Notes under the pieces: generated by a model | The model's input: only the letters and a program-made list of their open reading frames with translations | Told to the model about the DNA's origin: nothing | Database searches by the model: none | Assembly (NCBI GenBank): GCA_963722305.1 | Contig: CAVRKE010000001.1 | Location: 12,312-76,311 of the forward strand | Source of the DNA: Candidatus Levyibacteriota bacterium | GTDB taxonomy: Bacteria > Patescibacteriota > Microgenomatia > Levybacterales > UBA12049 | Length of the DNA stretch: 64,000 nucleotides | Direction of reading: 5' to 3' | Made by a program: the position numbers and the translations under genes | Part shown: piece by piece, positions 1-64,000 of the stretch | Layout: each line of letters starts with the position of its first letter | How positions within the stretch are numbered: position 1 is the stretch's first letter

Positions 1-780
1 AATTATTTCCAATATTTTACCGGTGATTTTTTGTTTATTAAAGGCGGGTTGCCGCTACTTCTAAGAGTGCCGAACATGGGTTTAGTTTACATTGTCGAAC
101 TGCCATTTATTCTGTGGGGGGTAATTAATTTGGTTAAAAGCAAAAATAAGTTTTCTAAAATTGCCCTGCTTTGGCTTTTGGTGGCTCCGGTGGTTTCCGC
201 GATTACGGTAGACGACAGCCCGAATGTCAGAAGAGCGCTGGTGATGTTTCCTGCGGTGGAAATGATTGCTGCCTACGGTTTCTTGATTTTCTTGGAAAAT
301 TATAGAGAGAATAAAAAGATTATTGTTTCACTAATATTTGCTTTATTTTTAGTTTTTAACTTTGCCTACTTTATGCACCAATACTTTATCCACGCCCAGA
401 TTAACAAGAACTGGTACCGTAACGTTGGTTTCAAAGAAATGGTGATGGATGTTAAAGCTTCCTTGGCAAATTATGACAAAGTAATCGTCACCAAAGCGGA
501 AAGCGGTGTGGGAATAATCACCCTTTTTTATATGCAGTATGATCCGGCTACTTACCAAAAGGAGGGTTCGCATCAGGATAAGGCTTATACCGGTTTTGGC
601 AAGTTCTTTTTTACCAACGCTTTTTGTCCGTCGGCCCAACCTGATCCCAAATATCCCAAAGCCAAGAAGATTATTTATGTTGATGACGGTACTTGTCCGG
701 ATTCGGCGATGCTTGGCTTAAAACATACCGACATCGTCAGAAAAGATGATACCCGGGTGTTTAGAATTGTCTATGACTAG
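1..780 (+). CDS. C-terminal part of a Pmt/ArnT-like (GT39-type) GT-C glycosyltransferase; 5' end lies outside the window
   Basis: The frame is open from base 1. The C-terminal domain aligns with the C-termini of the 773-2419, 19829, 21439 and 23055 paralogs (YxQYDPxxYQK, FGKF motifs). A TM segment precedes it. Confidence 0.6.
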   Translation, partial: NYFQYFTGDFLFIKGGLPLLLRVPNMGLVYIVELPFILWGVINLVKSKNKFSKIALLWLLVAPVVSAITVDDSPNVRRALVMFPAVEMIAAYGFLIFLENYRENKKIIVSLIFALFLVFNFAYFMHQYFIHAQINKNWYRNVGFKEMVMDVKASLANYDKVIVTKAESGVGIITLFYMQYDPATYQKEGSHQDKAYTGFGKFFFTNAFCPSAQPDPKYPKAKKIIYVDDGTCPDSAMLGLKHTDIVRKDDTRVFRIVYD

Positions 781-2419
781 ATTTTTAAAATGGAATTTCA
801 TTATTCTTGCATTAATTTTGCTACTGGGATTTTGTTTAAGGTTCTATCAGTTGGGTAGTAATCCGCCAAGTCTTGACTGGGACGAAGCCTCTTTGGGTTA
901 CAATGCCTATTCAATCTTAAAGACGGGGGCAGATGAATATGGCAATTTTTTGCCCTTAAGCTTTAGGTCTTTCGATGATTATAAACCGCCTTTGTATGTA
1001 TATCTGGATGTGCCAAGCATCGCCGTGTTTGGTTTAAATGAATTAGGAACAAGATTTCCTTCGGCCTTCCTTGGCTTTTTAAGCATCATTGTTGTTTATT
1101 GGTTAGTCAAAGAAATTTTCGATACGCTGGAGGATGATAAAAAAGAAAAATTGGCTTTAATCTCGGCTTTTTTCTGGGCAGTTTCTCCCTGGAGTTTACA
1201 GTTTTCCCGGACAGCCTTTGAGGCCAATGTCGGTTTATTTTTCTGCTTGTTGGGGTTTTTATTATTCCTAAAAGCTTTGCGAAGCCCCAAAATTATTTTT
1301 ACCTCGGTGGCTTCTTTTGCTTTAAGCATGTATTCGTATCACAGTTTTAGATTGGTTGTACCGCTATTTGCAATAGCATGTCTTATTTATTTTTGGAAAA
1401 ATGTTTGGGCAAACAAAAAATATTATTTAGTGGCGTTTATTTTTGCTTTGTTGGTTTCACTGCCGATTTTTTTGAGTTTTTTCGGGGCGAGCGGTTCGGC
1501 AGCCAGGTTAGATATGGTTTCGCTTTTTTCCGACCAAAGTCTAATTAAGGAGTCTACAAAAACAGTGCAATACGATCTGGTTCGCCATGACTACATTGGT
1601 GCGGCCCTCAATAATAGAAGGATTGTCTACGCAGTAGCCGCAATTAAATCATATTTTGTTCATTGGAATCCCGATTTTCTTTTTTTGCACGGCGACGGCG
1701 GAGTTCAACATCATGCCTACAACATGGGGATGCTTTATCTGTGGGATTTGCCCTTTATTTTAATCGGTATATTTGCACTTCTTATTAAAAACAGAACAAA
1801 AAAAACATGGCTTTTAATCGTCATGTTCTTATTGGCTCCCTTACCGGCCGCGGTTTCAACCGGTGCTCCGCATCCGGTCAGAGCAATTACGATGGCGCCG
1901 GTATTTTCCATCTTTGCGGCTTTTGGAGTATACTATCTTTTTTTTAACCAGACAAAAATTCAAAGAAGAGTTCTTTTAACCATTATGGCGCTTCTTTTTA
2001 TTGCAAACTTCGGTTATTATCTTTATCAATATTATGTTCAAACGCCGATTAAGTATGGCTATTTCTGGCAGTATGGAAATAAACAGGCAGTCCAGGCAGC
2101 CAGGTCTTTGGAAAGGAAGTACACAAAAATTATTTTTACCTACGCCTACGACCAGCCTTACATTTACTATTTGTTCTACAATAAAATTGACCCGGCTTGG
2201 TACCAAAAGCACTGGAATTATTTGGGCAACGGCCAAGTGGAAAGGTTTAAGAGAATTATTGGTAAATACGAATTCAGAAATATTAACTGGGGAGTTGACA
2301 GTAAACTCGAAGATACTTTATTAATCGGCAGTCCGGCGGAAATTCCGGCTAATGCAACCATAATTAAGACAATTTATTATCTTGACGGGACGGTTGCTTA
2401 TAGAATTGTCGGTACATGA
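773..2419 (+). CDS. Pmt/ArnT-like GT-C glycosyltransferase (GT39/PMT_2-like), polytopic
   Basis: N-terminal loop 'PPSLDWDEASLGYNAYSIL..GADEYGNFLPL..FDDYKPPLY' is the DE/first-loop motif typical of Pmt/ArnT-type enzymes. There are many TM helices. The C-terminal soluble domain has the WQYGNKQAV..PYIYYLFY motif. The start is probably the ATG at 773, overlapping the upstream stop. Confidence 0.75.
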   Translation: MTRFLKWNFIILALILLLGFCLRFYQLGSNPPSLDWDEASLGYNAYSILKTGADEYGNFLPLSFRSFDDYKPPLYVYLDVPSIAVFGLNELGTRFPSAFLGFLSIIVVYWLVKEIFDTLEDDKKEKLALISAFFWAVSPWSLQFSRTAFEANVGLFFCLLGFLLFLKALRSPKIIFTSVASFALSMYSYHSFRLVVPLFAIACLIYFWKNVWANKKYYLVAFIFALLVSLPIFLSFFGASGSAARLDMVSLFSDQSLIKESTKTVQYDLVRHDYIGAALNNRRIVYAVAAIKSYFVHWNPDFLFLHGDGGVQHHAYNMGMLYLWDLPFILIGIFALLIKNRTKKTWLLIVMFLLAPLPAAVSTGAPHPVRAITMAPVFSIFAAFGVYYLFFNQTKIQRRVLLTIMALLFIANFGYYLYQYYVQTPIKYGYFWQYGNKQAVQAARSLERKYTKIIFTYAYDQPYIYYLFYNKIDPAWYQKHWNYLGNGQVERFKRIIGKYEFRNINWGVDSKLEDTLLIGSPAEIPANATIIKTIYYLDGTVAYRIVGT

Positions 2420-4062
2420 AAAAAACTTTACTTTATTATTTCGGAATACTAATTTTGGCGGTAGTGGTTTGTTTGCCTTTGATTTTGCCTTATTTCAGAA
2501 CCGGTTTTTTCCCAAGCCATGACGGGGAATGGACAGTAGTCAGGTTGTCGGACATGTACCGGGAAATCAAAGACCTGCAGTTCCCTCCGCGTTACAGCGG
2601 GTATTTAAACTTCCAGTATGGGTATCCGCTGTTTAACTTTACCTATCCTTTACCATATTATTTTGGTTTATTTTTCGTTTTTCTTAAAGCCGGATTTGTA
2701 AACAGTATTAAAATTTTATTTTCCCTAAGCGTTATTCTGTCGTTTTTCTCGATGTTTATCCTTTCGGCTTCTGTCTGGAAAAACAAATGGGCGGGTTTGG
2801 TCAGCGCTATTTTTTACGCTTATGTTCCTTATCGAGTTGTTGACTTATATGTCCGGGGTTCGATTGGTGAATCGTTGTCGTTTGTGCTTTTTCCACTAAT
2901 ATTTTTGAGCATAAAAAGAATCTACGAGAAAAGACAGTTTAGCGATATGGTCTGGCTGGGAGTTTTGTATGCTCTGCTGATTGCCACCCATAATATCATG
3001 ACGGTGCTGTTTGGAATTGTAGTTTTACTTATCATGTTGGCCGCTTTATTTAAAAAAGAAATCGAGTTTATCGTCAAGCTCGTTTTGTCATTAATGCTGT
3101 CTTTGTGCTTTTCGGCCTTTTTCTGGATTCCTGCCATTTTTGAAAAAAATTTAATCCATTTATCAATAATTCCGATTGCGGATAGGAGTTTGTATTTTGT
3201 CAAGCCATTGCAGCTAATTCTGCCGCAATGGGGATACGGAACGCCGACCGACCCAAACCCTTTTGGCTATCAGGTCGGAATTCCTCAGTTAATAATTTTT
3301 GTTTTGGCGGCAGTATTTATTCTGATAAATATCAAAAAGGATAAGCTTGCCAAGACCGGGCTTTTTCTGGTTGTGTCAACGCTTTTGATCTCAATTTTGC
3401 TTTTTTCTCCAACAGCCATCATCTGGAGTAAAACGCCCTTACTTTCGGAAATAAATTATCCCTGGACGCTTCTGGGAGTGATAATGTTTTTGGTCGGTTT
3501 AACCGCCGGATATTTAACTAAATTAGGCAAAACTTTTATTGCTTTAAGCATATTCTTAAGTATTTTTGCCATTATTTTTGTGATGCCTCACTCCCGACCC
3601 CAATATTTTGTCAACAGGGGAGATGCTTATTATTCCACAAATCAGGGTACGACAACTTCGTCAAATGAACTGATGCCTTTATGGGTGAAGGAGTGGCCGG
3701 TTAGTTCACCGCTTGAAAAGGTGGTTATCAATTCAGGCAAAGTCAAAGATGTTGCTTATAACTCCCGGAAAATAACTTTTACTGTTGATTTACCAAAAAC
3801 TGAAATAGTCAGAATAAATATAATCTACTATCCCGGATGGGTGTTCACGGTTGACGGACAACCGGCAAAAATTAATTATGCCAATCCCACCGGGGTGATG
3901 GATTTGCGGATTGCCACCGGAAAACATGCTGTCAAAGGAATTTTTACGGAAACCCCCCTGAGGCTTCTCAGCGATTTAATCTCGCTAGTTGCCATTATTG
4001 GGTTTTTCCTGGGATTAATCTATCGATTAATCTATAATAATATTTTGAGATTAAGAAAATGA
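2416..4062 (+). CDS. Polytopic membrane protein, putative GT-C glycosyltransferase ('family D', YfhO-like C-terminus)
   Basis: 548 aa with about 12 TM helices. N-terminal loop 'FFPSHDGEWTVVRL...FPPRYSGYLNFQYGYPLFNF'. C-terminal 'YYPGWVFTVDGQPAKI' resembles the YfhO C-terminal YxPxWxAxVDG motif. ATGA overlap with the upstream gene. Confidence 0.55.
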   Translation: MKKTLLYYFGILILAVVVCLPLILPYFRTGFFPSHDGEWTVVRLSDMYREIKDLQFPPRYSGYLNFQYGYPLFNFTYPLPYYFGLFFVFLKAGFVNSIKILFSLSVILSFFSMFILSASVWKNKWAGLVSAIFYAYVPYRVVDLYVRGSIGESLSFVLFPLIFLSIKRIYEKRQFSDMVWLGVLYALLIATHNIMTVLFGIVVLLIMLAALFKKEIEFIVKLVLSLMLSLCFSAFFWIPAIFEKNLIHLSIIPIADRSLYFVKPLQLILPQWGYGTPTDPNPFGYQVGIPQLIIFVLAAVFILINIKKDKLAKTGLFLVVSTLLISILLFSPTAIIWSKTPLLSEINYPWTLLGVIMFLVGLTAGYLTKLGKTFIALSIFLSIFAIIFVMPHSRPQYFVNRGDAYYSTNQGTTTSSNELMPLWVKEWPVSSPLEKVVINSGKVKDVAYNSRKITFTVDLPKTEIVRINIIYYPGWVFTVDGQPAKINYANPTGVMDLRIATGKHAVKGIFTETPLRLLSDLISLVAIIGFFLGLIYRLIYNNILRLRK

Positions 4063-5804
4063 AGCTCATAAAACAATTTTTACCGTTAATTTTTATTTTG
4101 TTGTTAGCCCTTCCGGCGGCCATTCCGCTTTTCCATCCCGGTTTTTTCCCGATGCACGATGATGAACAAATAGCCAGACTCCAACAACTGACGATAGCGA
4201 TTAACAATTGGCAGATTCCGCCCCGTTGGATTCCTGATTTGGGATTTGGTTACGGCTTTCCGTTGTTTAATTTTTACCCTCCACTGGTTTACTACCTAGG
4301 GTATCTGTTTCATTTTATCGGATTTTCTTTTATTAACTCCACAAAGCTGGTCATGGGTTTGGGGTTTATCTTGTCGGCTTCGTTTATGTTCCTTTGGGTA
4401 AGAAAGCACTACGGAACGCTTGCGGGTATTTTTGCAGCCCTTCTATATACGTACGTTCCTTATCATGCAGTCGATTTATACGTTAGAGGTGCACTTTCCG
4501 AATTTTTTTCTTTCGTTTGGATTCCGGCGGTTTTTTGGGCTTTTGACCGCCTTTCGGAAAAAAAGACTTTGGGAAACGCCATACTGGCGGGGATTTTTTT
4601 AGCGTTTGTTATATTAACCCATAATTTAGTTTTTATTCAATTTATTCCCTTTTTGGCAATCTATCTAATCTATCTGCTTTATCTTGAAAGAAAAAATCTC
4701 AAAAATTTTTTGCCTTTCATAGTTCTTTCCTTAAGCTTAAGTGTCGGATTAACTTTATATTTTACGCTTCCCGCACTTTTGGAAAAACAATATACACTGG
4801 TAGATAAAATTCTTACGGGAGAATTGGCGAGTTATAAATTGTATTTTGTTTGTCCGGGGCAATTTTTCAATTCTCCGTGGGGTTACGGCGGATCAATTCC
4901 GGGGTGTATCGACGGGATGTCATTTCAAATCGGTAAAATTCAGCTATTTGTTTCTATTCTTAGCTTGATTTTTATAGTTTTTGCCGCCGCTTTTAGAAAA
5001 ATCTTTGCGTTTAAAAATCTTAAATTGCCGATTGTCGCGTTTATTCTATTGGTCTTTTCTCTGTTTATGGCAACATCTTACTCGGAATTTATTTGGAATG
5101 CGATACAACCTTTATCCTACATTCAATTTCCCTGGAGATTCCTGCTTTTTACGGCAGTCTTTTCATCATTTTTGGGCGGATTTGTCATCGCTTTTTTGGG
5201 AAAATATGTAAATAAGTATATTGTTATTTTTATTCTCGTAATCTTAGCCGGAGCTTGTTTGTATTCGATAAGATTGGATTTTAAACCATCCGCCTATCTA
5301 GCGGTGACGGATTCTACTTATACTTCAAAGCAAGATATTCAATGGCGGGTTTCCAAGATGTCCTATGAATATGTGCCTAAAGGAGTAGCAACAAAGCTTT
5401 CCGATTTGGGGACCACCATTTTGGATATATCCGAGAGTGATCTTCCCAAGAAGAGTTTCGCAGTCATAGTTGGAAAAATGACTGTGGGTGAAAAAGTAAA
5501 TATCCCCCAACGAAAAATATATTCAGTCAACGTTATTGACGCCGGACAGCTGCGTATTAATACATTTTCTTTTCCAGGCTGGATTGTACTTGTGGACGGT
5601 AAAAAAATAACATACAATGACAACAACAAATTAAAATTAATTACAATTTATTTGACAAAAGGCGAACATAAAGTAGAGATTTTATTTAAGGATACTTTGC
5701 CAAGAACAATAGGTAACAGCGTAAGCATAATCACTGTTTTGGTTTTAGTCATTCTGGGACTAATTTTAGTCAGGAAAAAGATAAAGCATGAAGAAAATAA
5801 ATGA
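4059..5804 (+). CDS. Tandem paralog of 2416-4062 (family D polytopic membrane protein, putative GT-C)
   Basis: Same motifs: 'FFPMHDDEQIARL..IPPRWIPDLGFGYGFPLFNF' and a C-terminal 'FPGWIVLVDGKKI'. Architecture is collinear with the upstream gene. Confidence 0.55.
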   Translation: MKLIKQFLPLIFILLLALPAAIPLFHPGFFPMHDDEQIARLQQLTIAINNWQIPPRWIPDLGFGYGFPLFNFYPPLVYYLGYLFHFIGFSFINSTKLVMGLGFILSASFMFLWVRKHYGTLAGIFAALLYTYVPYHAVDLYVRGALSEFFSFVWIPAVFWAFDRLSEKKTLGNAILAGIFLAFVILTHNLVFIQFIPFLAIYLIYLLYLERKNLKNFLPFIVLSLSLSVGLTLYFTLPALLEKQYTLVDKILTGELASYKLYFVCPGQFFNSPWGYGGSIPGCIDGMSFQIGKIQLFVSILSLIFIVFAAAFRKIFAFKNLKLPIVAFILLVFSLFMATSYSEFIWNAIQPLSYIQFPWRFLLFTAVFSSFLGGFVIAFLGKYVNKYIVIFILVILAGACLYSIRLDFKPSAYLAVTDSTYTSKQDIQWRVSKMSYEYVPKGVATKLSDLGTTILDISESDLPKKSFAVIVGKMTVGEKVNIPQRKIYSVNVIDAGQLRINTFSFPGWIVLVDGKKITYNDNNKLKLITIYLTKGEHKVEILFKDTLPRTIGNSVSIITVLVLVILGLILVRKKIKHEENK

Positions 5805-6504
5805 ACTTTCAATTTTTTTCCCGTTTTGGAACGAAGGGGAAAACATACAGAAGGTCGTCAGTAAAGCCATGCCGGTGGCTAAAAAAGTGGCTGAAAAATG
5901 GGAGATTATCATGGTTGACGACGGCTCGTCCGATAATACAGCCAAGGTCGCCAAGGAACTTTTGTCAAAGAATTTAAGCCTGCGGTTCGTTTCGCATCAG
6001 CCAAACCGAGGCTACGGTGCGGCACTTAAAGAGGGATTTGACAGCGCAAAATATGAGTATATTGTTTTTACCGACGGCGACGGACAGTTTGATTTTTCGG
6101 AAGTAACTAAGTTTTTAGACAAGATTAAAGATGCAGATATTGTCATCGGGCACAGAAAAAGGCGGGTTGACAATCCTTTCCGGCATATCTTAATGAATTT
6201 GTTGAAGCTTTGGGATTTGGTCTTATTCGGCTTTTACTTTAAGGACATTGATTGTGGGTTTAAACTTTTCAAAAAAAGTGCGCTTGATAAAATAGAACCT
6301 TTAAAATCGGAAGGAGCAATGATTACCACCGAAATTTTGGCAAAAGCCAAAAAAGCCAAATTAACCATTCTTCAAGTCGAGGTTAACCATTACCCCAGGA
6401 AATACGGGGACCAAAGCGGCGGAAATCTAAGAGTAATTCTAAGAGCGGTTAAGGAGAGTCTGCTTTTGTGGAAAGACCTTAATCTTAATTTCGGGAGTAA
6501 TTAA
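5788..6504 (+). CDS. GT2 glycosyltransferase, DPM1-like polyprenyl-phosphate sugar synthase type
   Basis: 'MVDDGSSDNT' and 'VFTDGDGQFD' (DxD). It is about 240 aa and soluble, matching the DPM1/DPG-synthase-like architecture. Confidence 0.75.
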   Translation: MKKINELSIFFPFWNEGENIQKVVSKAMPVAKKVAEKWEIIMVDDGSSDNTAKVAKELLSKNLSLRFVSHQPNRGYGAALKEGFDSAKYEYIVFTDGDGQFDFSEVTKFLDKIKDADIVIGHRKRRVDNPFRHILMNLLKLWDLVLFGFYFKDIDCGFKLFKKSALDKIEPLKSEGAMITTEILAKAKKAKLTILQVEVNHYPRKYGDQSGGNLRVILRAVKESLLLWKDLNLNFGSN

Positions 6505-6506
6505 TT

Positions 6507-7961
6507 ATGGAAGAGATTGATATTGCGGTAGTGACCAAGCGGTCAATTAAAGGAATATTTGCGCTTACTTCGCGAACGTTTGTTATTCAGTTGGTCAGTT
6601 TTGCCAGCAATCTTTTACTGACTATTTTCCTTTCACCGGCAGTTTTTGGCGTCTACTTCGTGGTCTCGGCGGCAATTGCCTTTCTTTCCTACTTTTCGGA
6701 TATCGGCTTAGCAGCCGCACTGATTCAAAAAAAGGAGGAAATTACCCAAGAGGAGCTACGAACCACCTTTACTATCCAACAGGTTTTGGTCGGAACAGTG
6801 GTTATAATCGCGCTTTTATTATCGCCGTTTATTGCCAAATTTTACAACCTGAAAAGCGAAGAGATACTTTTATATCAAGCTTTGGCCATCTCATTCTTCC
6901 TTTCTTCTTTAAAAACAATCCCCTCGATTATTTTGGAAAGAAACCTGCATTTTGAAAAATTGGTCATACCGCAGATAGTTGAAATATTCTTTTTTAGCGT
7001 TACGGCGGTTGTTCTTGCTGCATCCGGATTTGGTGTCACCAGCTTTACCCTGGCAGTTTTAGCCAGAGGAATTTCCGGGCTAATTGCAATTTATATTATC
7101 CAGCCCTGGAAAATCGGTTTTGGTTTTTCCAAGGCATCGGCCCGAAGGTTATTGTCTTTTGGAATTCCCTTTCAGGCCAATAGTTTTTTGGGCCTAATCA
7201 AAGACGATCTGTTTGTGGCATATCTTGGGAAAGCCCTACCGATTGCCCAAGTCGGCTATATCGGCTTTGCCCAAAAATGGGCTTATATGCCCTTAAGGCT
7301 GATTATGGATAACGTTATCAGAATTACTTTTCCGTCTTTTTCCAGATTGCAGCACCAAAAAGACGTTTTGACAAAAGCCCTCGAAAAGGCGCTGTTTGCG
7401 TCCTGCTATATAATCTTTCCGGCTGTAACGGGATTGGTGATTACAGCGCCTTATTTCGTCCACTTTATTCCCAAATATCTAAAGTGGGAGCCGGCGATCT
7501 TGTCGCTGATGTTTTTTTCCGTCAATGCCGCTTTTTCCTCCATCTCAACGCCTTTGACCAATGCGCTTAACGCCATTGGTAAAATAAAAGTTTCTTTATA
7601 TTTGATGGTTTTTTGGACGATTGCCACTTGGGTTTTAACTCCGATTTTGATTGTGATTTATGGATTCAATGGGGTGGCAATTGCTTCGGCGTTAATATCT
7701 TTATCGGTGGTAGCAGTGGTCATAATTACAAAAAGATATATCAATTTCAGCATCGTGCTTACAACCGCTGTTCCGGTAATCAGCTCAATAGTGATGGGCG
7801 TAATCGTCTATTTCTTAGGCGGAATATTTGTTAAGGGTCTAATTTCCTTACTGGTAATGTGTCTGATTGGTGCTTTGCTATACTTTGCCGTAAGTTTTAT
7901 AATTGCTAAGGAGCAGATAATTGCCGATATTAAATTGGTAAAGGAGAATTTAAGACAATGA
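6507..7961 (+). CDS. Wzx-like polysaccharide/oligosaccharide flippase (MOP superfamily)
   Basis: 484 aa, with about 12-14 TM helices throughout. Its composition is typical of 'polysaccharide biosynthesis protein' flippases. It sits between GT2 genes. Confidence 0.7.
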   Translation: MEEIDIAVVTKRSIKGIFALTSRTFVIQLVSFASNLLLTIFLSPAVFGVYFVVSAAIAFLSYFSDIGLAAALIQKKEEITQEELRTTFTIQQVLVGTVVIIALLLSPFIAKFYNLKSEEILLYQALAISFFLSSLKTIPSIILERNLHFEKLVIPQIVEIFFFSVTAVVLAASGFGVTSFTLAVLARGISGLIAIYIIQPWKIGFGFSKASARRLLSFGIPFQANSFLGLIKDDLFVAYLGKALPIAQVGYIGFAQKWAYMPLRLIMDNVIRITFPSFSRLQHQKDVLTKALEKALFASCYIIFPAVTGLVITAPYFVHFIPKYLKWEPAILSLMFFSVNAAFSSISTPLTNALNAIGKIKVSLYLMVFWTIATWVLTPILIVIYGFNGVAIASALISLSVVAVVIITKRYINFSIVLTTAVPVISSIVMGVIVYFLGGIFVKGLISLLVMCLIGALLYFAVSFIIAKEQIIADIKLVKENLRQ

Positions 7962-8875
7962 GTAAAGTAACAGCTGTAATTTCCGCTTTTAATGAGGAAA
8001 AAAACATTGAGAGATGTCTTCAGTCCTTATCTTTTGCAGACGAGATTGTCGTCGTTGATAATTCTTCATCTGATGATACGGCAAAAATCGCTAAAAAATA
8101 TACCAAGAAAGTTTTTTCCCAAGAAAATGACCCAAGCAAAATTGATATTCAGAAGAATTTAGGCTTTGAACTGGCGTCTTCCGAGTGGATTTTGAGCATT
8201 GATGCCGATGAAGAGGTTTCCGAAGGGCTGGTGAGGGAAATAGAAGAGGCCATCAATAAAAAAGATAATACGGTTAACGGTTATTGGATCCCCCGAAAAA
8301 ATATAATTTTTGGTAAGTTTATTGAATATACCGGCTGGTATCCCGATCCGCAATTAAGGTTGTTTAAGAAAGGAAGCGGAAAATTTGTCAAAACCCACGT
8401 TCATGAGCCAATTAAGCTGGAAGGGAAATCGGCCTATCTTAACGAACATTTAATTCATCATCATTACAGCACAATCTCCGAATTTGTTAACCGAACAATA
8501 AATGTCTATGCGCCAAATGAAGCACAAAATTACGTCAGTAAAGGCTACCGTTTTTCTTACTTTGACGCCATCAGGTTTCCCTTGAATGAATTTATCAGCC
8601 GGTTTTTTGCCAGAAAAGGCTATAAAGACGGGTATCATGGCCTAATGCTTTCGCTTCTGATGGCTTTTTATCACTTCATGGTTTTTGCTTTACTTTGGGA
8701 AAAACAGGGCTTTAAGGAATATGATAAAGAAGATTTTCTGACGGATACGGAGAGGGAATTTAGGCGAAGCGGACGGGACATTCTATTTTGGTTTTCAAAA
8801 GAAAAGCTGGAATCATTGAAAGGTCCATTAAGAAAGAATCTGCAAAAAATATCAAATAAACTCCACGGAATATAA
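7958..8875 (+). CDS. GT2 glycosyltransferase (WaaE/KdtX-like beta-glycosyltransferase type)
   Basis: 'VISAFNEEKNIERCL..DEIVVVDNSSSDDTAKIA' and 'SIDADEEV'. It is a paralog of 11071-11829 and 27555-28331. Confidence 0.8.
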   Translation: MSKVTAVISAFNEEKNIERCLQSLSFADEIVVVDNSSSDDTAKIAKKYTKKVFSQENDPSKIDIQKNLGFELASSEWILSIDADEEVSEGLVREIEEAINKKDNTVNGYWIPRKNIIFGKFIEYTGWYPDPQLRLFKKGSGKFVKTHVHEPIKLEGKSAYLNEHLIHHHYSTISEFVNRTINVYAPNEAQNYVSKGYRFSYFDAIRFPLNEFISRFFARKGYKDGYHGLMLSLLMAFYHFMVFALLWEKQGFKEYDKEDFLTDTEREFRRSGRDILFWFSKEKLESLKGPLRKNLQKISNKLHGI

Positions 8876-8877
8876 AT

Positions 8878-9786
8878 ATGCTAAAAGTGTTGGTTTCGTT
8901 GGTTAATTTCAATGGTGCAGAAGATACACTGTCATGTCTTGATTCTTTAGACAAGGTGACAGTTCAAGATTTCAAACTGAGTGTCGTGGTAGTTGATAAT
9001 GCCTCAAAAGAGAGTTTTCAAACGGACCGGAAGTATGGTAATTTCGAACTAAAAATAATCAGAAGCGACACGAATCTTGGATTCGCCGGCGGACAGAATT
9101 TAGGGATTAGGTATGGTTTGGAAAACGGGGCGGATTACTTTGTAGTATTAAATAACGACGTTTTGCTGGATAAAGATTTTCTGGTAGAGCTGTTAAAAAC
9201 ATTTGCAGAGGAAAAAGATTGCGGGATAGTTTCGCCTAAAATCTACTTTGCCAAAGGACATGAGTTTCATAAAGATAAATATCAAGAAAGTGAGCTGGGT
9301 AAAGTCATTTGGTATGCCGGCGGGAGAATTGATTGGCAAAATATCATTGCCTCACATCGGGGAGTAGACGAAGTTGATAAGGGACAGTTTGACAAATTGG
9401 AGAAAACCGGTTTTGCCAGCGGTTGCTGCGCAATGCTAAAAAGGACAGTTTTGGGAAAAGCAGGACTATTCGACGAAAGATATTTCCTTTACTATGAAGA
9501 TAACGATTTGTCGCAAAGGGCAAAAAAAGCGGGCTTTACAATTTACTACCAACCAAAAGCAATTATTTGGCATCTCAATGCCGGTTCAACCGGCGGCTCC
9601 GGTTCTCAATTACACGATTATTACATTACTCGAAACAGGCTTTTGTTCGGCTTCAAATTTGCTCAATTTAAGACTAAGCTGGCTTTAATTAGAGAAAGTC
9701 TCAGGTTAATTTTTAGTGGCAGGGAATGGCAAAAAAAAGGCGCAATTGATTTCTATTTAGGCAGATTTGGGAAAGGAAGTTTTTAA
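8878..9786 (+). CDS. GT2 glycosyltransferase (RfbF/rhamnosyltransferase-like subfamily)
   Basis: 'VSLVNFNGAEDTLSCLDSL', 'VVVDNASKE', 'LNNDVLL' and 'YYEDNDL'. Confidence 0.8.
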   Translation: MLKVLVSLVNFNGAEDTLSCLDSLDKVTVQDFKLSVVVVDNASKESFQTDRKYGNFELKIIRSDTNLGFAGGQNLGIRYGLENGADYFVVLNNDVLLDKDFLVELLKTFAEEKDCGIVSPKIYFAKGHEFHKDKYQESELGKVIWYAGGRIDWQNIIASHRGVDEVDKGQFDKLEKTGFASGCCAMLKRTVLGKAGLFDERYFLYYEDNDLSQRAKKAGFTIYYQPKAIIWHLNAGSTGGSGSQLHDYYITRNRLLFGFKFAQFKTKLALIRESLRLIFSGREWQKKGAIDFYLGRFGKGSF

Positions 9787-9787
9787 T

Positions 9788-11074
9788 ATGTCTCCTCAGG
9801 ATTTGGAAAAGATTTTAGATAAGGATGAGCAGGACTTTGTTTATCCGCGCTATGACGGTTATTCTCTTTATAACGTTGTCCCGACGATATTTAAGCTTTT
9901 CGGGCTTAATAGCGAAAGGAAAACATTACCGGAAAAGATTTGGAAAAAATATATCAGTGGTAATCAAAAAATAGTCTTATTTTTGACCGATGGGTTTGGC
10001 TATAACCAGGCCAAAGAGATAAAAGAGCAGCCGGTTTTACTAAAAAAACTTTTTAACAGTAACAGCTTTTTTCCGATTACCTCGGTTTTTCCGTCAACCA
10101 CCGCCGCATCTTTGGCAACCTTGTCAACCGGCTTAACGCCTCAAGAGCACGGACTTTTTGAATGGAATCTTTATTTTGAGGAGATAGACCAGATTATTCA
10201 AACGCTTCCTTTCTCCCACGTCGGCAAACAGGCAAAAGCAGACGAATTACTTAACGAAGGAGCTGTGCCAAGTATGCTTTTAGACAAGGAGACAATTTAT
10301 GAGCAGCTGGGGAGAATGGGAATAAACAGTTATATTTTTACGAGCGATTTCTTGGGTCACAGTGCTTACTCATCTGTATCCGCAAAAGGAGCAAATACGG
10401 TTACTTACCGATATTTTTCGGATTTGGTTGTGAGCCTTTTGGACATTCTGGAGAATACAGACGGTCCCAGTTTCTCATTTGTTTATTGGCATAATATTGA
10501 TGGTCAAGGGCATATTTATGGCCCGCAGTCCAAGCAATACGCTACGGAAGTACAAATCTTTTTTACCAATTTGCAAAAGTTCATTATCGAAAAAGTCAGT
10601 CCGAAAAATCTCGAAAACACACTTTTCTTGCTAACTTCCGACCACGGACAAACCACAATTTATCCCGACGAAACAATTTATTTAACTGATGATAATACGC
10701 TTGTTTCGGCCTTAAGCTTAAGCAGAAACGGTAAGCCAATCCTTCCTTACGGAAATCCAAGGGACGTTTTTCTTAATGTGGAAGAGGAGAAAATAGAAGA
10801 AATAATTTTGTATTTAAAGCAAAAGTATAGTAAGTTTACTTCGGTTTTTAAGACAGAAGACATGATTAAAAAGGGTTTGTTTGGAATAGGCAGCCCTAGC
10901 GACAGATTTTTGCAAAGGGTTGGGAATGTGTTGCTTTTGCCCAGCAAAAATAACACAGTGTGGTATGAATATATTAAAGGCGAAAAAGTAGTATTTAAAG
11001 GGAATCATGGTGGGTTATCAAGTAACGAGATGCTAATTCCTTTTGCAATAGCCAGGTTTAGTGAGTTGATATGA
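9788..11074 (+). CDS. Alkaline-phosphatase-superfamily protein (type I phosphodiesterase/nucleotide pyrophosphatase-like), soluble
   Basis: 'LFLTDGFGYNQ', 'FPSTTAASLATLSTGLTPQEHGLFEWN' and 'LLTSDHGQT' match the metal-binding and Ser/Thr-nucleophile motifs of the Phosphodiest family. No TM segments. The start is taken at ATG 9788, immediately after the upstream stop. Confidence 0.6.
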   Translation: MSPQDLEKILDKDEQDFVYPRYDGYSLYNVVPTIFKLFGLNSERKTLPEKIWKKYISGNQKIVLFLTDGFGYNQAKEIKEQPVLLKKLFNSNSFFPITSVFPSTTAASLATLSTGLTPQEHGLFEWNLYFEEIDQIIQTLPFSHVGKQAKADELLNEGAVPSMLLDKETIYEQLGRMGINSYIFTSDFLGHSAYSSVSAKGANTVTYRYFSDLVVSLLDILENTDGPSFSFVYWHNIDGQGHIYGPQSKQYATEVQIFFTNLQKFIIEKVSPKNLENTLFLLTSDHGQTTIYPDETIYLTDDNTLVSALSLSRNGKPILPYGNPRDVFLNVEEEKIEEIILYLKQKYSKFTSVFKTEDMIKKGLFGIGSPSDRFLQRVGNVLLLPSKNNTVWYEYIKGEKVVFKGNHGGLSSNEMLIPFAIARFSELI

Positions 11075-11829
11075 GTAAGCTTTCAGGGATAATTATCGCT
11101 AAAAACGAAGAAGAGATGATTGGGGAGGCTTTGGATAGCTTGGCTTTTTGTGATGAAATTATTGTGGTGGATAACGGCTCAACAGACAAAACCAAACAAA
11201 TAGCGGAAAAAGCAGGTGCAAAAATTTATGAAATAGAAACAAATGATTTTTCCGAGCTTCGGAATTTGGGTTTAGAAAAAGCCACAGGGGACTGGATTTT
11301 ATATCTGGATGCCGACGAGAGAATAAATGACGCCTTAAAAGAGTCAATTAAAAAAAATATTTCAAGTGAAACCAAATATTCTGCATTTCTAACCAAAAGA
11401 AAAAATTATTACCTGGGAAATCACGAATGGCCGTATGTGGAGAAAATGGAAAAATTGTTTAAAAAAGATAAGTTAAAGGCATGGAAAGGAAGACTGCATG
11501 AGAGTCCGGTCTTTGAAGGCGAAGTCGGGACGCTTGATGGATATATCTTGCATTTTACCCACCGAGACCTTGAAAGCATGCTAAATAAGACAATTGAATG
11601 GTCAACGACCGAAGCAATTTTAAGGTACAACAGCGGTCATCCCAAAATAACCTGGTGGAGATTCCCAAGAGTAATGATTACAGCATTTGTGAATTCTTAT
11701 ATTAAACAAAGGGGGTATAAGGCGGGGGCAGTCGGGTTAATCGAAAGTATCTACCAGTCATTTAGCATGTTTGTGACCTACGCCAAACTTTGGGAACTGC
11801 AAAGACTGAATGAGATTAAGAAGAAATGA
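11071..11829 (+). CDS. GT2 glycosyltransferase (WaaE/KdtX-like)
   Basis: 'IIAKNEEEMIGEALDSLAFCDEIIVVDNGSTDKTKQIA' and 'LYLDADER'. Confidence 0.8.
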   Translation: MSKLSGIIIAKNEEEMIGEALDSLAFCDEIIVVDNGSTDKTKQIAEKAGAKIYEIETNDFSELRNLGLEKATGDWILYLDADERINDALKESIKKNISSETKYSAFLTKRKNYYLGNHEWPYVEKMEKLFKKDKLKAWKGRLHESPVFEGEVGTLDGYILHFTHRDLESMLNKTIEWSTTEAILRYNSGHPKITWWRFPRVMITAFVNSYIKQRGYKAGAVGLIESIYQSFSMFVTYAKLWELQRLNEIKKK

Positions 11830-11831
11830 GG

Positions 11832-12059
11832 CTATTTTTTTCCCCAGAACTTTAATTCCTTTAAGCTTAACTTTTTCTTCGCAAAGAAAAATAGGTAAAC
11901 AATTTCAAGAATACCGACAGTATTTAAGATAAGAATGGCGATGAACCAATTCCTCTGTTCAAGCTTGGCGGACCGCCAAAGAGCAATTCCTTTCCAGGCA
12001 ATCGACCAGACATACAAAACAAGCAGGGCAATAGTTGGAATTTGATTTAATGAATTCAT
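11832..12059 (-). CDS. Small 2-TM membrane protein of unknown function
   Basis: About 75 aa with two hydrophobic helices ('IPTIALLVLYVWSIAWKGIALW' and 'WFIAILILNTVGILEIVYLFFF'). It is the only minus-strand gene in the first 43 kb. A near-consensus promoter lies directly upstream. Confidence 0.45.
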   Translation of the reverse strand: MNSLNQIPTIALLVLYVWSIAWKGIALWRSAKLEQRNWFIAILILNTVGILEIVYLFFFAKKKLSLKELKFWGKK

Positions 12060-12066
12060 CAATAAA

Positions 12067-12095
12067 ATTATATCTTGTTCGGCTGTTCAATGCAA
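12067..12095 (-). promoter_or_regulatory. Sigma70-like promoter (TTGCAT-17-TATAAT) for the small minus-strand gene; leaderless-like
   Basis: On the minus strand, TTGCAT (+ strand 12090-12095), a 17-nt spacer and TATAAT (+ strand 12067-12072). The start codon lies about 7 nt downstream of the -10 element. Confidence 0.4.
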
Positions 12096-12124
12096 GTAAG
12101 ACTAAAACTTGCTAGAATAAAGAG

Positions 12125-13198
12125 GTGAGAGTTGGTATCTTTGATCCATATCTTGACGATCTCGGCGGGGGAGAAAAGTATATGCTGACAATTGCCGAGT
12201 GTCTTTCGGAGGATAATTTAGTCGATGTTTTTTGGGACAATGAAGATGATCTGCAAGCACTTTTGGAACGTTTTCCTCTAAATCTTTTTAAAGTTAATCT
12301 TGTTCACAATATTTTTTCAGCAAGAACGTCAACCTTAACAAGACTAATCGAAACCAAAAAATACGACGTAATTATTTTTCTAAGTGATGGCAGTTTGCCG
12401 TTGGTTTTAGCAAAAAAGCTGTTCGTGCATATCCAGCAGCCTTTAACAACAATGCAGACCAGCGGTTCAATTATTAACAAGATAAAAATTGACAGAGTAA
12501 ATGGTTTTTTCTGCAATTCCGAGTTTACGAAATCGTTTATCGACAAACGGTTTCATCTAAAAACCACGATTCTGTATCCACCGGTTGTCCTGTCTCCTAA
12601 AAAGGTAGAAAAAGAAAATATTATTTTGCATGTTGGCAGGTTTAGAATAAAAAATATTAAAAACGACGATTATAAAAAGCAGGCAGTGATGCTTAATGCT
12701 TTCAAGAGCATGGTTAAGAATGGTCTTAAGGATTGGAAGTTTGTTTTGGCGGTAAGTATTCAGGAAAAAGATAAAGACGCGTTTGAAAGTATGAAAAAAA
12801 GTGCTGTCGGATTTCCGATAGAATTCCTGGTTAACAAAAATAACGACCAGCTTTGGGATATTTATTCTAAAGCAAAAATTTACTGGCATGCTTCAGGTTT
12901 TGGGGAAGACCTGGTTGCTTATCCGGAGTTTGCTGAGCATTTTGGAATTTCCACAGTTGAAGCCATGGGAGCGGGGGCTGTGCCGGTGGTAATTAACGCG
13001 GGAGGGCAAAGAGAAATTGTCAACGAGGGCATAAATGGTTTTTTTTGGGATACAATTGAAGAGCTTAAGGCAAAAACTTTAAGATTAGTCAATGATGATA
13101 TGTTGCTTAACAAGCTCTCGGAAAAAGCAAGGCAATCCGCACAGGGATTTAGTAAAGAAAAATTTTGTCAGGCAGTTAACAGTTTAATTTCTCAATGA
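12125..13198 (+). CDS. GT4 glycosyltransferase
   Basis: 'EFAEHFGISTVEAMGAGAVPVVINAGGQREIV' (E-x7-E). N-terminal Gly-rich 'DDLGGGEKY'. GTG start at 12125. Confidence 0.75.
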   Translation: MRVGIFDPYLDDLGGGEKYMLTIAECLSEDNLVDVFWDNEDDLQALLERFPLNLFKVNLVHNIFSARTSTLTRLIETKKYDVIIFLSDGSLPLVLAKKLFVHIQQPLTTMQTSGSIINKIKIDRVNGFFCNSEFTKSFIDKRFHLKTTILYPPVVLSPKKVEKENIILHVGRFRIKNIKNDDYKKQAVMLNAFKSMVKNGLKDWKFVLAVSIQEKDKDAFESMKKSAVGFPIEFLVNKNNDQLWDIYSKAKIYWHASGFGEDLVAYPEFAEHFGISTVEAMGAGAVPVVINAGGQREIVNEGINGFFWDTIEELKAKTLRLVNDDMLLNKLSEKARQSAQGFSKEKFCQAVNSLISQ

Positions 13199-15486
13199 AA
13201 AAGTTATTACCGCTTATTTTGATTGGTGGAGTAATTCTAATTTTCTTTTGGCAGTTTCTGCTGAAAGGTTTTTTGCCTATCCCATCGGACACAATCGTCG
13301 GACTTTACTATCCATTTCGGGATGTCTATTTTCAGACCAATCCAAATGGGCTTCCCTACAAAAATTTTTTAATTACCGATCCCGTCCGGCAACAAATTCC
13401 CTGGAAGAATTTGGTGGTTGAGGCGGAAAAAAGACTGACTCTTCCGCTTTGGAATCCCTATAATTTTGCCGGTACACCACTTCTGGCCAATTTCCAGTCG
13501 GCGGCTTTTTATCCTTTAAATCTTCTATTTTATTTTCTGCCTTTTGAGCTTTCCTGGAGTTTGCTTATCCTTCTTCAGCCGCTTCTTGCAGGTATATTTT
13601 TGTACTTATATCTTAGAAACTTAAAGCTTAAAAAAATAGCCAGCGTTTTTGGCGCAATTTCGTTTTCACTCTGCGGATTTTTTGTTGCTTGGCTGGAGTG
13701 GGGGACAATACTGAATACTGCTCTCTGGCTGCCCTTGATTTTGCTCTCAATCGATAAGATTTTCCAAATCAAAAATAATAAATCTCCTTCGACCCTGAGC
13801 TCAGGACCGAAGGGAAAAATCAAAAATCTTCTTTGGCCGTTGGTTTTCATTTTATCCTTAGTCTGTGCTTTTTTTGCCGGACATTTACAGACGTTTTTCT
13901 ATCTGGCCGTGATTGTTCTAGCTTATTTTCTGGCACGTTGGTTTCAACATCGGTCGGAAATTAAATCCCTGCTGTTGTTTATTGTTATTTGCTTTGTGCT
14001 TATTTTATTAGTTTTGCCCCAGCTGATTCCGACACTTCAGTTTATTGCTCTTTCAGCCAGAAATCTCGACTTTCCTGCTTGGCAAACAAACCCGGGTTGG
14101 TTTATTCCCTGGCAAAATTTAATTCAATTCTTGGCTCCGGACTTTTTTGGCAATCCCGCGACCTTGAATTATTACGGAATTTGGAATTACGGAGAGTTTA
14201 GCGGTTACATCGGAATTTTGCCCTTGGTAATGGCTTTTTTCGCCCTTTTTTTCCGGAAAGATAAAAAAACGTTGTTTTTTGGTTCGGCTTTTTTTGTCTC
14301 GCTTTTATTTGCGCTGCCGACTATTTTTGCCAAACTTCCGTTTCAGTTTAATCTGCCTTTCATTGCTACCGCTCAGCCTACGAGGCTTCTCTTCATTACG
14401 GATTTTTCCTTAAGCGTATTGGCGGCTTTTGGTTTAGATTACTTTTTGCTTTCAAAGAACAGGAAATATATTTTGCCGATTCTGATAATTTTTGGTCTGG
14501 GTTTTGTCGGCCTTTGGAGTTTTGTTTTAAGATTTGACGCAGAGATTTTATCCCCGGTAAATTTGACAGTTGCCAAACAAAATTTAATATTACCAACATT
14601 AATCTTTATTCTAATTTCGATCCTGATTCTAATTGTGGTTTTTTACCAAAGAAACGAAAAGCTTTCAAAACTACTGTTCGGAATATTGGTTTTAATTACA
14701 ATTGGAGAGCTTTTAAGATTTGGTTGGAAGTTTGAGCCGTTTACCAATCAAGCCTATTTTTTCCCCTCAACTTCGGTAATGGCCTTTTTACAAAAGCAGG
14801 AACAGCCGTTCAGAATTATGGCAACGGATTCAAGAATTCTTCCCCCTAATTTTTCGTCCAGCTATAAATTGCAAACTCTTGACGGTTACGATCCTTTATA
14901 TCTGCAAAGGTTCGGAGAGTTGATGGCAGCCTTAAAAAGAGACAGACCGGATATTACACCGCCGTTTGGCTTTAACAGAATAATTACTCCGCAGGATCCT
15001 TCATTAAAGATAATCGATTTGCTGGGAGTTAAATATGTGCTAAGCTTGGATAAGCTTAGCAGTCCAAAGCTCAAGCCCGTTTTTACAGACGGCTTTGTGC
15101 AAGTTTATGAAAATCAGGAGGCCTTTCCCCGTGCTTTTTTTGTCAAGCATACGCTAATAGCAGATTCAAATCAGCAGGCAATCGACAAACTTTTCAGTTC
15201 GGAAAATATTTTGCATGATACCGCGGTGGTAGAAAATGTGCAAAATTTCAAAGCCAATTGGAGCTTGGGGCAAGCAAGGATCATAAAGTATGAGCCAAAT
15301 ATAATTGACATCCAAACAACTAACGCCGGCGAAGGGTTTTTGGTTTTAACCGATAGTTTCTATCCAACCTGGCATGCAACCATCGACGGAAGGGAAGCTA
15401 CTATTTATCTGACTGATTATAATTTTAGAGGAATAATTATTCCAAAGGGGAAACATCTTGTCGAATTTTATGATACCCTTTTTTAA
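13195..15486 (+). CDS. YfhO-family-like GT-C membrane glycosyltransferase
   Basis: 763 aa and polytopic. N-terminal 'LWNPYNFAGTPLLANFQSAAFYPLNLLFY'. C-terminal 'FYPTWHATIDGREATIYLTDYNFRGIIIPKGKHLVEF' matches the YfhO C-terminal signature. Confidence 0.65.
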   Translation: MKKLLPLILIGGVILIFFWQFLLKGFLPIPSDTIVGLYYPFRDVYFQTNPNGLPYKNFLITDPVRQQIPWKNLVVEAEKRLTLPLWNPYNFAGTPLLANFQSAAFYPLNLLFYFLPFELSWSLLILLQPLLAGIFLYLYLRNLKLKKIASVFGAISFSLCGFFVAWLEWGTILNTALWLPLILLSIDKIFQIKNNKSPSTLSSGPKGKIKNLLWPLVFILSLVCAFFAGHLQTFFYLAVIVLAYFLARWFQHRSEIKSLLLFIVICFVLILLVLPQLIPTLQFIALSARNLDFPAWQTNPGWFIPWQNLIQFLAPDFFGNPATLNYYGIWNYGEFSGYIGILPLVMAFFALFFRKDKKTLFFGSAFFVSLLFALPTIFAKLPFQFNLPFIATAQPTRLLFITDFSLSVLAAFGLDYFLLSKNRKYILPILIIFGLGFVGLWSFVLRFDAEILSPVNLTVAKQNLILPTLIFILISILILIVVFYQRNEKLSKLLFGILVLITIGELLRFGWKFEPFTNQAYFFPSTSVMAFLQKQEQPFRIMATDSRILPPNFSSSYKLQTLDGYDPLYLQRFGELMAALKRDRPDITPPFGFNRIITPQDPSLKIIDLLGVKYVLSLDKLSSPKLKPVFTDGFVQVYENQEAFPRAFFVKHTLIADSNQQAIDKLFSSENILHDTAVVENVQNFKANWSLGQARIIKYEPNIIDIQTTNAGEGFLVLTDSFYPTWHATIDGREATIYLTDYNFRGIIIPKGKHLVEFYDTLF

Positions 15487-15487
15487 G

Positions 15488-16423
15488 ATGAAAATAAGTA
15501 TTGTTATCCCAAATTATAACGGGGAGGCACTGCTCAAGAATAACTTGCCAAAAGTTTGCGAAGAGCTAGAGACTCTCAGAGCAGAAGAATTCGAAATAAT
15601 TGTCATAGATGACGCGTCTTCGGATGAAAGCTTGTCACTACTTAAAAAACTGGCGGAAAAATATAGAAACCTAAAAATTTTCAGTAATGAAAAAAACCTA
15701 GGGTTTTCTCCAACTATCAATAAAGGTGTAAAGGCGGCCGGCGGGGAGATAATAATTCTTTTAAACACCGATATTTATCCGGAAAAAGGCTTTCTGGAAC
15801 CGTTACTGGTTCATTTCGCAGAAGACGAAAAAGTTTTTGCCGTGGGCTGTCTTGATAAAAGCATTGAAGGAGAAAAAACAGTTTTAAGAGGACGAGGTTT
15901 GGGTGAATGGAAAAGGGGTTTTCTTGTCCACCGACGCGGCGAAGTTGATAAAACCGACACGCTTTGGGTAAGCGGAGGAAGCGGTGCGTTCAAAAAGTCA
16001 ATCTGGGACAAGCTTTCGGGGTTTAATGAGCTGTTTACGCCTTTTTATTGGGAGGACATCGATATTTCCTACCGGGCTTTAAAATTGGGTTACACTGTCG
16101 CATTTGAGCCCAAAAGTGTCGTTGTGCACGAACACGAAAAGGGAGCAATCAAAAACAAATATTCCCCTTCCCAAGTAAAAACGATTGCTTACAAAAACCA
16201 ATTTATTTTTGTTTGGAGCAACGCGGACTCAAATCTGATTTTTGTTCATCTGCTGTGGCTACCATACCATTTTGCCAAAGCCTTGCTAAGATTTGACTGG
16301 CTATTTTTCGTAGGTTTCTTCAGGGCTTTTATTTTACTGCCAAAAATTATAAAATCAAGGGCAAAATCTCAACCCCTTTTTGTCAAAACAGATAGCCAGG
16401 TTATCGATGAACTAGGTAAATAA
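15488..16423 (+). CDS. GT2 glycosyltransferase
   Basis: 'ISIVIPNYNGEALL', 'IIVIDDASSDESL', 'LNTDIYPE' and 'YWEDIDISYRA'. The start is taken at ATG 15488, one nt after the upstream stop. Confidence 0.8.
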   Translation: MKISIVIPNYNGEALLKNNLPKVCEELETLRAEEFEIIVIDDASSDESLSLLKKLAEKYRNLKIFSNEKNLGFSPTINKGVKAAGGEIIILLNTDIYPEKGFLEPLLVHFAEDEKVFAVGCLDKSIEGEKTVLRGRGLGEWKRGFLVHRRGEVDKTDTLWVSGGSGAFKKSIWDKLSGFNELFTPFYWEDIDISYRALKLGYTVAFEPKSVVVHEHEKGAIKNKYSPSQVKTIAYKNQFIFVWSNADSNLIFVHLLWLPYHFAKALLRFDWLFFVGFFRAFILLPKIIKSRAKSQPLFVKTDSQVIDELGK

Positions 16424-16424
16424 A

Positions 16425-18395
16425 ATGAACATCCTAAGCGTCTCTTTCTGGTTTTACTTTGCATATTTTTGGTTAACAGTCTTTATTGCATTTTACATAC
16501 CTGGCATTTTTTTTATAAAGAGGTTCAACTTAACTACATTTCAAAATTTTGTCTTGGGGACAATTGTCGGAATGGTTTTTTGGGGTGTCCAAGGATTTAT
16601 TTTTGGTTATCTTAACCTCAGGCTCCTTTCGTATATTTACTTGTTGTTTTTTCTATTAGCCTGGTTTAGGACAAAACCAAAACTGCCTAAAATACACATC
16701 GCAAGAAAGAAATTTGACCTATTATTAATTATAATAATTACAGTTGGAGTTTTTATCCAACTTACTTCTGTTTGGTTTACCGGCGTAATGACAAAAAACG
16801 GATTATATTTTTGTTGCGGTTCCCAAATGGACAACATTTTGCAGATATCAATTACAGATCAAATTGTAAAAAATTTTCCACCGCTAGAACCCGGGATGTA
16901 TCCGGTTGTTATGCAAAATTACCATTATTGGGATAGTCTGGTGATGGGAGAGTTGATTAGAGTTTTTAAATTACCACTGATAGCGACAGATTATCAGTAT
17001 ATGACTATTCTTCTTTCTTTGTTTTTGGGTTTGTCGGCAATAGTCTTTTCACAAGTGTTAAGGCTTAAAAAAACCTTTATGCGTTGGCTGATCTTTTTTC
17101 TTTATTTTGGTGGAGATTTTATTTGGATACTAATAGCAATTTTCCGAGGAAAAGATTTTTTTGGGATGACTCCCATGGAAAGCGGCCAGCAGTTTCTAGA
17201 AAATATTCCAAGAGCAACAGCCGTTTTGGTCTTTTTTTCATTTGCCTCAATTTTTACGTTATGGATTAAAAGAAAAGATAGGTGGAGTGGATTTCTAATG
17301 GCAGTTACTGCGGCAACTTTACTTGGATTTAAGATCTATTTAGGAATTTTTGTCTTCTGCGGACTATTTGTATTGGCGCTTTATTATTTTATCAAAAAAA
17401 AATATTCGCTGTTAAGCCCGATCGTTTTTGCAATAATTTTAGGGTTAGTAATATACTTACCGGTTAATTCGGGGGCAGGGGGGTTGTTCTTTACCGGAAC
17501 ATGGCGATTTGAAAACTTTATAGTCCAACCTTTTTTCGGCACATTAAATCGGTTGGAGCTTGCTAGGGTAATATATTCACAACACCACAACATTTTAAGA
17601 GTTATAGAATACGAGTCGATATACGCATTGCTCTTTATATTTGCTATTTTTGGTACGAAGTTATTGGGGTTTTTCCAAAACAAAAAGTCCTTATCATTAT
17701 TGCCCAAAGAGTTAAATATACTATTAATTTCCGGTATTACCGTAAGTGCTGTTGCTGGTTTATTCTTTAATCAAACGACCGGAAACTCAAATACCTTCAA
17801 TTTTTTGGTGAATGTTTTCATCATTGGTTCAATCTACACAGCTCTTGCATGCTACTATTGGTTTGAAAAAAAACGTGGGATTTTGGTAAATTTTTTAATA
17901 CTTATAATAATTGTTCTGACTATCGCCAGACCACTGAATCAAACTTATAAAAACTTAAATTACCTTATTAACGGGACAGGCTTTTTAGTTTCAGATAACG
18001 AATTATCAGTAATAAATTTTCTTACTAAACAAAAAGACGATTCCAAGTTTGTGATAGTTGATCCTAAGATAACAATGAGTTTAAAGGCACCGTATCTTAG
18101 TTTTTTGACAGGAAAAAAAATATTTTTGTCAGGCCAAAGCGAGGAATTGGAAACTCATGGTGTAAATTTTTCAAGCAGGCAAAAAATACAGGATACTATT
18201 TTTTATGGATTAAATCCTGCTGCGGTCAGCGCTTATCTGCTTAAAAATAATATCGGATATATTTATATGCGCAGTGAAGATATGCTTACCAGTACAGATT
18301 CGGCAATGTTTTTCAATGAAATCATCAGCAATAAAGAGGTAAAAATATTAGAAGTGGATCCGGCTAAAGCAAAGTTATATTTAGAACAGCATTGA
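16425..18395 (+). CDS. Polytopic membrane protein 'family C' (putative GT-C/polymerase-like), paralog of 48017-49951
   Basis: 656 aa with more than 12 TM helices. Shared loop motif 'FPPLEPGMYPVVMQNYHYWDSLVMGELIRVFKLP' (compare 'FPPNEPGLFGIALINYHFWFHLVTAELIRVFHLP'). Confidence 0.5.
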   Translation: MNILSVSFWFYFAYFWLTVFIAFYIPGIFFIKRFNLTTFQNFVLGTIVGMVFWGVQGFIFGYLNLRLLSYIYLLFFLLAWFRTKPKLPKIHIARKKFDLLLIIIITVGVFIQLTSVWFTGVMTKNGLYFCCGSQMDNILQISITDQIVKNFPPLEPGMYPVVMQNYHYWDSLVMGELIRVFKLPLIATDYQYMTILLSLFLGLSAIVFSQVLRLKKTFMRWLIFFLYFGGDFIWILIAIFRGKDFFGMTPMESGQQFLENIPRATAVLVFFSFASIFTLWIKRKDRWSGFLMAVTAATLLGFKIYLGIFVFCGLFVLALYYFIKKKYSLLSPIVFAIILGLVIYLPVNSGAGGLFFTGTWRFENFIVQPFFGTLNRLELARVIYSQHHNILRVIEYESIYALLFIFAIFGTKLLGFFQNKKSLSLLPKELNILLISGITVSAVAGLFFNQTTGNSNTFNFLVNVFIIGSIYTALACYYWFEKKRGILVNFLILIIIVLTIARPLNQTYKNLNYLINGTGFLVSDNELSVINFLTKQKDDSKFVIVDPKITMSLKAPYLSFLTGKKIFLSGQSEELETHGVNFSSRQKIQDTIFYGLNPAAVSAYLLKNNIGYIYMRSEDMLTSTDSAMFFNEIISNKEVKILEVDPAKAKLYLEQH

Positions 18396-18433
18396 GGCTT
18401 TAATTTTCAAATAAAAAGTTATAAAATTGTTTA

Positions 18434-19144
18434 ATGAAATTGTCGATAATTATTCCGGTCTATAACGAAGAGAAAACAATCCTGGAAATTTTAGACCGGG
18501 TTATAAAAGAAGCAATCCCCGGAGTAGAAAAAGAAATTATTGTGGTTGACGATGGTTCTACGGATTTAACTCGCCAAAAATTAAAAACAATAAAAGGGGA
18601 TAATTTAAAGATAATTCTACATCAAAAAAACGGCGGGAAGGGGATGGCGGTCAGAACGGGAATTGAAAACGCCAGCGGCGAATACATTATTATTCAGGAT
18701 GCGGATTTGGAATACCATCCGAAATTTATAAAGAACTTAGTCCAGCCGATTCTTCAAAAACAGGCGGAGGTTGTCTACGGCACCAGACTTAACAGGTTAC
18801 CCCACCTTCAGGGGGAAGAAAAGAAAAATTTATTTATTCTTCATTATTTCGGTAACCGGTTTTTAAGTTTGGTAACCAGTCTTTTGTACGGTCAGTGGAT
18901 TACTGACATGGAAACCTGTTATAAGCTTTTTCCCAAAAAAGCTTTCGCAGGAGTAAAGCTTAACGCCAGGGGGTTTGAATTAGAACCGGAAATCACCGCA
19001 AAGCTCTTAAAACGAGGCTATAAAATTAAGGAAATTTCCATATCGGTTACTCCAAGAGGCTATAATGAAGGAAAGAAGCTGAATACCGCCAGAGATGGAC
19101 TAAAAGCGTTATGGTCTTTGGTCAAATACCGCTTCTCGGACTGA
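18434..19144 (+). CDS. GT2 glycosyltransferase, DPM1-like polyprenyl-phosphate sugar synthase type
   Basis: 'LSIIIPVYNEEKTI', 'IIVVDDGSTDLT' and 'IIQDADLEYHP'. Confidence 0.8.
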   Translation: MKLSIIIPVYNEEKTILEILDRVIKEAIPGVEKEIIVVDDGSTDLTRQKLKTIKGDNLKIILHQKNGGKGMAVRTGIENASGEYIIIQDADLEYHPKFIKNLVQPILQKQAEVVYGTRLNRLPHLQGEEKKNLFILHYFGNRFLSLVTSLLYGQWITDMETCYKLFPKKAFAGVKLNARGFELEPEITAKLLKRGYKIKEISISVTPRGYNEGKKLNTARDGLKALWSLVKYRFSD

Positions 19145-19223
19145 AAGTAAACAATGACAAAATTTTTTTTAACCTCAGCAAATTTTTGCTCAATTTCCAA
19201 AAAGATGTTAAGGAAAATGTTTT

Positions 19224-19832
19224 ATGAAGCAAGTAAAAATTAGTTTAACCAGAGGTTTTGGGCTACTGGAAAATTATTTAGCTAAGAGAAGAGCCGATAT
19301 GGCCAACAAATTGATGCGGGAAGACCATAAAAAGGGAAGAGTGCTTGATATCGGTTGCGGAACTTTTCCTTATTTTCTCGTATCTTCGGAGGCTAGGGAA
19401 AAGTACGGAATGGATCCGTCTCTCAATCTGGCTTTATTAAAAGGGCAAAAAAGTAAGATAATTCTCAAAAAAATAAAAGCCGGGGAAGGAAAATTACCGT
19501 TTGCAGATGGTTATTTTGATTCCGTCACCATGTTGGCTGTTTTTGAACACATCGAGAACGATAAGCTGCCAAGGCTTCTAGAAGAAATTAATAGAATTTT
19601 GCGGAAAGACGGGATCTTTATTATCACTACACCTGCTCCCTGGTCGGATAGGCCTCTGCATTACTTTGCCAACTTCGGGTTAATCAGTAAAGAGGAGATT
19701 CATGAACACAAACACAATTTGACACACAAAAAGATTAAAGAGTATCTTAAAGATGCGGGGTTTTCCAAAAGCAAGGTCAAGAATGGTTTTTTTGAGTTTT
19801 ATTTAAACATGTGGTTTAAAGCGGAGAAATGA
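19224..19832 (+). CDS. Class I SAM-dependent methyltransferase
   Basis: 'VLDIGCGTFPYF' (motif I) and 'FDSVTMLAVFEHIEND'. AAGGA Shine-Dalgarno 8 nt upstream. Confidence 0.8.
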   Translation: MKQVKISLTRGFGLLENYLAKRRADMANKLMREDHKKGRVLDIGCGTFPYFLVSSEAREKYGMDPSLNLALLKGQKSKIILKKIKAGEGKLPFADGYFDSVTMLAVFEHIENDKLPRLLEEINRILRKDGIFIITTPAPWSDRPLHYFANFGLISKEEIHEHKHNLTHKKIKEYLKDAGFSKSKVKNGFFEFYLNMWFKAEK

Positions 19833-21442
19833 AAAAAATACTGAACTGGAAATTGGCTTTAATCTTAGTTGTTTTACTGGCTGCGACTTTAAGGTTTTAT
19901 GCCTTGGACAAAATTCCGGCCAGTTTAAACCCCGACGAAGTCGCTTTGGGCTACAACGCTTTTTCGCTATTGCATACAGGTGCGGACGAACACGGTGTTT
20001 TCCTTCCCTTGGCGCTGCAGTCTTTTGGTGATTGGAAGCTTCCCGGATATTCATATGTTAGCATACTTCCAATTGCGCTATTTGGGCTTAACGCTTTTTC
20101 CGTGAGAATTACCAGCGCTATCGCCGGAGTGGTCGGTGTAATCTTAATCTATTTCATCACTTTCCGGCTTTTTAAAAGGAAAAGTTTAGCATTACTGACT
20201 GCTTTACTTTTTGCTTTATCTCCGTGGAGTATTTATTTTTCCAGAGCCGCCTACGAGGTGAATTTGGCGACGACCTTTTTTCTGGTTGGACTATTTAGTT
20301 TTCTTAAGTTTCTCGATGTAGAAAAAAATAGAATTTGGTGGAGCATTTTGTCGGTGATTTTCTTTGGAATGACCGTATTCACCTACAATTCTTACATCAT
20401 CTTCACCCCGCTTTTCCTGCTTGGCTTAGGTTACTTTTTTAGAAAAGAGATTAAATTTAATTGGCGTCTGTTAGCGCCGCTTGCAATGCTTGTAATATTT
20501 GTGGGAGCATCTTTCTATTCTTCTATTTTTACCAGTACCAATAAAACCTCAACACTGCTGGTTTTTAACGACCCAAATACTATTTATAACCGGGTTGAAA
20601 AAATAAGAGGTGACAAGGCTTCGACCAACCCGTTGGAAAAAGTGATTTACAATAAATTTACCGGCGGTCTCTATCAATTCGGACAAAATTATTTAAGTGC
20701 TTTTTCTCCGTCATTTCTGTTTGATAAAGGCGGGGATAAATTGGTAGATAACTTGGGATACTTTGGAAATATCTACTTGATTGATGCTTTGTTTATTTTC
20801 ACCGGTTTTGCCGGTTTATTTCTGCAAAAGGAAAAAAACCTGAAAATACTGTTGCTGTGGTTATTTTTGTCCCCCATTCCGGCTGCTTTGACAAAATCAC
20901 CGCAAAGTTCAACCAGGTTATTTTTACTGATGCCGATACTGGTAATCATTTCAGCTTACGGTGCTGTTCAAATTATTGAGTTTCTGAAAGGAAGAAACCT
21001 GATAAACTATTGCCTGAAGCTGCTCGTTCTCGTTCTATTTATTTATAACGTGGCGTTATTTATGGATGGTTATTTTGTGCATTTAAATGTACAAAGAGCC
21101 AGGTTTTGGGATTACGGATACCAGCAGGCAGTAGAGCTTTCGCAAAAATATCCCGATTATAAAGTAGTGATGCGGGGCCCGGAAAATTTTCCCTACATCT
21201 ATTTTCTTTTTTACAACCAATACGACCCAAATAAGTTCAGAAAAGAGGTTAAGTATTATCCCTTGACCAGCGAAGGTTTTTTATATGTTAAAAGTTTTGG
21301 AAAATTTAGTTTTCCCGAAACAATTGATAATCTTCGGTTGGAGCCCAAGACAATTTATATTGACGATAATTACCTAAGATATAAGGATAAAATTTATCTT
21401 CCTTCAGGTGACGCCGTTCTGTCGTATCTAATCAATAAATGA
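19829..21442 (+). CDS. Pmt/ArnT-like GT-C glycosyltransferase (paralog 1 of a tandem triplet)
   Basis: 'IPASLNPDEVALGYNAFSLLHTGADEHGVFLPL..FGDWKLPGY'. C-terminal 'WDYGYQQAV..FPYIYFLFYNQYDP'. Confidence 0.75.
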   Translation: MKKILNWKLALILVVLLAATLRFYALDKIPASLNPDEVALGYNAFSLLHTGADEHGVFLPLALQSFGDWKLPGYSYVSILPIALFGLNAFSVRITSAIAGVVGVILIYFITFRLFKRKSLALLTALLFALSPWSIYFSRAAYEVNLATTFFLVGLFSFLKFLDVEKNRIWWSILSVIFFGMTVFTYNSYIIFTPLFLLGLGYFFRKEIKFNWRLLAPLAMLVIFVGASFYSSIFTSTNKTSTLLVFNDPNTIYNRVEKIRGDKASTNPLEKVIYNKFTGGLYQFGQNYLSAFSPSFLFDKGGDKLVDNLGYFGNIYLIDALFIFTGFAGLFLQKEKNLKILLLWLFLSPIPAALTKSPQSSTRLFLLMPILVIISAYGAVQIIEFLKGRNLINYCLKLLVLVLFIYNVALFMDGYFVHLNVQRARFWDYGYQQAVELSQKYPDYKVVMRGPENFPYIYFLFYNQYDPNKFRKEVKYYPLTSEGFLYVKSFGKFSFPETIDNLRLEPKTIYIDDNYLRYKDKIYLPSGDAVLSYLINK

Positions 21443-23058
21443 AAAAAATTTATTTGCTGTTGTTTGCCATAATACTGCTTGCCGGGTTTTTAAGGCTCTA
21501 TAGCTTAGGGTTTAATCCGCCTTCCTTGGATTGGGATGAAGCCGCCTGGGGATACAACGCTTATTCCCTGGGTCTTGACGGAAAAGACGAATTCGGAAGG
21601 TTTTTGCCCATTACTTACTTGGAATCTTTTGGCGATTACAAACCACCACTATATGCATATTTGGATATTGTTCCCGTCAAAGTGTTGGGACTAAACGAAT
21701 TTGCAACCAGATTCCCCTCGGCCTTGATTGGAACATTGGCGGTGCTTTTAACTTTTTTCCTGGTTAAAAGGTTATTCTGGAAATCTAAAAATGCAAATGC
21801 ATACGCTTTAACGGCCAGTTTTTTCCTGGCCATTTCCCCCTGGCATATTTTATTATCGCGGGCGGCTTTCGAAGCCAATGTCGCCAGTTTTTTGATAATG
21901 TTCGGGGTTTGGGCGTTTTTAGCCGGTGTACAGGATAAAAAGTGGTATCTTATCTTATCCGCCATTGCTTTTGCGCTCTCTTTTTACACCTTTAATACCG
22001 CCAGAGTTGTTTCGCCGATTTTAGTACTGCTTCTGGCGATTTGTTTTAGAAAAAAATTATGGGAAATAAAAAAAGTGGCGTTTTTCGCCGTTTTAGTCGG
22101 ATTTCTAATTTTTCTTCCGACTGCCAAATTCTTACTTAGTCCGCAAGCAGGTACCAGATTTCAAGAAGTAAACATTTTTTCGGACCCAGATATAGTCAAG
22201 ACTTCAAACCAGGAAATCGCCAATGACTCAAATGCTGTCTGGTCAAAAGTTATCCATAACCGCAGATTCCTTTACGGACTTGATTATCTGCAGCATTTTT
22301 TTGATAACTTAAATCCGAGCTTTCTATTTATAAGCGGTGACAATAATCCTAAATTTTCGACCCAAAATGTCGGTCAGATGTATATTTGGGATATCCCATT
22401 TTTTGTTTGCGGCATTCTGCTTTTACTGAAAAAAAAGGAGAAGAACTGGTGGTTAATCCCTTTGTGGCTTTTAATCGGAATTATCCCCGCCGCCACCGCC
22501 AAAGAAACGCCTCATGCCTTAAGAATAGAATCTTCTTTGCCGACTTTTCAAATACTGGCCGCATATGGCTTTGTCCAATTAGCTGACGCTATTAAGAAAT
22601 ATAAAAAAGCGATAGTTGGTTGTTTATTGTTTCTGCTGTTTTTAAATTTTACTTATTTTTGCCATGATTATTTCACTAACTATATTTCCCAATACTCCGG
22701 TGAATGGCAATACGGTTATAAGCAATCAATCGATTATGTCAAATCCGTCGAAAAGAATTATGATTTTGTGCAGATTACAACTTACTTTGGCAGGCCCTAC
22801 ATTTACTATCTTTTCTATACCAAGACCAATCCCGGGTATTTTCGAGAAACTGCCAATGTCACCAGAGACGTTTTTGGTTTTGTGTCGGTTAACGGCTTTG
22901 GTAAATATCTGTTCCCGCAAAATTATAACTATAACTTAAGCGCTACCAAGAAGGTTCTTTATCTAAACACTTCCGATAGTGTGCCAAAAGGCGCTAAAAT
23001 TTTGCAGAGATTTTATTTATTAAACGGTAAGGAAATCATGGATGCCTATACAATATGA
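21439..23058 (+). CDS. Pmt/ArnT-like GT-C glycosyltransferase (paralog 2)
   Basis: 'PPSLDWDEAAWGYNAYSLGLDGKDEFGRFLPI..FGDYKPPLY'. C-terminal 'WQYGYKQSI..RPYIYYLFY'. Confidence 0.75.
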   Translation: MKKIYLLLFAIILLAGFLRLYSLGFNPPSLDWDEAAWGYNAYSLGLDGKDEFGRFLPITYLESFGDYKPPLYAYLDIVPVKVLGLNEFATRFPSALIGTLAVLLTFFLVKRLFWKSKNANAYALTASFFLAISPWHILLSRAAFEANVASFLIMFGVWAFLAGVQDKKWYLILSAIAFALSFYTFNTARVVSPILVLLLAICFRKKLWEIKKVAFFAVLVGFLIFLPTAKFLLSPQAGTRFQEVNIFSDPDIVKTSNQEIANDSNAVWSKVIHNRRFLYGLDYLQHFFDNLNPSFLFISGDNNPKFSTQNVGQMYIWDIPFFVCGILLLLKKKEKNWWLIPLWLLIGIIPAATAKETPHALRIESSLPTFQILAAYGFVQLADAIKKYKKAIVGCLLFLLFLNFTYFCHDYFTNYISQYSGEWQYGYKQSIDYVKSVEKNYDFVQITTYFGRPYIYYLFYTKTNPGYFRETANVTRDVFGFVSVNGFGKYLFPQNYNYNLSATKKVLYLNTSDSVPKGAKILQRFYLLNGKEIMDAYTI

Positions 23059-24686
23059 ATAAAAAACTAATTTGGATAATCTTAATTGCAATTGTTGTTC
23101 TTGGAGGGGTTTTGCGACTTTGGCAGCTTGGACAGACGCCGGCTTCTCCGGATTGGGATGAAGTGGCGCTCGGCTATGACAGCTATTCGATTCTTACTAC
23201 CGGCAGGGACCAGTTTGGTCAGTTTTTGCCGGTGGTGCTTCGCTCATTGAATGATTACAAGCCGGCGCTTTATGCCTATCTGACTATTCCCTCAATTGCC
23301 GCTTTTGGTTTAAATATTTTCGCCGTAAGGCTTCCTTCGGCAATTTTTGGGATATTGTCGATTATAGGAGTTTTTTACCTGGTCCAAGAACTTTTCGAAA
23401 ACCATAAATTTAAAAATTGGCTGTCCTTAATTGCCAGTTTTTTATTTGCAATATCGCCGTGGTCAATTCAGTTTTCCAGAGTTGCCTTTGAGTCAAACGT
23501 CGGAACCGCTTTAAATATTTTTGCCGCGTTGTTTTTCTTAAAAGGTCTTAAAAAACCGTGGTGGTTGTGGCTTTCGGCAATTTTGGCCGGATTATCCATT
23601 TACGCTTATCAAAGCGAAAAAGTATTCACGCCGCTTTTAGCTCTAGTTTTGCTGCTAATTTTTAGAAAACAGCTGTTTTCTAAAAAAAAGCAATACCTTA
23701 TTTCTGCTTTTATCATCGGGGCAATAGTGGTGCTGCCAATGTTATTTTACACGTTTACCGATAAATCATCTCTGGCAAGATTGCAAGGAACCAGCGTTTT
23801 TGCCTCTCAAACAGAGCTCTTAAAGGCAAATTTACAAAAACTTAGTCGGGACCAGCTAAATAATGATAAGCTGGGGCTTATTTTAGACAACCGGAGGATT
23901 GTTTATGCCAAGACAATTTTGCAGAATTATTTATCGCATTTTGACCTAAACTGGTTGTTTATTACCGGCGATATTGCCAGGCACCACGCCCACGACATGG
24001 GAATTTTATATTTATTCGACCTGCCGTTTATTTTCCTTGGGATATATTGGCTTTTGTTTGGAGAATTCGACAAAAAAACAAAATTGGTCATCTTCTCCTG
24101 GATTTTGCTTGCTCCAATTCCTGCGTCGATTACCACCGGAGTTCCCAGCGCGGTCAGAACGCTTAATTTTCTGCCGGCTTTACAGATTTTAACGGCAGTG
24201 GGAATTTTAGCGGCGTTTACGACGGTTCAGAAATACAAACAGGGAAAATATGTTCTACTTACGGTTTGCGGGTTATTATTCTTGTTTAATTTTGCTTATT
24301 ATTTAAATCAGTATTTTGTGCAGGATAATTACTATGATTCGGCTTACTGGCAATACGGTTATAAACAAGCTGTAGCGGAAGCAAAATTGATTGGAAATAA
24401 CTACAAACAGATTGTGGTTTCCGATAAATATCCTATGGATAACTCACAGGAATTCTTCCTTTTTTATCTTCAGTTTTCGCCAAGTGAGTATCAAAAGAGA
24501 GGAGCATATTCTCTAAATCACTCTTTTGGAAAATATACCTTCAGGGCAATTAATTGGCAAAAGGATTCTGCAAGTAAGGATATTCTATATATTGGTTCTC
24601 CGGGAGAATTTCCGCAAAATAGCCAAAGCCTAAAAACAATTTACAATTTGGGCGGTTCAGCGGCCATAAAAATAGTTGGAACATAA
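23055..24686 (+). CDS. Pmt/ArnT-like GT-C glycosyltransferase (paralog 3)
   Basis: 'PASPDWDEVALGYDSYSILTTGRDQFGQFLPV..LNDYKPALY'. C-terminal 'WQYGYKQAV', 'GSPGEFPQN' and 'IKIVGT'. Confidence 0.75.
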   Translation: MNKKLIWIILIAIVVLGGVLRLWQLGQTPASPDWDEVALGYDSYSILTTGRDQFGQFLPVVLRSLNDYKPALYAYLTIPSIAAFGLNIFAVRLPSAIFGILSIIGVFYLVQELFENHKFKNWLSLIASFLFAISPWSIQFSRVAFESNVGTALNIFAALFFLKGLKKPWWLWLSAILAGLSIYAYQSEKVFTPLLALVLLLIFRKQLFSKKKQYLISAFIIGAIVVLPMLFYTFTDKSSLARLQGTSVFASQTELLKANLQKLSRDQLNNDKLGLILDNRRIVYAKTILQNYLSHFDLNWLFITGDIARHHAHDMGILYLFDLPFIFLGIYWLLFGEFDKKTKLVIFSWILLAPIPASITTGVPSAVRTLNFLPALQILTAVGILAAFTTVQKYKQGKYVLLTVCGLLFLFNFAYYLNQYFVQDNYYDSAYWQYGYKQAVAEAKLIGNNYKQIVVSDKYPMDNSQEFFLFYLQFSPSEYQKRGAYSLNHSFGKYTFRAINWQKDSASKDILYIGSPGEFPQNSQSLKTIYNLGGSAAIKIVGT

Positions 24687-25976
24687 ATGAAAAAAGTTTT
24701 CAAGAAGGCTTTAAAGTTCATTTTACAGCACAAAGCTACAATTTTTGTCCTGTTGATTTTTTTATGCGAACTTTTCTTAAGGTTTTACCAATTCGACCAA
24801 AAAAATCCATTCGGTTATGACCAGGTTGACAACGCCTGGGCGGCTAAAAACCTAATCGTCAATCACCAGTTTCCGTTGGTCGGTATGGTCGCCAAAGGCA
24901 ATAGCGGGATTTATATCGGGCCGCTTTATTATTATTTAATCGCTATCTTTTATTGGCTATTTAATTTAAACCCGATTGCTTCGGGAATTTTCGCCGGCGT
25001 GACCAGCATTTTTACTTTTTGGGTATTATTTTACTTTGTCAGAAAACTGTTCAATACCGAAGTGGCTTTAATCGCAGTGCTAATTAATACTTTTATTTTC
25101 TCCGGAATAATGTTTGACCGGGTACAGTGGCCTGTTGCTTTTATTCCTTCTGTTTCGTTAATAATTTTCTACCTTCTTTATAAAGTCTTGCTGGGACAAC
25201 CCAAATACCTGGTTTGGTTGGCCGTGGCGGTAGGTTTTATGTTCAGCGTCCATTTTACCGTGATATTTTTTCCGATTATTATTCTACTGACCCTGCCGCT
25301 TTTTCCAAGAACTAAAGAAACCGTAAGATATTTATTGTTATCTGTTCCGGTCCTTATTTTATTTTTAGCGCCAAATATTATTTATCAGCTAGTTCACAAG
25401 GGTGCAAGCGGAACGTTGGTTGAATATATCAAGGACAATTTGCACGGTTTCCACTTAAGAAGAGTTCTCCAACTAACGGATGATGCTTTAATCCAGTTTA
25501 ACAATTATTTGGGTTGGACCTTTGGAAAATATCTTAAATATCTCGTTCTGCCAATATTTTTCGTTTTATATTTATATAATTCAGTCAACAAGAAAAAGTT
25601 GATTTTCGTTTATCTAATTTTACTCTGGTTTATTGTTCCATGGTTAGTTTTTGCCTTATATAGGGGAGAGATTAGCGACTATTATTTTTCAATTAATCGG
25701 TTTATTGCCTTAGCAACTTTAGCTTATCTTATTTACAGAGTTTGGAATTTGAAATTTGTATTAACAAAAGCAGCGGTAGTGGTGGGGCTTGTAGCCTTAT
25801 GTCTATTTAACTTAGGGCTTTTCTGGCCTTATCAGAATGAAACCAGTCTTCAGGTTAAGGAAAAAGAGGCCTTAAGTAAAATCAGCTTGGGCGAAAAAAT
25901 TAACTATCAGCAGGGGGTTCCGGAAGCTTACATTTACTATTATTTAACAACGCAGAAGGATAAGAATGTTCACTAA
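24687..25976 (+). CDS. Polytopic membrane protein 'family B' (putative GT-C glycosyltransferase, DxxRD loop motif)
   Basis: 'FGYDQVDNAWAAKNLIVNHQFPLVGMVAKGNSGIYIGPLYYYL' followed by about 10 TM helices. Confidence 0.5.
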   Translation: MKKVFKKALKFILQHKATIFVLLIFLCELFLRFYQFDQKNPFGYDQVDNAWAAKNLIVNHQFPLVGMVAKGNSGIYIGPLYYYLIAIFYWLFNLNPIASGIFAGVTSIFTFWVLFYFVRKLFNTEVALIAVLINTFIFSGIMFDRVQWPVAFIPSVSLIIFYLLYKVLLGQPKYLVWLAVAVGFMFSVHFTVIFFPIIILLTLPLFPRTKETVRYLLLSVPVLILFLAPNIIYQLVHKGASGTLVEYIKDNLHGFHLRRVLQLTDDALIQFNNYLGWTFGKYLKYLVLPIFFVLYLYNSVNKKKLIFVYLILLWFIVPWLVFALYRGEISDYYFSINRFIALATLAYLIYRVWNLKFVLTKAAVVVGLVALCLFNLGLFWPYQNETSLQVKEKEALSKISLGEKINYQQGVPEAYIYYYLTTQKDKNVH

Positions 25977-27432
25977 ATTATTTAAGCAAGCTGCTACTCA
26001 GTTTTTTAAGCATCAGAAGCTCATTTTCTATGTATTGTTATTATTGCTATTGTTTCTTGCTTTATTCCCTAGATTAATAGTGTTATTGAACCAAAATCCG
26101 GTTTTTGGTTTTGATCAGGGTCGGGATTACCTGGCGGTGAAAAGCATCATCGTTGACCATAAACTGACTCTAATTGGGGAAGAGCTTGGTGCGGGGGCTG
26201 CGGGAATTTCCGGAATTTTTCAGGGACCTTTTTATTATTACCTTCTCACCATCCCGTTTATTTTGTTCAACGGAAACCCCGTCGGCGGTGTTTATGTGAT
26301 GATTGCCTTAAGTTTATTGACCATTCTAGCCGGATATTATTTGGGAAATAAGTGTTTTGGCAGATGGGGTGGGTTGTTAACAGGTTTGTTAATTGCTATA
26401 TCACCAATTTTAATCGGTGAGGCAAAATTTATTTGGAACCCGCACTGTCCGCCGTTTTTTATCCTTTTGACTTTTATTTTTCTCTACCTATTTATGATTA
26501 AGAAGAAAGGTTTATTTATTTTCCTGACAGCATTTTTTGCCGGATTTATTTACAATTTCGAAATTGCCGTTTCCGTGCCGGTATCGTTAACCTTAGTTAT
26601 TTTTAGTATTTTCTTGTTTGGAAAAAGCTTAAAATATTACTTTTATTTACTGTTGGGACTTTTACTGGCGTACTCACCGGCAATGCTGTTTGAAGTACGT
26701 CACCACTTTATGGCCATGCATAGTTTCGCTGCGTATCTTACCAACCACAACCAATTAGGCAACATTCCAAATTCTTTTTATGTTGTTAATCATTTGAGGG
26801 CATTTGTTGATATTTTTTCGGAAAGTCTTCAGATAACAAACTTTGATGTTGCCTTATTTTGTCTTTTGGCCGTTATTTTGCTAAGCGTTTTCTTGCTACT
26901 TAAAGAAAAGAATCAATCTCTCAAGAAAATGGTTATTTTTATGCTGCTGCTAATACCTGTCAATTATGTTGTTTTTTATTTTTTGAAAAACTGGCTGTGG
27001 ACTTATTATTTAACCGATTTAACCATCGCTTACATATTTTTACTTTCTTATATTATTTATACATTCTGCAAAAGAAAATATTATAAATCTAGCGCATTGC
27101 TCCTCCTGGTCGTTGGTTTTCTGGTTTTGGTTGGTTTGGTAAACTCGATTCAGACTTCCATCCACGATTATTCCGATTACGGTGGTACTGCCAAATTAAA
27201 AGGTAAGGAGGATGCCATAGATTATATTTATAAGCAAGCGAAAGGCAAACCGTTTGGAATGTTTGTTTTTTCACCGCCAATTTATACTTACCCTTATGAT
27301 TATTTGATTTGGTGGTATGGAGAAAGAAAATATGGTTATGTTCCTTATGCAGAAAAAAAAGACAGGTCTTTTTACTTATCGAAAAAGATCCATATCAGCC
27401 CTGGACTTATCAGGGGTGGCTGCAAACAGTAA
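25966..27432 (+). CDS. Family B polytopic membrane protein (putative GT-C)
   Basis: 'FGFDQGRDYLAVKSIIVDHKLTLIGEELGAGAAGISGIFQGPFYYYL'. It is a paralog of 24687, 46472-48017 and 51562. Confidence 0.5.
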   Translation: MFTKLFKQAATQFFKHQKLIFYVLLLLLLFLALFPRLIVLLNQNPVFGFDQGRDYLAVKSIIVDHKLTLIGEELGAGAAGISGIFQGPFYYYLLTIPFILFNGNPVGGVYVMIALSLLTILAGYYLGNKCFGRWGGLLTGLLIAISPILIGEAKFIWNPHCPPFFILLTFIFLYLFMIKKKGLFIFLTAFFAGFIYNFEIAVSVPVSLTLVIFSIFLFGKSLKYYFYLLLGLLLAYSPAMLFEVRHHFMAMHSFAAYLTNHNQLGNIPNSFYVVNHLRAFVDIFSESLQITNFDVALFCLLAVILLSVFLLLKEKNQSLKKMVIFMLLLIPVNYVVFYFLKNWLWTYYLTDLTIAYIFLLSYIIYTFCKRKYYKSSALLLLVVGFLVLVGLVNSIQTSIHDYSDYGGTAKLKGKEDAIDYIYKQAKGKPFGMFVFSPPIYTYPYDYLIWWYGERKYGYVPYAEKKDRSFYLSKKIHISPGLIRGGCKQ

Positions 27433-27517
27433 TCAAAACGGGTACAATTGTTAAAACAACTACGCTGCCAAGCGGGTTTATCGTCCAGCAAAGAACCTTC
27501 TAGTTTCCTCACTTAGT

Positions 27518-27546
27518 TTGTAAATTCAGGGCTTTGTTGTTATGAT
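27518..27546 (+). promoter_or_regulatory. Candidate sigma70-like promoter (TTGTAA-17-TATGAT) upstream of the GT2 gene at 27555
   Basis: TTGTAA 27518-27523, a 17-nt spacer and TATGAT 27541-27546. The ATG is 8 nt downstream. Confidence 0.3.
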
Positions 27547-27554
27547 ATTTAGGC

Positions 27555-28331
27555 ATGGCAAGAAAAACTTTATCCGTCGTGTTGGCCACTTATAACGAAG
27601 AAGCAAATTTGGCAAGTTGTTTAGATAGTGTTAAGGATTTGGCCGATGAGATAATCATTGTTGATGGAAGCTCGACCGATAAAACCGTCGAAATTGCCAA
27701 AAAGTATGGCGCAGTTGTGAAAGTCACTACTAATAAGCAAAACTTCCACATCAATAAGCAAATGGCTATTGACATGGCAACGAAGGATTGGGTTTTGCAA
27801 CTTGATGGTGATGAGCAGGTGTCAAAAGAACAAGCAGAAGAAATTGCAGAAGTTTTGGAGAAAGATTCAAACGAGTTTAACGGCTATTGGATGCCGAGAA
27901 AAAACTGGTTTTTGGGAAGGTTTTTACTAAAAGGCGGACAGTATCCGGACTATACTTTAAGGTTTTATCGAAACGGTAAGGGCAGGCTTCCGCAAAAGGA
28001 TGTTCATGAACAGGCGGTAGTTGAGGGGAAAGTCGGCTATCTGAAAAATGCTCTTTTGCATTACCCATACAAAAATTTTTCGCACTATTTAAATAAATGG
28101 AACAGATATAACGTGTTTTTTGCAGGGCAAATTAAAGAAGAGCAACGAAGCAAAAATATCCTGCAAAGGTTATTTTATGCTTTTCTTTATTTATTTATTA
28201 AACCGGCGCACTGGTTTTTGACAACCTTTTTTAGGCATAAAGGATTTGTCGATTCGTGGCAGGGTTTTGTGTTTTCACTCTTTTCAGCTCTAAGATTTCC
28301 GGTTTCATATATAATATACTTAACAACATGA
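27555..28331 (+). CDS. GT2 glycosyltransferase (WaaE/KdtX-like)
   Basis: 'LSVVLATYNEEANLASCLDSVKDLADEIIIVDGSSTDKTVEIA' and 'LQLDGDEQV'. Confidence 0.8.
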   Translation: MARKTLSVVLATYNEEANLASCLDSVKDLADEIIIVDGSSTDKTVEIAKKYGAVVKVTTNKQNFHINKQMAIDMATKDWVLQLDGDEQVSKEQAEEIAEVLEKDSNEFNGYWMPRKNWFLGRFLLKGGQYPDYTLRFYRNGKGRLPQKDVHEQAVVEGKVGYLKNALLHYPYKNFSHYLNKWNRYNVFFAGQIKEEQRSKNILQRLFYAFLYLFIKPAHWFLTTFFRHKGFVDSWQGFVFSLFSALRFPVSYIIYLTT

Positions 28332-29293
28332 AAATTTTAGTCACCGGTGGTGCGGGATATATCGGCAGTATAACCGTAAAATTACTGCAGGACAAAGGAC
28401 ATCAGCCGGTTGTATTTGATAATTTAATTTATGGGCATAAGGAAGCAGTTAGTTGTCCGCTGATTGTCGGGGATTTATTGGATAAAGACTTTCTTTTTAA
28501 GAGCTTTGCAGAGGAAAAATTTGATGCCGTAATTCATTTTGCCGCTTACGCTTTGGCCGGAGAGTCAATGGAAAATCCTTATAAGTACTTTTATAACAAT
28601 ATTCAGGGAGGATTGAATCTACTTGATTTGATGAGGCAAAATAACATTCCAGACATAATTTTTTCTTCAACTTGTTCTATTTATGGCACGCCAAAAGTTT
28701 TACCGGTAAGTGAAGATGAAGCGAAGAAACCGGAAAGCGTTTATGGCGAGTCTAAGCTGATGTTTGAAAAAATTCTTGATTGGTACGACACAATTTACAA
28801 AATAAAGCACATAAGCCTTCGCTATTTTAATGCCGCGGGCGCGGCCTTAGATGCAAGTCTAGGAGAGGATCATAATCCCGAGAGCCACATCATCCCGGTG
28901 GCAATAAAAGCGGCAATTAATAATCAGCCGTTTAATCTTTTTGGAGACGATTATTCCACCAAAGACGGCACTTGTATTAGAGATTATATTCATGTCCAGG
29001 ATTTGGCCGAAGTGCACATTCAGGCAATAAATAAGCTAAAGGAGACTAAAACCAGTGACGCCTTCAATCTGGGTACAGGCAATGGTTATTCTAACCTTGA
29101 GGTGTTAGAGATGGTCAAGAAAGTAAGCGGCATAAATCTTCAGATTGTCAAGAAACCAAGAAGAGCAGGGGATCCGCCAATGATTTTTGCCGATAACAAA
29201 AAAGCCAAAAAAGAGTTGGGTTTTAACCCTCAGTACTCAGATCTTGAGACAATTGTCAAAACCGCTTGGCAATGGCACAAAAAACAAAGTTAA
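28328..29293 (+). CDS. galE: UDP-glucose 4-epimerase (NAD-dependent epimerase/dehydratase, GalE-like)
   Basis: 'MKILVTGGAGYIGS' Rossmann motif, 'YGTPKVLPVSEDE' and 'YGESKLMFEKIL' (YxxxK). About 320 aa. The ATG at 28328 overlaps the upstream stop (ATGA). Confidence 0.8.
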   Translation: MKILVTGGAGYIGSITVKLLQDKGHQPVVFDNLIYGHKEAVSCPLIVGDLLDKDFLFKSFAEEKFDAVIHFAAYALAGESMENPYKYFYNNIQGGLNLLDLMRQNNIPDIIFSSTCSIYGTPKVLPVSEDEAKKPESVYGESKLMFEKILDWYDTIYKIKHISLRYFNAAGAALDASLGEDHNPESHIIPVAIKAAINNQPFNLFGDDYSTKDGTCIRDYIHVQDLAEVHIQAINKLKETKTSDAFNLGTGNGYSNLEVLEMVKKVSGINLQIVKKPRRAGDPPMIFADNKKAKKELGFNPQYSDLETIVKTAWQWHKKQS

Positions 29294-30453
29294 AAGTGCA
29301 TAAAGTTATAAAGTTCATAAAGTCAAAATTATTCAAGAGAATTATTTTTGTAATTCTTTTGGCCGTAATTGTTTTTAACGTCGGTTCGACGGTCTGGAAA
29401 CTTAGGTCAACTTATTTTTCATCCAATTATAATGCAAGTTTTTTATCTCTTCAAAAAATTTATTATGATTCCATTTATAAAAACAAACACGGCGGTTTTG
29501 TTCCAGACGAAGTCCTATACTCGTATATTGGCGGGGCTTTAATGAAAGGTAAAAGCCCAATTTTTCTAAATCCTGAAGTTCCACCTTTGGGGACATATAT
29601 TATCGGCTTATCGACAGTTGTTTTTAATAATCAGTATATTGTAATTGTTTTATTTGCAGCCTTGTCATTGTATCTAATATATCTAGTGGGATTACAAATT
29701 TATTCATCGAGATTTCTTGCTTTGATTCCGCCTTTATTGTTTTCCTTTGAACCGATTTTTAAAAATCAATTGGTATACGCTCCTTTGTTAGATATTATCC
29801 AATTAACTTTCTTGCTTTCAATCTTCTATTTTTTCAACAAAGCATTGCACAGTAAGAATAATTTTCTACTTTATATTGTACTAGTAAACATATTTTTCGA
29901 TTGTTTCATTTCCACAAAATTTTTCGGCACAGGAATAACAGTTGCATTTGCTGTTTTATTTCCATTAGCTATTCACAAAGAATGGAGAAGGCTAATGACA
30001 ACTTTAATTACCATGCCAATTGCTGTGATTATACTTTATGCCAATTATCTAAAAGTTCTTATAGACGGTTATCCGTTAAACAAATTTTTGGGAATTCAAA
30101 AATGGATCTTAATTTACAATGAAGGCCATTTAATGAAACCGTTTAGTATTTGGCCTCTTTTGTTATTTAACAAATGGTATCAGTCGTTTGGTAAACAATC
30201 CGTATCCTCCGATCCGCAATGGTTAATTTCGTGGCCATTTATTACAATTATTTCCCTTATTACAATTGTGATTTCTTTTATAAAGAAAATATCTAAAAGA
30301 GAAGTAGAGATAATGTTTTTTTGGATAATTTCATACTTACTACTAATGAGTTTTGTAGATGCCAGTACTCGTTACTTTGTTATTCTTATTCCAATATTGT
30401 ATATGATTGCTTTATACGGGATAATAGAATTTGTAAAGGTGATAAAGAAATGA
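29266..30453 (+). CDS. ArnT/Pmt-like polytopic membrane protein (putative GT-C)
   Basis: 'FVPDEVLYSYIGGALMKGKSPIFLNPEVPPLGTYIIGLS' resembles the ArnT first-loop and 'EKPPL' region. About 10 TM helices. The start is uncertain: ATG 29266 overlaps galE, and GTG 29296 is an alternative. Confidence 0.5.
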   Translation: MAMAQKTKLKVHKVIKFIKSKLFKRIIFVILLAVIVFNVGSTVWKLRSTYFSSNYNASFLSLQKIYYDSIYKNKHGGFVPDEVLYSYIGGALMKGKSPIFLNPEVPPLGTYIIGLSTVVFNNQYIVIVLFAALSLYLIYLVGLQIYSSRFLALIPPLLFSFEPIFKNQLVYAPLLDIIQLTFLLSIFYFFNKALHSKNNFLLYIVLVNIFFDCFISTKFFGTGITVAFAVLFPLAIHKEWRRLMTTLITMPIAVIILYANYLKVLIDGYPLNKFLGIQKWILIYNEGHLMKPFSIWPLLLFNKWYQSFGKQSVSSDPQWLISWPFITIISLITIVISFIKKISKREVEIMFFWIISYLLLMSFVDASTRYFVILIPILYMIALYGIIEFVKVIKK

Positions 30454-31490
30454 AGATTGCGATTGATGTTTCACCGCTTAAGACAGGCCACAGAGTAAGA
30501 GGGGTTGGCTTTTACCTTGAGCATCTTAAAAATGCCTTAGTTAAATATTTTCCGGAGAATGAGTATGTTTTTTTCGAAAGCGGGGAAAAGCTGCCTATGG
30601 ATATTGACTTAATTCATTTCCCCTATTTTGAACCCTTCTTTCTGGCGCTGCCTTTATACAAAAAATTTAAAACCGTAGTCACAGTACACGATTTGACACC
30701 GATAGTTTTTCCCCAGGCCTTTCCACGAGGCATCAAAGGTGAATTAAAATGGCAGATGCAAAGATATGCCCTCCGGCAGGCGGACGCCATCATCACAGAT
30801 TCAGAGTCTTCAAAAAAGGACATTGTTAAATATGTCGGAGCCAATTCTAATAAGATAAACGTCGTCTATCTCGCAGCGGGAGAGCAGTTCCGAAGACTTA
30901 AGACTGAAGACTTAAGACTGAAGACAGAGTACCAACTTCCCGAAAAATTTGTTCTGTACGTCGGAGATGTTACCTGGAATAAAAATCTTCCCAGGTTAAT
31001 GGGAGCGGTTAAGGAGTTGAATATTACATTGGTCATGATTGGAAAAAGCTTGGCTCAGGTGGACTACGACCGAAATAATCCCTGGAATGCCGATTTAAAC
31101 AGGGTTAACGAGCTGGCAAAAGAAAATGAAAAAATTATCAGACTAGGCTTTGTTCCGACGGAGGACTTGGTAGGTATCTATAATTTGGCCAGTGTATTTG
31201 CTATGCCTTCTTTGTATGAGGGATTTGGATTGCCTGTTTTGGAGGCGATGGCCTGTGGTTGTCCCGTTATCACTGCCAAACAAGGTTCACTGTTGGAGGT
31301 CGCCGGTAGCGCCGCCTTTTACGTCGATGCCTATGACGTTACAAGTATTTCCTCCGGCATCCAAAAAGTATTGGGCGATGAAAAATTGCAACAGGAATTA
31401 AGAGAAAAAGGCTTGGAAAACGCAAAAAAATTTTCCTGGAAAAAGACGGCCGGAGACACAGTTAAAGTTTATGAGAGGGTTTTTGGGTAA
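30450..31490 (+). CDS. GT4 glycosyltransferase
   Basis: '[28 protein letters not shown]' (E-x7-E). The ATG at 30450 overlaps the upstream stop. It contains a 14-bp tandem duplication at 30892-30926. Confidence 0.8.
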
Positions 31491-32759
31491 ATGAATTTTT
31501 TGAAAAGGTTAATCAGGCATGAACTGATTACCGGCAGTTTTTATATTTTTATCGGCTCAACGATAACCAATTTCTTGGCTTTCCTCCTAAATCTTTTTTT
31601 TGCCAGAAGCCTTTCTTATGCCGACTACGGAGTCTTTGCCAGTCTCGTATCGGTGGTTACACTTGCCTCTATTCCGGGAAGTTCCATCAATACAATTTTG
31701 GTGAGGTTCGCAACCGATTATTACAGTAAAGGGCAACTAGACCATCTAAAGAATTTTTACAAAAAGGCCTTTAAATATATTTTAGCTTTCTCTTTATTAA
31801 TACTTACAGCTTTTGTACTTTTATCTCCTTTCATGCAGGCGTTTCTCCATTTAGATAATTCTTGGTATGTGGTGTTTGTCGGAATTTGCGTTTTTATGGG
31901 TTACATCCAGATTTTGAATGCCGGATTTTTGCAGGGATTGTTAAAATTTGGTTTTCTGTCATTTGTCAACACAGTCGGAGCCCTAGTAAAACTAATTGTA
32001 GGTATAACACTCGTTTTTCTTGGCTTTCGGGTTTTTAGCGGACTGGGGGCGCTATTTTTTATGGCTTTAAGCTCGTTTATTCTCGGATTTCTTCCGCTTC
32101 GGTTTATTTTTTCCAAAAAGACGGAGAGTGATGTTCACATTCCAACCAGGCAAATACTAAACTATGCCTTGCCGGTATTTATTGTCATTTTGTTTATGAC
32201 ATCTTTTACGTCAACGGACATTATCTTGGTAAAACATTTCTTTAATCCACATCAGGCCGGATTTTACGCAGGACTTTCCCTTATCGGTAGGGTAATTTTT
32301 TATTTTACAATTCCGATTCCGGGCGTGATGTTTCCACTTCTGATTAGAAGACACAACCTCGGTAAGAATTTTAACAACCTTTTTTATCTGGCGCTTGGGT
32401 TAGTTTTAATACCGTCGTTGGCGATAACCGGATTTTATTTTCTTTTTCCAAAATTTGTCGTCAGTCTCTTTTTAGGAGGAAGGGATTACCTGGCTATTGT
32501 TCCATACGTTGGTTTTTTTGGCATAAACTTGACGATTTTTAGTTTGATAAACGTTTGTATAAATTTCTTTTTATCTTTAAATAAAACCGGAATAGCTCCG
32601 CTGGTGGTGGTAGCCGCTATAGCGCAAATTCTGCTCATTTATATTTTCCACGCAAATTTTTATCAAGTTATTACAGTCTCAATTTCAGTGTCATCGGTAC
32701 TTCTATTAGCTCTAATGGGTTACTACTTAAAACTATTTGTTCGTCCTCTTAAATCATAA
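31491..32759 (+). CDS. Wzx-like flippase (MOP superfamily polysaccharide biosynthesis protein)
   Basis: 422 aa, hydrophobic throughout with about 12 TM helices. N-terminal 'GSTITNFLAFLLNLFFARSL' is typical of flippase N-termini. Confidence 0.65.
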   Translation: MNFLKRLIRHELITGSFYIFIGSTITNFLAFLLNLFFARSLSYADYGVFASLVSVVTLASIPGSSINTILVRFATDYYSKGQLDHLKNFYKKAFKYILAFSLLILTAFVLLSPFMQAFLHLDNSWYVVFVGICVFMGYIQILNAGFLQGLLKFGFLSFVNTVGALVKLIVGITLVFLGFRVFSGLGALFFMALSSFILGFLPLRFIFSKKTESDVHIPTRQILNYALPVFIVILFMTSFTSTDIILVKHFFNPHQAGFYAGLSLIGRVIFYFTIPIPGVMFPLLIRRHNLGKNFNNLFYLALGLVLIPSLAITGFYFLFPKFVVSLFLGGRDYLAIVPYVGFFGINLTIFSLINVCINFFLSLNKTGIAPLVVVAAIAQILLIYIFHANFYQVITVSISVSSVLLLALMGYYLKLFVRPLKS

Positions 32760-32769
32760 ATCAGAGAGC

Positions 32770-32798
32770 TTAACTCCCATCTCAATCTGTGTTATACT
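32770..32798 (+). promoter_or_regulatory. Candidate promoter (TTAACT-17-TGtTATACT extended -10) upstream of the cupin gene
   Basis: TTAACT 32770-32775, a 17-nt spacer, and TATACT 32793-32798 preceded by TG. The ATG at 32805 is 7 nt downstream. Confidence 0.3.
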
Positions 32799-32804
32799 TT
32801 AGCT

Positions 32805-33248
32805 ATGGATTTTATTACTTTGGAGAATTATCAGACCGCAAAATTGATTAAAGACGTCGTTATTCATCCGTATAAAGTAAACCAAGACGCCTCCGGAGTA
32901 TTGGTTGAGACATTGAGAAGGGACTGGGCTGATATCTACAATAACGGCCGTGAATTTTTTATGCAGTACTATTCCGAGACTCCTTCGGGGTTGGCCAGAG
33001 ACGAGGATGTTTGGCATTATCATCCGACTGTCCAGGATGACCGATTTTCGGTGGTTAAGGGAGAAATTGTGGTAGCAATAGCGGATAACAGGCAGGATTC
33101 GGAAACAAAAGGACTGTTGAACCTTTTTTATATCAATGCTAGGAAAAACCCTTATCTTGTTTTAATTCCGCAGAAGAACCTTACACGGTTTTATGGTAGT
33201 CTCCAAAGAACCGGCAATTCTTATAAATTTTCCGACCGGCCTTTATAA
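32805..33248 (+). CDS. Cupin-fold protein, RmlC/FdtA-like sugar-nucleotide epimerase/isomerase superfamily
   Basis: 147 aa. 'DEDVWHYHPTVQDDRFSVVKGEIVV' (cupin HxH...E motif) and 'DASGVLVETLRR', similar to the RmlC-type GVLRGLH region. Confidence 0.4.
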   Translation: MDFITLENYQTAKLIKDVVIHPYKVNQDASGVLVETLRRDWADIYNNGREFFMQYYSETPSGLARDEDVWHYHPTVQDDRFSVVKGEIVVAIADNRQDSETKGLLNLFYINARKNPYLVLIPQKNLTRFYGSLQRTGNSYKFSDRPL

Positions 33249-33359
33249 TACGGCTGAAGAGGGAAGAGTTCCTTACGCTCAGGAAAATATAAAAACCGAT
33301 AACGGGGAAATTTTTAATTGGGATTTGGTCAGAAAAGAATTCCCGAATTTATCTTCTCG

Positions 33360-34118
33360 ATGATGGGAAAAATAAAATCACTATCTCTTGTTGTACCTGC
33401 CTATAAGCAAGAAAGAACAATTGTAAAAGACCTACAGAACTTGGATAAAGTTTTATCTTCGTTGCCTTATAAACATGAAATAGTGGTGGTGGCGGACGGG
33501 TTTCTTGACAAAACTTACGGAAAAGTTTTATCTCTTAAATCAGAAATCAGAAATCTTAAGGCATATGGTTATAAGGAGAATATAGGAAAAGGTTCGGCGA
33601 TTAAATTTGGAGTGGAAAAAGCAAGCGGAGACGTGATTGGATTTATTGACGCGGGAATGGATATCGACCCATCGGAAATATCCCTAATGCTTGATTTAAT
33701 GGACTGGAATAAGGCGGATATAATTTTGGCCAGCAAGCTTCACCCGGAATCAAAAGTAAATTATCCTTTTTGGAGAAAAGTTCTTTCCTGGGGATACCGG
33801 ATGTTGGCACATGCTTTATTTGGTTTTAATGTTAAGGATACCCAGGTTGGATTTAAAATTTTCCGCAAAAAAGTCGCCAAAGAAGTATTCGCAAGAATTA
33901 TCGTCAAGCGGTTTGCTTTTGACATAGAAGTTTTAACTGTGGCATATAAATTAGGGTACCGGCGGATTTTTGAAGCGCCGGTAAAATTGGATTTTCGGCA
34001 GGCAAGCAGTATTACCTCTACAAATTTTTGGAGAACAATTTTTTGGATGCTGTGGGACACGGCAGCTGTTTTCTATCGTTTGAAAATCTTACATTTTTAT
34101 GATAAGCAAAAGAAATGA
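33360..34118 (+). CDS. GT2 glycosyltransferase (DPM1/DPG-synthase-like)
   Basis: 'LSLVVPAYKQERTI', 'EIVVVADGFLDKT' and 'IGFIDAGMDIDP'. ATG at 33360, with TTG alternatives upstream. It contains (AAATCAG)x2. Confidence 0.7.
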   Translation: MMGKIKSLSLVVPAYKQERTIVKDLQNLDKVLSSLPYKHEIVVVADGFLDKTYGKVLSLKSEIRNLKAYGYKENIGKGSAIKFGVEKASGDVIGFIDAGMDIDPSEISLMLDLMDWNKADIILASKLHPESKVNYPFWRKVLSWGYRMLAHALFGFNVKDTQVGFKIFRKKVAKEVFARIIVKRFAFDIEVLTVAYKLGYRRIFEAPVKLDFRQASSITSTNFWRTIFWMLWDTAAVFYRLKILHFYDKQKK

Positions 34119-35213
34119 ATATTTTAATTCTTAATTGGCGTGACCCCAAAAACCCAAAAAGTGGAGGAGCGGAGATTGTAACATTGGAGCATGCCAGAGC
34201 GTGGGCCAAAGGCGGACACGTAGTGACGTGGTTTACATCGAGATTCAAAAATGCCAAGAAGCAGGAGAATATCGAAGATGGTGTAACCATTGTGCGACGT
34301 GGTAATTTCATCACCGTTTATTTGCTGGCCCCGCTATTTTATTTATTTTCCAAACAAAAATTCGACTTGGTAGTTGATGAAATCCACGGTCTTCCATTCT
34401 TCACGCCGCTTTTTGTCAGAGTTCCTAAAATCGCTTTTATTCATGAAGTGGCCGGAGAGATTTGGGATTACATGTTTCCTTTTCCGGTTAACAAAATTGG
34501 CAAAATTGCAGAGCCTTTATATTTTAGGCTTTACAGAAATGTCAGATTTTGGACCGACGCCAACTCTACTGTTGACGATCTGGTGAATAAAGGGATAAAA
34601 AGAAAGAATTGCGTCGCGATTAATTGCCCAATCAGCCATCCGTCTTTGAATATGCTTCCCAGAAAAGAGAAAACCCCGACTTTTATTTTTGTTTCCAGAG
34701 TGGTCAAAATGAAAGGCATTGAGGAAGTCATCAGGGCCTTTTTCTATATTTTAAGAGAGCTGAAAGACGCCAAGCTTTGGATAGTGGGAGACGGAGACCG
34801 AAGGATATATCCAAGACTTAAGAGAAACGATAAGTACTTACGCCATTAGTTCTAAGGTCAAATTCTTCGGCCGGGTTTCGGAAAAAGAAAAATTTGCATT
34901 ATTAAAAAGAGCCAATCTGCTGCTGCATGGTTCGGTGAAAGAAGGCTGGGGATTGGTGATAATCGAAGCGGCGAGCCAGGGGACTCCGTCGGTGGTTTAT
35001 AATGTGGCTGGTCTTCGCGATTCGGTCAAGAACGGAAAAACGGGAATTGTTTTGAAAGAGAATAATTGTAAAGAAATGGCCAGAGAGGCAATCAATCTTT
35101 ACCAAGACAAAAAAAGATATCAGCTTTTCCAAAAGAATGGGTTGGTTTGGGCGAAAAGCCTAAATTGGAACGACGCGACCAGAAAAAGTTTAGCCCTCAT
35201 TAATTCACTATGA
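34115..35213 (+). pseudogene. GT4 glycosyltransferase interrupted by a single frameshift near 34785-34846
   Basis: The N-domain ORF 34115-34849 ends '..KLWIVGDGD'. The C-domain continues in another frame from about 34785: '..ISSKVKFFGRVSEKEKFALLKRANLLLHGSVKEGWGLVIIEAASQGTPSV' (E-x7-E). The two halves are collinear with an intact GT4. Confidence 0.5.
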
Positions 35214-35899
35214 AAAACATCTTGAATCAGAAACCCAATAGTAAATTAACTGGGAGATTAAAGTTCTCAACGCTACTTGTCGAAGATAAGGATTTAAGAA
35301 ATAAGAGATTATTAGATATTGGCTGTGGGTTCGGATGGTTTGAGCTGAACGTATTAAAAAGAGGTGTAAAGCAGGTTGTAGGAGTAGAAATAAGTTCGGA
35401 GGATTTAAGAACTGCTAAAGATAATATTAAAGATAAGAAAGCAATTTTTAAGATTGGAGGCGCTTTAAAGTTGCCTTTCCAGGATAATTATTTTGATACG
35501 GTTGTTGCATGGGAAGTAATTGAGCATATACCAAAAAGTACGGAGAATAAAATGTTCAAAGAAATAAAAAGAGTGCTCAAAACAAAGGGAAAATTTTATC
35601 TATCTACGCCATACAATTCATTTTGGTCTACCGTGTTCGATCCCGCGTTTTGGTTAATTGGCCACAGGCATTATTCAAGCGAAAAATTGATAAAACTCGG
35701 AAAGGAAAACAATTTTAAAATTATATCCGTATATACGAAAGGTGGTTGGTGGAATCTGCTGGGTTTATTGAACATGTATTTTTCAAAATGGGTTTTGAGA
35801 AGACAGTTATTGTGGAAAACACTTTTTGAAAAAAAAGATAATGAAGAATATGCAAAAAGAGAAGGGTTTATGAATATTTTTGTAAAATATGAGAAATAA
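35210..35899 (+). CDS. Class I SAM-dependent methyltransferase
   Basis: 'LLDIGCGFGWF' and 'FDTVVAWEVIEHIPK'. Confidence 0.8.
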   Translation: MKNILNQKPNSKLTGRLKFSTLLVEDKDLRNKRLLDIGCGFGWFELNVLKRGVKQVVGVEISSEDLRTAKDNIKDKKAIFKIGGALKLPFQDNYFDTVVAWEVIEHIPKSTENKMFKEIKRVLKTKGKFYLSTPYNSFWSTVFDPAFWLIGHRHYSSEKLIKLGKENNFKIISVYTKGGWWNLLGLLNMYFSKWVLRRQLLWKTLFEKKDNEEYAKREGFMNIFVKYEK

Positions 35900-36713
35900 G
35901 ATTGTCGTATCAATTATAATTCCAACCTTTAATAGTGAAGCGCATATCGGCAGATGCTTAACTTCCATAAAAAAACAAACTTATAAAAATATTGAGGTTT
36001 TAGTCGTCGACCAGGATAGTAAGGATGCTACCGAGAAAATTGCTCATGATTTTGGAGCAAGAGTTATTAGAGTAAAAAAACCAAAATTTTATTCTCCTCC
36101 TTCCAAATCGAGAAATATTGGAGCGAAAGAAGCGAAAGGACAAATATTTTATCATCTTGACAGTGACATGCAGTTATCAAAAGGTTTAATTAAGGAAGCT
36201 GTAGAATTTTTTGATAAACAACAAAATATTGGAGCTCTCATAGTTCACGAAGAAGACTTGACTAATGGATTTACGAGTAAATGTAAGGCACTTGAGAGGA
36301 GATGTTATTGGGGAAATGATAATATTGAGTCGGCGAGAATAGTGAGAAGAACAATTTTCCAAAAAATTCATGGGTATGATGAAAATATAAGCTCAGGTGA
36401 AGATTTCGATATTCATAGAAGATACAAAAAATATTGCGATATTGGATTCTGTAAGAATGTTGTCTATCATGATTTAAGAAACCTAAGTTTTACAAAAACA
36501 CTGATGAAGAAATTTAATTATGGTAAAACAGCGAGTACTTATTTTAAAAAATCAGGACAAAGTGGCTCTTCAGTTCTAAAAGAGGAGCTATTTTGCTATC
36601 TAAAGAATTACAGGTTGTTGCTTAGGGAACCTATTGAGGCGGTGGGGATGATTGTTATGAAATTCACGGAAGTGTTCGTTGGAGAATTGGGAATAATAAG
36701 AAGTAGAGTATAA
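35889..36713 (+). CDS. GT2 glycosyltransferase
   Basis: 'VSIIIPTFNSEAHIGRCLTSIKKQTYKNIEVLVVDQDSKDAT' and 'HLDSDMQL'. Confidence 0.8.
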   Translation: MRNKIVVSIIIPTFNSEAHIGRCLTSIKKQTYKNIEVLVVDQDSKDATEKIAHDFGARVIRVKKPKFYSPPSKSRNIGAKEAKGQIFYHLDSDMQLSKGLIKEAVEFFDKQQNIGALIVHEEDLTNGFTSKCKALERRCYWGNDNIESARIVRRTIFQKIHGYDENISSGEDFDIHRRYKKYCDIGFCKNVVYHDLRNLSFTKTLMKKFNYGKTASTYFKKSGQSGSSVLKEELFCYLKNYRLLLREPIEAVGMIVMKFTEVFVGELGIIRSRV

Positions 36714-36717
36714 GCTT

Positions 36718-37812
36718 ATGAAAATTGGCGTTAATTCCAGAATTTTTCAAACCAGCAAAACAGGTATTCCATACTACGTGGAGCATTTATATAAAAATTT
36801 ATTAATACTGGATAAGGAAAACAAGTATATTTTTTTTCAGACAGAGAAGAAAAAAAAATTAGGGAAAACGGTCACTATTAATTTGCCAAACAATTCCCTG
36901 GGCGCATTCCTATTCGATAATTATTTTGTTGAAGGCATTATTCAAAAAGAAAAAATTACTGTTTTTCATGGGCCGGCAAATTTACTTCCTTTAAAAAAAA
37001 ATAGTGGCGTAAAATACGTTGTTACTATTCATGATTTATCCTTTTTAGCTTTAAAACAGAACAGTGGACTAATTTTTAGAACATATTATAAATATTTTGT
37101 AGGATGGTCCTTAAATCGCGCCGACATTATTGTGGCCGATTCGTTGAATACGAAAAAAGATATCGAACGTTTTTACAAGATACCGCCAGGGAAAATAAAG
37201 GTAGTATATCTTGGTGTTAATGATATATATTTTCATTCAAAGCCCAGAGAAAAGATTATTAAAGAAAAATATTATTTTTCTATCACGACTCACCAGAAGA
37301 GAAAAAATATAACAGGCGTATTAGATGCAATAGCGCTTACTCCAAGATTGCGGGAATACAAATATGTCATTGCTGGCCTAATCCCAGAGAATCAGTTAAA
37401 AGAATTAAAACAACAAATTGCAAAACTTAAGCTTCAAAATTGTGTTATTTTACTGGGATATGTAAGCGAACATCAGCTTGTAAGTTTGTATCAGAATGCG
37501 GAATTTTTCATATACCCCTCATTGTATGAAGGATTTGGTTTTCCTGTTTTGGAAGCTATGGCATCTGGATGCCCGGTGATTACTTCCAATAACAGTTCGC
37601 TCACAGAAATTACTCCAGACAAAAAATGGTTGATCAATCCGTTAAACGTTGATGACATGGCGAAAAAAATGAAGGAGATAATTAGTCTATCCGAAGAAGG
37701 CATAAAATCATTGAAGGAGCGTAATCGTGTTTTTGCGCAACAATTTACCTGGGATAAAACGGCCAAAGAAATGCTGGATGTTTTTAATTCATTGAAGCCA
37801 AAAAGTGTCTAG
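36718..37812 (+). CDS. GT4 glycosyltransferase
   Basis: 'EGFGFPVLEAMASGCPVITSNNSSLTEI'. Confidence 0.8.
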   Translation: MKIGVNSRIFQTSKTGIPYYVEHLYKNLLILDKENKYIFFQTEKKKKLGKTVTINLPNNSLGAFLFDNYFVEGIIQKEKITVFHGPANLLPLKKNSGVKYVVTIHDLSFLALKQNSGLIFRTYYKYFVGWSLNRADIIVADSLNTKKDIERFYKIPPGKIKVVYLGVNDIYFHSKPREKIIKEKYYFSITTHQKRKNITGVLDAIALTPRLREYKYVIAGLIPENQLKELKQQIAKLKLQNCVILLGYVSEHQLVSLYQNAEFFIYPSLYEGFGFPVLEAMASGCPVITSNNSSLTEITPDKKWLINPLNVDDMAKKMKEIISLSEEGIKSLKERNRVFAQQFTWDKTAKEMLDVFNSLKPKSV

Positions 37813-37847
37813 GCTAAGTTAAAACGTTAGAGTTTTATTTACAGGAT

Positions 37848-37876
37848 TTGTGAGATTTAGTAGTTACGTTTATAAT
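37848..37876 (+). promoter_or_regulatory. Candidate sigma70-like promoter (TTGTGA-17-TATAAT) in the 116-bp gap before the methyltransferase at 37929
   Basis: TTGTGA 37848-37853, a 17-nt spacer and TATAAT 37871-37876. Confidence 0.35.
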
Positions 37877-37928
37877 GCTAATAAGAAAAATCTATTTGAC
37901 TGTCGTTATTATCTAGAATTTTACTATT

Positions 37929-38603
37929 ATGTCAGACCGCTCTCATCAGCAATATAATAAAAATTATTTTAACGATACTACTGAAAAGGGGGACAGGGTT
38001 TTAAGCATATACAAGACATTCCTTGCAGAACAGGGAGTTAACCTTTCTGGAAAGAAAATTTGCGATATTGGCTGCGCCAGAGGGTCTTTTTTTGAAGGCC
38101 TTGTTGATAAAAATACTTGTTATGGTTACGATGCTTCTGAATTTGCTATTAATTCTTGCAAAAAAATTTTTGGACCAAACGCCTATTTTCATTGTTTGGA
38201 TTTAAACACGGAATCACTCCCTCCGGAGAAGAAATTTGACGTAATAACTTTATTTGATGTGATTGAACATTTGAATAATTTTACTAATCTTAAAAAAATT
38301 ATCAATAATAACCTTAAGCGTAGAGGTATTTTAGTTGTGACAACCCCCAATGCCAATAGCTTTATGAGATTTATTGCTGGTCATACAAAATATACAGGCG
38401 AATTAGACTCAACTCACCATATGCTTTTTACTCCTTATACATTAGATTTCTTCCTGAGAAAATGCTCTTTAGTAAAAAAATGCCTTGCGACACCGTATAT
38501 ATTTTATTTTAAAAATAATCCATTAACCCAAAAAATTTTGTTTGGCGGACAAATTTTTGCAATTTATAAAAACACTTCTGTAACCAAAAACCTGATAAAA
38601 TAA
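37929..38603 (+). CDS. Class I SAM-dependent methyltransferase
   Basis: 'ICDIGCARGSF' and 'FDVITLFDVIEHLNNF'. Confidence 0.8.
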   Translation: MSDRSHQQYNKNYFNDTTEKGDRVLSIYKTFLAEQGVNLSGKKICDIGCARGSFFEGLVDKNTCYGYDASEFAINSCKKIFGPNAYFHCLDLNTESLPPEKKFDVITLFDVIEHLNNFTNLKKIINNNLKRRGILVVTTPNANSFMRFIAGHTKYTGELDSTHHMLFTPYTLDFFLRKCSLVKKCLATPYIFYFKNNPLTQKILFGGQIFAIYKNTSVTKNLIK

Positions 38604-38612
38604 TTAAGCAAT

Positions 38613-39778
38613 ATGCAAACTGAAATTTTAGTCTCTCCTCTTCAGATAAGCGTTATCAGTGACACCGGCAGTGAGTTCGTTTGGTCAAGCATATTTCGGG
38701 AATCTTTGCGCGATTATTTCAAAAATAAGGGTTTAAAATTTGTCGTTGGCTTTGATGAAGAAAAATCAGCTAAGGATACAACTTCTTATCTAAAAAAGCC
38801 GTTAACGCCTTTATCCATATCTAATAAATCTTATTATAATTTTTCAATATTTTACAACCTTTACAACTGTCTTCAAGTTTTTGGCCGACCAAAGATTTTA
38901 TGGCATTTCCTGCTGTTTTCTTTTGGGCGAACATTTAACTTAGGAATTATTTTCAGATTAGGCCAGAAGTGTGTTATCGGACCCATTCAACCGACCTTAT
39001 CTGTTCAAGATTTAAACCTTTCAAATAAAGCAGATTCAAAAGACTTATTAGTATCATTGGTCTTAATATTTAATCGGTTATTTTTTTACCTTTCAGTATT
39101 AACGCTTAAGAGAGCCGACATAATTTTTGTTGTACCCAAGAACAAAAAAATCAAATGGCTAAATTTGGCGTTGATAAAAACAGAATTAAGACTGTTGGAT
39201 ATGGAACAGTTTTATTAAATAGAAAACCAAGTCGAAATAACGAAAATAAGGTTAAGTTTATTTGCTCGGGGTGGTTTACAAATAGGAAAAATCAGCTGGA
39301 GATAATAGAGGCAGTCAATAATTTGCCTGAAGATATTGTTAATAATATAGAAATAAGCTTCTACGGGGAAGGTCCGTTACTAAAAGATGTTATTCAAAAA
39401 TGTAACCCCAGAATAAAAAAGGCAGTCAGGTTTATGGGGAAAAAACCTCGGGAAGAGGTGTTGGCTGCGCTTTCCGAGTCTGACGTGCTCTTATCGACAA
39501 GCATGTCTGAAGGATATTCTCAGTCGGCATTGGAAGCCGTTGGTGCGGGAGTAGCTTTAGTCTCCACGCCTGTGGGTGGATTTAAGGAAATAATTGCAGA
39601 AGCAAAAAACGGAGTGATTCTAGATTACAGGTCGGAGTCAGTAGAAAAAGTGATAATGGATTTAGTTTTAAATAAAGACCTTCTTACTATTTATAAACAG
39701 AGATCGCGTCGTTTTGCAGCCTCGCATACATGGGAAAAGCAAGTAAAAAAAATGTTGCATTTTATAAATAATGACTAA
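38613..39778 (+). pseudogene. GT4 glycosyltransferase with a frameshift in an A7 run near 39150-39175
   Basis: The N-part (38613-39218) ends '..RADIIFVVPKNKKIK'. The C-part (39155-39778) starts 'AKFGVDKNRIKTVGYG' and carries 'SEGYSQSALEAVGAGVALVSTPVGGFKEII' (GT4 C-domain). The junction lies at 'acaaaaaaatcaaatgg'. Confidence 0.5.
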
Positions 39779-40519
39779 GTTTGATAACACATATTATCGG
39801 AAAATAATAATTATTCGGAATTTTTAGATAATCAGAATCCTGAATCTTTTATAGATACGTAGATTTTATAACAAAATATTCCAAGAAGGGTGGTCGGTTT
39901 TTGGATGTTGGCTGCGGAACCGGGTTAGTACTGAAAATGCTTAAAGATAGGGGAGTTGAAGCGGTTGGTATAGAAGTTTCCAAAACCTCAGTTAACAAAT
40001 GCAAGAAAAAGCAGCTGAATTGTTTTTATTATGATGGAAGAAGGGTCCCTTTTAAAGATAAGTGTTTTGATGTGGTGGGTTCTTTTAATGTTCTGGAGCA
40101 TACAGATAACGCTATTGAATTTCTTAATGAACAATACCGGGTATTAAAAATTGATGGATATTTAATTGTTGTTTGCCCAAATTTTCTTTCGGTCACAAAT
40201 GGTTATCACTGGCATACCAGTGGATTTTTAAAACAAAATAAAAAATTCTATACAGATAGTGAAGAAATTTTTTTCCTCGGATGCGTATTTTGACAAAATG
40301 GATATCATTGAAAGAGAAAACTTCCAAGTAGACGATGATGCTTGTAACGTAACAAATCCAATCGATATTCTTAAATGGGCCAGAAAAATGAATTTAAAGC
40401 TAATATATTGGTCATCCCAGGAACAGGATGTAAGCGGCATAAAGAAAGTTCTTGATAGAGGTTTATTGAGGTACCTTTTAGGAGCTTCCTTTATGGTATT
40501 TTATAAAAATAGAACATGA
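39772..40519 (+). pseudogene. Class I SAM methyltransferase with three or more frameshifts
   Basis: Frame a reads 'MTKFDNTYYRKIIIIRNF*' at 39772. Frame b reads '..YFRYVDFITKYSKKGGRFLDVGCGTG..' through 40293. Frame c reads 40259-40519 ('..ILKWARKMNLKLIYW..'). The pieces are collinear with the intact methyltransferase at 37929. Confidence 0.5.
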
Positions 40520-43500
40520 AGAAAATCCCAATCATATTTCTCATCGTGATTTCCTTTATATCTAATTTTGCCTGGATAAGCAGCCTGTCGATTCTTACTA
40601 GCGGAGATCGGCTATATCAGCAGCCGGCTACACTAAAAGAATTGGTAAAGTTGACCGTCAATTTGGTTCACCACGTCAATCGGCGGAATAAACATTGCTG
40701 GCTCATTTTATCCTTTTGAGCTGATGTTTGGACTATTGGCTAAGTTAGGTTTTAGTTTTGGGTTGATTGAAAGAGTTGTCTTTATGTGGCCAGTTCTTAT
40801 TGCATTACCAGTATTTAGCTACATACTTATCAAAAAGAATGTTAATAACACACTTGCCGCGGTTATAGGGTCATTGATTTATTCATATAACACTTATTTT
40901 TCCGAAAATGAAAACCGGACAGTTAACGCTATTAATGGCGTATGGTCTTGCGCCCTTAGTTTTCCTGTTTTATCAGAAAGCTTTGGAAAAAAAAGAAATT
41001 AAATATGTTTTGCTGGCGGCAATATTTGGATTTATTGTTAGCTTTTACGAGTTCAACAAACATTTTTACATCTATGCATTGTTTTTATTTCTTTATTTTT
41101 TTTAATTTATTGATGTACTTTTTTGTTGAAACAGAAAAAAACAGTAGGTAAGGTTATAAAAGTTTGTTTAATTGCGGGTGTAACAGTATTGATAGATTTA
41201 TTGCTAAATTTATATTGGTTATTGCCATTAGAGAAGGTAGGAGCATTAAGCACAAACGCAATATTTATAATAGAAGTTTGTTTTGTAATGAGTTTTTGAA
41301 TATCAAATTATGCGATTACACTGTTTCATCCCTTCTGGACGGGGAAGTTTGCCCTCAGCCTTTATTGTTCAGAATATTCCTTCATATTTTTGGTTAATTC
41401 CTATATTCGCATTTTTGGGTTTATATTTGAATCGGAAAAACAAAAATGTCTTATTTTTTGGAATTATTACTTTGCTTGGAATATTTTTGACAAAACAAGT
41501 TGCAATACCTTTTACGGGGGTTTATGGATGGTTATTTGCTCATTTCCCCGGCTTTAACGCATTCAGGGAAGCCAGTAAGTTCTATTTCTTAGTAGTGTTT
41601 GGTTACTCTGTTTTGATTGCAGGTTTTGTAGATTGGGTCTGGAAAAATTGTACTAGAGAGTTACGGATATTGGGAAAATATATTTTAGTATTCGTAATTG
41701 CAGTGATTTTCCTATGGAATGTAAAACCGTTCATCACCGGAGAAATCGGTACACTGTTTGTACCAAGGGAAATTCCGGCGGATTATCTGGTATTAATAAT
41801 TTTATTTTAAAGCAAAACGATTACTTTAGAACTCTTTGGCTTCCGACGAATTCCCGCTGGTTGGTTTACACGAATGATCGTCCCGAAGTAAGTATGGCAG
41901 ATGTTCTTCAGGCCAATTGGCAGGGATATAAGCAATATAGCCAGATTACCGCAAAGGAAATGGTTAATTTTTTGCATTATCAATATGCTAGCGACCTATT
42001 AGATATGTCTTCAATTAAATACGTAATAATTCCTTTGCAAGACAAGATTAACGCTGATGATTTTTTTGTTTATTATGGAGAACCACGGCAATATTACATT
42101 AATGACCTAAATCAGATTAAATATTTGCATAAAATCAATGTCGGCACAAAAAACATTGTCGTTTACAAGAACGAGAATTACAAACCTCTATTATACAACC
42201 AGCAATCAAGAATCAATAAACAAGGAACAAGATTATCAAACTGTAGATTTTAAATTTATCAATCCGACTGTATAAAATCAGATTAACGAATATCTCAAAA
42301 CCCGTTTATCTGAACTTCTCCGAAAGCTATCATCCCGATTGGAAAATAAGAGTTGGGCATTTTAAATGGCTTGACGCTTTGACCAAAAAGAACTATTTCC
42401 TTCCCGATAAATTTCATCTTGAGAATGACGCTGGTTTGAATTCATTCTATATTAATTCAAGCCAATTTTGTGAAGTTGAGAACGGATGCGTTCGAAACAA
42501 AGGTGGTTCTTATGATATCAACCTGACTCTATATTTTATGCCACAAAGCTACTTGTATTTAGGATTAATAATTAGCGGTGGAACTTTAATTATTGTTTTG
42601 GGATACCTATTGTTTATTTTTTCCAGCTGGGCTGGATCTCGTTTCTCTCGAGGTAAACATGTATGAAAGAAAAAATTAAAAAATTTCGGAAAGATAAAAA
42701 ACTGATGAAACACGTAATCGCTATCTTATTACTTTTAGGGCTTTGGGTGTTGTTGACAATTTTATACGTTGTAAATTTTGATACAAGTTTTTCGATATGG
42801 TCGTATAACCATCAGAGTACCGATATTAAAAATCTTAATTATAATTTGATTTATAAAGGCGAAACTTTTAAGGGCGAATTTATGGCACAAGACAATAATT
42901 TAGGGATTGTTTCTTTAAGATTTCAAACATACATTAGACCTCCTTATAGCCTTGAAGACCAATATCTATTTAAGATAAAAGAGTCAGGCGCTAAAAATTG
43001 GTATTACCAGAACACTTACAGAAACGGGTTAATTTATGATGTTCCTCTTTTCCCGTTTGGTTTTCCGCAAATCCCAGATTCCAAAGGAAAGACTTATGAT
43101 TTCGAAATTACAGCTCTTAATACGAATTCCGTTAACGCATTATCTATAAGTACCAGATATCCGGTTCTTCAATCAAAATATAAATATTCCGGGCCTGAGC
43201 TTTTGCATAACAAAAAGGAACTTATCAGCTTTCTAGTTATTAAATTTTCCAATGCTTTTAAAACACCTGACGTAATTTTTACTTCATTTATCTATTTTTT
43301 ACCTTTTCTTTTTTATCTTATTTGGATTTCCTTCTTGAAAAAATCATGCGTCCGGTTACCACTAGAATTGAAGAAACAATAGAAAGGTTAGAGAAAACTT
43401 TTCTTGGGCCATTTATAATTTTGTTAAAAAAATTTATTTATAATTTGGATATATTTCTTATATTCATAGTTTTAGTAGATATTTTAATAATTCAGTTGAC

Positions 43501-43633
43501 CAACGATTTAGTTTATCTTGTTATTGCAGCTCTTTGGATAGCGACGTTAAGAGTTTATAAAGAAGATAGTAAAGAGACATTTATTGTAGGTTTAGCATTT
43601 ATTGCTTTGTGTCCTCTGTTTTACTGGCTTTAA
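40516..43633 (+). pseudogene. Large YfhO-like polytopic membrane protein gene fragmented into nine or more ORF pieces by frameshifts
   Basis: Pieces at 40516, 40724, 40908, 41164, 41310, 41714, 42379, 42663 and 43322 change frame 1>2>0>1>0>2>1>0>2. Translations are collinear with the intact YfhO-like gene at 13195, for example 'SGDRLYQQP' and 'IGGINIAGSFYPFELMF' versus 'FAGTPLLANFQSAAFYPLNLLF'. The junctions lie in homopolymer runs. Confidence 0.45.
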
Positions 43634-43715
43634 AATCCGGACCAACAGCCGAGCAATTCGGAGCGTGGGCGTTTATATTTTTTTAGTTGCCGGAACTATC
43701 CAAGCCTTACTAGAA

Positions 43716-46419
43716 TTAAAGTCCTCGAAGGAAGTTAACTAATTTATGGAGTTTAGCCTTTTTACGGTGAATAAAGCTTAAGCGTAGTATAAAAATGATG
43801 AACAAAACAAAAGAAGTAGCGGATAGAAATAGACAAAATCTATAGATGATATTAACCGGGTATGATATTGAAGAAATCTTTTTGTCAGTTGCGATGAATG
43901 TCATTCCATACCCGTCGCTGATGTATTTTACTGAAGGATTGTTGCTTTTCCATTGCTCTCCCCAGGTAAATTTATAAGTAATATATTTAGTTCGTTTATC
44001 GACAGAAATAAAGTCAAAATTGGAAGTACTAAAATTATTTTCCGCGTTTTCTTTTTTGTAAGCTATTTAAGTTTAGTGGACTCATACTGGCTAAAATGTT
44101 GGAGATATTGGACTCAGCTTTTACCAGTTGTTGGTCAGGCACCAATAATAATGAATCTATTATGAAGCTAATTCCTTTATTGGAAAACAAGTAAATGTTA
44201 TTTGTCGGTGTATCTATAGTCACAATTCCTAAATCTTGCCAGATCAATTTGCCATTTGTATTTAAATACCGATCTATTTTTTTGATATTATATTTGAATT
44301 GTGAACTTTGTATTAGAGTTTACGGTTAAGGCCTTAATTAGTATGTGATATTTCCCTTTTAAATTTGTGACTGGAACCTTAAGAACACCCGTTTCAGGCA
44401 ATGACTGGACAGATGCCCCGCTTGTAAAAAGATTTCCTGCCTGTTGAATATCCCGCATTTTATACGGTTCATAATTTATATAAGTTTTATCCCAGTCCCA
44501 TGCCGGAGTTAAAATGTCTACAGAATACCTAGAAATTAGAGATTCAGCGGTTAAAGTTAGGATTGGATTTTTTACATCGAAGAATATGTTTTCTCCTTTT
44601 AGGATGGATGGATCAATTAAACCAGAGTTGACATCTTGATTTAGTAAAATAACCGGTAAATTTTGATTGATTTTCTTTATCTTATTTACAGTGTTAAAAT
44701 CCCCAATGGCAAAAATAGGTTTTTGAGTTGTCATAAGGGAGGAAGCATTAATTACTTTAAACAAAAGAAGATTTTTTGTTCTTGAATATAAAGATAGATC
44801 TTTATTCCCCAGTAGCATTTTCGCCGATTCGGTAGCAATATCTTTTTCCGCCTGGAGAGAAATAATTGAGGTATCAAGCAATAAGTACTTTACAGCTAAA
44901 GGAGCAAGATAAGTAGTGTCGTAATTATTTAAAAACGAGTTATAGGCGAAAGAACTGAATTGATTAGAATAATTATCCGGATAATTGGTGCTGTCAGCCA
45001 AGGGCAGGGATAAAGGAATTGCCATGTCAAAAATTGTAGATGAGGATTGGGGAGAGATATTATCGTAGAATGGATAGCCCCGAGAGTCCTTGAGTGTTTG
45101 GGATGGTGAGTATTCTTTCTCCATTTGACGATAGCTTGCTAATAGTCTTTTGCATTTGGACGTATCCTTCGGGGATAAAAGTCGGTCTGATTGTTTTTTG
45201 AAATCCACAGTAATCAACTGCCAAGCCAACATGAGTAGTGCCAGGAAAGAAATTAAAATAATAATTGTACTCCAGAGAATTTTCTTTTTGGTTCCGGAGA
45301 ACGATGCAATTATCAAGAAGATGAGAATAGGGCAATTCCGGCGATAAAACGTGTTGGGTCTCTAAAAAAATGTAAAAAGGGAATGTATTTATAAAGTAAT
45401 ACGCTAATCTGCGCAAAAGGCTCATTAAGGCCTTTTGCCAAAAAAATAAAAATTAATAAACAGGTAAAAAATAGCCAACGCCTTTTTTTATTTAGGCAGA
45501 ATAAGATAAATGTAGCAATAATACGGGATAAATTGAAGATAATTAATTAAGCTCCAGGGAGTAAATTTATAAGGAAAGCTAACAGGAGCAAACCTTAGGA
45601 TATTTTCAAGTTGGGCGCCAGAACCGTTAAAGCGAACGGTCCCGAGAGAGAAATATTGGTTTGGAGCTGTGAAGAGTTTTTCTGGGTAGAGAATGGACGG
45701 AATAAAAATATAGGCGTTTAATAGAATAAAAATGAGCCCTGTCAGAAAATAAAATCTAAATAAAACAAAAAACTGTTTTCTGGATTTGAAGAATAATAAA
45801 CATAGATAAAAAAAATTAAATAAGAAGGTGATAATTAAGAAGTGCGGCTGCGCAAATGTGACCAGGCTTATTAAGATTGCGTAGGTTCCACAATATAATA
45901 ATATTTTTTTTTGGGTAAAGATTGTCTGTTTTAAGTAATTAAGGGGAATGGTAATGATAAAAGGCATTAATGCGTAAACGAGATTTAGCTGCCAGAAGCC
46001 GGTTATAATTCTGTCTAAAATCCAATAGTTGAGAGAGAAAAATAATGCCCCGATTATTACATAAACGTCGATTTTCTTAATTAGCCTTAATGCCAGGATA
46101 AAACATAAAAAAGGGAGAATAATGCTAAAAACTTCATAAAATTTATACCAGTTATAGCCAAAGACATCTTTAAATAATCCTAGGAATATTGCTACAGGTA
46201 AGCTTCTGGCTCCGGAATCGGTTCCCAAATGAAGTCAATTGTATTCTGCGAGGCGATACCTTGGAAATAAGTCCCAAGCCCTGTTAGGTTAGTTAGAATA
46301 TTAAGTTTTTGTAAAATTAATGCTAAGAAATTGTTAGTATCAATAAATTCCCCAAACAGTAGTAGTCTTAACATAGCAGCATTATACAGAATATTAACAA
46401 ATAAATATCGGTTTCTCAA
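43716..46419 (-). pseudogene. Second large membrane-protein gene (YfhO-like N-terminus) on the minus strand, fragmented into six or more pieces; convergent with the previous pseudogene
   Basis: Minus-strand pieces at 46192-46419, 45488-46228, 45060-45425, 44288-45316, 44035-44247 and 43716-43904. The N-terminus reads 'FGEFIDTNNFLALILQKLNILTNLTGLGTYFQGIAS'. The C-terminal pieces resemble the + strand gene's C-terminus weakly. Confidence 0.4.
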
Positions 46420-46471
46420 GCGTAGTTGAAAGAATATTTAACATGGACTATATTAGAACAAGAATTATTTA

Positions 46472-48017
46472 ATGAAAAAGCTTAAATGGGTTTTATTATT
46501 CCTTATTCTCTTTCTCGCATTTTTGCTTGGGGCAAGAATCATTTTATCCGGTGACTTTTTTTACCTCTACGACCAGGCCAGAGACTACCTGCTAGTCAAA
46601 AATGTTGTCGTTAACCACAGTTTAATCTTAATCGGCAACCGCAGTGGCTTGGGAGGGTTTTTCCATGGGCCAATCTGGATTTACCTGCTTGTTCCGGTAT
46701 ATATCTTAGCCAAAGGCAGTCCTTTTGGCTTGGCTTATTTTTACGTCGGGCTTGAGCTTTTTACAGTTTTTGCGCTTACTTAATCGGTGCAAAACTCTAT
46801 GGCAAAAAAGCAGGATTGTTTATCTCATTGTTGACGGCATTGTCTCCCGCTGTTTGGTCGACGGTCAAAAATACGGTCAGTGCCAACATCAGCCGTTGGT
46901 TTATCTTGGACTGTTTTATTTTCTGGTTCAGTTTTTTCGGGGCGACAAAAAAGCTTTTATTTTCGCGGCTTTTCTGGCGGGTCTGGCTCTCCAATTTGAA
47001 ACAGCTTTTTCTTTAGTGCTATTTCCGACCGTCATCGTGTTTTTTGTTTTAAATAAAATCGCCATCGAAGATTTGAAAATAATCTGCTTAAGTCTTATTT
47101 CTTTCGTCTTAAGTCTTACATCTTTTATCTTGTTCGATCTTCGCCACAGATTTTTAATGACCCACGCCATTATTAGTGCTTTCGGTGGTGGGCAAAAGGG
47201 GAGCGGTTACCTTGGTTTTACGGATAGACTGATAAGCCATCTCAACGGATTAATCGGAGTATATAAAGATCCGGTATTTAGTCAGGATTTATTATCAGTA
47301 TTGTTTTTGGCGGCGATTTTTATCTTTGGCTTAGTGCTAGTTTTAAAAAACAAAAAAGAAAAGTATCGAAAAGAGTTTATCTTTTTGCTATTTTTTCCGG
47401 CTGTTTTCTTTGGATTTACTATGTTTTACCCCTATCCGGTTTGGCCGGAATATGTTTTTGGGTTACTTGTTCCGGTCGCGTTCGCCTTCTACCTGGCAGT
47501 TAGAACTGTTTGGAAAAACTCTTTTGGTAAAGTCTTAATTACTTTATTTTTTCTGATTACTTTTTTTCATGTTTTTGTCTTTCTACAAAATCAGTACTTA
47601 ACAAAATACACCAGACTTAACTCGGCCGGCTCTTATCAAAACCAAAAAGCAGTGGTCGAATGGGTCTATCAAAATGCCGGACGAGACGCTAGTCGAAGCG
47701 GAAACTTTGGCTATTTTGTTTATACTCCGGAAGTTTTTACCCACGGGATGGATTATTTGTTTTATTGGTACGGCAAAAAAAATCCAACGGTGACTTTTGA
47801 GAGCAAAAAGGACGTAACGACCTACTTGATTTTATATCCGCATTTGGCAAACGATAACGGAGCTTATGATTTTTGGAAGAAAAATGTTTTGCATACCCAG
47901 GGGAAAGTGATTTTGACAAAAACATTTTACGGAGGAATAACAGTGCAAAAGCTATCAATTACTGCTTCCGAACCGCCGGTTGACCCGAATTATTATCAAG
48001 GTTTAATTTTTAGATAG
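46472..48017 (+). pseudogene. Family B membrane protein (DxxRD motif) with two frameshifts, near 46760-46785 and 46870-46900
   Basis: ORF 46472-46783 ('YLYDQARDYLLVKNVVVNHSLILIGNRSGLGGFFHGPIWIYL') continues in a second frame ('AYLIGAKLYGKKAGLFISLLTALSP', track ORF 46816-47016). It then continues in a third frame, 46725-48017. All three segments are collinear with the intact paralogs at 25966 and 51562. Confidence 0.5.
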
Positions 48018-49951
48018 TGAATATTTTATTATTTTTACCGCTTTTTATTTTGGTCGTATTGGTCACATTTTATATACCCGGAAGAGTGATTTTGGGACAG
48101 CAGAAAAACCTTTCCGGTTTAGGAAATTTTGCGGTTTCAATCATTTTGGGAATTGTTTTGTGGGGTTGGCAGGGATATATATTCGGTTTTTTGCATCTTC
48201 GAAATTTAAGTTACGTTTATCTTCTGATATCTTTAGGGCTTTTCATCTACAAGAAATACTATTCTTTTAGAATACCCAAAATTAATCTTCGAAAGTTCGA
48301 TTGGATAGCAATCGTAATTGCGACTGTTGGGGTTTTTGGCCAAATCATTCCATATGCCAAGAATGGTCTGATAACTAAGATGGGTTTATTTATTAGCAGT
48401 TACAATAACGTGGATCAGGTTTGGCACGCGACATTAATAGAAGAATTGGTAAGAAGATTTCCGCCTAACGAACCCGGTTTATTTGGAATTGCTCTTATCA
48501 ATTATCATTTCTGGTTCCATTTAGTGACGGCAGAATTAATCAGGGTTTTTCATTTGCCATTATTCCAGACACAATTTATAGGAATGTATGCACTTGGGCC
48601 GATTTTATTAGCTTTAATCGCTTATCCATTAGCGGCAGCAATATATAATTCGAAATTATTTATAAGGTTAGTTTTCTTTTTTCTTTTCTTTTCAGGAGAT
48701 GCTGCGGGTTGGGTTATGCTCTTATTGCACCATAATTTTGCATTTCGCGTGGAAGGATTATTTGAAAATGCTACAACTTTTATGGATGCGCCGGGGAGAG
48801 GATTCGCCGTTATTATTGCCTTGGCCGGTTTATATCTTCTTTTTAAGCATAAGGACAAACTGTCTTGGAGATTAATTGTAATTACCGGTTTATTGTTTGG
48901 CAGTCTTGCGATGTTTAAAATCTATATTGGCATACCTTTTATGCTCGGCCTGTTTTTCTTAAGTCTTATCAAAGGGCTAAAAAGAAGTTTTTCCGTACTT
49001 TGGTCGTTTATAATCGCCAGCATACTCTCTTTAATTCAATTTTTGCCGTTTAATGCTTCTTCCGGTGGTTTGTCCTTTCTTCCGGTTGAAGTACCGCGTG
49101 AGTTTATCGCCCAAAAAGCCTTAAATTTGGGTTTTATTGACCAACGCTGGACAATTTACATGACGCACCATAATTATCTCCGACTTTTAGAATACGGGAT
49201 TTTAATGACGGCCATTTATTTATGCGTTGTGTTCGGATTAAAAATTTTGGCTGTCATCCCGTTTAAAAAAACGATTAAGGTTTTGGGACAAAATTATTTT
49301 CTCTTTCTATATTTTATTTTATTATCTTCACTTGTGTTAGGACTTTTCTTCTATCAAAGAGTTGGAGGTGCAAATATCTGGGAATTTTTTATGGCCAGCT
49401 CGCTTATTTTAAGTATCCTTTTCTCGTTAAGTCTGTCTGTATTGTTGGCCAAATTTAATAAAGTAGTTGCTGTTTTGGTTGTGATTATAATCATTGTCTT
49501 TACGATCCCACGCTGGATTTATTCAGTTAATTATTATTTGCAAGCAGATTATTTTTCTGCTTTTCATGGAGTTTCTAATTCGGAGCTTAGGGTATACGGC
49601 TTTCTTGAAAATAATACGCCGAAAAACAGCACTCTTTTATTTATAGATCAACCAACTTATATAGCTTATTCTTCTTTGGCCAGTGTTCTAACTGAAAGAA
49701 ATTTGTTTTTTTCGGGAACCGGCGTTAGCCAAGTTGTTACACTGGAATATCTGAAAAGAGAGGAAGATGTAGCCTTCATAAAAACGAGTAAAGATTATAA
49801 AAAGGTGGAGCGAGTCTTTAAAAAAGATCAAATCAATTATGTTATTTTATATGAAAATACTCTAGCCGGTACAACCAGCGCTTTGCTAAACGATAAATTT
49901 CTTAAAGAGGCATTTTCCAACAGCACCGCGAAAATATTCAAGGTTAATTAA
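48017..49951 (+). CDS. Family C polytopic membrane protein (paralog of 16425-18395)
   Basis: 644 aa. Its N-terminus and 'FPPNEPG..NYHFW..ELIRVFHLP' loop are shared with 16425. Confidence 0.5.
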   Translation: MNILLFLPLFILVVLVTFYIPGRVILGQQKNLSGLGNFAVSIILGIVLWGWQGYIFGFLHLRNLSYVYLLISLGLFIYKKYYSFRIPKINLRKFDWIAIVIATVGVFGQIIPYAKNGLITKMGLFISSYNNVDQVWHATLIEELVRRFPPNEPGLFGIALINYHFWFHLVTAELIRVFHLPLFQTQFIGMYALGPILLALIAYPLAAAIYNSKLFIRLVFFFLFFSGDAAGWVMLLLHHNFAFRVEGLFENATTFMDAPGRGFAVIIALAGLYLLFKHKDKLSWRLIVITGLLFGSLAMFKIYIGIPFMLGLFFLSLIKGLKRSFSVLWSFIIASILSLIQFLPFNASSGGLSFLPVEVPREFIAQKALNLGFIDQRWTIYMTHHNYLRLLEYGILMTAIYLCVVFGLKILAVIPFKKTIKVLGQNYFLFLYFILLSSLVLGLFFYQRVGGANIWEFFMASSLILSILFSLSLSVLLAKFNKVVAVLVVIIIIVFTIPRWIYSVNYYLQADYFSAFHGVSNSELRVYGFLENNTPKNSTLLFIDQPTYIAYSSLASVLTERNLFFSGTGVSQVVTLEYLKREEDVAFIKTSKDYKKVERVFKKDQINYVILYENTLAGTTSALLNDKFLKEAFSNSTAKIFKVN

Positions 49952-49961
49952 CCTGCAAAGT

Positions 49962-51533
49962 CTACTTACGAACAGGTGTTACAAAAGAATAGTGGTAGAA
50001 GTTTAATTCTTCTTTTTGTTTAGGGGTAATTTCACTGACTTTAGTATTTAATACAAATAACCGGCTCCCTTTATTGTCTCTGTCAAGTTCCTGATACCTA
50101 TCGGCGTAATTTCCTAAAGCATATGGTACATAGTTTTGCCAAAGGCACTCACAGTAGACAAAAGTCGGAGGACTCCTTCGGAACATATCATCAATCGCTT
50201 TTGAAAGTTCCGGTACTCTGTCTACCCAGGCATAATCATAGGTCAGCGCCGAAGCATGCTTAATGCCGGCCTGCCAGTAAATAAGTGATTGGGCGGGTTT
50301 GATAAAAAGCGTGTCATTGTCGTTTTTCAGCATCTTAATTATCTGACCAATGTCTGTTTGTCTAGAATAATTAATATATAAATCTAAGGAAATATTTCTT
50401 TTGGAAGTAAGAGTTGGAAATATCGCGAAAATTAATACTCCCAGCCAAACCAGCAGGACTGAAGAAATGATTATTCTTGCCCTTTTTTTCGCTTCCGGCA
50501 ATAACGGAATGCAAAAGTAACCCGTGAAGGTAAGCAACAGCCCAAACCACGGCAATAGATGAAAGCCACTATAAATTTCTCCGCCAGCCGGGACATATCG
50601 CAGATTGGTCAGCCAAAGAAAAAGATATATCAGCAGGATTTCCAAATATTTTTTCTTCTTAATTAAATAGTAGGTAGCAATAAATAAACAGACTAGGAAA
50701 AATCTGATGACCCATATGATGTGGGTTTGGGGAGCACTCGGCAAGAAAGCCAAGATGGGAGAAAACATCCCCTGTAGATAAGAAATGACTCCGGTGTTTG
50801 TTACAGGAACGTAATATTTAAGATTTATAAATATGGCATCATGAATATAGCCGCCAAGCGAAGAAAACAGCAAAACCGGAATAATCACCGGCAGTAATCC
50901 AATGACAAAGGGAAGAATAAATTCGAGAATTTTTTTCCTCTGGTTATAGATTAAAAGAGCGGTGATTAACAACAGAAGCGGCCATAACGGAGCCAGCATA
51001 AAGAAAACAAAACCAACCAAAAATCCAAGAAAACAGTTTTCTATCGTCTGAAGTTTTCTTTGCCGTTCCAAAACAATTAGGGTAAGATAAACTGTCGGAT
51101 AAACGGCAAAAGTTTCCGCCAGAAAAAGATTACCAAACATCAGTATTTTTGTTAGCTCGTAAGTGACTATGAATGGTAATACCCGGTATTTGAAACGCAG
51201 GAAAAGCAAGATATCCCAAAGAATCGAAAAAAGAATGATTGCTTCTCTGTGCCTTCTAACTAATGAATGAATGCTGCTGGGATGTGTTACCTTTTCTATA
51301 CCTAGGCTAATGATGTATGTCAATGGCTGGTGTTGGGAAAAGACGTTGGAATATAATTTTTCTCCCTGGAGCAGAAAATTACCGACCGTAAAATTATCGT
51401 CTTCGTCGATGAATTGGATAGCAAAAATATTTCTTTCATAAAACAGAATAATTGCCAGAAAAAAAAGCAGAAAAAGTCCGATTATGAGAATATTCTTTTT
51501 GGAAGTGAATAATGTAGAAAGAGTTTGTTTCAC
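49962..51533 (-). CDS. Polytopic membrane protein with a C-terminal soluble domain, putative GT-C glycosyltransferase
   Basis: 523 aa. 'FIDEDDNFTVGNFLLQGEKLYSNVFSQHQPLTY' is an acidic first-loop motif plus an HPPL-like motif. About 11 TM helices. GTG start at 51533. Confidence 0.45.
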   Translation of the reverse strand: MKQTLSTLFTSKKNILIIGLFLLFFLAIILFYERNIFAIQFIDEDDNFTVGNFLLQGEKLYSNVFSQHQPLTYIISLGIEKVTHPSSIHSLVRRHREAIILFSILWDILLFLRFKYRVLPFIVTYELTKILMFGNLFLAETFAVYPTVYLTLIVLERQRKLQTIENCFLGFLVGFVFFMLAPLWPLLLLITALLIYNQRKKILEFILPFVIGLLPVIIPVLLFSSLGGYIHDAIFINLKYYVPVTNTGVISYLQGMFSPILAFLPSAPQTHIIWVIRFFLVCLFIATYYLIKKKKYLEILLIYLFLWLTNLRYVPAGGEIYSGFHLLPWFGLLLTFTGYFCIPLLPEAKKRARIIISSVLLVWLGVLIFAIFPTLTSKRNISLDLYINYSRQTDIGQIIKMLKNDNDTLFIKPAQSLIYWQAGIKHASALTYDYAWVDRVPELSKAIDDMFRRSPPTFVYCECLWQNYVPYALGNYADRYQELDRDNKGSRLFVLNTKVSEITPKQKEELNFYHYSFVTPVRK

Positions 51534-51561
51534 ACGACTAGTATGCTAGGAGCGTTAAGGA

Positions 51562-53124
51562 ATGTCAATAATCGCTAAAAATCTATGGTATTATAGTGAC
51601 AGAATGTTCTCCAAAAGATTTTTGAAATTATTTCTTGTCTTTTTTATTTTAATTAATTTATGTTTCTGTGCTTATCCGGTTTTGCACAATGATGTTGGGT
51701 ATAATACCGATACAGCCAGAGATCTTTTAATACTTCAAGACGTTGTTAGTACCCACAAATTACCTCTCATCGGACCTCACAGCGGCTTGACAGGACTTTT
51801 CCACGGTCCTTTGTGGGTCTACATTAATTTACCCGCTTTTATCTTGGGCAATGGTAATCCTGTTGTAGTCGGTTGGTTTTGGGTGTTTCTGATTGCGTGT
51901 GCAGTATGTTCCACTTACTATGTTGGGAAAAAGTTGTTTAACGATTACGTAGGGCTTTTAAGTGCTTTGGTAGTTACTCTAATGAGCATAAGCTATTCCA
52001 GTGGGCTGCTTAATCCTTTTGGCGCCGTAATATTTTCTCCCTTGTTTTTTTACTTTTTCTATAGATACGTTAAATCAGGAAAGCCTATTTATTTAGTATT
52101 GTCATTTTTTGTCACGGGTATTCTTATCCAGTTTGAAATTGTTTTTGGTGGGCCGATTTTAATTTTGTCCTTACTATTTCTGTTGTTCTTCCTTTTCAAA
52201 AAGAAAAAGCTAAAGCATTTATTTTCTGCATTTATTTTAATTATTCCATTGTCTACGTATATTGTATTTGAGCTAAGACATAACTTTTTGCAACTAAGGT
52301 CCATCATCGCCCAGGCTGGTTCCCACACCGGTGGCGCTAAAATGGCATTTTGGGCATTATTGCAGACACGAGTTGAGGGATTAGCGAATTCACTTTTATC
52401 TATTCCCAATGCTCCTTTTCTTTTGACAATATCCGTAATGTTGTTATTCATTTATATTGGTGTGAAAGCCTATAGGGATAAAAAACTCAAGAATAGGGAA
52501 TTCTATTTGTTATTTTTATATTTTTATCTGGGGTTTTGGCCACTGACGTTCTATCTTAACGGAGAAGTGATGGGCTATCACGTTTTGCCGTTTGTGCCGG
52601 TTGCTTTAATAATCTTATCTTCGAGTTATCTTTTGCTACGCAAGGAAATCCTGGCGGTGATTTTTGGTTTCGTGCTCTTTTTTAATTTCATCGTAGCACA
52701 AAATTCGTTACAGGCTTTTTCGGCAATGACGGGGCAAGGCACCGGCTCATGGAAGTTTATCCACCAGCTTGCCGAGTCGGTATTTAAAAATGCTCCTGCG
52801 CGGTTTGGCTATTTTTCTTTTACAGCCGACGAATTTGGCTATGGACCAAGATATGCGATGATTTTTACGAACAAAGAGTATCCGAAAAACTTAGCGCTAG
52901 CCAATACCAAAAGTTATGTTACTTATGCAATTATGGCGCCGACGGAAAACGGGGCAAACAACAACCGGGAGTGGTGGGTTAAGAATAAGGTAAGAATCGA
53001 CAATGCTCCGGTTAGTGTAAAAAATTACGCTAACGGGTACGAGGTAAACAAATACTCGTTAACCGACCAAGATATAAAAATTCCCTCAGACCCAAATTTA
53101 CTGAACGGGCTTTTCTTTCGCTAA
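51562..53124 (+). CDS. Family B polytopic membrane protein (putative GT-C)
   Basis: 'GYNTDTARDLLILQDVVSTHKLPLIGPHSGLTGLFHGPLWVYI'. AGGAG lies 9 nt upstream of the ATG. Confidence 0.5.
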   Translation: MSIIAKNLWYYSDRMFSKRFLKLFLVFFILINLCFCAYPVLHNDVGYNTDTARDLLILQDVVSTHKLPLIGPHSGLTGLFHGPLWVYINLPAFILGNGNPVVVGWFWVFLIACAVCSTYYVGKKLFNDYVGLLSALVVTLMSISYSSGLLNPFGAVIFSPLFFYFFYRYVKSGKPIYLVLSFFVTGILIQFEIVFGGPILILSLLFLLFFLFKKKKLKHLFSAFILIIPLSTYIVFELRHNFLQLRSIIAQAGSHTGGAKMAFWALLQTRVEGLANSLLSIPNAPFLLTISVMLLFIYIGVKAYRDKKLKNREFYLLFLYFYLGFWPLTFYLNGEVMGYHVLPFVPVALIILSSSYLLLRKEILAVIFGFVLFFNFIVAQNSLQAFSAMTGQGTGSWKFIHQLAESVFKNAPARFGYFSFTADEFGYGPRYAMIFTNKEYPKNLALANTKSYVTYAIMAPTENGANNNREWWVKNKVRIDNAPVSVKNYANGYEVNKYSLTDQDIKIPSDPNLLNGLFFR

Positions 53125-53136
53125 TGAGCACTTAAT

Positions 53137-53166
53137 TTGGCTAAGAGGCTTCAAAAATGGTAAAAT
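53137..53166 (+). promoter_or_regulatory. Candidate sigma70-like promoter (TTGGCT-18-TGgTAAAAT) in the 157-bp gap upstream of the GtrB-like gene
   Basis: TTGGCT 53137-53142, an 18-nt spacer, and TAAAAT 53161-53166 with TG extended -10. Confidence 0.35.
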
Positions 53167-53281
53167 CAGACCAGGGATAAGTTATAAGACATAAGATTTA
53201 AGAGAAAGGATTAAGCACATTTTCAGGATTAAATAATATATCTTTCATAAATCTTAAGTCATAGGTCTTAATTCTCTAAAT

Positions 53282-54214
53282 ATGATTAGCGCAGTAATTC
53301 CGGTTTTTAACGAAGAAGAAAGTCTTAATAAATTTTATTCCGTATTAACACTTGCTCTCTCAAAGCTTGGTGCTTACGAAATTATTTTCGTCGATGACGG
53401 TTCCACCGATTCTTCGTTGACGCTCATGAAAAAACTGGCTGCGAAAGACAAGAAAATCAGAATTTTTTCATTCCGGACAAATCATGGAAAAGCCGAAGGT
53501 TTAACTTTGGGTTTTCAAATGGCTAAAGGCGATTATATCGTCACGTTGGACGCGGATTTACAGGACAGGCCGGAAGAAATAAAAAATCTTCTAAAGAAAC
53601 TTAAAGAAGGCTATGACCTGGTTTCCGGCTGGAGAAAAAACAGGAAAGACGCGTTGAAAACCAAGCTTTCTTCAAAGCTTTTTAACTACGTCATGAATTC
53701 TTTTTGGGGAGTGCATTTGCACGATTACAATTGCGGTTTAAAAATTTATACAAAGCAAGCTGCCAAGAGTCTAAATATGTACGGAGGAATGTATCGTTTT
53801 ATTCCGCTTTTAGCCGCGGAAAAGGGTTTTGAGGTTACGGAAGTACCGGTGGTGCATGAAAAAAGACAATACGGTAAATCGAAATACGGATTTTCAAAAA
53901 TTTTCAGAGATGTCCCGGATATGTTTACGATACTTTTCCTTTCGCGATACGCCAAACGCCCCTTACATTTTTTTGGGTTTATCGGCGGGGTAGCTACATT
54001 GGCTGGCTCAATTATTCTTTTATATCTGTATATTTTGCGGTTGATGGGGCAGAGAGTGGGAACAAGACCGCTTTTGACTTTCGGGATGCTTTTAGTGCTA
54101 GCTGGTTTTCAGGTTTTGTTTACGGGATTCCTGGCGGATTTAATTTTACACATCACACAAAAAGACAAAGATGGCGATTCATACGAAAACGAGTTGAAAT
54201 ATAAAACTAAATGA
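53282..54214 (+). CDS. GtrB/ArnC/DPM1-like polyprenyl-phosphate glycosyltransferase (GT2 with C-terminal TM anchor)
   Basis: 'ISAVIPVFNEEESL', 'IIFVDDGSTDSS', 'TLDADLQDRPEEI' and 'VSGWRKNRKD', plus two C-terminal TM helices ('FFGFIGGVATLAGSIILLYLYIL..LLVLAGFQVLFTGFLADLIL'). This is the classic GtrB/ArnC layout. Confidence 0.85.
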   Translation: MISAVIPVFNEEESLNKFYSVLTLALSKLGAYEIIFVDDGSTDSSLTLMKKLAAKDKKIRIFSFRTNHGKAEGLTLGFQMAKGDYIVTLDADLQDRPEEIKNLLKKLKEGYDLVSGWRKNRKDALKTKLSSKLFNYVMNSFWGVHLHDYNCGLKIYTKQAAKSLNMYGGMYRFIPLLAAEKGFEVTEVPVVHEKRQYGKSKYGFSKIFRDVPDMFTILFLSRYAKRPLHFFGFIGGVATLAGSIILLYLYILRLMGQRVGTRPLLTFGMLLVLAGFQVLFTGFLADLILHITQKDKDGDSYENELKYKTK

Positions 54215-54780
54215 AAATAGGAATTGATATTTCACAATTAGCATATCCTAATACAGGAGTTGCAAATTACCTGCAAAAGCTCGTTAATAACCTCATCGAA
54301 ATGGACAAGAAAAACCAGTACGTGTTATTTTTCTCAAGTTTGAGAAAAACAATTCATAATTCACAATTCATAATTCACAATTCTAACGTCAAAATAAAAA
54401 CTTTTAAGATTCCTCCGACAATTTTGGACATTCTTTGGAACAAGCTGCATATTCTAGCGATTGAAAATTTTATTGGTCCAGTTGATGTGTTTATTACTTC
54501 GGACTGGACAGAACCACCAGTCAAACATGCCAAGAAAGCGACCATTCTTTATGACTTGATTGTTTATAAATATCCGGAAGAAACTCACAATAAAACCAGT
54601 TTTAATCCTCTTAAGTTGATTATTTCACCAAATATTGTCGCTTCACAAAAAAGAAAACTCAACTGGGCGAAAAAAGAATCGGCGATGTTTTTCTGTATTT
54701 CAGAGGCGACTAAAAAAGACGCCGTTCAAATTCTTGGTATCTCTGAAAATAAATTAGCTGTGATAAACGCAGGAATTTGA
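54211..54780 (+). CDS. GT4 N-terminal domain only (truncated glycosyltransferase remnant)
   Basis: 189 aa: 'MKIGIDISQLAYPNTGVANYL' ... 'NKLAVINAGI*'. It stops at the N/C domain boundary. No C-terminal E-x7-E domain follows. It contains (AATTCATAATTCAC)x2. Confidence 0.5.
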   Translation: MKIGIDISQLAYPNTGVANYLQKLVNNLIEMDKKNQYVLFFSSLRKTIHNSQFIIHNSNVKIKTFKIPPTILDILWNKLHILAIENFIGPVDVFITSDWTEPPVKHAKKATILYDLIVYKYPEETHNKTSFNPLKLIISPNIVASQKRKLNWAKKESAMFFCISEATKKDAVQILGISENKLAVINAGI

Positions 54781-54855
54781 ACAAGTTATAAAGTTTGTAA
54801 AGTACGGAGTTCATAAAGTACTTTACAACTTTAAACATTATAACTTTATAAACTT
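54781..54855. repeat. Palindromic intergenic repeat R1 (centre AAAGTACTTT; arms AAGTTATAAAGTT / AACTTTATAAACTT)
   Basis: Read directly from the sequence. It is an imperfect 75-nt inverted repeat ending at the ATG of 54856. It is related to the repeat at 56529-56604. Confidence 0.55.
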
Positions 54856-55971
54856 ATGTTGATTGGCATCGACGGGAACGAAGCAAATGTACAAAAGCGG
54901 GTGGGTATCGGCGAGTATGCATACGAACTGCTGACGCAGTTCGAGAGATTTAAGATTAATGATTTAAGATTTAAGATTTATCTCAAGAATGCCCCGATGG
55001 GGCATATGCCGAAGGAAAGAGAAGGGTGGAAGTACCAGGTATTTGGCCCGAGGAAAATGTGGACCCAATTTGCTTTGCCTCTGAATTTGTTTTTAAGCAG
55101 GCCAAAACCGGTTGTATTTTTTAGTCCCAGCCATTATGCTCCGCGGTTTTCTCCGGTTCCGACCGCGATTTCAATTATGGATTTGTCCTATATCCATTTT
55201 TCCGAGCTTTTTACCAAACACGATTTATATCAATTAATCAATTGGACCAAATACTCCGCAAAAAACGCTCGGAAAATATTCACAATCAGTAATTTTAGTA
55301 GGGATGATATAATCAAAACATACGAGAAAAGACCGGAGGACGTGGTCACGACGTATCTTGGGATAAAGGAGATTAAAGATTCAGGATTAAAGATTAAAGA
55401 TATGGACGAACTAGAAAAAAAGTTCAAGATTACAAAACCTTACATTCTGTTTGTTGGTACTTTGCAGCCCCGAAAAAACATTGTCAGACTAATTGAAGCC
55501 TTCTCCAAAATTAAAGACAAAACAGTCAAATTAATAGTTGTTGGTAAAAAGGGCTGGTTGTGGGAAGAGATTATTCAGGCTCCGGAAAAGTTTGGGGTTT
55601 TAGAAAGAGTCAAGTTTCTGGATTTTGTCAAAGATGAAGACCTCCCGGGGCTTTATAAAAATGCGCTTTGTTTTGTTTTGCCCAGTCTTTATGAAGGTTT
55701 CGGCTTGCCGGTTCTGGAAGCGATGAAATACGGCTGCCCGGTTTTAGTCAGTAATGTCTCCAGTCTTCCCGAAGTTGGAGGAGATGCTGCTGTGTATTTT
55801 AATCCGCAAAACACGGATGAGATTACTCAACAGCTGGATAAAGTTCTGTCCGATGAAGAGCTAAGGAAAGAAATGGTTAAAAAAGGTTATAATCAGGTTA
55901 AGCAGTTTTCTTGGGAAAAAGCGGCGTCCGAAACGCTTCGCGTTTTGGAGGAATTAGGAGGTAAGAAGTAA
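54856..55971 (+). CDS. GT4 glycosyltransferase
   Basis: '[28 protein letters not shown]'. It contains two heptad-periodic repeat tracts (54946-54980 and 55371-55405). Confidence 0.8.
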   Translation: MLIGIDGNEANVQKRVGIGEYAYELLTQFERFKINDLRFKIYLKNAPMGHMPKEREGWKYQVFGPRKMWTQFALPLNLFLSRPKPVVFFSPSHYAPRFSPVPTAISIMDLSYIHFSELFTKHDLYQLINWTKYSAKNARKIFTISNFSRDDIIKTYEKRPEDVVTTYLGIKEIKDSGLKIKDMDELEKKFKITKPYILFVGTLQPRKNIVRLIEAFSKIKDKTVKLIVVGKKGWLWEEIIQAPEKFGVLERVKFLDFVKDEDLPGLYKNALCFVLPSLYEGFGLPVLEAMKYGCPVLVSNVSSLPEVGGDAAVYFNPQNTDEITQQLDKVLSDEELRKEMVKKGYNQVKQFSWEKAASETLRVLEELGGKK

Positions 55972-55976
55972 GAATT

Positions 55977-56528
55977 ATGAATAGAGTCGCCAGGAGGATA
56001 AAAACGGTATTTTGGGAATTAGTCTGTTGGAAATTAGCAGTTACAGGTTATATTCCCTCGCATTATTTAAGAAGATTTGTTTACCGTTTTTGGGGAGTAA
56101 AGATTGGTAGTGGTTCAACCATGCATATGCACGCCTCTTTTTATTATCCGCCGAACGTCACAATTGGTGAAGACACGATAATCGGTGAGAAGGTGGTTTT
56201 AGACGGAAGAGCTAAGCTTGTAATCGGTAACCACGTTGATATCGCCAGCGAAGTGATGATTTATAATTCCGAACATGATCTAAACGACGAAAACTTTAAA
56301 GCCATTTCCGAACCGGTGACAGTTGAGGATTATGTGTTTATCGGGCCAAGAGCAATTATTCTACCCGGGGTCACAATTCACAAAGGCGCGGTGGTTGCCG
56401 CCGGTGCGGTGGTCACCAAAGATGTACCGGAATTTGTGGTTGTCGGGGGAGTACCGGCTAAAGAAATTGCCCAAAGAGAAAATAAAAATCCTAATTATAA
56501 ACTTGGTAGAGCCGCTTGGTTTCGATAA
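55977..56528 (+). CDS. Hexapeptide-repeat (left-handed beta-helix) sugar O-acetyltransferase (WcaF/maltose-acetyltransferase-like)
   Basis: 'IGEDTIIGEKVVLDGRAKLVIGNHVDIASEVMIYN' and 'VFIGPRAIILPGVTIHKGAVVAAGAVVTKDV'. Confidence 0.75.
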   Translation: MNRVARRIKTVFWELVCWKLAVTGYIPSHYLRRFVYRFWGVKIGSGSTMHMHASFYYPPNVTIGEDTIIGEKVVLDGRAKLVIGNHVDIASEVMIYNSEHDLNDENFKAISEPVTVEDYVFIGPRAIILPGVTIHKGAVVAAGAVVTKDVPEFVVVGGVPAKEIAQRENKNPNYKLGRAAWFR

Positions 56529-56604
56529 CGAAGTTCATAAAGTTAAAAGTTCATGAGTGTAATAAAGTACTTTATAGACTTTTGACTTTACAAACTTTTA
56601 ACTT
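56529..56604. repeat. Palindromic intergenic repeat R2 (same family as R1)
   Basis: 'GAAGTTCATAAAGTT...AATAAAGTACTTTAT...ACTTTACAAACTTTTAACTT' ending at the ATG of 56605. It shares GTTCATAAAGT and ATAAAGTACTTTA with R1. Confidence 0.55.
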
Positions 56605-57483
56605 ATGACAGACTTGTCAATAATTATTTTAAATTACAATACCAAAGATTTAACCGTTGAGTGTATAAATTCCATCGTTTCGCAATATAAAGAAGAATTG
56701 GATAAAGGGATTTTTGAAATTATCTTGGTTGATAATGCCTCAAGCGACGGAAGTATCGAAAAACTGGCAAGACTTAAAACACAAATTCCAAATCTAAATT
56801 TAAGCGAAAGCCAAGAAAACTTGGGGTTTTCGAAAGGCTGTAATTTGGGGGCAAATAGCGCAAAAGGGGATTATCTATTATTTTTAAATTCGGACACCGA
56901 AATTAAGGACCAGGGACTAAAAAAAATGGTTGAGTATCTGAAAAAAAATAAAAAAATCGGCATTTTAGGTGCCGCATTGAAAAATGAGGACGGCACCACC
57001 CAGCCCTCAACCGGAAAATTTTATAATCTTATAAATCTTTTTTTAATGTTGTTGGGTTTTGAGCGCTTAGGATTTTTAAGAGACAGTCCGAAAGAAATTA
57101 AAAAAGTCGATTGGGTCAGCGGGGCAGCGCTAATGATAAAGAGGAAAATTTTTAAGATAATCGGGGGATTTGAAAAAGAGCTGTTTATGTACGGAGAAGA
57201 CATGGAGCTTTGTTTTAGGGCCAACAAAAACGGTTTTCCGACTTTTTTCTATCCAGAAATTATTTTATTCCATAAACAAAGAGGCAGCAGTAATCGCACT
57301 TTTGCCATAGTCAATATTTATAAGTCATTGCTCTTTTTTTACAAAAAATATAAACCGGGTTGGCAATACGAAATTGCCAGGTTTCTATTACACTCAAAAT
57401 CTTCTATACTTAACACGGTTGGACTCTTAACCAATAATAAGTACTTAAAAGAAACTTATGGGCAAACTCTGGAACTGTTTTAA
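56605..57483 (+). CDS. GT2 glycosyltransferase
   Basis: 'LSIIILNYNTKDLTVECINSI', 'IILVDNASSDGS', 'LNSDTEI' and 'YGEDMELC'. Confidence 0.8.
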   Translation: MTDLSIIILNYNTKDLTVECINSIVSQYKEELDKGIFEIILVDNASSDGSIEKLARLKTQIPNLNLSESQENLGFSKGCNLGANSAKGDYLLFLNSDTEIKDQGLKKMVEYLKKNKKIGILGAALKNEDGTTQPSTGKFYNLINLFLMLLGFERLGFLRDSPKEIKKVDWVSGAALMIKRKIFKIIGGFEKELFMYGEDMELCFRANKNGFPTFFYPEIILFHKQRGSSNRTFAIVNIYKSLLFFYKKYKPGWQYEIARFLLHSKSSILNTVGLLTNNKYLKETYGQTLELF

Positions 57484-57507
57484 AATTTATTCGTCAACAT
57501 CAAGAAT

Positions 57508-60500
57508 ATGAAAAAGATTTTTTCTTGGATAAAAAGTAATATTTTATTTGTTGAAACTTTAATTCTTTTAGCCTTTATCCCTCTGTATCCCAAATTGCCC
57601 TTGATAAATGTCAGAAATACTTGGGTTTATGTCAGAGCAGAAGATTTTTTAATCGTGATTGTTTTAATTTCGTGGGCAATACTGCTTCTTCGAAAGAAGA
57701 TTTCTCTTAGGACTCCTCTGACTATCCCCATACTCATTTTTTGGCTGATTGGTGCAGTTTCCACCATTCATGGAGTGTTTTTAATCTTTCCAACCATTGC
57801 GAATGTTTTTCCAAACGTCGCCTTTTTAACGCTTTTAAGGCATATCGAATACCTTAGCTTATTCTTTATTGCTTTCCAGGGAATGAAGGACAAAAGCTAC
57901 CTGAGAAGTGTGATAGCAGTGCTGGTCCTGACTCTTTTAGGAGTTATTTTTTATGGTTTTGGGCAGAGGTATTTAGGTTTTCCGGCATTTCTAACCGGCA
58001 ATGAACAATTTGCTAAAGGAATTCCTCTTCAACTTTCGCAACTTTCCCGGATTCCCTCTACTTTTGCCGGAGACTATGATTTGGCAGCCTACTTAGTTTT
58101 AATTATTCCAATTATTGTCAGTCTTATTTTTGGAATAAGAAATTATTTAATAAAAGGACTGCTGTTTGCAACTTCTATTTTGGCATTCATTCTGCTTTTT
58201 ATGACTGTATCGCGAGTATCATTCTTCGCTGTTTTTGTTGCCTTACTAATAATCTTATTTTTTCAAAAAAGAAAAGTATTATTTGTCATTGTGCCATTAG
58301 TAGTGATTGCCCTAGTTCTAGTGTTGAGCTTTAAACCGGCGCTACTGAATAGATTTAATAGTACGGTAAAAGATGTCAATGTTTTAGTGGATGCCAAAAC
58401 AGGGGCATCAATAGGGAGTGTGGAGTATGTTCCAAATAGCTTATTTAAAAACGGAATCGTTTTGCAAACAAGGGTTAGCGACGTGAATGAACTTGCCGGT
58501 GCGATGTCAGGACAACTTGGTGCGCCCACAGCTTCTTTACCGGCAGTCCTTTCCTTTGATTATATCCCACCGGAAGTGCCCTTAGTACATGCGATTAATG
58601 TTTCAAACGGAGAGAGTCTTCCCCAGGGGACAGCTTATATTAATCTGCCGCTTTCACCGGTGGTTAAGCGGGTGGAAAATTTCTTCTATGAGTTTTCTCC
58701 AAATATTAAAGCCTCTTCTTCTGCCCGATTTATTGATATACACGGTAACTTTATTATTAAGAAAGCGGCGGCTTATGATTTATCTTTTACCACCAGATTT
58801 CAGGGTGAATGGCCAAGAACAATCGCCGCTTTTGAGAAGGATGTCATCTTCGGCAGTGGTTACGGCTCAGTCAGTTTGGCAGTAGACAACAATTATCTAA
58901 GAATGCTTGGCGAAATAGGCCTTTTAGGCTTGAGCGCTTTTTTTGCGATCTTTATTTCTTTTGGCATTTACCTAAAAAAAGGCTGGCCGGACATTCATTC
59001 TTCCCTTGAGAAAAGTTTTGTTCTCGGATTTGTCGCCGGACTGATAGGATTAGGGCTGAACGCAATCCTGATTGATGTTTTTGAAGCCTCAAAAGTCGCT
59101 TATACGTTATGGCTTTTAACTGGAGTGACCCTGGGAATTGTGGCTTTAAATATGAAGAGTAGAGTAGATTTATTGTCAGAGCTGAAGAAGCTGGTTACTT
59201 CTGTCTACGCTGTAATTATTGCTCTCTTCGGTCTTGCAACAGTGATGTATATTTCCATGCTAAATAATTTTTTTGTGGCAGATGATTTTACGTGGCTGAG
59301 ATGGGCGGCTCAAGCGCCGGCTAATCTGTTAACTTATTTCACCCAGGCAGACGGATTCTTCTACCGACCGGGCACTAAACTTTATTTTTATTTAATGTAT
59401 CAATTTTTCTGGTTAAATCCGGTTGCCTATCATCTTGTTTCATTTGTTTTGCATTTTGCCATGTCTGTTCTTTTCTTTGTTCTGGCTAAAAAGATTTTTA
59501 AGAGTAAATTGCTGGCAACACTGTGTGCAATTCTCTTTTTAGTAATGAGCGGATTCACGGAAAACATCTTTTGGATTGCCGCCACCGGACACATGATTAA
59601 TGCCGTATTGGGTCTTTTAGGTCTGCTTCTGTTTATCCAATGGGAAGAAAAAAAGAATAAATATTATTATCTTTTGTCATTGGGAAGTTTTGCGCTGGCG
59701 CTGTTCTTTCATGAGCTTGGTGTTATATTCCCTCTTTTGATTTTGGCTTATAAAGCCAAAGACGGATGGAAATCGGTTAAGAATATGCTTTTAAGAAAAG
59801 ATTGGCTTTTCCTGTTTGTACCGGTAATTGGCTATTTAATTTTAAGATTTTTGGCCAACAGTCACTGGCAAGGTGGGGACTATAGCTATAACTTATTTAA
59901 GCTGCCGTTTAACTTTATCGGCAACGCTTTGGGCTATGCAGCTTTAGTGCTGGTTGGACCATCGTCGCTTAACTTTTATGCAAAATTAAGGACACTGACC
60001 AGTGGGCATTTGGCTATTCTGCTTGGTGGTGTTATTGTCTTACTAGCTTTACTGGCGCTTTTATATCTGGCGTTTAAGAAATTTTTAGGCAAAGAGGAAA
60101 AATCAATTGTCGTATTTGGCTTAAGCTTTTTCGTAGTTGCGCTTTTACCTTTCTTGGGGCTTGGTAATATCACTTCCAGGTACTGTTATTTGGCTTCTTT
60201 GGGTTTAATAGTAATTGTAATAATGCTTCTTAAAAAAGTTTATTACTATCTTCGGTTTGACAGCGGTAAGGAGATTTCATTGGCAGTGGTTGTCCTTTTG
60301 TTTATGGTTTATTCGTTCTTCCAGGTTATTTCCGTACAGCAGAGCGCTTCCAATTGGGCTGGGGCGGCAAGCGAAACCAATAACTTTTTTATCTCCTTTG
60401 ATGCTTCTTATACCGATTCCTGGACGACCCAAGCGACAAAGTTCCATTTCATAAACGTTCCTACCAAGGTTGGTGATGCTTGGGTATTCCCGGTCGGACT

Positions 60501-60666
60501 GAGTGACGCCGTCTGGCTGGCGGTTAAAAGCGACAAGGCCTTGGTTTACATAGACAGTAATGTCAGTACTGCGCTTATTGACGTCGGTACTTCTAAAACA
60601 GACAAGATATTTATATTTAATTCTGACGGTAGCCTTACAGAGGTCACCAAAAGAATTATAAAGTAA
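57508..60666 (+). CDS. 1052-aa fusion membrane protein: N-terminal O-antigen-ligase/Wzy_C-like domain plus a C-terminal second polytopic domain
   Basis: Wzy_C-like signature 'DNNYLRMLGEIGLLGLSAFFAIFIS' at about aa 460, after about 10 TM helices. Another roughly 500 aa follow with about 10 more TM helices ('FVADDFTWLRWAAQAP..FFYRPGTKLYFY') and a C-terminal soluble tail. Confidence 0.55.
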   Translation: MKKIFSWIKSNILFVETLILLAFIPLYPKLPLINVRNTWVYVRAEDFLIVIVLISWAILLLRKKISLRTPLTIPILIFWLIGAVSTIHGVFLIFPTIANVFPNVAFLTLLRHIEYLSLFFIAFQGMKDKSYLRSVIAVLVLTLLGVIFYGFGQRYLGFPAFLTGNEQFAKGIPLQLSQLSRIPSTFAGDYDLAAYLVLIIPIIVSLIFGIRNYLIKGLLFATSILAFILLFMTVSRVSFFAVFVALLIILFFQKRKVLFVIVPLVVIALVLVLSFKPALLNRFNSTVKDVNVLVDAKTGASIGSVEYVPNSLFKNGIVLQTRVSDVNELAGAMSGQLGAPTASLPAVLSFDYIPPEVPLVHAINVSNGESLPQGTAYINLPLSPVVKRVENFFYEFSPNIKASSSARFIDIHGNFIIKKAAAYDLSFTTRFQGEWPRTIAAFEKDVIFGSGYGSVSLAVDNNYLRMLGEIGLLGLSAFFAIFISFGIYLKKGWPDIHSSLEKSFVLGFVAGLIGLGLNAILIDVFEASKVAYTLWLLTGVTLGIVALNMKSRVDLLSELKKLVTSVYAVIIALFGLATVMYISMLNNFFVADDFTWLRWAAQAPANLLTYFTQADGFFYRPGTKLYFYLMYQFFWLNPVAYHLVSFVLHFAMSVLFFVLAKKIFKSKLLATLCAILFLVMSGFTENIFWIAATGHMINAVLGLLGLLLFIQWEEKKNKYYYLLSLGSFALALFFHELGVIFPLLILAYKAKDGWKSVKNMLLRKDWLFLFVPVIGYLILRFLANSHWQGGDYSYNLFKLPFNFIGNALGYAALVLVGPSSLNFYAKLRTLTSGHLAILLGGVIVLLALLALLYLAFKKFLGKEEKSIVVFGLSFFVVALLPFLGLGNITSRYCYLASLGLIVIVIMLLKKVYYYLRFDSGKEISLAVVVLLFMVYSFFQVISVQQSASNWAGAASETNNFFISFDASYTDSWTTQATKFHFINVPTKVGDAWVFPVGLSDAVWLAVKSDKALVYIDSNVSTALIDVGTSKTDKIFIFNSDGSLTEVTKRIIK

Positions 60667-60669
60667 AAA

Positions 60670-62145
60670 ATGAATGCGGGAATTTTAAAAAAAATAGAAA
60701 TTGTTTTGTTGGCGGTTATTTTATTGGTAGGTTTTGCCGTCAGGCTTTACAGATTTAACGGTCCGGTGGCGGATTGGCATTCCTGGCGTCAGGCGGATAC
60801 TTCGGCAGTTTCCCGGAACTTTGTGCAAAACGGCTTTGACCTTTTGCATCCGAAATTTGAAGATTTATCAAACGTTCCTTCGGGCTTGGATAATCCAAAC
60901 GGTTACCGCTTTGTGGAATTTCCGATTTATAATCTTTTGCAGGCCGGATTTTTCAAAATTATCGGAGTGCTGACACTGGAAGAATGGGGAAGGCTGGTGA
61001 CAATCTTCGCTTCACTTTTTTCTTCTTTGTTTTTGTTCGCATTGGTTAAAAAAAGATTTGGCCGCGTGCCGGCATTTTTGACAACTTTCTTCTTTTTAAT
61101 TATTCCTTTTAACATTTACTATTCAAGAACGATTTTACCCGACCCTTCAATGGTGACTGCTATTTTGGGAGGAACGTTTTTTTTTGATAAATGGCTCGAT
61201 AATAATTCAAAATTCAAAATTCAAAATTCAAAATTAAAGAGTGCTGTTTATTTTCTTTTGTCACTTTTTCTTACGGCAGCGGCTCTGCTTTTAAAGCCTT
61301 ACGCTTTGTTTTTTACCCTGCCAATGATTTATCTGGCGTTTGAGAAATTCGGATTCGGATTGCTTAAAAAATGGCAGTTGTGGCTATTTTTAATCGTTTC
61401 AATTATACCCTTGGCTTTCTGGCGAGTGTGGATGACGCAGTATCCGGCCGGAATTCCCGCCAGCGCCTGGCTTTTTAACGAAGGAAATATCCGCTTTAAA
61501 GGGGCTTTCTTCTATTGGATTTTTGCCGACAGGATTGGCAGGCTAATTTCGGGATTTTGGGGAGTGGCCCTTATTATCCTTGGCTTTTTGGCAAAATCGA
61601 AAAAGAAAGACCTGCTGTTTCTGCTTTCTTTTGTTGTCTCATCTTTGCTGTATGTGACGGTTATCGCACGGGGCAATGTTCAGCACGATTATTACCAAAT
61701 ATTAATTATTCCAACCTTGGCAATTCTAATGGGCGTTGGAGCAGCCGGTCTTTTGGAAAGAGCCGAAACATACAAAATGTTTATAAATTATGCGATTGTG
61801 ATTGTTTGCACTTTATTTACAATTTTCTTCGGCTGGTATTTCGTCAGGGATTACTTTAATATCAACAATCCGTCAATAATTGTGGCAGGAGAGGCAGTGG
61901 ATAAATTGACTGCCAAAAATGCCAAGGTCATTGCCAATTATAACGGGGATACCTCGTTTCTTTATCAGACTAAAAGAAGCGGTTGGGCAAGCTTTGAAAA
62001 ACCGTTGCCGGAAATGATAAACATGGGCGCAGATTATCTGGTGTTGGCAAATCCGACCACGGTTGATTTAGGTTTGGGGAAGACCTACAAAATAATCGCC
62101 CAAACTTCACAATACGTAATTTTTGATTTAAGACAAAAACCATGA
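60670..62145 (+). CDS. ArnT-like (GT83/GT39-type) GT-C glycosyltransferase
   Basis: 'RLYRFNGPVADWHSWRQADTSAVSRNFVQNGFDLLHPKFEDL..NPNGYRFVEFPIYNLLQA'. It is polytopic. A (TTCAAAA)x4 repeat and a T9 run lie inside the coding sequence. Confidence 0.7.
   Translation: MNAGILKKIEIVLLAVILLVGFAVRLYRFNGPVADWHSWRQADTSAVSRNFVQNGFDLLHPKFEDLSNVPSGLDNPNGYRFVEFPIYNLLQAGFFKIIGVLTLEEWGRLVTIFASLFSSLFLFALVKKRFGRVPAFLTTFFFLIIPFNIYYSRTILPDPSMVTAILGGTFFFDKWLDNNSKFKIQNSKLKSAVYFLLSLFLTAAALLLKPYALFFTLPMIYLAFEKFGFGLLKKWQLWLFLIVSIIPLAFWRVWMTQYPAGIPASAWLFNEGNIRFKGAFFYWIFADRIGRLISGFWGVALIILGFLAKSKKKDLLFLLSFVVSSLLYVTVIARGNVQHDYYQILIIPTLAILMGVGAAGLLERAETYKMFINYAIVIVCTLFTIFFGWYFVRDYFNINNPSIIVAGEAVDKLTAKNAKVIANYNGDTSFLYQTKRSGWASFEKPLPEMINMGADYLVLANPTTVDLGLGKTYKIIAQTSQYVIFDLRQKP
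61206..61233 (+). repeat. Perfect heptanucleotide tandem repeat (TTCAAAA)x4 inside the ArnT-like CDS, flanked by degenerate copies
   Basis: Read directly: aataa ttcaaaa ttcaaaa ttcaaaa ttcaaaa ttaaaga. It encodes '..NSKFKIQNSKLK..'. A T9 run lies 20 nt upstream. Confidence 0.8.
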
Positions 62146-63332
62146 AAATTTTAATGGTTTCCTCATATCTTCCTTATCCCCTTTATTCGGGCGGTCACGT
62201 TCGTTTGTATAATCTAATTAAGCATCTTTCGGAAAAGCACGACATCACTTTAGTTTGTGAAAAAAGGGATAATCAAACGGCTGAAGACGTCAAGGAGGTA
62301 GAAAACATTTGCCGGAAAGTAATTACCGTGCAAAGACAGAAACAGTGGAGCATCAAAAATATCCTCAGAACCGGTTTTTCGCTGCAGCCGTTTTTAGTCG
62401 TTGGCCATACCAGCGAAGCAATGCGGTTGGCGATCAAAGATGAGCTGGTAAGGGAAAATTACGAATTAATCCACGTTGAGACTTTTTACGTAATGCAAAA
62501 TTTACCGCGGGTTTCAATTCCGGTGGTTCTGGTCGAGCATAATGTTGAGTATCTCGTTTATGACAGGTTTGCCAAACTGGCAAAGCCTCTCTTAAAGCCG
62601 TTTCTCTATATCGATGTTGCCAAGCTTAAGCAGGCGGAAATTAGTACTTGGCAAAAAGCGGATAAACTGATTGCCGTCTCGAATGCGGAAAAAAGAGTGA
62701 TGAAAAGAGCAGACGTTGAGGTTGTTCCCAATGGTGTTGACACCAAGGCTTTTCAGTTCAGAAGCTCGGAAGTAATTCCCAATGAAAAAAGAATTCTGTT
62801 TATTGGCGATTTCAAATGGCTACAAAATATTGATGCGGCCGAGACTATTCTTAAAAATATCTGGCCAAGCCTTTGCCTAAAGCTGTCGGAAACAAAAGAA
62901 AAAACAGCGGTCAAGCTATGGTTGGTGGGCAGAAATATGCCGTCTAAAATCAAAAATTTGGCCACAGGGAAAAATATCATTGTGGATGAAAATAACAAAG
63001 ACGAAACCCCGGAGCTTTTCCGCAAAGCTTACGTGCTCTTAGCTCCAATTAGGGCCGGAGGCGGAACCAGCTATAAAATTATCGAGGCAATGGCAGCGGG
63101 AGTGGGTGTGGTGACGACTAATTTAGGTATCGAAGGATTGGAAGCAAAAAATAATATCCACGTTCTGGCTTCGCAGTACGAGGATGAAATGAGCGAACTG
63201 GTGCTTAATTTAATTCAAGACCATAGTCTTTACCGAAAGCTGACCTTAAATGCCAGGAAGTTGGTAGAAGAAAAGTACGACTGGAAAATAATTGCCGATA
63301 AATTAAACGAAGTTTATTTATCTTCCTTATGA
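62142..63332 (+). CDS. GT4 glycosyltransferase
   Basis: 'YKIIEAMAAGVGVVTTNLGIEGLEA'. N-terminal 'MKILMVSSYLPYPLYSGGHVRLYNL'. Confidence 0.8.
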   Translation: MKILMVSSYLPYPLYSGGHVRLYNLIKHLSEKHDITLVCEKRDNQTAEDVKEVENICRKVITVQRQKQWSIKNILRTGFSLQPFLVVGHTSEAMRLAIKDELVRENYELIHVETFYVMQNLPRVSIPVVLVEHNVEYLVYDRFAKLAKPLLKPFLYIDVAKLKQAEISTWQKADKLIAVSNAEKRVMKRADVEVVPNGVDTKAFQFRSSEVIPNEKRILFIGDFKWLQNIDAAETILKNIWPSLCLKLSETKEKTAVKLWLVGRNMPSKIKNLATGKNIIVDENNKDETPELFRKAYVLLAPIRAGGGTSYKIIEAMAAGVGVVTTNLGIEGLEAKNNIHVLASQYEDEMSELVLNLIQDHSLYRKLTLNARKLVEEKYDWKIIADKLNEVYLSSL

Positions 63333-64000
63333 TTGAGCTTTCAATAGTAATTGTTTCATATAACACTAAAGACGTTCTAAAAGAATGTCTTGAGTCAATT
63401 TACAAAACTGCCGGAAATTTAAGTTTTGAAATTATAGTGGTCGATAATGCTTCAAAGGATGAATCAGTATCAAGTATTAAGAATTATGTATCAAGCGCAA
63501 AAACGGAAAACCTAAAACTTATTGAAAATAATGAAAATCTCGGTTTTTCCAAAGCCAATAATATTGGTATTAAAAAGTGTAGCGGCAGGTACATTTTGTT
63601 TTTAAATCCCGACGTGGTGGTTCACTCCGGCACACTTTCGGGTATGGTTAAATTTATGGACGCTGACGCGCATCAAGATGTTGGCGCCGCGACTTGCAGG
63701 GTAAATTTGCCAAACGGAAAAATAGACGATGCTTCCCACCGCGGTTTTCCGACTCCCTGGAATGCCTTAACGCATTTTTCAGGATTGGCAAAACTGTTCG
63801 GGAAAACAAAACATTTCGGCGGATATAATTTAAAACATTTAGACCTCTCGACGATGCATGAAATAGAGGCTTTGGCCGGCGCGTTCATGATTGTCAGAAG
63901 AGAAGCGGGGGAAGTGGTTAAATGGTGGGATGAGGATTATTTTTTCTATGGTGAGGATATTGACTTTTGTTATATGTTAAAACAGGCAAATTGGAAAGTA
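63329..64000 (+). CDS. GT2 glycosyltransferase (RfbF-like); 3' end lies outside the window
   Basis: The frame is open from ATG 63329 (ATGA overlap) to the window end. It is not in the ORF track because no stop is reached. It reads 'LSIVIVSYNTKDVLKECLESI', 'IIVVDNASKDES', 'LNPDVVV' and 'YGEDIDFCY'. Confidence 0.75.
   Translation, partial: MIELSIVIVSYNTKDVLKECLESIYKTAGNLSFEIIVVDNASKDESVSSIKNYVSSAKTENLKLIENNENLGFSKANNIGIKKCSGRYILFLNPDVVVHSGTLSGMVKFMDADAHQDVGAATCRVNLPNGKIDDASHRGFPTPWNALTHFSGLAKLFGKTKHFGGYNLKHLDLSTMHEIEALAGAFMIVRREAGEVVKWWDEDYFFYGEDIDFCYMLKQANWKV

Follow-up and report, generated by a model that had tools for sequence, protein, structure and literature searches.

Genes of the fragmented region

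The DNA analyzed here (the window, 64,000 nucleotides of a Candidatus Levyibacteriota genome assembly) has long open reading frames over most of its length, and between positions 38613 and 48017 it is broken into short ones. The surroundings form an island of more than 60 kb for glycan biosynthesis, with many glycosyltransferases and large membrane proteins that have no Pfam match, and its genes are highly paralogous. A sequence-only reading of the window had described a zone of five adjacent frameshifted genes with many breaks in homopolymers and intact flanks. The fragmentation is present in the sequence, but the number of genes and the details of the homopolymers and flanks have to be revised.

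Two other assemblies span the zone, a Logan contig of run ERR11594402 (L002/L004/L015) and contig_125583 of the ENA assembly ERZ25039480 (L001). A comparison with sibling genomes had been proposed as a check, and in the Logan contig the zone is occupied by six open reading frames of 388, 249, 713, 358, 883 and 515 amino acids, all of them intact. There are therefore six broken genes in the window rather than five. The lower count arose because a supposed YfhO-like gene of 3.1 kb is in fact two genes, encoding 713 and 358 amino acids, that carry 23 and three indels respectively.

The first gene (38613–39778, plus strand) encodes a GT4 glycosyltransferase of 388 amino acids (Pfam Glycos_transf_1, E = 6.6e-24) and the second (39771–40519, plus strand) a class I SAM-dependent methyltransferase of 249 amino acids (Pfam Methyltransf_11, E = 4.5e-20), both as originally labeled. 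The GT4 gene is unbroken in L002 (3926–5092) and L001. A single missing T at 39129, within a run of three, splits the window copy, which also has one substitution at 38914. The break had been placed in a run of seven A nucleotides, but that run (39144–39150) is unchanged with respect to the other assemblies. The methyltransferase gene, also unbroken in L002 and L001, is split by exactly three indels (39802, 39852 and 40230), consistent with the three or more shifts noted before, and has three synonymous substitutions. Its listed homologs are mostly about 240–257 amino acids long, and the identical protein was not among the matches of the homolog search.

The gene for the 713-amino acid membrane protein (40516–42666, plus strand) is the most damaged of the six, with 19 substitutions in addition to its 23 indels. 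The intact protein (P0022) is found in both the ENA and the Logan data. Of its 429 homologs at E ≤ 0.001, the best 120 are for the most part about 700–740 amino acids long. An AlphaFold2 model (pLDDT 89.3, pTM 0.88) compared with the PDB using Foldseek matched AftD (E = 5e-8, query-normalized TM-score 0.54), PglB, STT3, DPY19, AftA and ArnT. The model has a multi-pass membrane domain of GT-C architecture together with an extracytoplasmic domain, and the protein is predicted on this basis to have a GT-C fold. D31 is invariant and lies in a G30-D31-W32 motif directly after the first helix, making it a candidate for the catalytic acidic residue of the first extracytoplasmic loop. The label YfhO-like applies only loosely. 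There is no match to Pfam YfhO (PF09586) even at E ≤ 5, but a profile comparison with the true YfhO gene of the window (13195–15486, Pfam E = 4e-24) gives a probability of 78%.

The next gene (42663–43742, plus strand) encodes a 358-amino acid protein of unknown family, with no Pfam match. It is intact in L002 (7969–9045) and L001, and has three indels and two substitutions in the window. On the opposite strand lies a convergent gene for a large membrane protein of 883 amino acids (43716–46374, minus strand), intact in L002 (9019–11670, minus strand). It was correctly seen as a broken gene of about 2.7 kb, and contains 13 indels and four substitutions. This gene is broken in L001 too, at positions different from those in the window. 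The protein has 16 full-length homologs of 850–909 amino acids with 26–46% identity. A scan of GTDB genomes with the single protein found no relative; when repeated with an alignment it found distant relatives only, one of them in a Candidatus Levyibacteriota MAG. Taken with the homologs of the 713-amino acid protein, these relatives suggest that the organism is probably a member of the Patescibacteria/CPR close to Levyibacteriota.

The last of the six genes (46472–48017, plus strand), earlier termed family B, encodes a membrane protein of 515 amino acids and is intact in L002 (11768–13315). The two shifts attributed to it are exactly two indels, at 46772 and 46890, and there are four substitutions. 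By tblastn the protein is paralogous to those encoded at 51562–53124 and 25966–27432. Ordered by size, the indel counts of the six genes are 1, 2, 3, 3, 13 and 23. The open reading frame that follows (48017–49951) is listed from 48017, whereas the called gene, for 621 amino acids, starts downstream at 48086. An exact-protein look-up of this frame and that at 54211–54780 gave no match, and there were no Rfam matches within the window.

Distribution and nature of the differences

Compared with L002, the window has 79 private differences between 38914 and 47067, a patch of 8,154 bp. They comprise 46 indels (26 insertions and 20 deletions), 44 of which are not a multiple of three, and 33 substitutions. 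Besides the positions given for single genes, indel sites include 40647–40653, 41055–41132, 41649, 43759, 45078, 45524 and 46223. The zone remains about 99% identical to L002, with indels accounting for more than half of the differences. Over the 42,058 bp compared, 79 of the 80 differences between window and Logan sequence lie inside the patch (binomial p ≈ 3e-55). Within the patch 23 events fall in 41001–41500, and the densest stretch, about 83 bp at 41054–41136, has an estimated local divergence of about 18%. Gene conversion from a paralog as the source of that stretch was considered and rejected, since no donor sequence was found elsewhere in the window. Third codon positions take 17 of the 33 substitutions (one-sided p = 0.023), and 13 of the 33 are synonymous.

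Many of the breaks had been assigned to A/T homopolymers. Runs of five or more bases cover 6.6% of the true sequence and contain four of the 46 indels (41119, 44052, 44277 and 45193, all in runs of five to eight T nucleotides), so there is no enrichment. The observation that homopolymer content is alike inside and outside the zone holds.

On either side of the patch the window matches L002/L004 base for base (34806–38913 and 47068–51879). Logan contigs are also 100.000% identical to the window at 7877–16085, 18686–26621, 30959–32798 and 54351–61230, and the roughly 33.9 kb of Logan-covered sequence outside the zone contains one difference, at 34805. This is an isolated inserted A that only the window has (L001, L002 and L005 lack it) and that splits the GT4 gene at 34115–35213 (plus strand); the true product of 365 amino acids is intact in L001. 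The flanks had been taken as intact apart from this one gene. They do consist mostly of long open reading frames, but a further private A at 33172 (plus strand) truncates a dTDP-sugar-isomerase-like gene (32805–33248) to 147 amino acids. The products of L001 and L005, which lack the extra A, have 185 and 180 amino acids and match Pfam dTDP_sugar_isom.

A three-way alignment of the window, L001 and L002 has 103 columns private to the window, 22 private to L001, none private to L002 and none in which all three disagree. L001 agrees with L002 at every lesion of the window and both keep the intact allele, although the read sets behind the two contigs are possibly not independent. No lesion of the window is common to any other assembly, and L005 and L006 concur for the upstream sites.

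Similar patches occur in two assemblies from ENA whose contigs are named 'contig_N' in the style of Flye. The first, L001/L014, has private indel-rich patches at 30617–32095 and, much worse, at 49–51.7 kb, and the second, L005, has one at 34261–36577; in all of these places the window agrees with Logan. The block at 32816–34243 provides an internal control. It has 21 substitutions and one indel, the substitutions are common to two assemblies and synonymous in at least 15 of the 21 cases. This block is demonstrably real strain variation. A scan of JGI metagenome contigs for an exact-pattern 53-mer tolerant of both haplotypes gave no match, and a literature search on the accessions of the run and the assemblies likewise found nothing.

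Origin of the patch

Since these genes are intact in further assemblies of the same organism, we read the zone as the result of sequencing or assembly error. Very probably, consensus errors in the source assembly went uncorrected over one local patch, and the zone is not a property of the genome of the organism. The lesions are private, they form a cluster dominated by indels between identical flanks, and equivalent patches are present in sister assemblies. A low-coverage or misassembled region had been among the alternatives offered for the zone, and the absence of the lesions from two assemblies of the same strain supports it. The clustering had been taken to argue against uniform sequencing error. 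It does exclude error of that kind, but as an argument against sequencing error in general it is wrong, since consensus building or polishing can fail locally.

The source is most likely a long-read metagenome assembly of the Flye type, probably from Nanopore data, in which very few reads would have gone into building or polishing some 8 kb. This might happen if the cassette were strain-variable and covered only by the reads of a minor subpopulation, or if part of the reads went to a duplicate haplotype contig. Consensus errors of long reads are usually enriched in homopolymers, and the lack of such enrichment here counts against this origin. Taken with the concentration in 8 kb, it suggests that depth or polishing was lost locally rather than that base calling had a systematic bias.

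Indel errors that fragment genes in long-read assemblies have been described (PMC12007338, Kastor; bioRxiv 10.1101/2020.03.12.974238). Such errors resemble the zone in creating frameshifts and premature stops that mimic pseudogenes, in being private to one assembly, and in vanishing on comparison with a short-read or higher-quality counterpart. The zone differs from them in its lack of homopolymer enrichment and in being concentrated in a single 8-kb patch of a nearly error-free window.

Could the damage be genuine? If the six-gene cassette had recently become pseudogenized in the strain or subpopulation of the window, with the sister population of ERR11594402 remaining intact, 79 mutations would be needed in 8.15 kb against one in the 33.9 kb compared in the flanks and elsewhere. 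Redundancy is plausible in so paralogous an island, there is real strain heterogeneity nearby in the SNP block at 32816–34243, and the substitutions of the zone have a mild excess at the third position. Yet that neighboring variation consists almost wholly of substitutions, whereas the zone has 46 indels against 33 substitutions. Divergence of the flanks is essentially nil, the same strain has intact versions of the genes, the disruption is not reproduced in any other assembly, the dense stretch has no donor in the window, and other assemblies of long-read style have equivalent patches elsewhere. Clusters of pseudogenes formed by reductive evolution, for example in host-restricted bacteria, likewise comprise adjacent frameshifted genes of redundant paralogous families. 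Here, by contrast, the lesions are unshared, indels outnumber substitutions, the flanks are undiverged and intact copies occupy the same locus. We therefore consider the proposed decay of a redundant paralog block very unlikely. The third-position bias hints at a related possibility, that the zone derives from a real but rare co-existing sub-strain with a slightly different glycan cassette in which some of the frameshifts are genuine. This too is improbable to a high degree; if true, an accessory glycosylation cassette would have been caught during its loss in one CPR sub-population. Within the error patch itself the third-position lean and the 13 synonymous changes suggest that some substitutions may not be errors but true polymorphisms from a haplotype that differs slightly.

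A misassembly of real sequence would require that Logan and ENA represent a different, intact strain, and that the window faithfully records a chimera in which a divergent and degraded haplotype has been joined on. The contig breaks of Logan at 32798, 34687 and 51879 and the end of L001 near 51.7 kb suggest a complex assembly graph, and the mild excess of synonymous substitutions would fit. But a divergent haplotype should exhibit mostly synonymous SNPs, like the block at 32.8–34.3 kb, and not frameshifts in a sequence so nearly identical to L002 whose differences are mainly indels. Repeats that might have caused such a join were sought at the edges of the zone and none were found. There is little chance indeed that this is the explanation. 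The chance that slipped-strand changes in homopolymers switch these surface-glycan genes on and off, a further suggestion of the sequence-only reading, is close to nil. Elsewhere among bacteria, glycosyltransferase genes are a classic case of phase variation, and Campylobacter, Haemophilus and Neisseria have contingency loci of this kind with homopolymer tracts. The zone resembles them in its frameshifted surface-glycan genes and its four indels in poly-T runs. However, the proportion of indels in homopolymers of five or more is about background, and there are many indels per gene at arbitrary positions instead of one switchable tract; 13 to 23 in a single gene do not make a reversible switch. 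The seven-A run once taken as the junction is unchanged, and comparable tracts in other parts of the window are unaltered.

Implications

The interpretation given in the sequence-only reading is thus partly supported, and the more general point is that frameshifts in a metagenome assembly can be sequencing errors even when they are clustered locally. If the window were accepted as it stands, catalogs would gain six false pseudogenes and about 25 spurious protein fragments, and the zone could be mistaken for reductive decay, or for phase variation, in the surface-glycan island of a CPR bacterium. The comparison instead yields corrected gene models for all six products, from the 388-amino acid glycosyltransferase to the 515-amino acid membrane protein. 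Judged from the aligned assemblies, the genome almost certainly carries six intact genes at this locus, within a very large surface-glycan island. The underlying biology, that of a glycan-biosynthesis island, is ordinary for the group.

A fragmented tract in a glycan-biosynthesis island

The window has a G+C content of 37%, and an array of glycan-biosynthesis genes on one strand takes up nearly all of it. These genes comprise GT2, GT4, methyltransferases, flippase-like Polysacc_synt proteins, an epimerase, and membrane proteins of the PMT_2 and YfhO types, together with many large membrane proteins that lack a Pfam match and include several paralogous families. Long ORFs are found throughout, except at 38.6–48.0 kb where the longest open frames are a few hundred bases. 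The fragmentation that a sequence-only reading had described as a decay zone is therefore real in the sequence as given. The homopolymer density of this zone is similar to that of the rest of the window.

Six large membrane proteins of the island (515–883 aa) and one protein of 395 aa have no Pfam match (16425–18395, 29266–30453, 43716–46374, 46472–48017, 48017–49951, 49962–51533 and 51562–53124); some are paralogue pairs with 27–32% identity. The 1052-aa gene at 57508–60666 has a weak match to Wzy_C and nothing else. A stand-alone ORF of 189 aa (54211–54780) adjoins a full-length GT4 (54856–55971), and its sole content is a Glyco_transf_4 (GT4 N-terminal domain) match under the Pfam cut-off (E = 4.7e-4). 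Its stop codon is present too in a 100% identical Logan contig, and the ORF may represent a real glycosyltransferase that has been truncated or split.

Intact counterparts of the broken genes

Sister contigs were found by exact-protein look-up with the methyltransferase that immediately precedes the zone (37929–38603) and is intact. The ENA contig L001 (ERZ25039480, contig_125583; 21.6 kb) matches the window at 30011–48623, and the Logan contig L002 (run ERR11594402; 17.2 kb) matches 34687–48618, reaching 51879 via L004/L015. In L002 the whole zone is filled by six uninterrupted genes. Those on the plus strand encode a 388-aa GT4 (38613–39778; one indel in the window), a 249-aa methyltransferase (39771–40519; three), a 713-aa membrane protein (40516–42666; 23), a 358-aa protein (42663–43742; three) and a 515-aa protein (46472–48017; two), while a convergent minus-strand gene (43716–46374; 13) encodes an 883-aa membrane protein. 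The GT4, methyltransferase, 713-aa and 358-aa genes are also intact in L001. Mapping the L002 models back onto the window shows that six genes are broken rather than the five counted previously, and that a supposed single 3.1-kb YfhO-like gene is in fact the 713-aa and 358-aa genes.

An unchanged copy of the 713-aa protein (P0022) is present in ENA and in Logan. At E ≤ 0.001 it has 429 matches, of which the best 120 are mostly ~700–740 aa in length. The few named members are labelled Woesebacteria or Patescibacteria group, with one exception (P0106) under the record name Methanococcoides sp. AM1. Homologues of Patescibacteria-type proteins such as these also occur in L007, L009 and L010, which are GTDB genome contigs from MAGs titled 'uncultured Gammaproteobacteria bacterium', one on a 1.3-Mb contig; the Gammaproteobacteria and Methanococcoides labels probably reflect a wrong taxonomic assignment, or a CPR genome present as a co-culture or contaminant. 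For the 883-aa protein there are 16 full-length homologues of 850–909 aa, including one in a Candidatus Levyibacteriota MAG, and the methyltransferase homologues listed are mostly ~240–257 aa. It is the intact forms of these genes that are conserved.

Pfam clearly identifies the GT4 and the class I SAM methyltransferase. For the 713-aa protein it gives no match even at E ≤ 5, and 'YfhO-like' does not hold as family membership. The profile of this protein aligns weakly (78% probability) with the N-terminal membrane domain of the real YfhO gene of the window. The structural matches of the confident AlphaFold2 model of the 713-aa protein (pLDDT 89.3, pTM 0.88) are GT-C glycosyltransferases, led by AftD (E = 5e-8) and followed by PglB, STT3, DPY19, AftA and ArnT. 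The protein is thus predicted to adopt a GT-C fold, nearest to AftD and PglB, and in that sense the earlier description stands. The family has an invariant G-D-W motif near the N-terminus. The 515-aa gene is paralogous to 51562–53124 and 25966–27432, a set distantly related to a gene with a PMT_2 match.

The lesions are private to one assembly

The window, L001 and L002 have 13.9 kb in common, and a three-way alignment of it has 103 columns private to the window, 22 to L001 and none to L002, with no three-way discordance. None of the window lesions is common to another assembly, which argues against genuine decay in a sub-strain. Compared with L002 the window has 26 insertions, 20 deletions and 33 substitutions, all within 38914–47067, and 44 of the 46 indels shift the reading frame. 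The sole difference elsewhere is an inserted A at 34805, which accounts for the other frameshifted GT4 remarked on earlier. The events are clumped, with 23 in 41001–41500, and an 83-bp stretch (41054–41136) is an estimated ~18% divergent. Gene conversion fails to explain this stretch, since a donor sequence is absent elsewhere in the window.

Outside the zone, the window was compared with Logan contigs from ERR11594402 and a single one from ERR11748453, and identity is 100.000% at 7877–16085, 18686–26621, 30959–32798, 34806–38913, 47068–51879 and 54351–61230. Over ~33.9 kb there is thus a single difference (34805), whereas the zone has 79 events in 8,154 bp (binomial p ~3e-55). These near-zero differences indicate that the window and the Logan contigs are the same strain, and the zone is a sharp local anomaly private to this assembly.

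Real variation looks different. L001 and L005 (a second ENA contig) have the same sequence as one another at 32816–34243, and the window departs from both by 21 substitutions, at least 15 of which are synonymous, and one indel. The Logan contigs stop at 32798 and resume at 34687, at both edges of this block, which fits a strain bubble in the short-read graph. The block looks like genuine strain-level polymorphism, and provides an internal control. Its ratio of substitutions to indels is 21:1, compared with 33:46 in the zone, again contrary to decay. The flanks are mostly intact as had been stated, apart from an overlooked, window-private extra A at 33172; this shortens the dTDP-sugar-isomerase (RmlC-like) gene (32805–33248) to 147 aa, compared with 185 aa in L001 and 180 aa in L005.

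The substitutions within the zone give some hint of a sub-strain. Thirteen are synonymous and 20 non-synonymous, and 17 of the 33 fall at third codon positions (one-sided p = 0.023), so a minority may be true SNPs that belong to a haplotype differing slightly from the main one. Assembly of the zone from the few reads of a minor variant would agree with this.

Homopolymers have little part in this. Only 4 of the 46 indels lie in true runs of five or more bases (T5 to T6 at 41119 and 44052, T6 to T7 at 44277, and one inside a T8 run at 45193). With 6.6% of the true sequence in such runs, this is background, and the earlier view that many of the junctions are in A/T runs does not hold. Nor is the GT4 broken in its A7 run (39144–39150), which is the same in L002; the lesion is a T missing at 39129, within a T3 run. 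Homopolymer-driven on/off switching is not supported, since there is no enrichment in runs and a gene that carries 13 to 23 indels is no switch.

Similar patches in sister assemblies

The ENA contigs bear contig_N names in the style of Flye. These contigs contain private indel-rich patches of the same kind elsewhere. L001 has one at 30617–32095, where it stands alone against a common sequence in the window, L005 and the Logan contig L006, and L005 has one at 34261–36577. A further patch lies at the 49–51.7 kb end of L001/L014 (L014 17.8–21.2 kb, equivalent to window ~48–51.7 kb), with 125 differences in 2.7 kb from the window and Logan, which are identical there. At this end the 621-aa and 523-aa genes are called as fragments of 61–176 aa, and these are already in public protein collections. 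The 'decay zones' shift between assemblies, as consensus error does and biology does not.

The lesions are therefore assembly-private, indel-dominated and clustered, and set in sequence identical to independent contigs. The zone is very probably an artefact, a local patch of consensus error. The source would be a metagenome assembly from long reads, with an effective depth that was very low where ~8 kb of it was built or polished; the drop in depth might stem from a strain-variable cassette, or alternatively from a duplicate haplotype contig that competed for reads. Errors that break up genes in this way are well described (PMC12007338; 10.1101/2020.03.12.974238). Genuine decay in a sub-strain is highly improbable, and what little likelihood is left is divided between phase variation and a faithful chimeric haplotype. 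The zone is not a real genomic feature, and its interest is low save as a quality flag.

Follow-up and report, generated by a model that had tools for sequence, protein, structure and literature searches.

Simple-sequence repeat (SSR) contingency loci are found in the LPS/LOS and capsule glycosyltransferase genes of Haemophilus, Neisseria, and Campylobacter, where slippage in perfect non-triplet repeats within open reading frames (ORFs), several per genome, generates frameshift nulls. The units in these animal pathogens are mono-, tetra-, or pentanucleotides in long tracts, with frequent OFF states and variation from strain to strain. Frameshifting SSRs are normally selected against within genes. 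In Rickettsia, palindromic elements, which are small, dispersed, mobile repeats, are inserted in frame into permissive protein loops. A direct precedent for a heptanucleotide coding switch is neuO, the phage-borne capsule O-acetyltransferase gene of Escherichia coli K1, whose "poly-psi" VNTR, (AAGACTC)n, has 3 to 53 copies at the 5' end of the gene; the frame is kept at every third copy number, neuO is OFF in 42 of 64 genomes (about 66%), and heterogeneity is measurable within a culture. Other heptamer SSR systems include the cyanobacterial STRR, the GGGAATC-type repeats of Xanthomonas and Nostoc, and the TAACTGA repeats of Beggiatoaceae (PMC4692102, PMC4679880), and an excess of heptamer SSRs appears to be general in bacteria, for which polymerase slippage has been proposed as the cause (PMC4692102).

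Here, we describe a heptanucleotide array in a membrane glycosyltransferase gene of a Candidatus Levyibacteriota bacterium, within a 64,000-nucleotide stretch of contig CAVRKE010000001.1 (the window), and a lineage-wide set of coding 7-nt arrays in Levybacteria glycosyltransferase loops that is previously undescribed. These arrays resemble neuO in being 7-nt tandem repeats within the coding regions of probable surface-glycan-modifying enzymes, with the frame kept at every third copy number, and in the heptad peptides encoded (RLKTQDS in NeuO; RLKTEDL and KFKIQNS at positions 30892 and 61204 of the window). They differ in having only about 4.6 copies, in rarely being OFF, and in occupying internal loop or linker sites of many chromosomal genes rather than one end of a single mobile gene, at positions conserved across a phylum. 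Like the STRR-type repeats, they show a specific over-representation of period 7, short arrays (2 to 6 copies are common in those systems), and positions kept between related species as length and sequence vary, and for the STRR-type repeats a polymerase-footprint slippage hypothesis has been put forward; however, STRR-type repeats are overwhelmingly intergenic with one or a few genome-specific units, whereas the Levybacteria arrays are mostly within ORFs, have diverse units, and are found chiefly in GT4 and GT39 genes. They share with the Rickettsia elements the tolerance of repetitive DNA in coding regions at surface loops, but would be generated in place. Levybacteria are tiny, uncultured environmental members of the CPR/Patescibacteria. 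Most of this very abundant group has yet to be cultured, and a life in attachment to other cells is assumed for its members, which probably gives surface glycans a central place in their biology; to our knowledge, almost nothing is known of how CPR cell surfaces vary.

The tract and its host gene

The array at 61204 (Table 1) can also be read as four perfect TTCAAAA units at 61206 to 61233 followed by a degenerate TTAAAGA. The initial annotation had described four perfect 7-nt units with degenerate flanks in the coding region of an ArnT-like gene, encoding a particular loop, and direct reading, TRF, and translation (...FFFDKWLDNNSKFKIQNSKLK...) agree with this on each point. Its expectation that one unit more or less would break the frame also holds: changing the tract by one or two units in either direction in silico gives truncated products of 186 to 226 amino acids. 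The tract has two of the features of a contingency locus, being a perfect non-triplet repeat within an ORF at which a one-unit change abolishes the full-length product in silico. Removing or adding three units leaves intact proteins of 484 or 498 amino acids, respectively, and 484 amino acids is the most frequent length among the GT39 orthologues.

Table 1. Heptanucleotide arrays and associated features in the window
Feature	Position	Strand	Basis and remarks
Array (GAAGACT/TAAGACT)x4.9 in the inter-domain linker of GT4 gene 30321-31490	30892-30925	+	TRF, Pfam
Degenerate period-7/21 tract, CTTAAGT-like, 70-83% matches	47087-47131	+	Membrane-protein ORF 46725-48017
Array (ACAATTC/ATAATTC)x5 in 189-aa GT4 N-domain protein 54211-54780	54349-54383	+	
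Array (AGATTTA-type)x5 near the 5' end of GT4 gene 54856-55971	54946-54980	+	
Array (AGATTAA-type)x4.6 in the inter-domain linker of GT4 gene 54856-55971	55370-55401	+	
GT39/PMT_2-family membrane glycosyltransferase, 491 aa, host gene	60670-62145	+	Pfam, Foldseek
T9 homopolymer, FFF of conserved (Y/F)FF motif, within the host gene	61177-61185	+	Direct reading
Perfect array (AATTCAA)x4.6 within the host gene, encoding NSKFKIQNSKL(K)	61204-61235	+	TRF (100% matches, score 64) and direct reading

The nearby T9 run had been put forward as a second slippage site. It is present within the gene but is unremarkable by itself, as the window has five 9-nt A/T runs against roughly two to three expected by our estimate. 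At the same (Y/F)FF codons, 42 of 80 orthologues have T7 and 16 have T6, with T9 found only in the window and in one other locus (L070) among the orthologues compared. The run is a by-product of the codons of the conserved motif, and we reject it as an independent switch; it could act as a minor slippage site at most.

The host protein matches PF13231 (PMT_2; E=2.2e-6, 28.4 bits against a gathering score of 26.1) and has 3333 homologues, annotated as glycosyltransferase family 39, the nearest being 81% identical. The gene is present in every species sampled, with 60 to 81% identity across the phylum, a level of conservation that is hard to square with a gene that can be dispensed with and switched off. 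An AF2 model (pLDDT 84.7, pTM 0.88) predicts a GT-C multi-helix fold resembling ArnT: the top Foldseek matches are ArnT structures 5F15 and 5EZM (E=4e-9, TM-score about 0.6), and STT3/PglB and ALG9/12 rank next. A sequence-level search of the PDB gave no match. At 13% identity to ArnT, the term "ArnT-like" would apply to the fold only, and not to transfer of L-Ara4N to lipid A. Residues D35 and D43, in the ADWHSWRQAD segment, are invariant in 39 sequences and are candidate equivalents of the acidic catalytic residues in the first loop after TM1 of ArnT. The PMT_2 match and the predicted fold make a role in surface glycosylation likely. At the tract, residues 179 to 185 are modeled as coil (pLDDT about 66) between predicted TM helices (88 to 97), and counting helices from the N terminus and the positive-inside rule disagree as to the membrane side of this loop. 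The model points to a structurally permissive, low-confidence turn between two TM helices, and in other species the loop accommodates in-frame inserts of roughly 6 to 50 amino acids.

Other glycosyltransferases of the locus had also been said to carry 7-nt tracts, and we find four such arrays in GT4 genes (Table 1). The array at 30892, with RLKTEDL in its encoded peptide, has a unit (AAGACTT) one base away from that of neuO. At the 54349 site, arrays are found in at least 14 other species too. A single variant unit in the 54946 array sidesteps an in-frame TAA, and 35 of 36 nt of this array are identical in the nearest relative, L081, although the genes are only about 76% identical (P=5e-4); the L081 counterpart of the 55370 array is broken by a GC-rich insert. 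The ORF containing the degenerate tract at 47087 is not a recognized glycosyltransferase.

Heptanucleotide arrays across Levybacteria

To place the window in its lineage, we surveyed 1.41 Mb from 80 Levybacteria species together with the window. Among tandem arrays with periods of 4 to 15, 90 of 94 have period 7 and only four have any other, with none in 1.41 Mb of shuffled sequence; TRF applied to the same sequences gave 102 period-7 arrays out of 121, and one in triplet shuffles. The predominance of period 7 is reproduced in independent metagenome loci. It also extends to the GT39 loop itself, where period 7 is best in 14 of 16 orthologous loops scoring at least 10 and in all eight scoring at least 14, with units that include ACAATTT, AATTTTC, AATTTCA, GATTTAC, and TACGATC. 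Only about a quarter of the orthologous loops have a recognizable array, and array-bearing loops often have the same total length as repeat-free orthologues.

Most of the arrays (81 of 90; 90%) are in long ORFs, and 78 are translated through in one frame; coding array length has a mode of 31 to 34 nt and a maximum of 42 nt, and never exceeds about six units. Longer arrays are in intergenic and operon-junction positions, and array density in coding DNA (62 per Mb) comes close to that in noncoding DNA (86 per Mb). Host genes are enriched ninefold for GT4 (49 of 67, compared with 23 of 100; P=2e-10), whereas genes of the same loci that do not encode glycosyltransferases have hardly any arrays. 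Position within the host ORF is also biased, with 69 of 79 arrays in the first 60% and 10 in the last 40% (P=9e-8). This class therefore shows the period-7 excess of the STRR-type repeats, but neither their intergenic location nor their few genome-specific units.

The units are diverse, with more than 25 distinct ones among 81 coding arrays and many within one genome; only 6% of within-genome array pairs have a unit in common. Consensus units are free of stop codons in all three frames in 68 of 81 coding arrays (52% expected), and the remainder use variant units. AT-richness together with stop avoidance in all three frames would account for the characteristic unit shape of A-run, T-run, and C. 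Mean unit distance is lower within genomes (2.09) than between them (2.41; permutation P=0.015), but we set aside the idea that arrays within a genome trade units, as this difference could reflect paralogy.

Evidence for slippage

Several comparisons bear on whether these arrays slip. The GT39 loop of the window is 21 nt (three units, 7 amino acids) longer than that of L081. At one GT4 position (site iii), loops of 16 amino acids are the most frequent (33 proteins) and those of 9 amino acids are among the next most frequent (11 proteins), a difference of 7 amino acids, and many of the 16-residue loops are heptad-periodic. A pair of proteins with 92% amino acid and 91% nucleotide identity (P0010 and P0126) have different units at the tract, where there are 16 mismatches per 30 nt; most other windows of this size have 0 to 5, with a maximum of 10. 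Units that differ at orthologous sites and yet are uniform within each array point to concerted turnover. In locus L053, a 26-nt array (13964 to 13989) splits a GT4 gene, and addition of 7 nt restores a 404-amino-acid ORF, so the frameshift is the loss of exactly one unit. When the repaired protein was used as a query, only its own OFF fragment was recovered, and the next relatives were 66% identical. These comparisons make it evident that arrays of this class slip.

Tests of ON/OFF switching

The initial annotation had proposed that the tract may drive phase variation. The part of this that stands is the repeat itself, a genuine slippage-type microsatellite whose relatives slip; the distribution of frames argues against frequent switching. 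The frame across the GT39 loop is intact in 80 of 80 species-level orthologues, and only one of 79 coding arrays is OFF, as compared with the 42 of 64 for neuO (Fisher P=9e-19). Frequent natural OFF alleles, as are typical of contingency loci, were thus not found here. In a search for alleles from the same species, the nearest GT39 was the 81% relative, and no truncated allele came up when the 178 residues preceding the tract were used as a query.

Contig ends were used as a proxy for copy number heterogeneity. We counted 66 contig ends among the 80 genome loci, and none of them has an array less than 150 nt away, so there is no general enrichment of assembly breaks at arrays. Exact look-ups with neighboring proteins gave one further contig (L091, a Logan contig), which is identical to the window, begins inside the 54349 array, and does not extend to the GT39 tract. 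In L085, an array lies 10 nt from the contig end.

Discussion

We lean, with somewhat better than even confidence, toward the explanation that the tract at 61204 is a slippage microsatellite in a permissive turn of the GT39 protein, and one of a Levybacteria-wide class of coding heptanucleotide arrays of about 4.5 to 5 units (31 to 34 nt) that occupy set positions in loops or linkers, for the most part those of GT4 genes and of the GT39 gene. Strand slippage would repeatedly contract, re-expand, and homogenize the tract, with the reading frame acting as a filter. Net changes of three units would be mostly those that survive, yielding variants in loop length and sequence, and changes of one or two units in either direction would give truncated null alleles that are rare and usually purged; because homogenization in one-unit steps needs OFF states, these would have to be at least transiently tolerated. 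The tract itself would then be a hot spot of mutation that diversifies the loop, and any ON/OFF switching would be of low frequency. Several patterns are hard to reconcile with a purely neutral hazard model: the GT4 enrichment, the scarcity of arrays in the other genes of these loci, the coding density, the position bias, and the conservation of the 54946 array. All of them would also fit with selection for mutability.

The latter patterns raise the possibility that the arrays are contingency loci (a "phasome"). Second-order selection would then keep them as frameshift switches by which individual GT4 and GT39 genes go OFF and ON reversibly and stochastically, so that populations vary combinatorially in their surface glycans, for instance to evade phage or to attach to hosts. 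We consider this possible, although distinctly less probable than slippage under frame selection. The perfection of the tracts, a unit length not divisible by three, and the surface-glycan genes that carry them are all as expected, as are the enrichment of GT4 hosts with scarcity elsewhere, placement early in the ORF, the one natural one-unit OFF allele (L053), retention of 54946 tract purity despite 24% background divergence, and the longer arrays at intergenic and operon-junction positions. The start of L091 inside an array is what a copy-number bubble in an assembly graph would produce, and neuO, with a unit one base from that at 30892, is a precedent. A low switching rate would follow from tracts holding only about five units. 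Against these stand the near absence of OFF states, with none among the GT39 orthologues, as compared with about 66% for neuO; the narrow range of copy number; the conservation of the GT39 gene in every species sampled; the minority of orthologous loops with a recognizable array; and the lack of arrays near contig ends in the genome loci. In its broadest form, that Levybacteria, and possibly other Patescibacteria (CPR), have a phylum-wide heptanucleotide phasome, with dozens of arrays in GT4/GT39 loops and at operon junctions, the proposal is more doubtful still. We are similarly hesitant about its corollary, that the arrays would switch frame and loop length reversibly and at a low rate, and so diversify the surface glycan coat.

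Selection could instead act on the peptide, if loops need basic or amphipathic heptads (K/R-F-K-I-x-N/D-S/L), for example for membrane association, with the DNA periodicity being a trace of this. Related heptad peptides do reappear across proteins, and earlier work on NeuO reportedly found that a higher heptad number increases enzyme activity. However, a 7-amino-acid repeat requires only a 21-nt periodicity, and the 7-nt periodicity observed means that the three sub-units agree even at synonymous positions, and is therefore a property of the DNA. Moreover, peptides at the same site differ widely between species, many orthologues lack the motif, and intergenic DNA also holds arrays, so we consider peptide-level selection improbable.

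Slightly more improbable still is a role as cis-elements. About five heptads would together offer roughly 33 nt to a DNA- or RNA-binding protein that reads heptads and regulates transcription or translation in glycosylation operons, much as the omega repressor binds 7-bp heptads and as proteins of the Csp/S1 type have been suggested to bind TAACTGA repeats. There are proposals of tandem-heptamer-binding regulators in other systems (PMC4679880), and the sharp length peak, the conservation of array positions across species, the DNA-level conservation of the 54946 array, and the presence of arrays at gene junctions within operons are in keeping with such a role. Nevertheless, there is no common sequence among the more than 25 units, the apparent consensus being explained by AT-richness plus stop avoidance, and most orthologous sites lack arrays. 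The RNA around the 61204 tract is predicted to be unstructured (z=+1.6), folding worse than shuffled controls, and an Rfam scan of the window gave no matches. Chance low-complexity sequence or assembly artifact, which the AT-rich genome (about 40% GC locally) might suggest, is already refuted, as shuffles yield zero or one array, neighboring arrays are identical base for base in independent assemblies, and more than 100 arrays in more than 50 independent metagenome-assembled genomes (MAGs) have the same period throughout.

Gene-family-specific, positionally conserved, frameshift-prone tracts provide a concrete hypothesis for variation of the CPR surface, whether by a glycan phasome or by the loop diversification that we favor. 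Were a phylum-wide phasome to prove real, no contingency-locus system would have been described earlier from the ultra-small, host-dependent CPR bacteria, and the unusual unit length may then point to a lineage-specific slippage mechanism. The arrays also touch on the old unexplained observation that heptamers are the over-represented class of long SSRs in several bacterial phyla and, because they are inside genes, selection on the reading frame offers a means of dissecting how they mutate.

Heptamer tracts are likely spots for annotation errors (split genes) and for assembly breaks in CPR MAGs. Separately, we considered short GT39 fragments on long contigs in four loci as array-driven OFF alleles and rejected each of them, as no heptamer array is involved in any: in L095 and L096 the gene is split beside an A7 run, in L094 by several frameshifts, and in L097 by a MITE with stop codons. 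GC-rich, MITE-like hairpin inserts that are translated in frame are also found in array-bearing loops.

The GT39 gene and its heptanucleotide tract

The sequence at 61204-61235 is (AATTCAA)x4 followed by AATT, and is scored by TRF as 4.6 copies of period 7 with 100% matches (score 64). It lies within the 491-aa ORF at 60670-62145 (+ strand), as does a T9 run at 61177-61185, and the tract and T9 region encode ...GGTFFFDKWLDNNSKFKIQNSKLKSAVYF..., as the initial annotation had described; the four perfect TTCAAAA units reported there are present at 61206-61233, with a degenerate TTAAAGA next. Its prediction that unit gain or loss shifts the frame holds in silico, where changes of one or two units in either direction cut the product to 186-226 aa; loss or gain of three units gives an intact protein of 484 or 498 aa, respectively.

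The product matches Pfam PMT_2 (GT39) above the gathering threshold. Its homologues in Patescibacteria, mostly from Levybacteria, number in the thousands, and the closest is 81% identical; the exact protein was found on a 608-kb contig. A profile search of PDB sequences gave no match. An AlphaFold2 model made from 39 homologues is confident (pLDDT 84.7, pTM 0.88), and its top structural matches are ArnT (5F15/5EZM; TM-score ~0.6, 13% identity), then STT3/PglB and ALG9/12. Because ArnT is the best match at only 13% identity, the earlier designation "ArnT-like" is valid for the GT-C fold but silent on substrate. The tract encodes residues 179-190, predicted to form a coil (179-185, pLDDT ~66) and the first turn of the next helix, and the modeled helices on either side (158-178 and 186-208) are long, with pLDDT 88-97. 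The gene is present in every Levybacteria genome retrieved, at 48-81% identity, which does not suggest a dispensable function.

The T9 run had also been put forward as a slippage site, and nothing singles it out as a designed one. The conserved (Y/F)FF codons from which it arises form T7 in 42 of 80 orthologues and T6 in 16; the window's TTT TTT TTT differs from the usual TAT TTT TTT by a single Tyr-to-Phe change, and T9 is otherwise seen only in the relative L070. Nine-nucleotide A or T runs are not clearly over-represented within the window, and T9 is plausibly a minor slippage site.

The window is an (envelope-)glycosylation island with at least five PMT_2 paralogues, YfhO, two PTPS-related membrane proteins, two flippases, GT2 and GT4 enzymes, an epimerase, and a hexapeptide transferase. 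The + strand carries almost all ORFs, and cumulative GC skew climbs monotonically (1-64000). Period-7 tracts in other glycosyltransferases, as first noted, are indeed present, being near-perfect, 32-35 nt long, and open in frame (see table); the PMT_2 paralogues at 746, 19829, 23055, and 25966 lack heptamer arrays.

A family of period-7 arrays in Levybacteria

We examined the orthologous locus (GT39 gene +/-10 kb) in 80 species-representative Levybacteria genomes, a total of 1.41 Mb including the window. Arrays of at least three copies number 90 at period 7, three at period 8, and one at period 10, with none at the remaining periods from 4 to 15 and zero in block-shuffled sequence. With TRF, 102 of 121 arrays have period 7 and triplet-shuffled controls yield a single array; all arrays in additional metagenome loci are of period 7. 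Long ORFs contain 81 of the 90 arrays, 80 of these on the gene strand. The length distribution has a sharp maximum at 31-34 nt, with a coding limit of 42 nt and intergenic examples of up to 46, 54, and 77 nt.

The hosts are predominantly glycosyltransferases, with GT4, GT39, and GT2 accounting for 61 of 67; GT4 proteins make up 73% of host ORFs versus 23% of non-host ORFs in the same loci (odds ratio 9, P=2e-10). Arrays are all but absent from RecO, sugar-1-phosphate transferases, nucleotidyltransferases, DUF4012 proteins, and others. Positions recur: ~150 nt into a GT4 N-domain protein of ~185 aa; ~100 nt, ~520-600 nt (the inter-domain linker), and ~120 nt beyond that in 370-400-aa GT4 enzymes; and the GT39 turn. 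In the GT39 loop (equivalent to window residues 176-194), period 7 is best in 14 of 16 loops of appreciable score and in all eight high-scoring ones, with units differing between species and uniform inside each array. Only about one-quarter of orthologous loops have a recognizable array, so the protein works without one, and many array-bearing loops equal array-free ones in total length. Two paralogous GT4 genes in locus L007 share identical first arrays, (AAATATC)x4.9 of 34 nt (4226-4259; 13682-13715), and have second arrays of unit AAAAATC (4642-4672; 14097-14128), which suggests a recent duplication or gene conversion that took in the arrays.

Positions and units of period-7 arrays in the window and in relative loci (L handles)
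Feature	Locus	Position	Unit or host
Near-perfect tract	Window	30892	GT4-family ORF, in frame
Near-perfect tract	Window	54349-54383	GT4-family ORF, in frame
Near-perfect tract	Window	54946-54980	GT4-family ORF, in frame
Near-perfect tract	Window	55370	GT4-family ORF, in frame
Degenerate tract	Window	47087	
GT39-loop array	L070		(ACAATTT)x5
GT39-loop array	L026		(AATTTTC)x4.9
GT39-loop array	L037		(AATTTCA)x4.4
GT39-loop array	L036		(GATTTAC)x4.7
GT39-loop array	L023, L024		(AATTTTC)x3.9
GT39-loop array	L041		(TACGATC)x4
GT39-loop array	L007		(AAATCTC)x3.9
Intergenic/junction array	L069	4150-4226	
Intergenic/junction array	L068	12721-12766	
Intergenic/junction array	L046	17716-17769	
Intergenic/junction array	L078	5814-5847	
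Intergenic/junction array	L037	3516-3541	

The commonest units are AATTTTC, AAAATTC, AAATTTC, AAATATC, and AAATCTC. As 7 and 3 have no common factor, an array is read in all three phases and its unit must be stop-free in each; in an AT-rich genome, stop avoidance thus forces a C (or TAT/TAC) between a T-run and the following A-run. Of 81 coding consensus units, 68 are stop-free in all phases (52% expected), others avoid stops through variant units such as AGATTAATGATTTA in the AGATTTA array at 54946, and all nine intergenic units contain stops. Sequence-specific recognition need not be invoked to account for the likeness of units.

Slippage in steps of the heptamer

Compared with the nearest relative, L081 (81% aa, ~75% nt identity), the window GT39 loop is longer by exactly 21 nt, or three units, and only degenerate heptamers are left in L081; the 484-aa product of a three-unit loss is the commonest orthologue length. 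At the third recurrent site of the GT4 protein downstream of GT39 (119 orthologues), the commonest loop is 16 aa (33 proteins), followed by 9 aa and 12 aa (11 each); 16 and 9 aa differ by one heptad, equivalent to three units, and many 16-aa loops have heptad periodicity, such as EIKSKIKNQKSKIDLK. Proteins P0010 and P0126 belong to one 90%-identity cluster (92% aa, 91% nt), and their loops read KFSIFNLYF and LRLRIYDLRF. The 30-nt window at the tract has 16 mismatches, compared with 0-5 in most others, and no other window of the gene exceeds 10. The GT4 gene directly downstream of GT39 in L053 is broken exactly at its second array, between an upstream frame ...EEIWPKIRSKIKDQRS and a downstream frame KIQLWVVGRKISTS...GGGTSYKILE; the array is 26 nt versus the modal 33 nt, and insertion of one 7-nt unit restores a 404-aa ORF.

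Some tracts are kept pure, as the 54946 array is identical at 35 of 36 nt between window and L081 in genes only ~76% identical (P=5e-4), with no synonymous differences in 12 codons. This suggests either that tract purity is under constraint or that both arrays were homogenized to one unit very recently.

Out-of-frame alleles are rare

The tract had been proposed as a phase-variation switch, and the mechanistic part of this stands: a non-triplet tract slips, and a one-unit change breaks the frame. Out-of-frame (OFF) alleles, however, are scarce. By tblastn, the segments flanking the GT39 loop share one frame in 80 of 80 orthologues, and 78 coding arrays have the same frame open on either side and one is OFF, that of L053, for which no in-frame counterpart is on record in that species. 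In contrast, the repeat of neuO, the only heptanucleotide coding switch studied in depth, has 3-53 copies in 64 complete genomes, with 65.6% OFF and visible heterogeneity in a single culture (PMC13001214); the OFF fractions differ strongly (Fisher P=9e-19).

No second strain of the window's species was found in databases, a search with the N-terminal fragment gave no same-species truncated GT39 allele, and exact look-ups of other neighboring proteins gave no further assembly. The sole other assembly of the organism, Logan contig L091 (ERR11594402), is 100% identical over 54351-56646, covers the arrays at 54946 and 55370 with no change in either, and has its start within the 54349-54383 array. 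Metagenome contig L085 ends 10 nt from an (AATTTTC) array (L085:11-42). Copy-number heterogeneity would cause assembly-graph breaks of this type, and there is no general array enrichment across the 66 contig ends counted in genome loci.

Three loop-ending GT39 fragments on long contigs were considered as array-driven OFF alleles and rejected, as other lesions split them all: an A7 run (L095/L096), multiple frameshifts (L094), and a MITE with stop codons (L097). The L095/L096 gene, a more distant homologue split into 192 aa and 297 aa at the same loop beside A7 (L095:2700-2900; L096:2746-2946), is identical in two independent assemblies (JGI, ENA); a natural frameshift allele or a site of recoding could explain the split.

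Interpretation of the arrays

We somewhat favor the view that the tract is a heptanucleotide microsatellite that arose by slippage and renews itself within a highly permissive turn, its evolution filtered by the reading frame. Strand slippage would generate and renew the tract; net three-unit changes would last as variants of loop length and sequence, and one- or two-unit changes would give null alleles, seldom seen in consensus genomes. In other species the GT39 turn takes in-frame inserts of ~6-50 aa.

The main rival, that the tracts are true low-rate contingency loci, is a good deal less probable but accounts for several features more readily than pure neutrality does: the specific enrichment in GT4 genes, a density in coding DNA near that in non-coding DNA (62 versus 86 per Mb), the paucity of arrays toward the C-terminal end of ORFs (the last 40% holds only 10 of 79), and the purity kept at 54946. 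Homogenization by single-unit steps also implies that OFF states are tolerated at least transiently. Against frequent switching are the low OFF fraction and, at GT39, the intact frames, conservation of the gene, and the minority of loops with arrays. Peptide-level selection on the loops and a heptad-binding cis-element are less likely.

By mechanism, the closest known case is the neuO poly-psi repeat, whose unit differs by a single base from that at 30892. At the genomic level, the nearest parallels are the heptamer arrays of cyanobacteria, Xanthomonas, and Beggiatoaceae, which, unlike those of Levybacteria, are intergenic with one or few units per genome. A general bacterial heptamer excess has been noted, with a polymerase footprint put forward speculatively as its cause (PMC4692102). 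In the full-text literature we found nothing linking simple-sequence repeats, heptanucleotide repeats, or phase variation with CPR, Patescibacteria, or Levybacteria. The mechanism class, a coding non-triplet repeat, is familiar; the phylum-wide, period-7-exclusive, GT4/GT39-focused, and positionally conserved use of short arrays is unfamiliar.

Other inserts and repeats

GC-rich, hairpin-forming, MITE-like inserts also concentrate in the array-holding loops, and are seen in the GT39 loops of L005, L010, L011, L050, L064, and L097, in L081 at the orthologue of 55370, in P0009, P0045, and P0104, and in peptides of the third GT4 site. They are mostly in frame and give peptides such as FPTNSIRAGSRMENTIG, LRQGFGGQA, and VILS.AKN...QDDN; the L097 insert has terminal inverted repeats GTCATTCTGAGG...ATTCAGGATGAC and stop codons, and breaks the gene.

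Intergenic and gene-junction arrays run longer, reaching (ATAAATC)x11, and all have gene-strand stop codons; several directly precede or separate glycosyltransferase ORFs, positions at which copy-number change could shift promoter or RBS spacing. Two intergenic spacers of L041 carry (AACTAAT)x4.7 (16091-16123) and its reverse complement (ATTAGTT)x3.7 (17878-17912), an inverted pair with 85-95% complementarity. Exactly two genes lie between them, an NTP_transferase gene and one for a Bac_transf initiating sugar transferase; the segment could be invertible or mobile, or the pair could act as a long-range pairing element. Within the window, AAAGTT-rich units of period 8-9/17 (29286-29328) are found where the epimerase gene (28256-29293) meets the ORF at 29266-30453, and a 16-nt repeat (ACTTTACAAACTTTTA x2.2; 56569-56604) occupies the spacer just upstream of the GT2 gene at 56605-57483.
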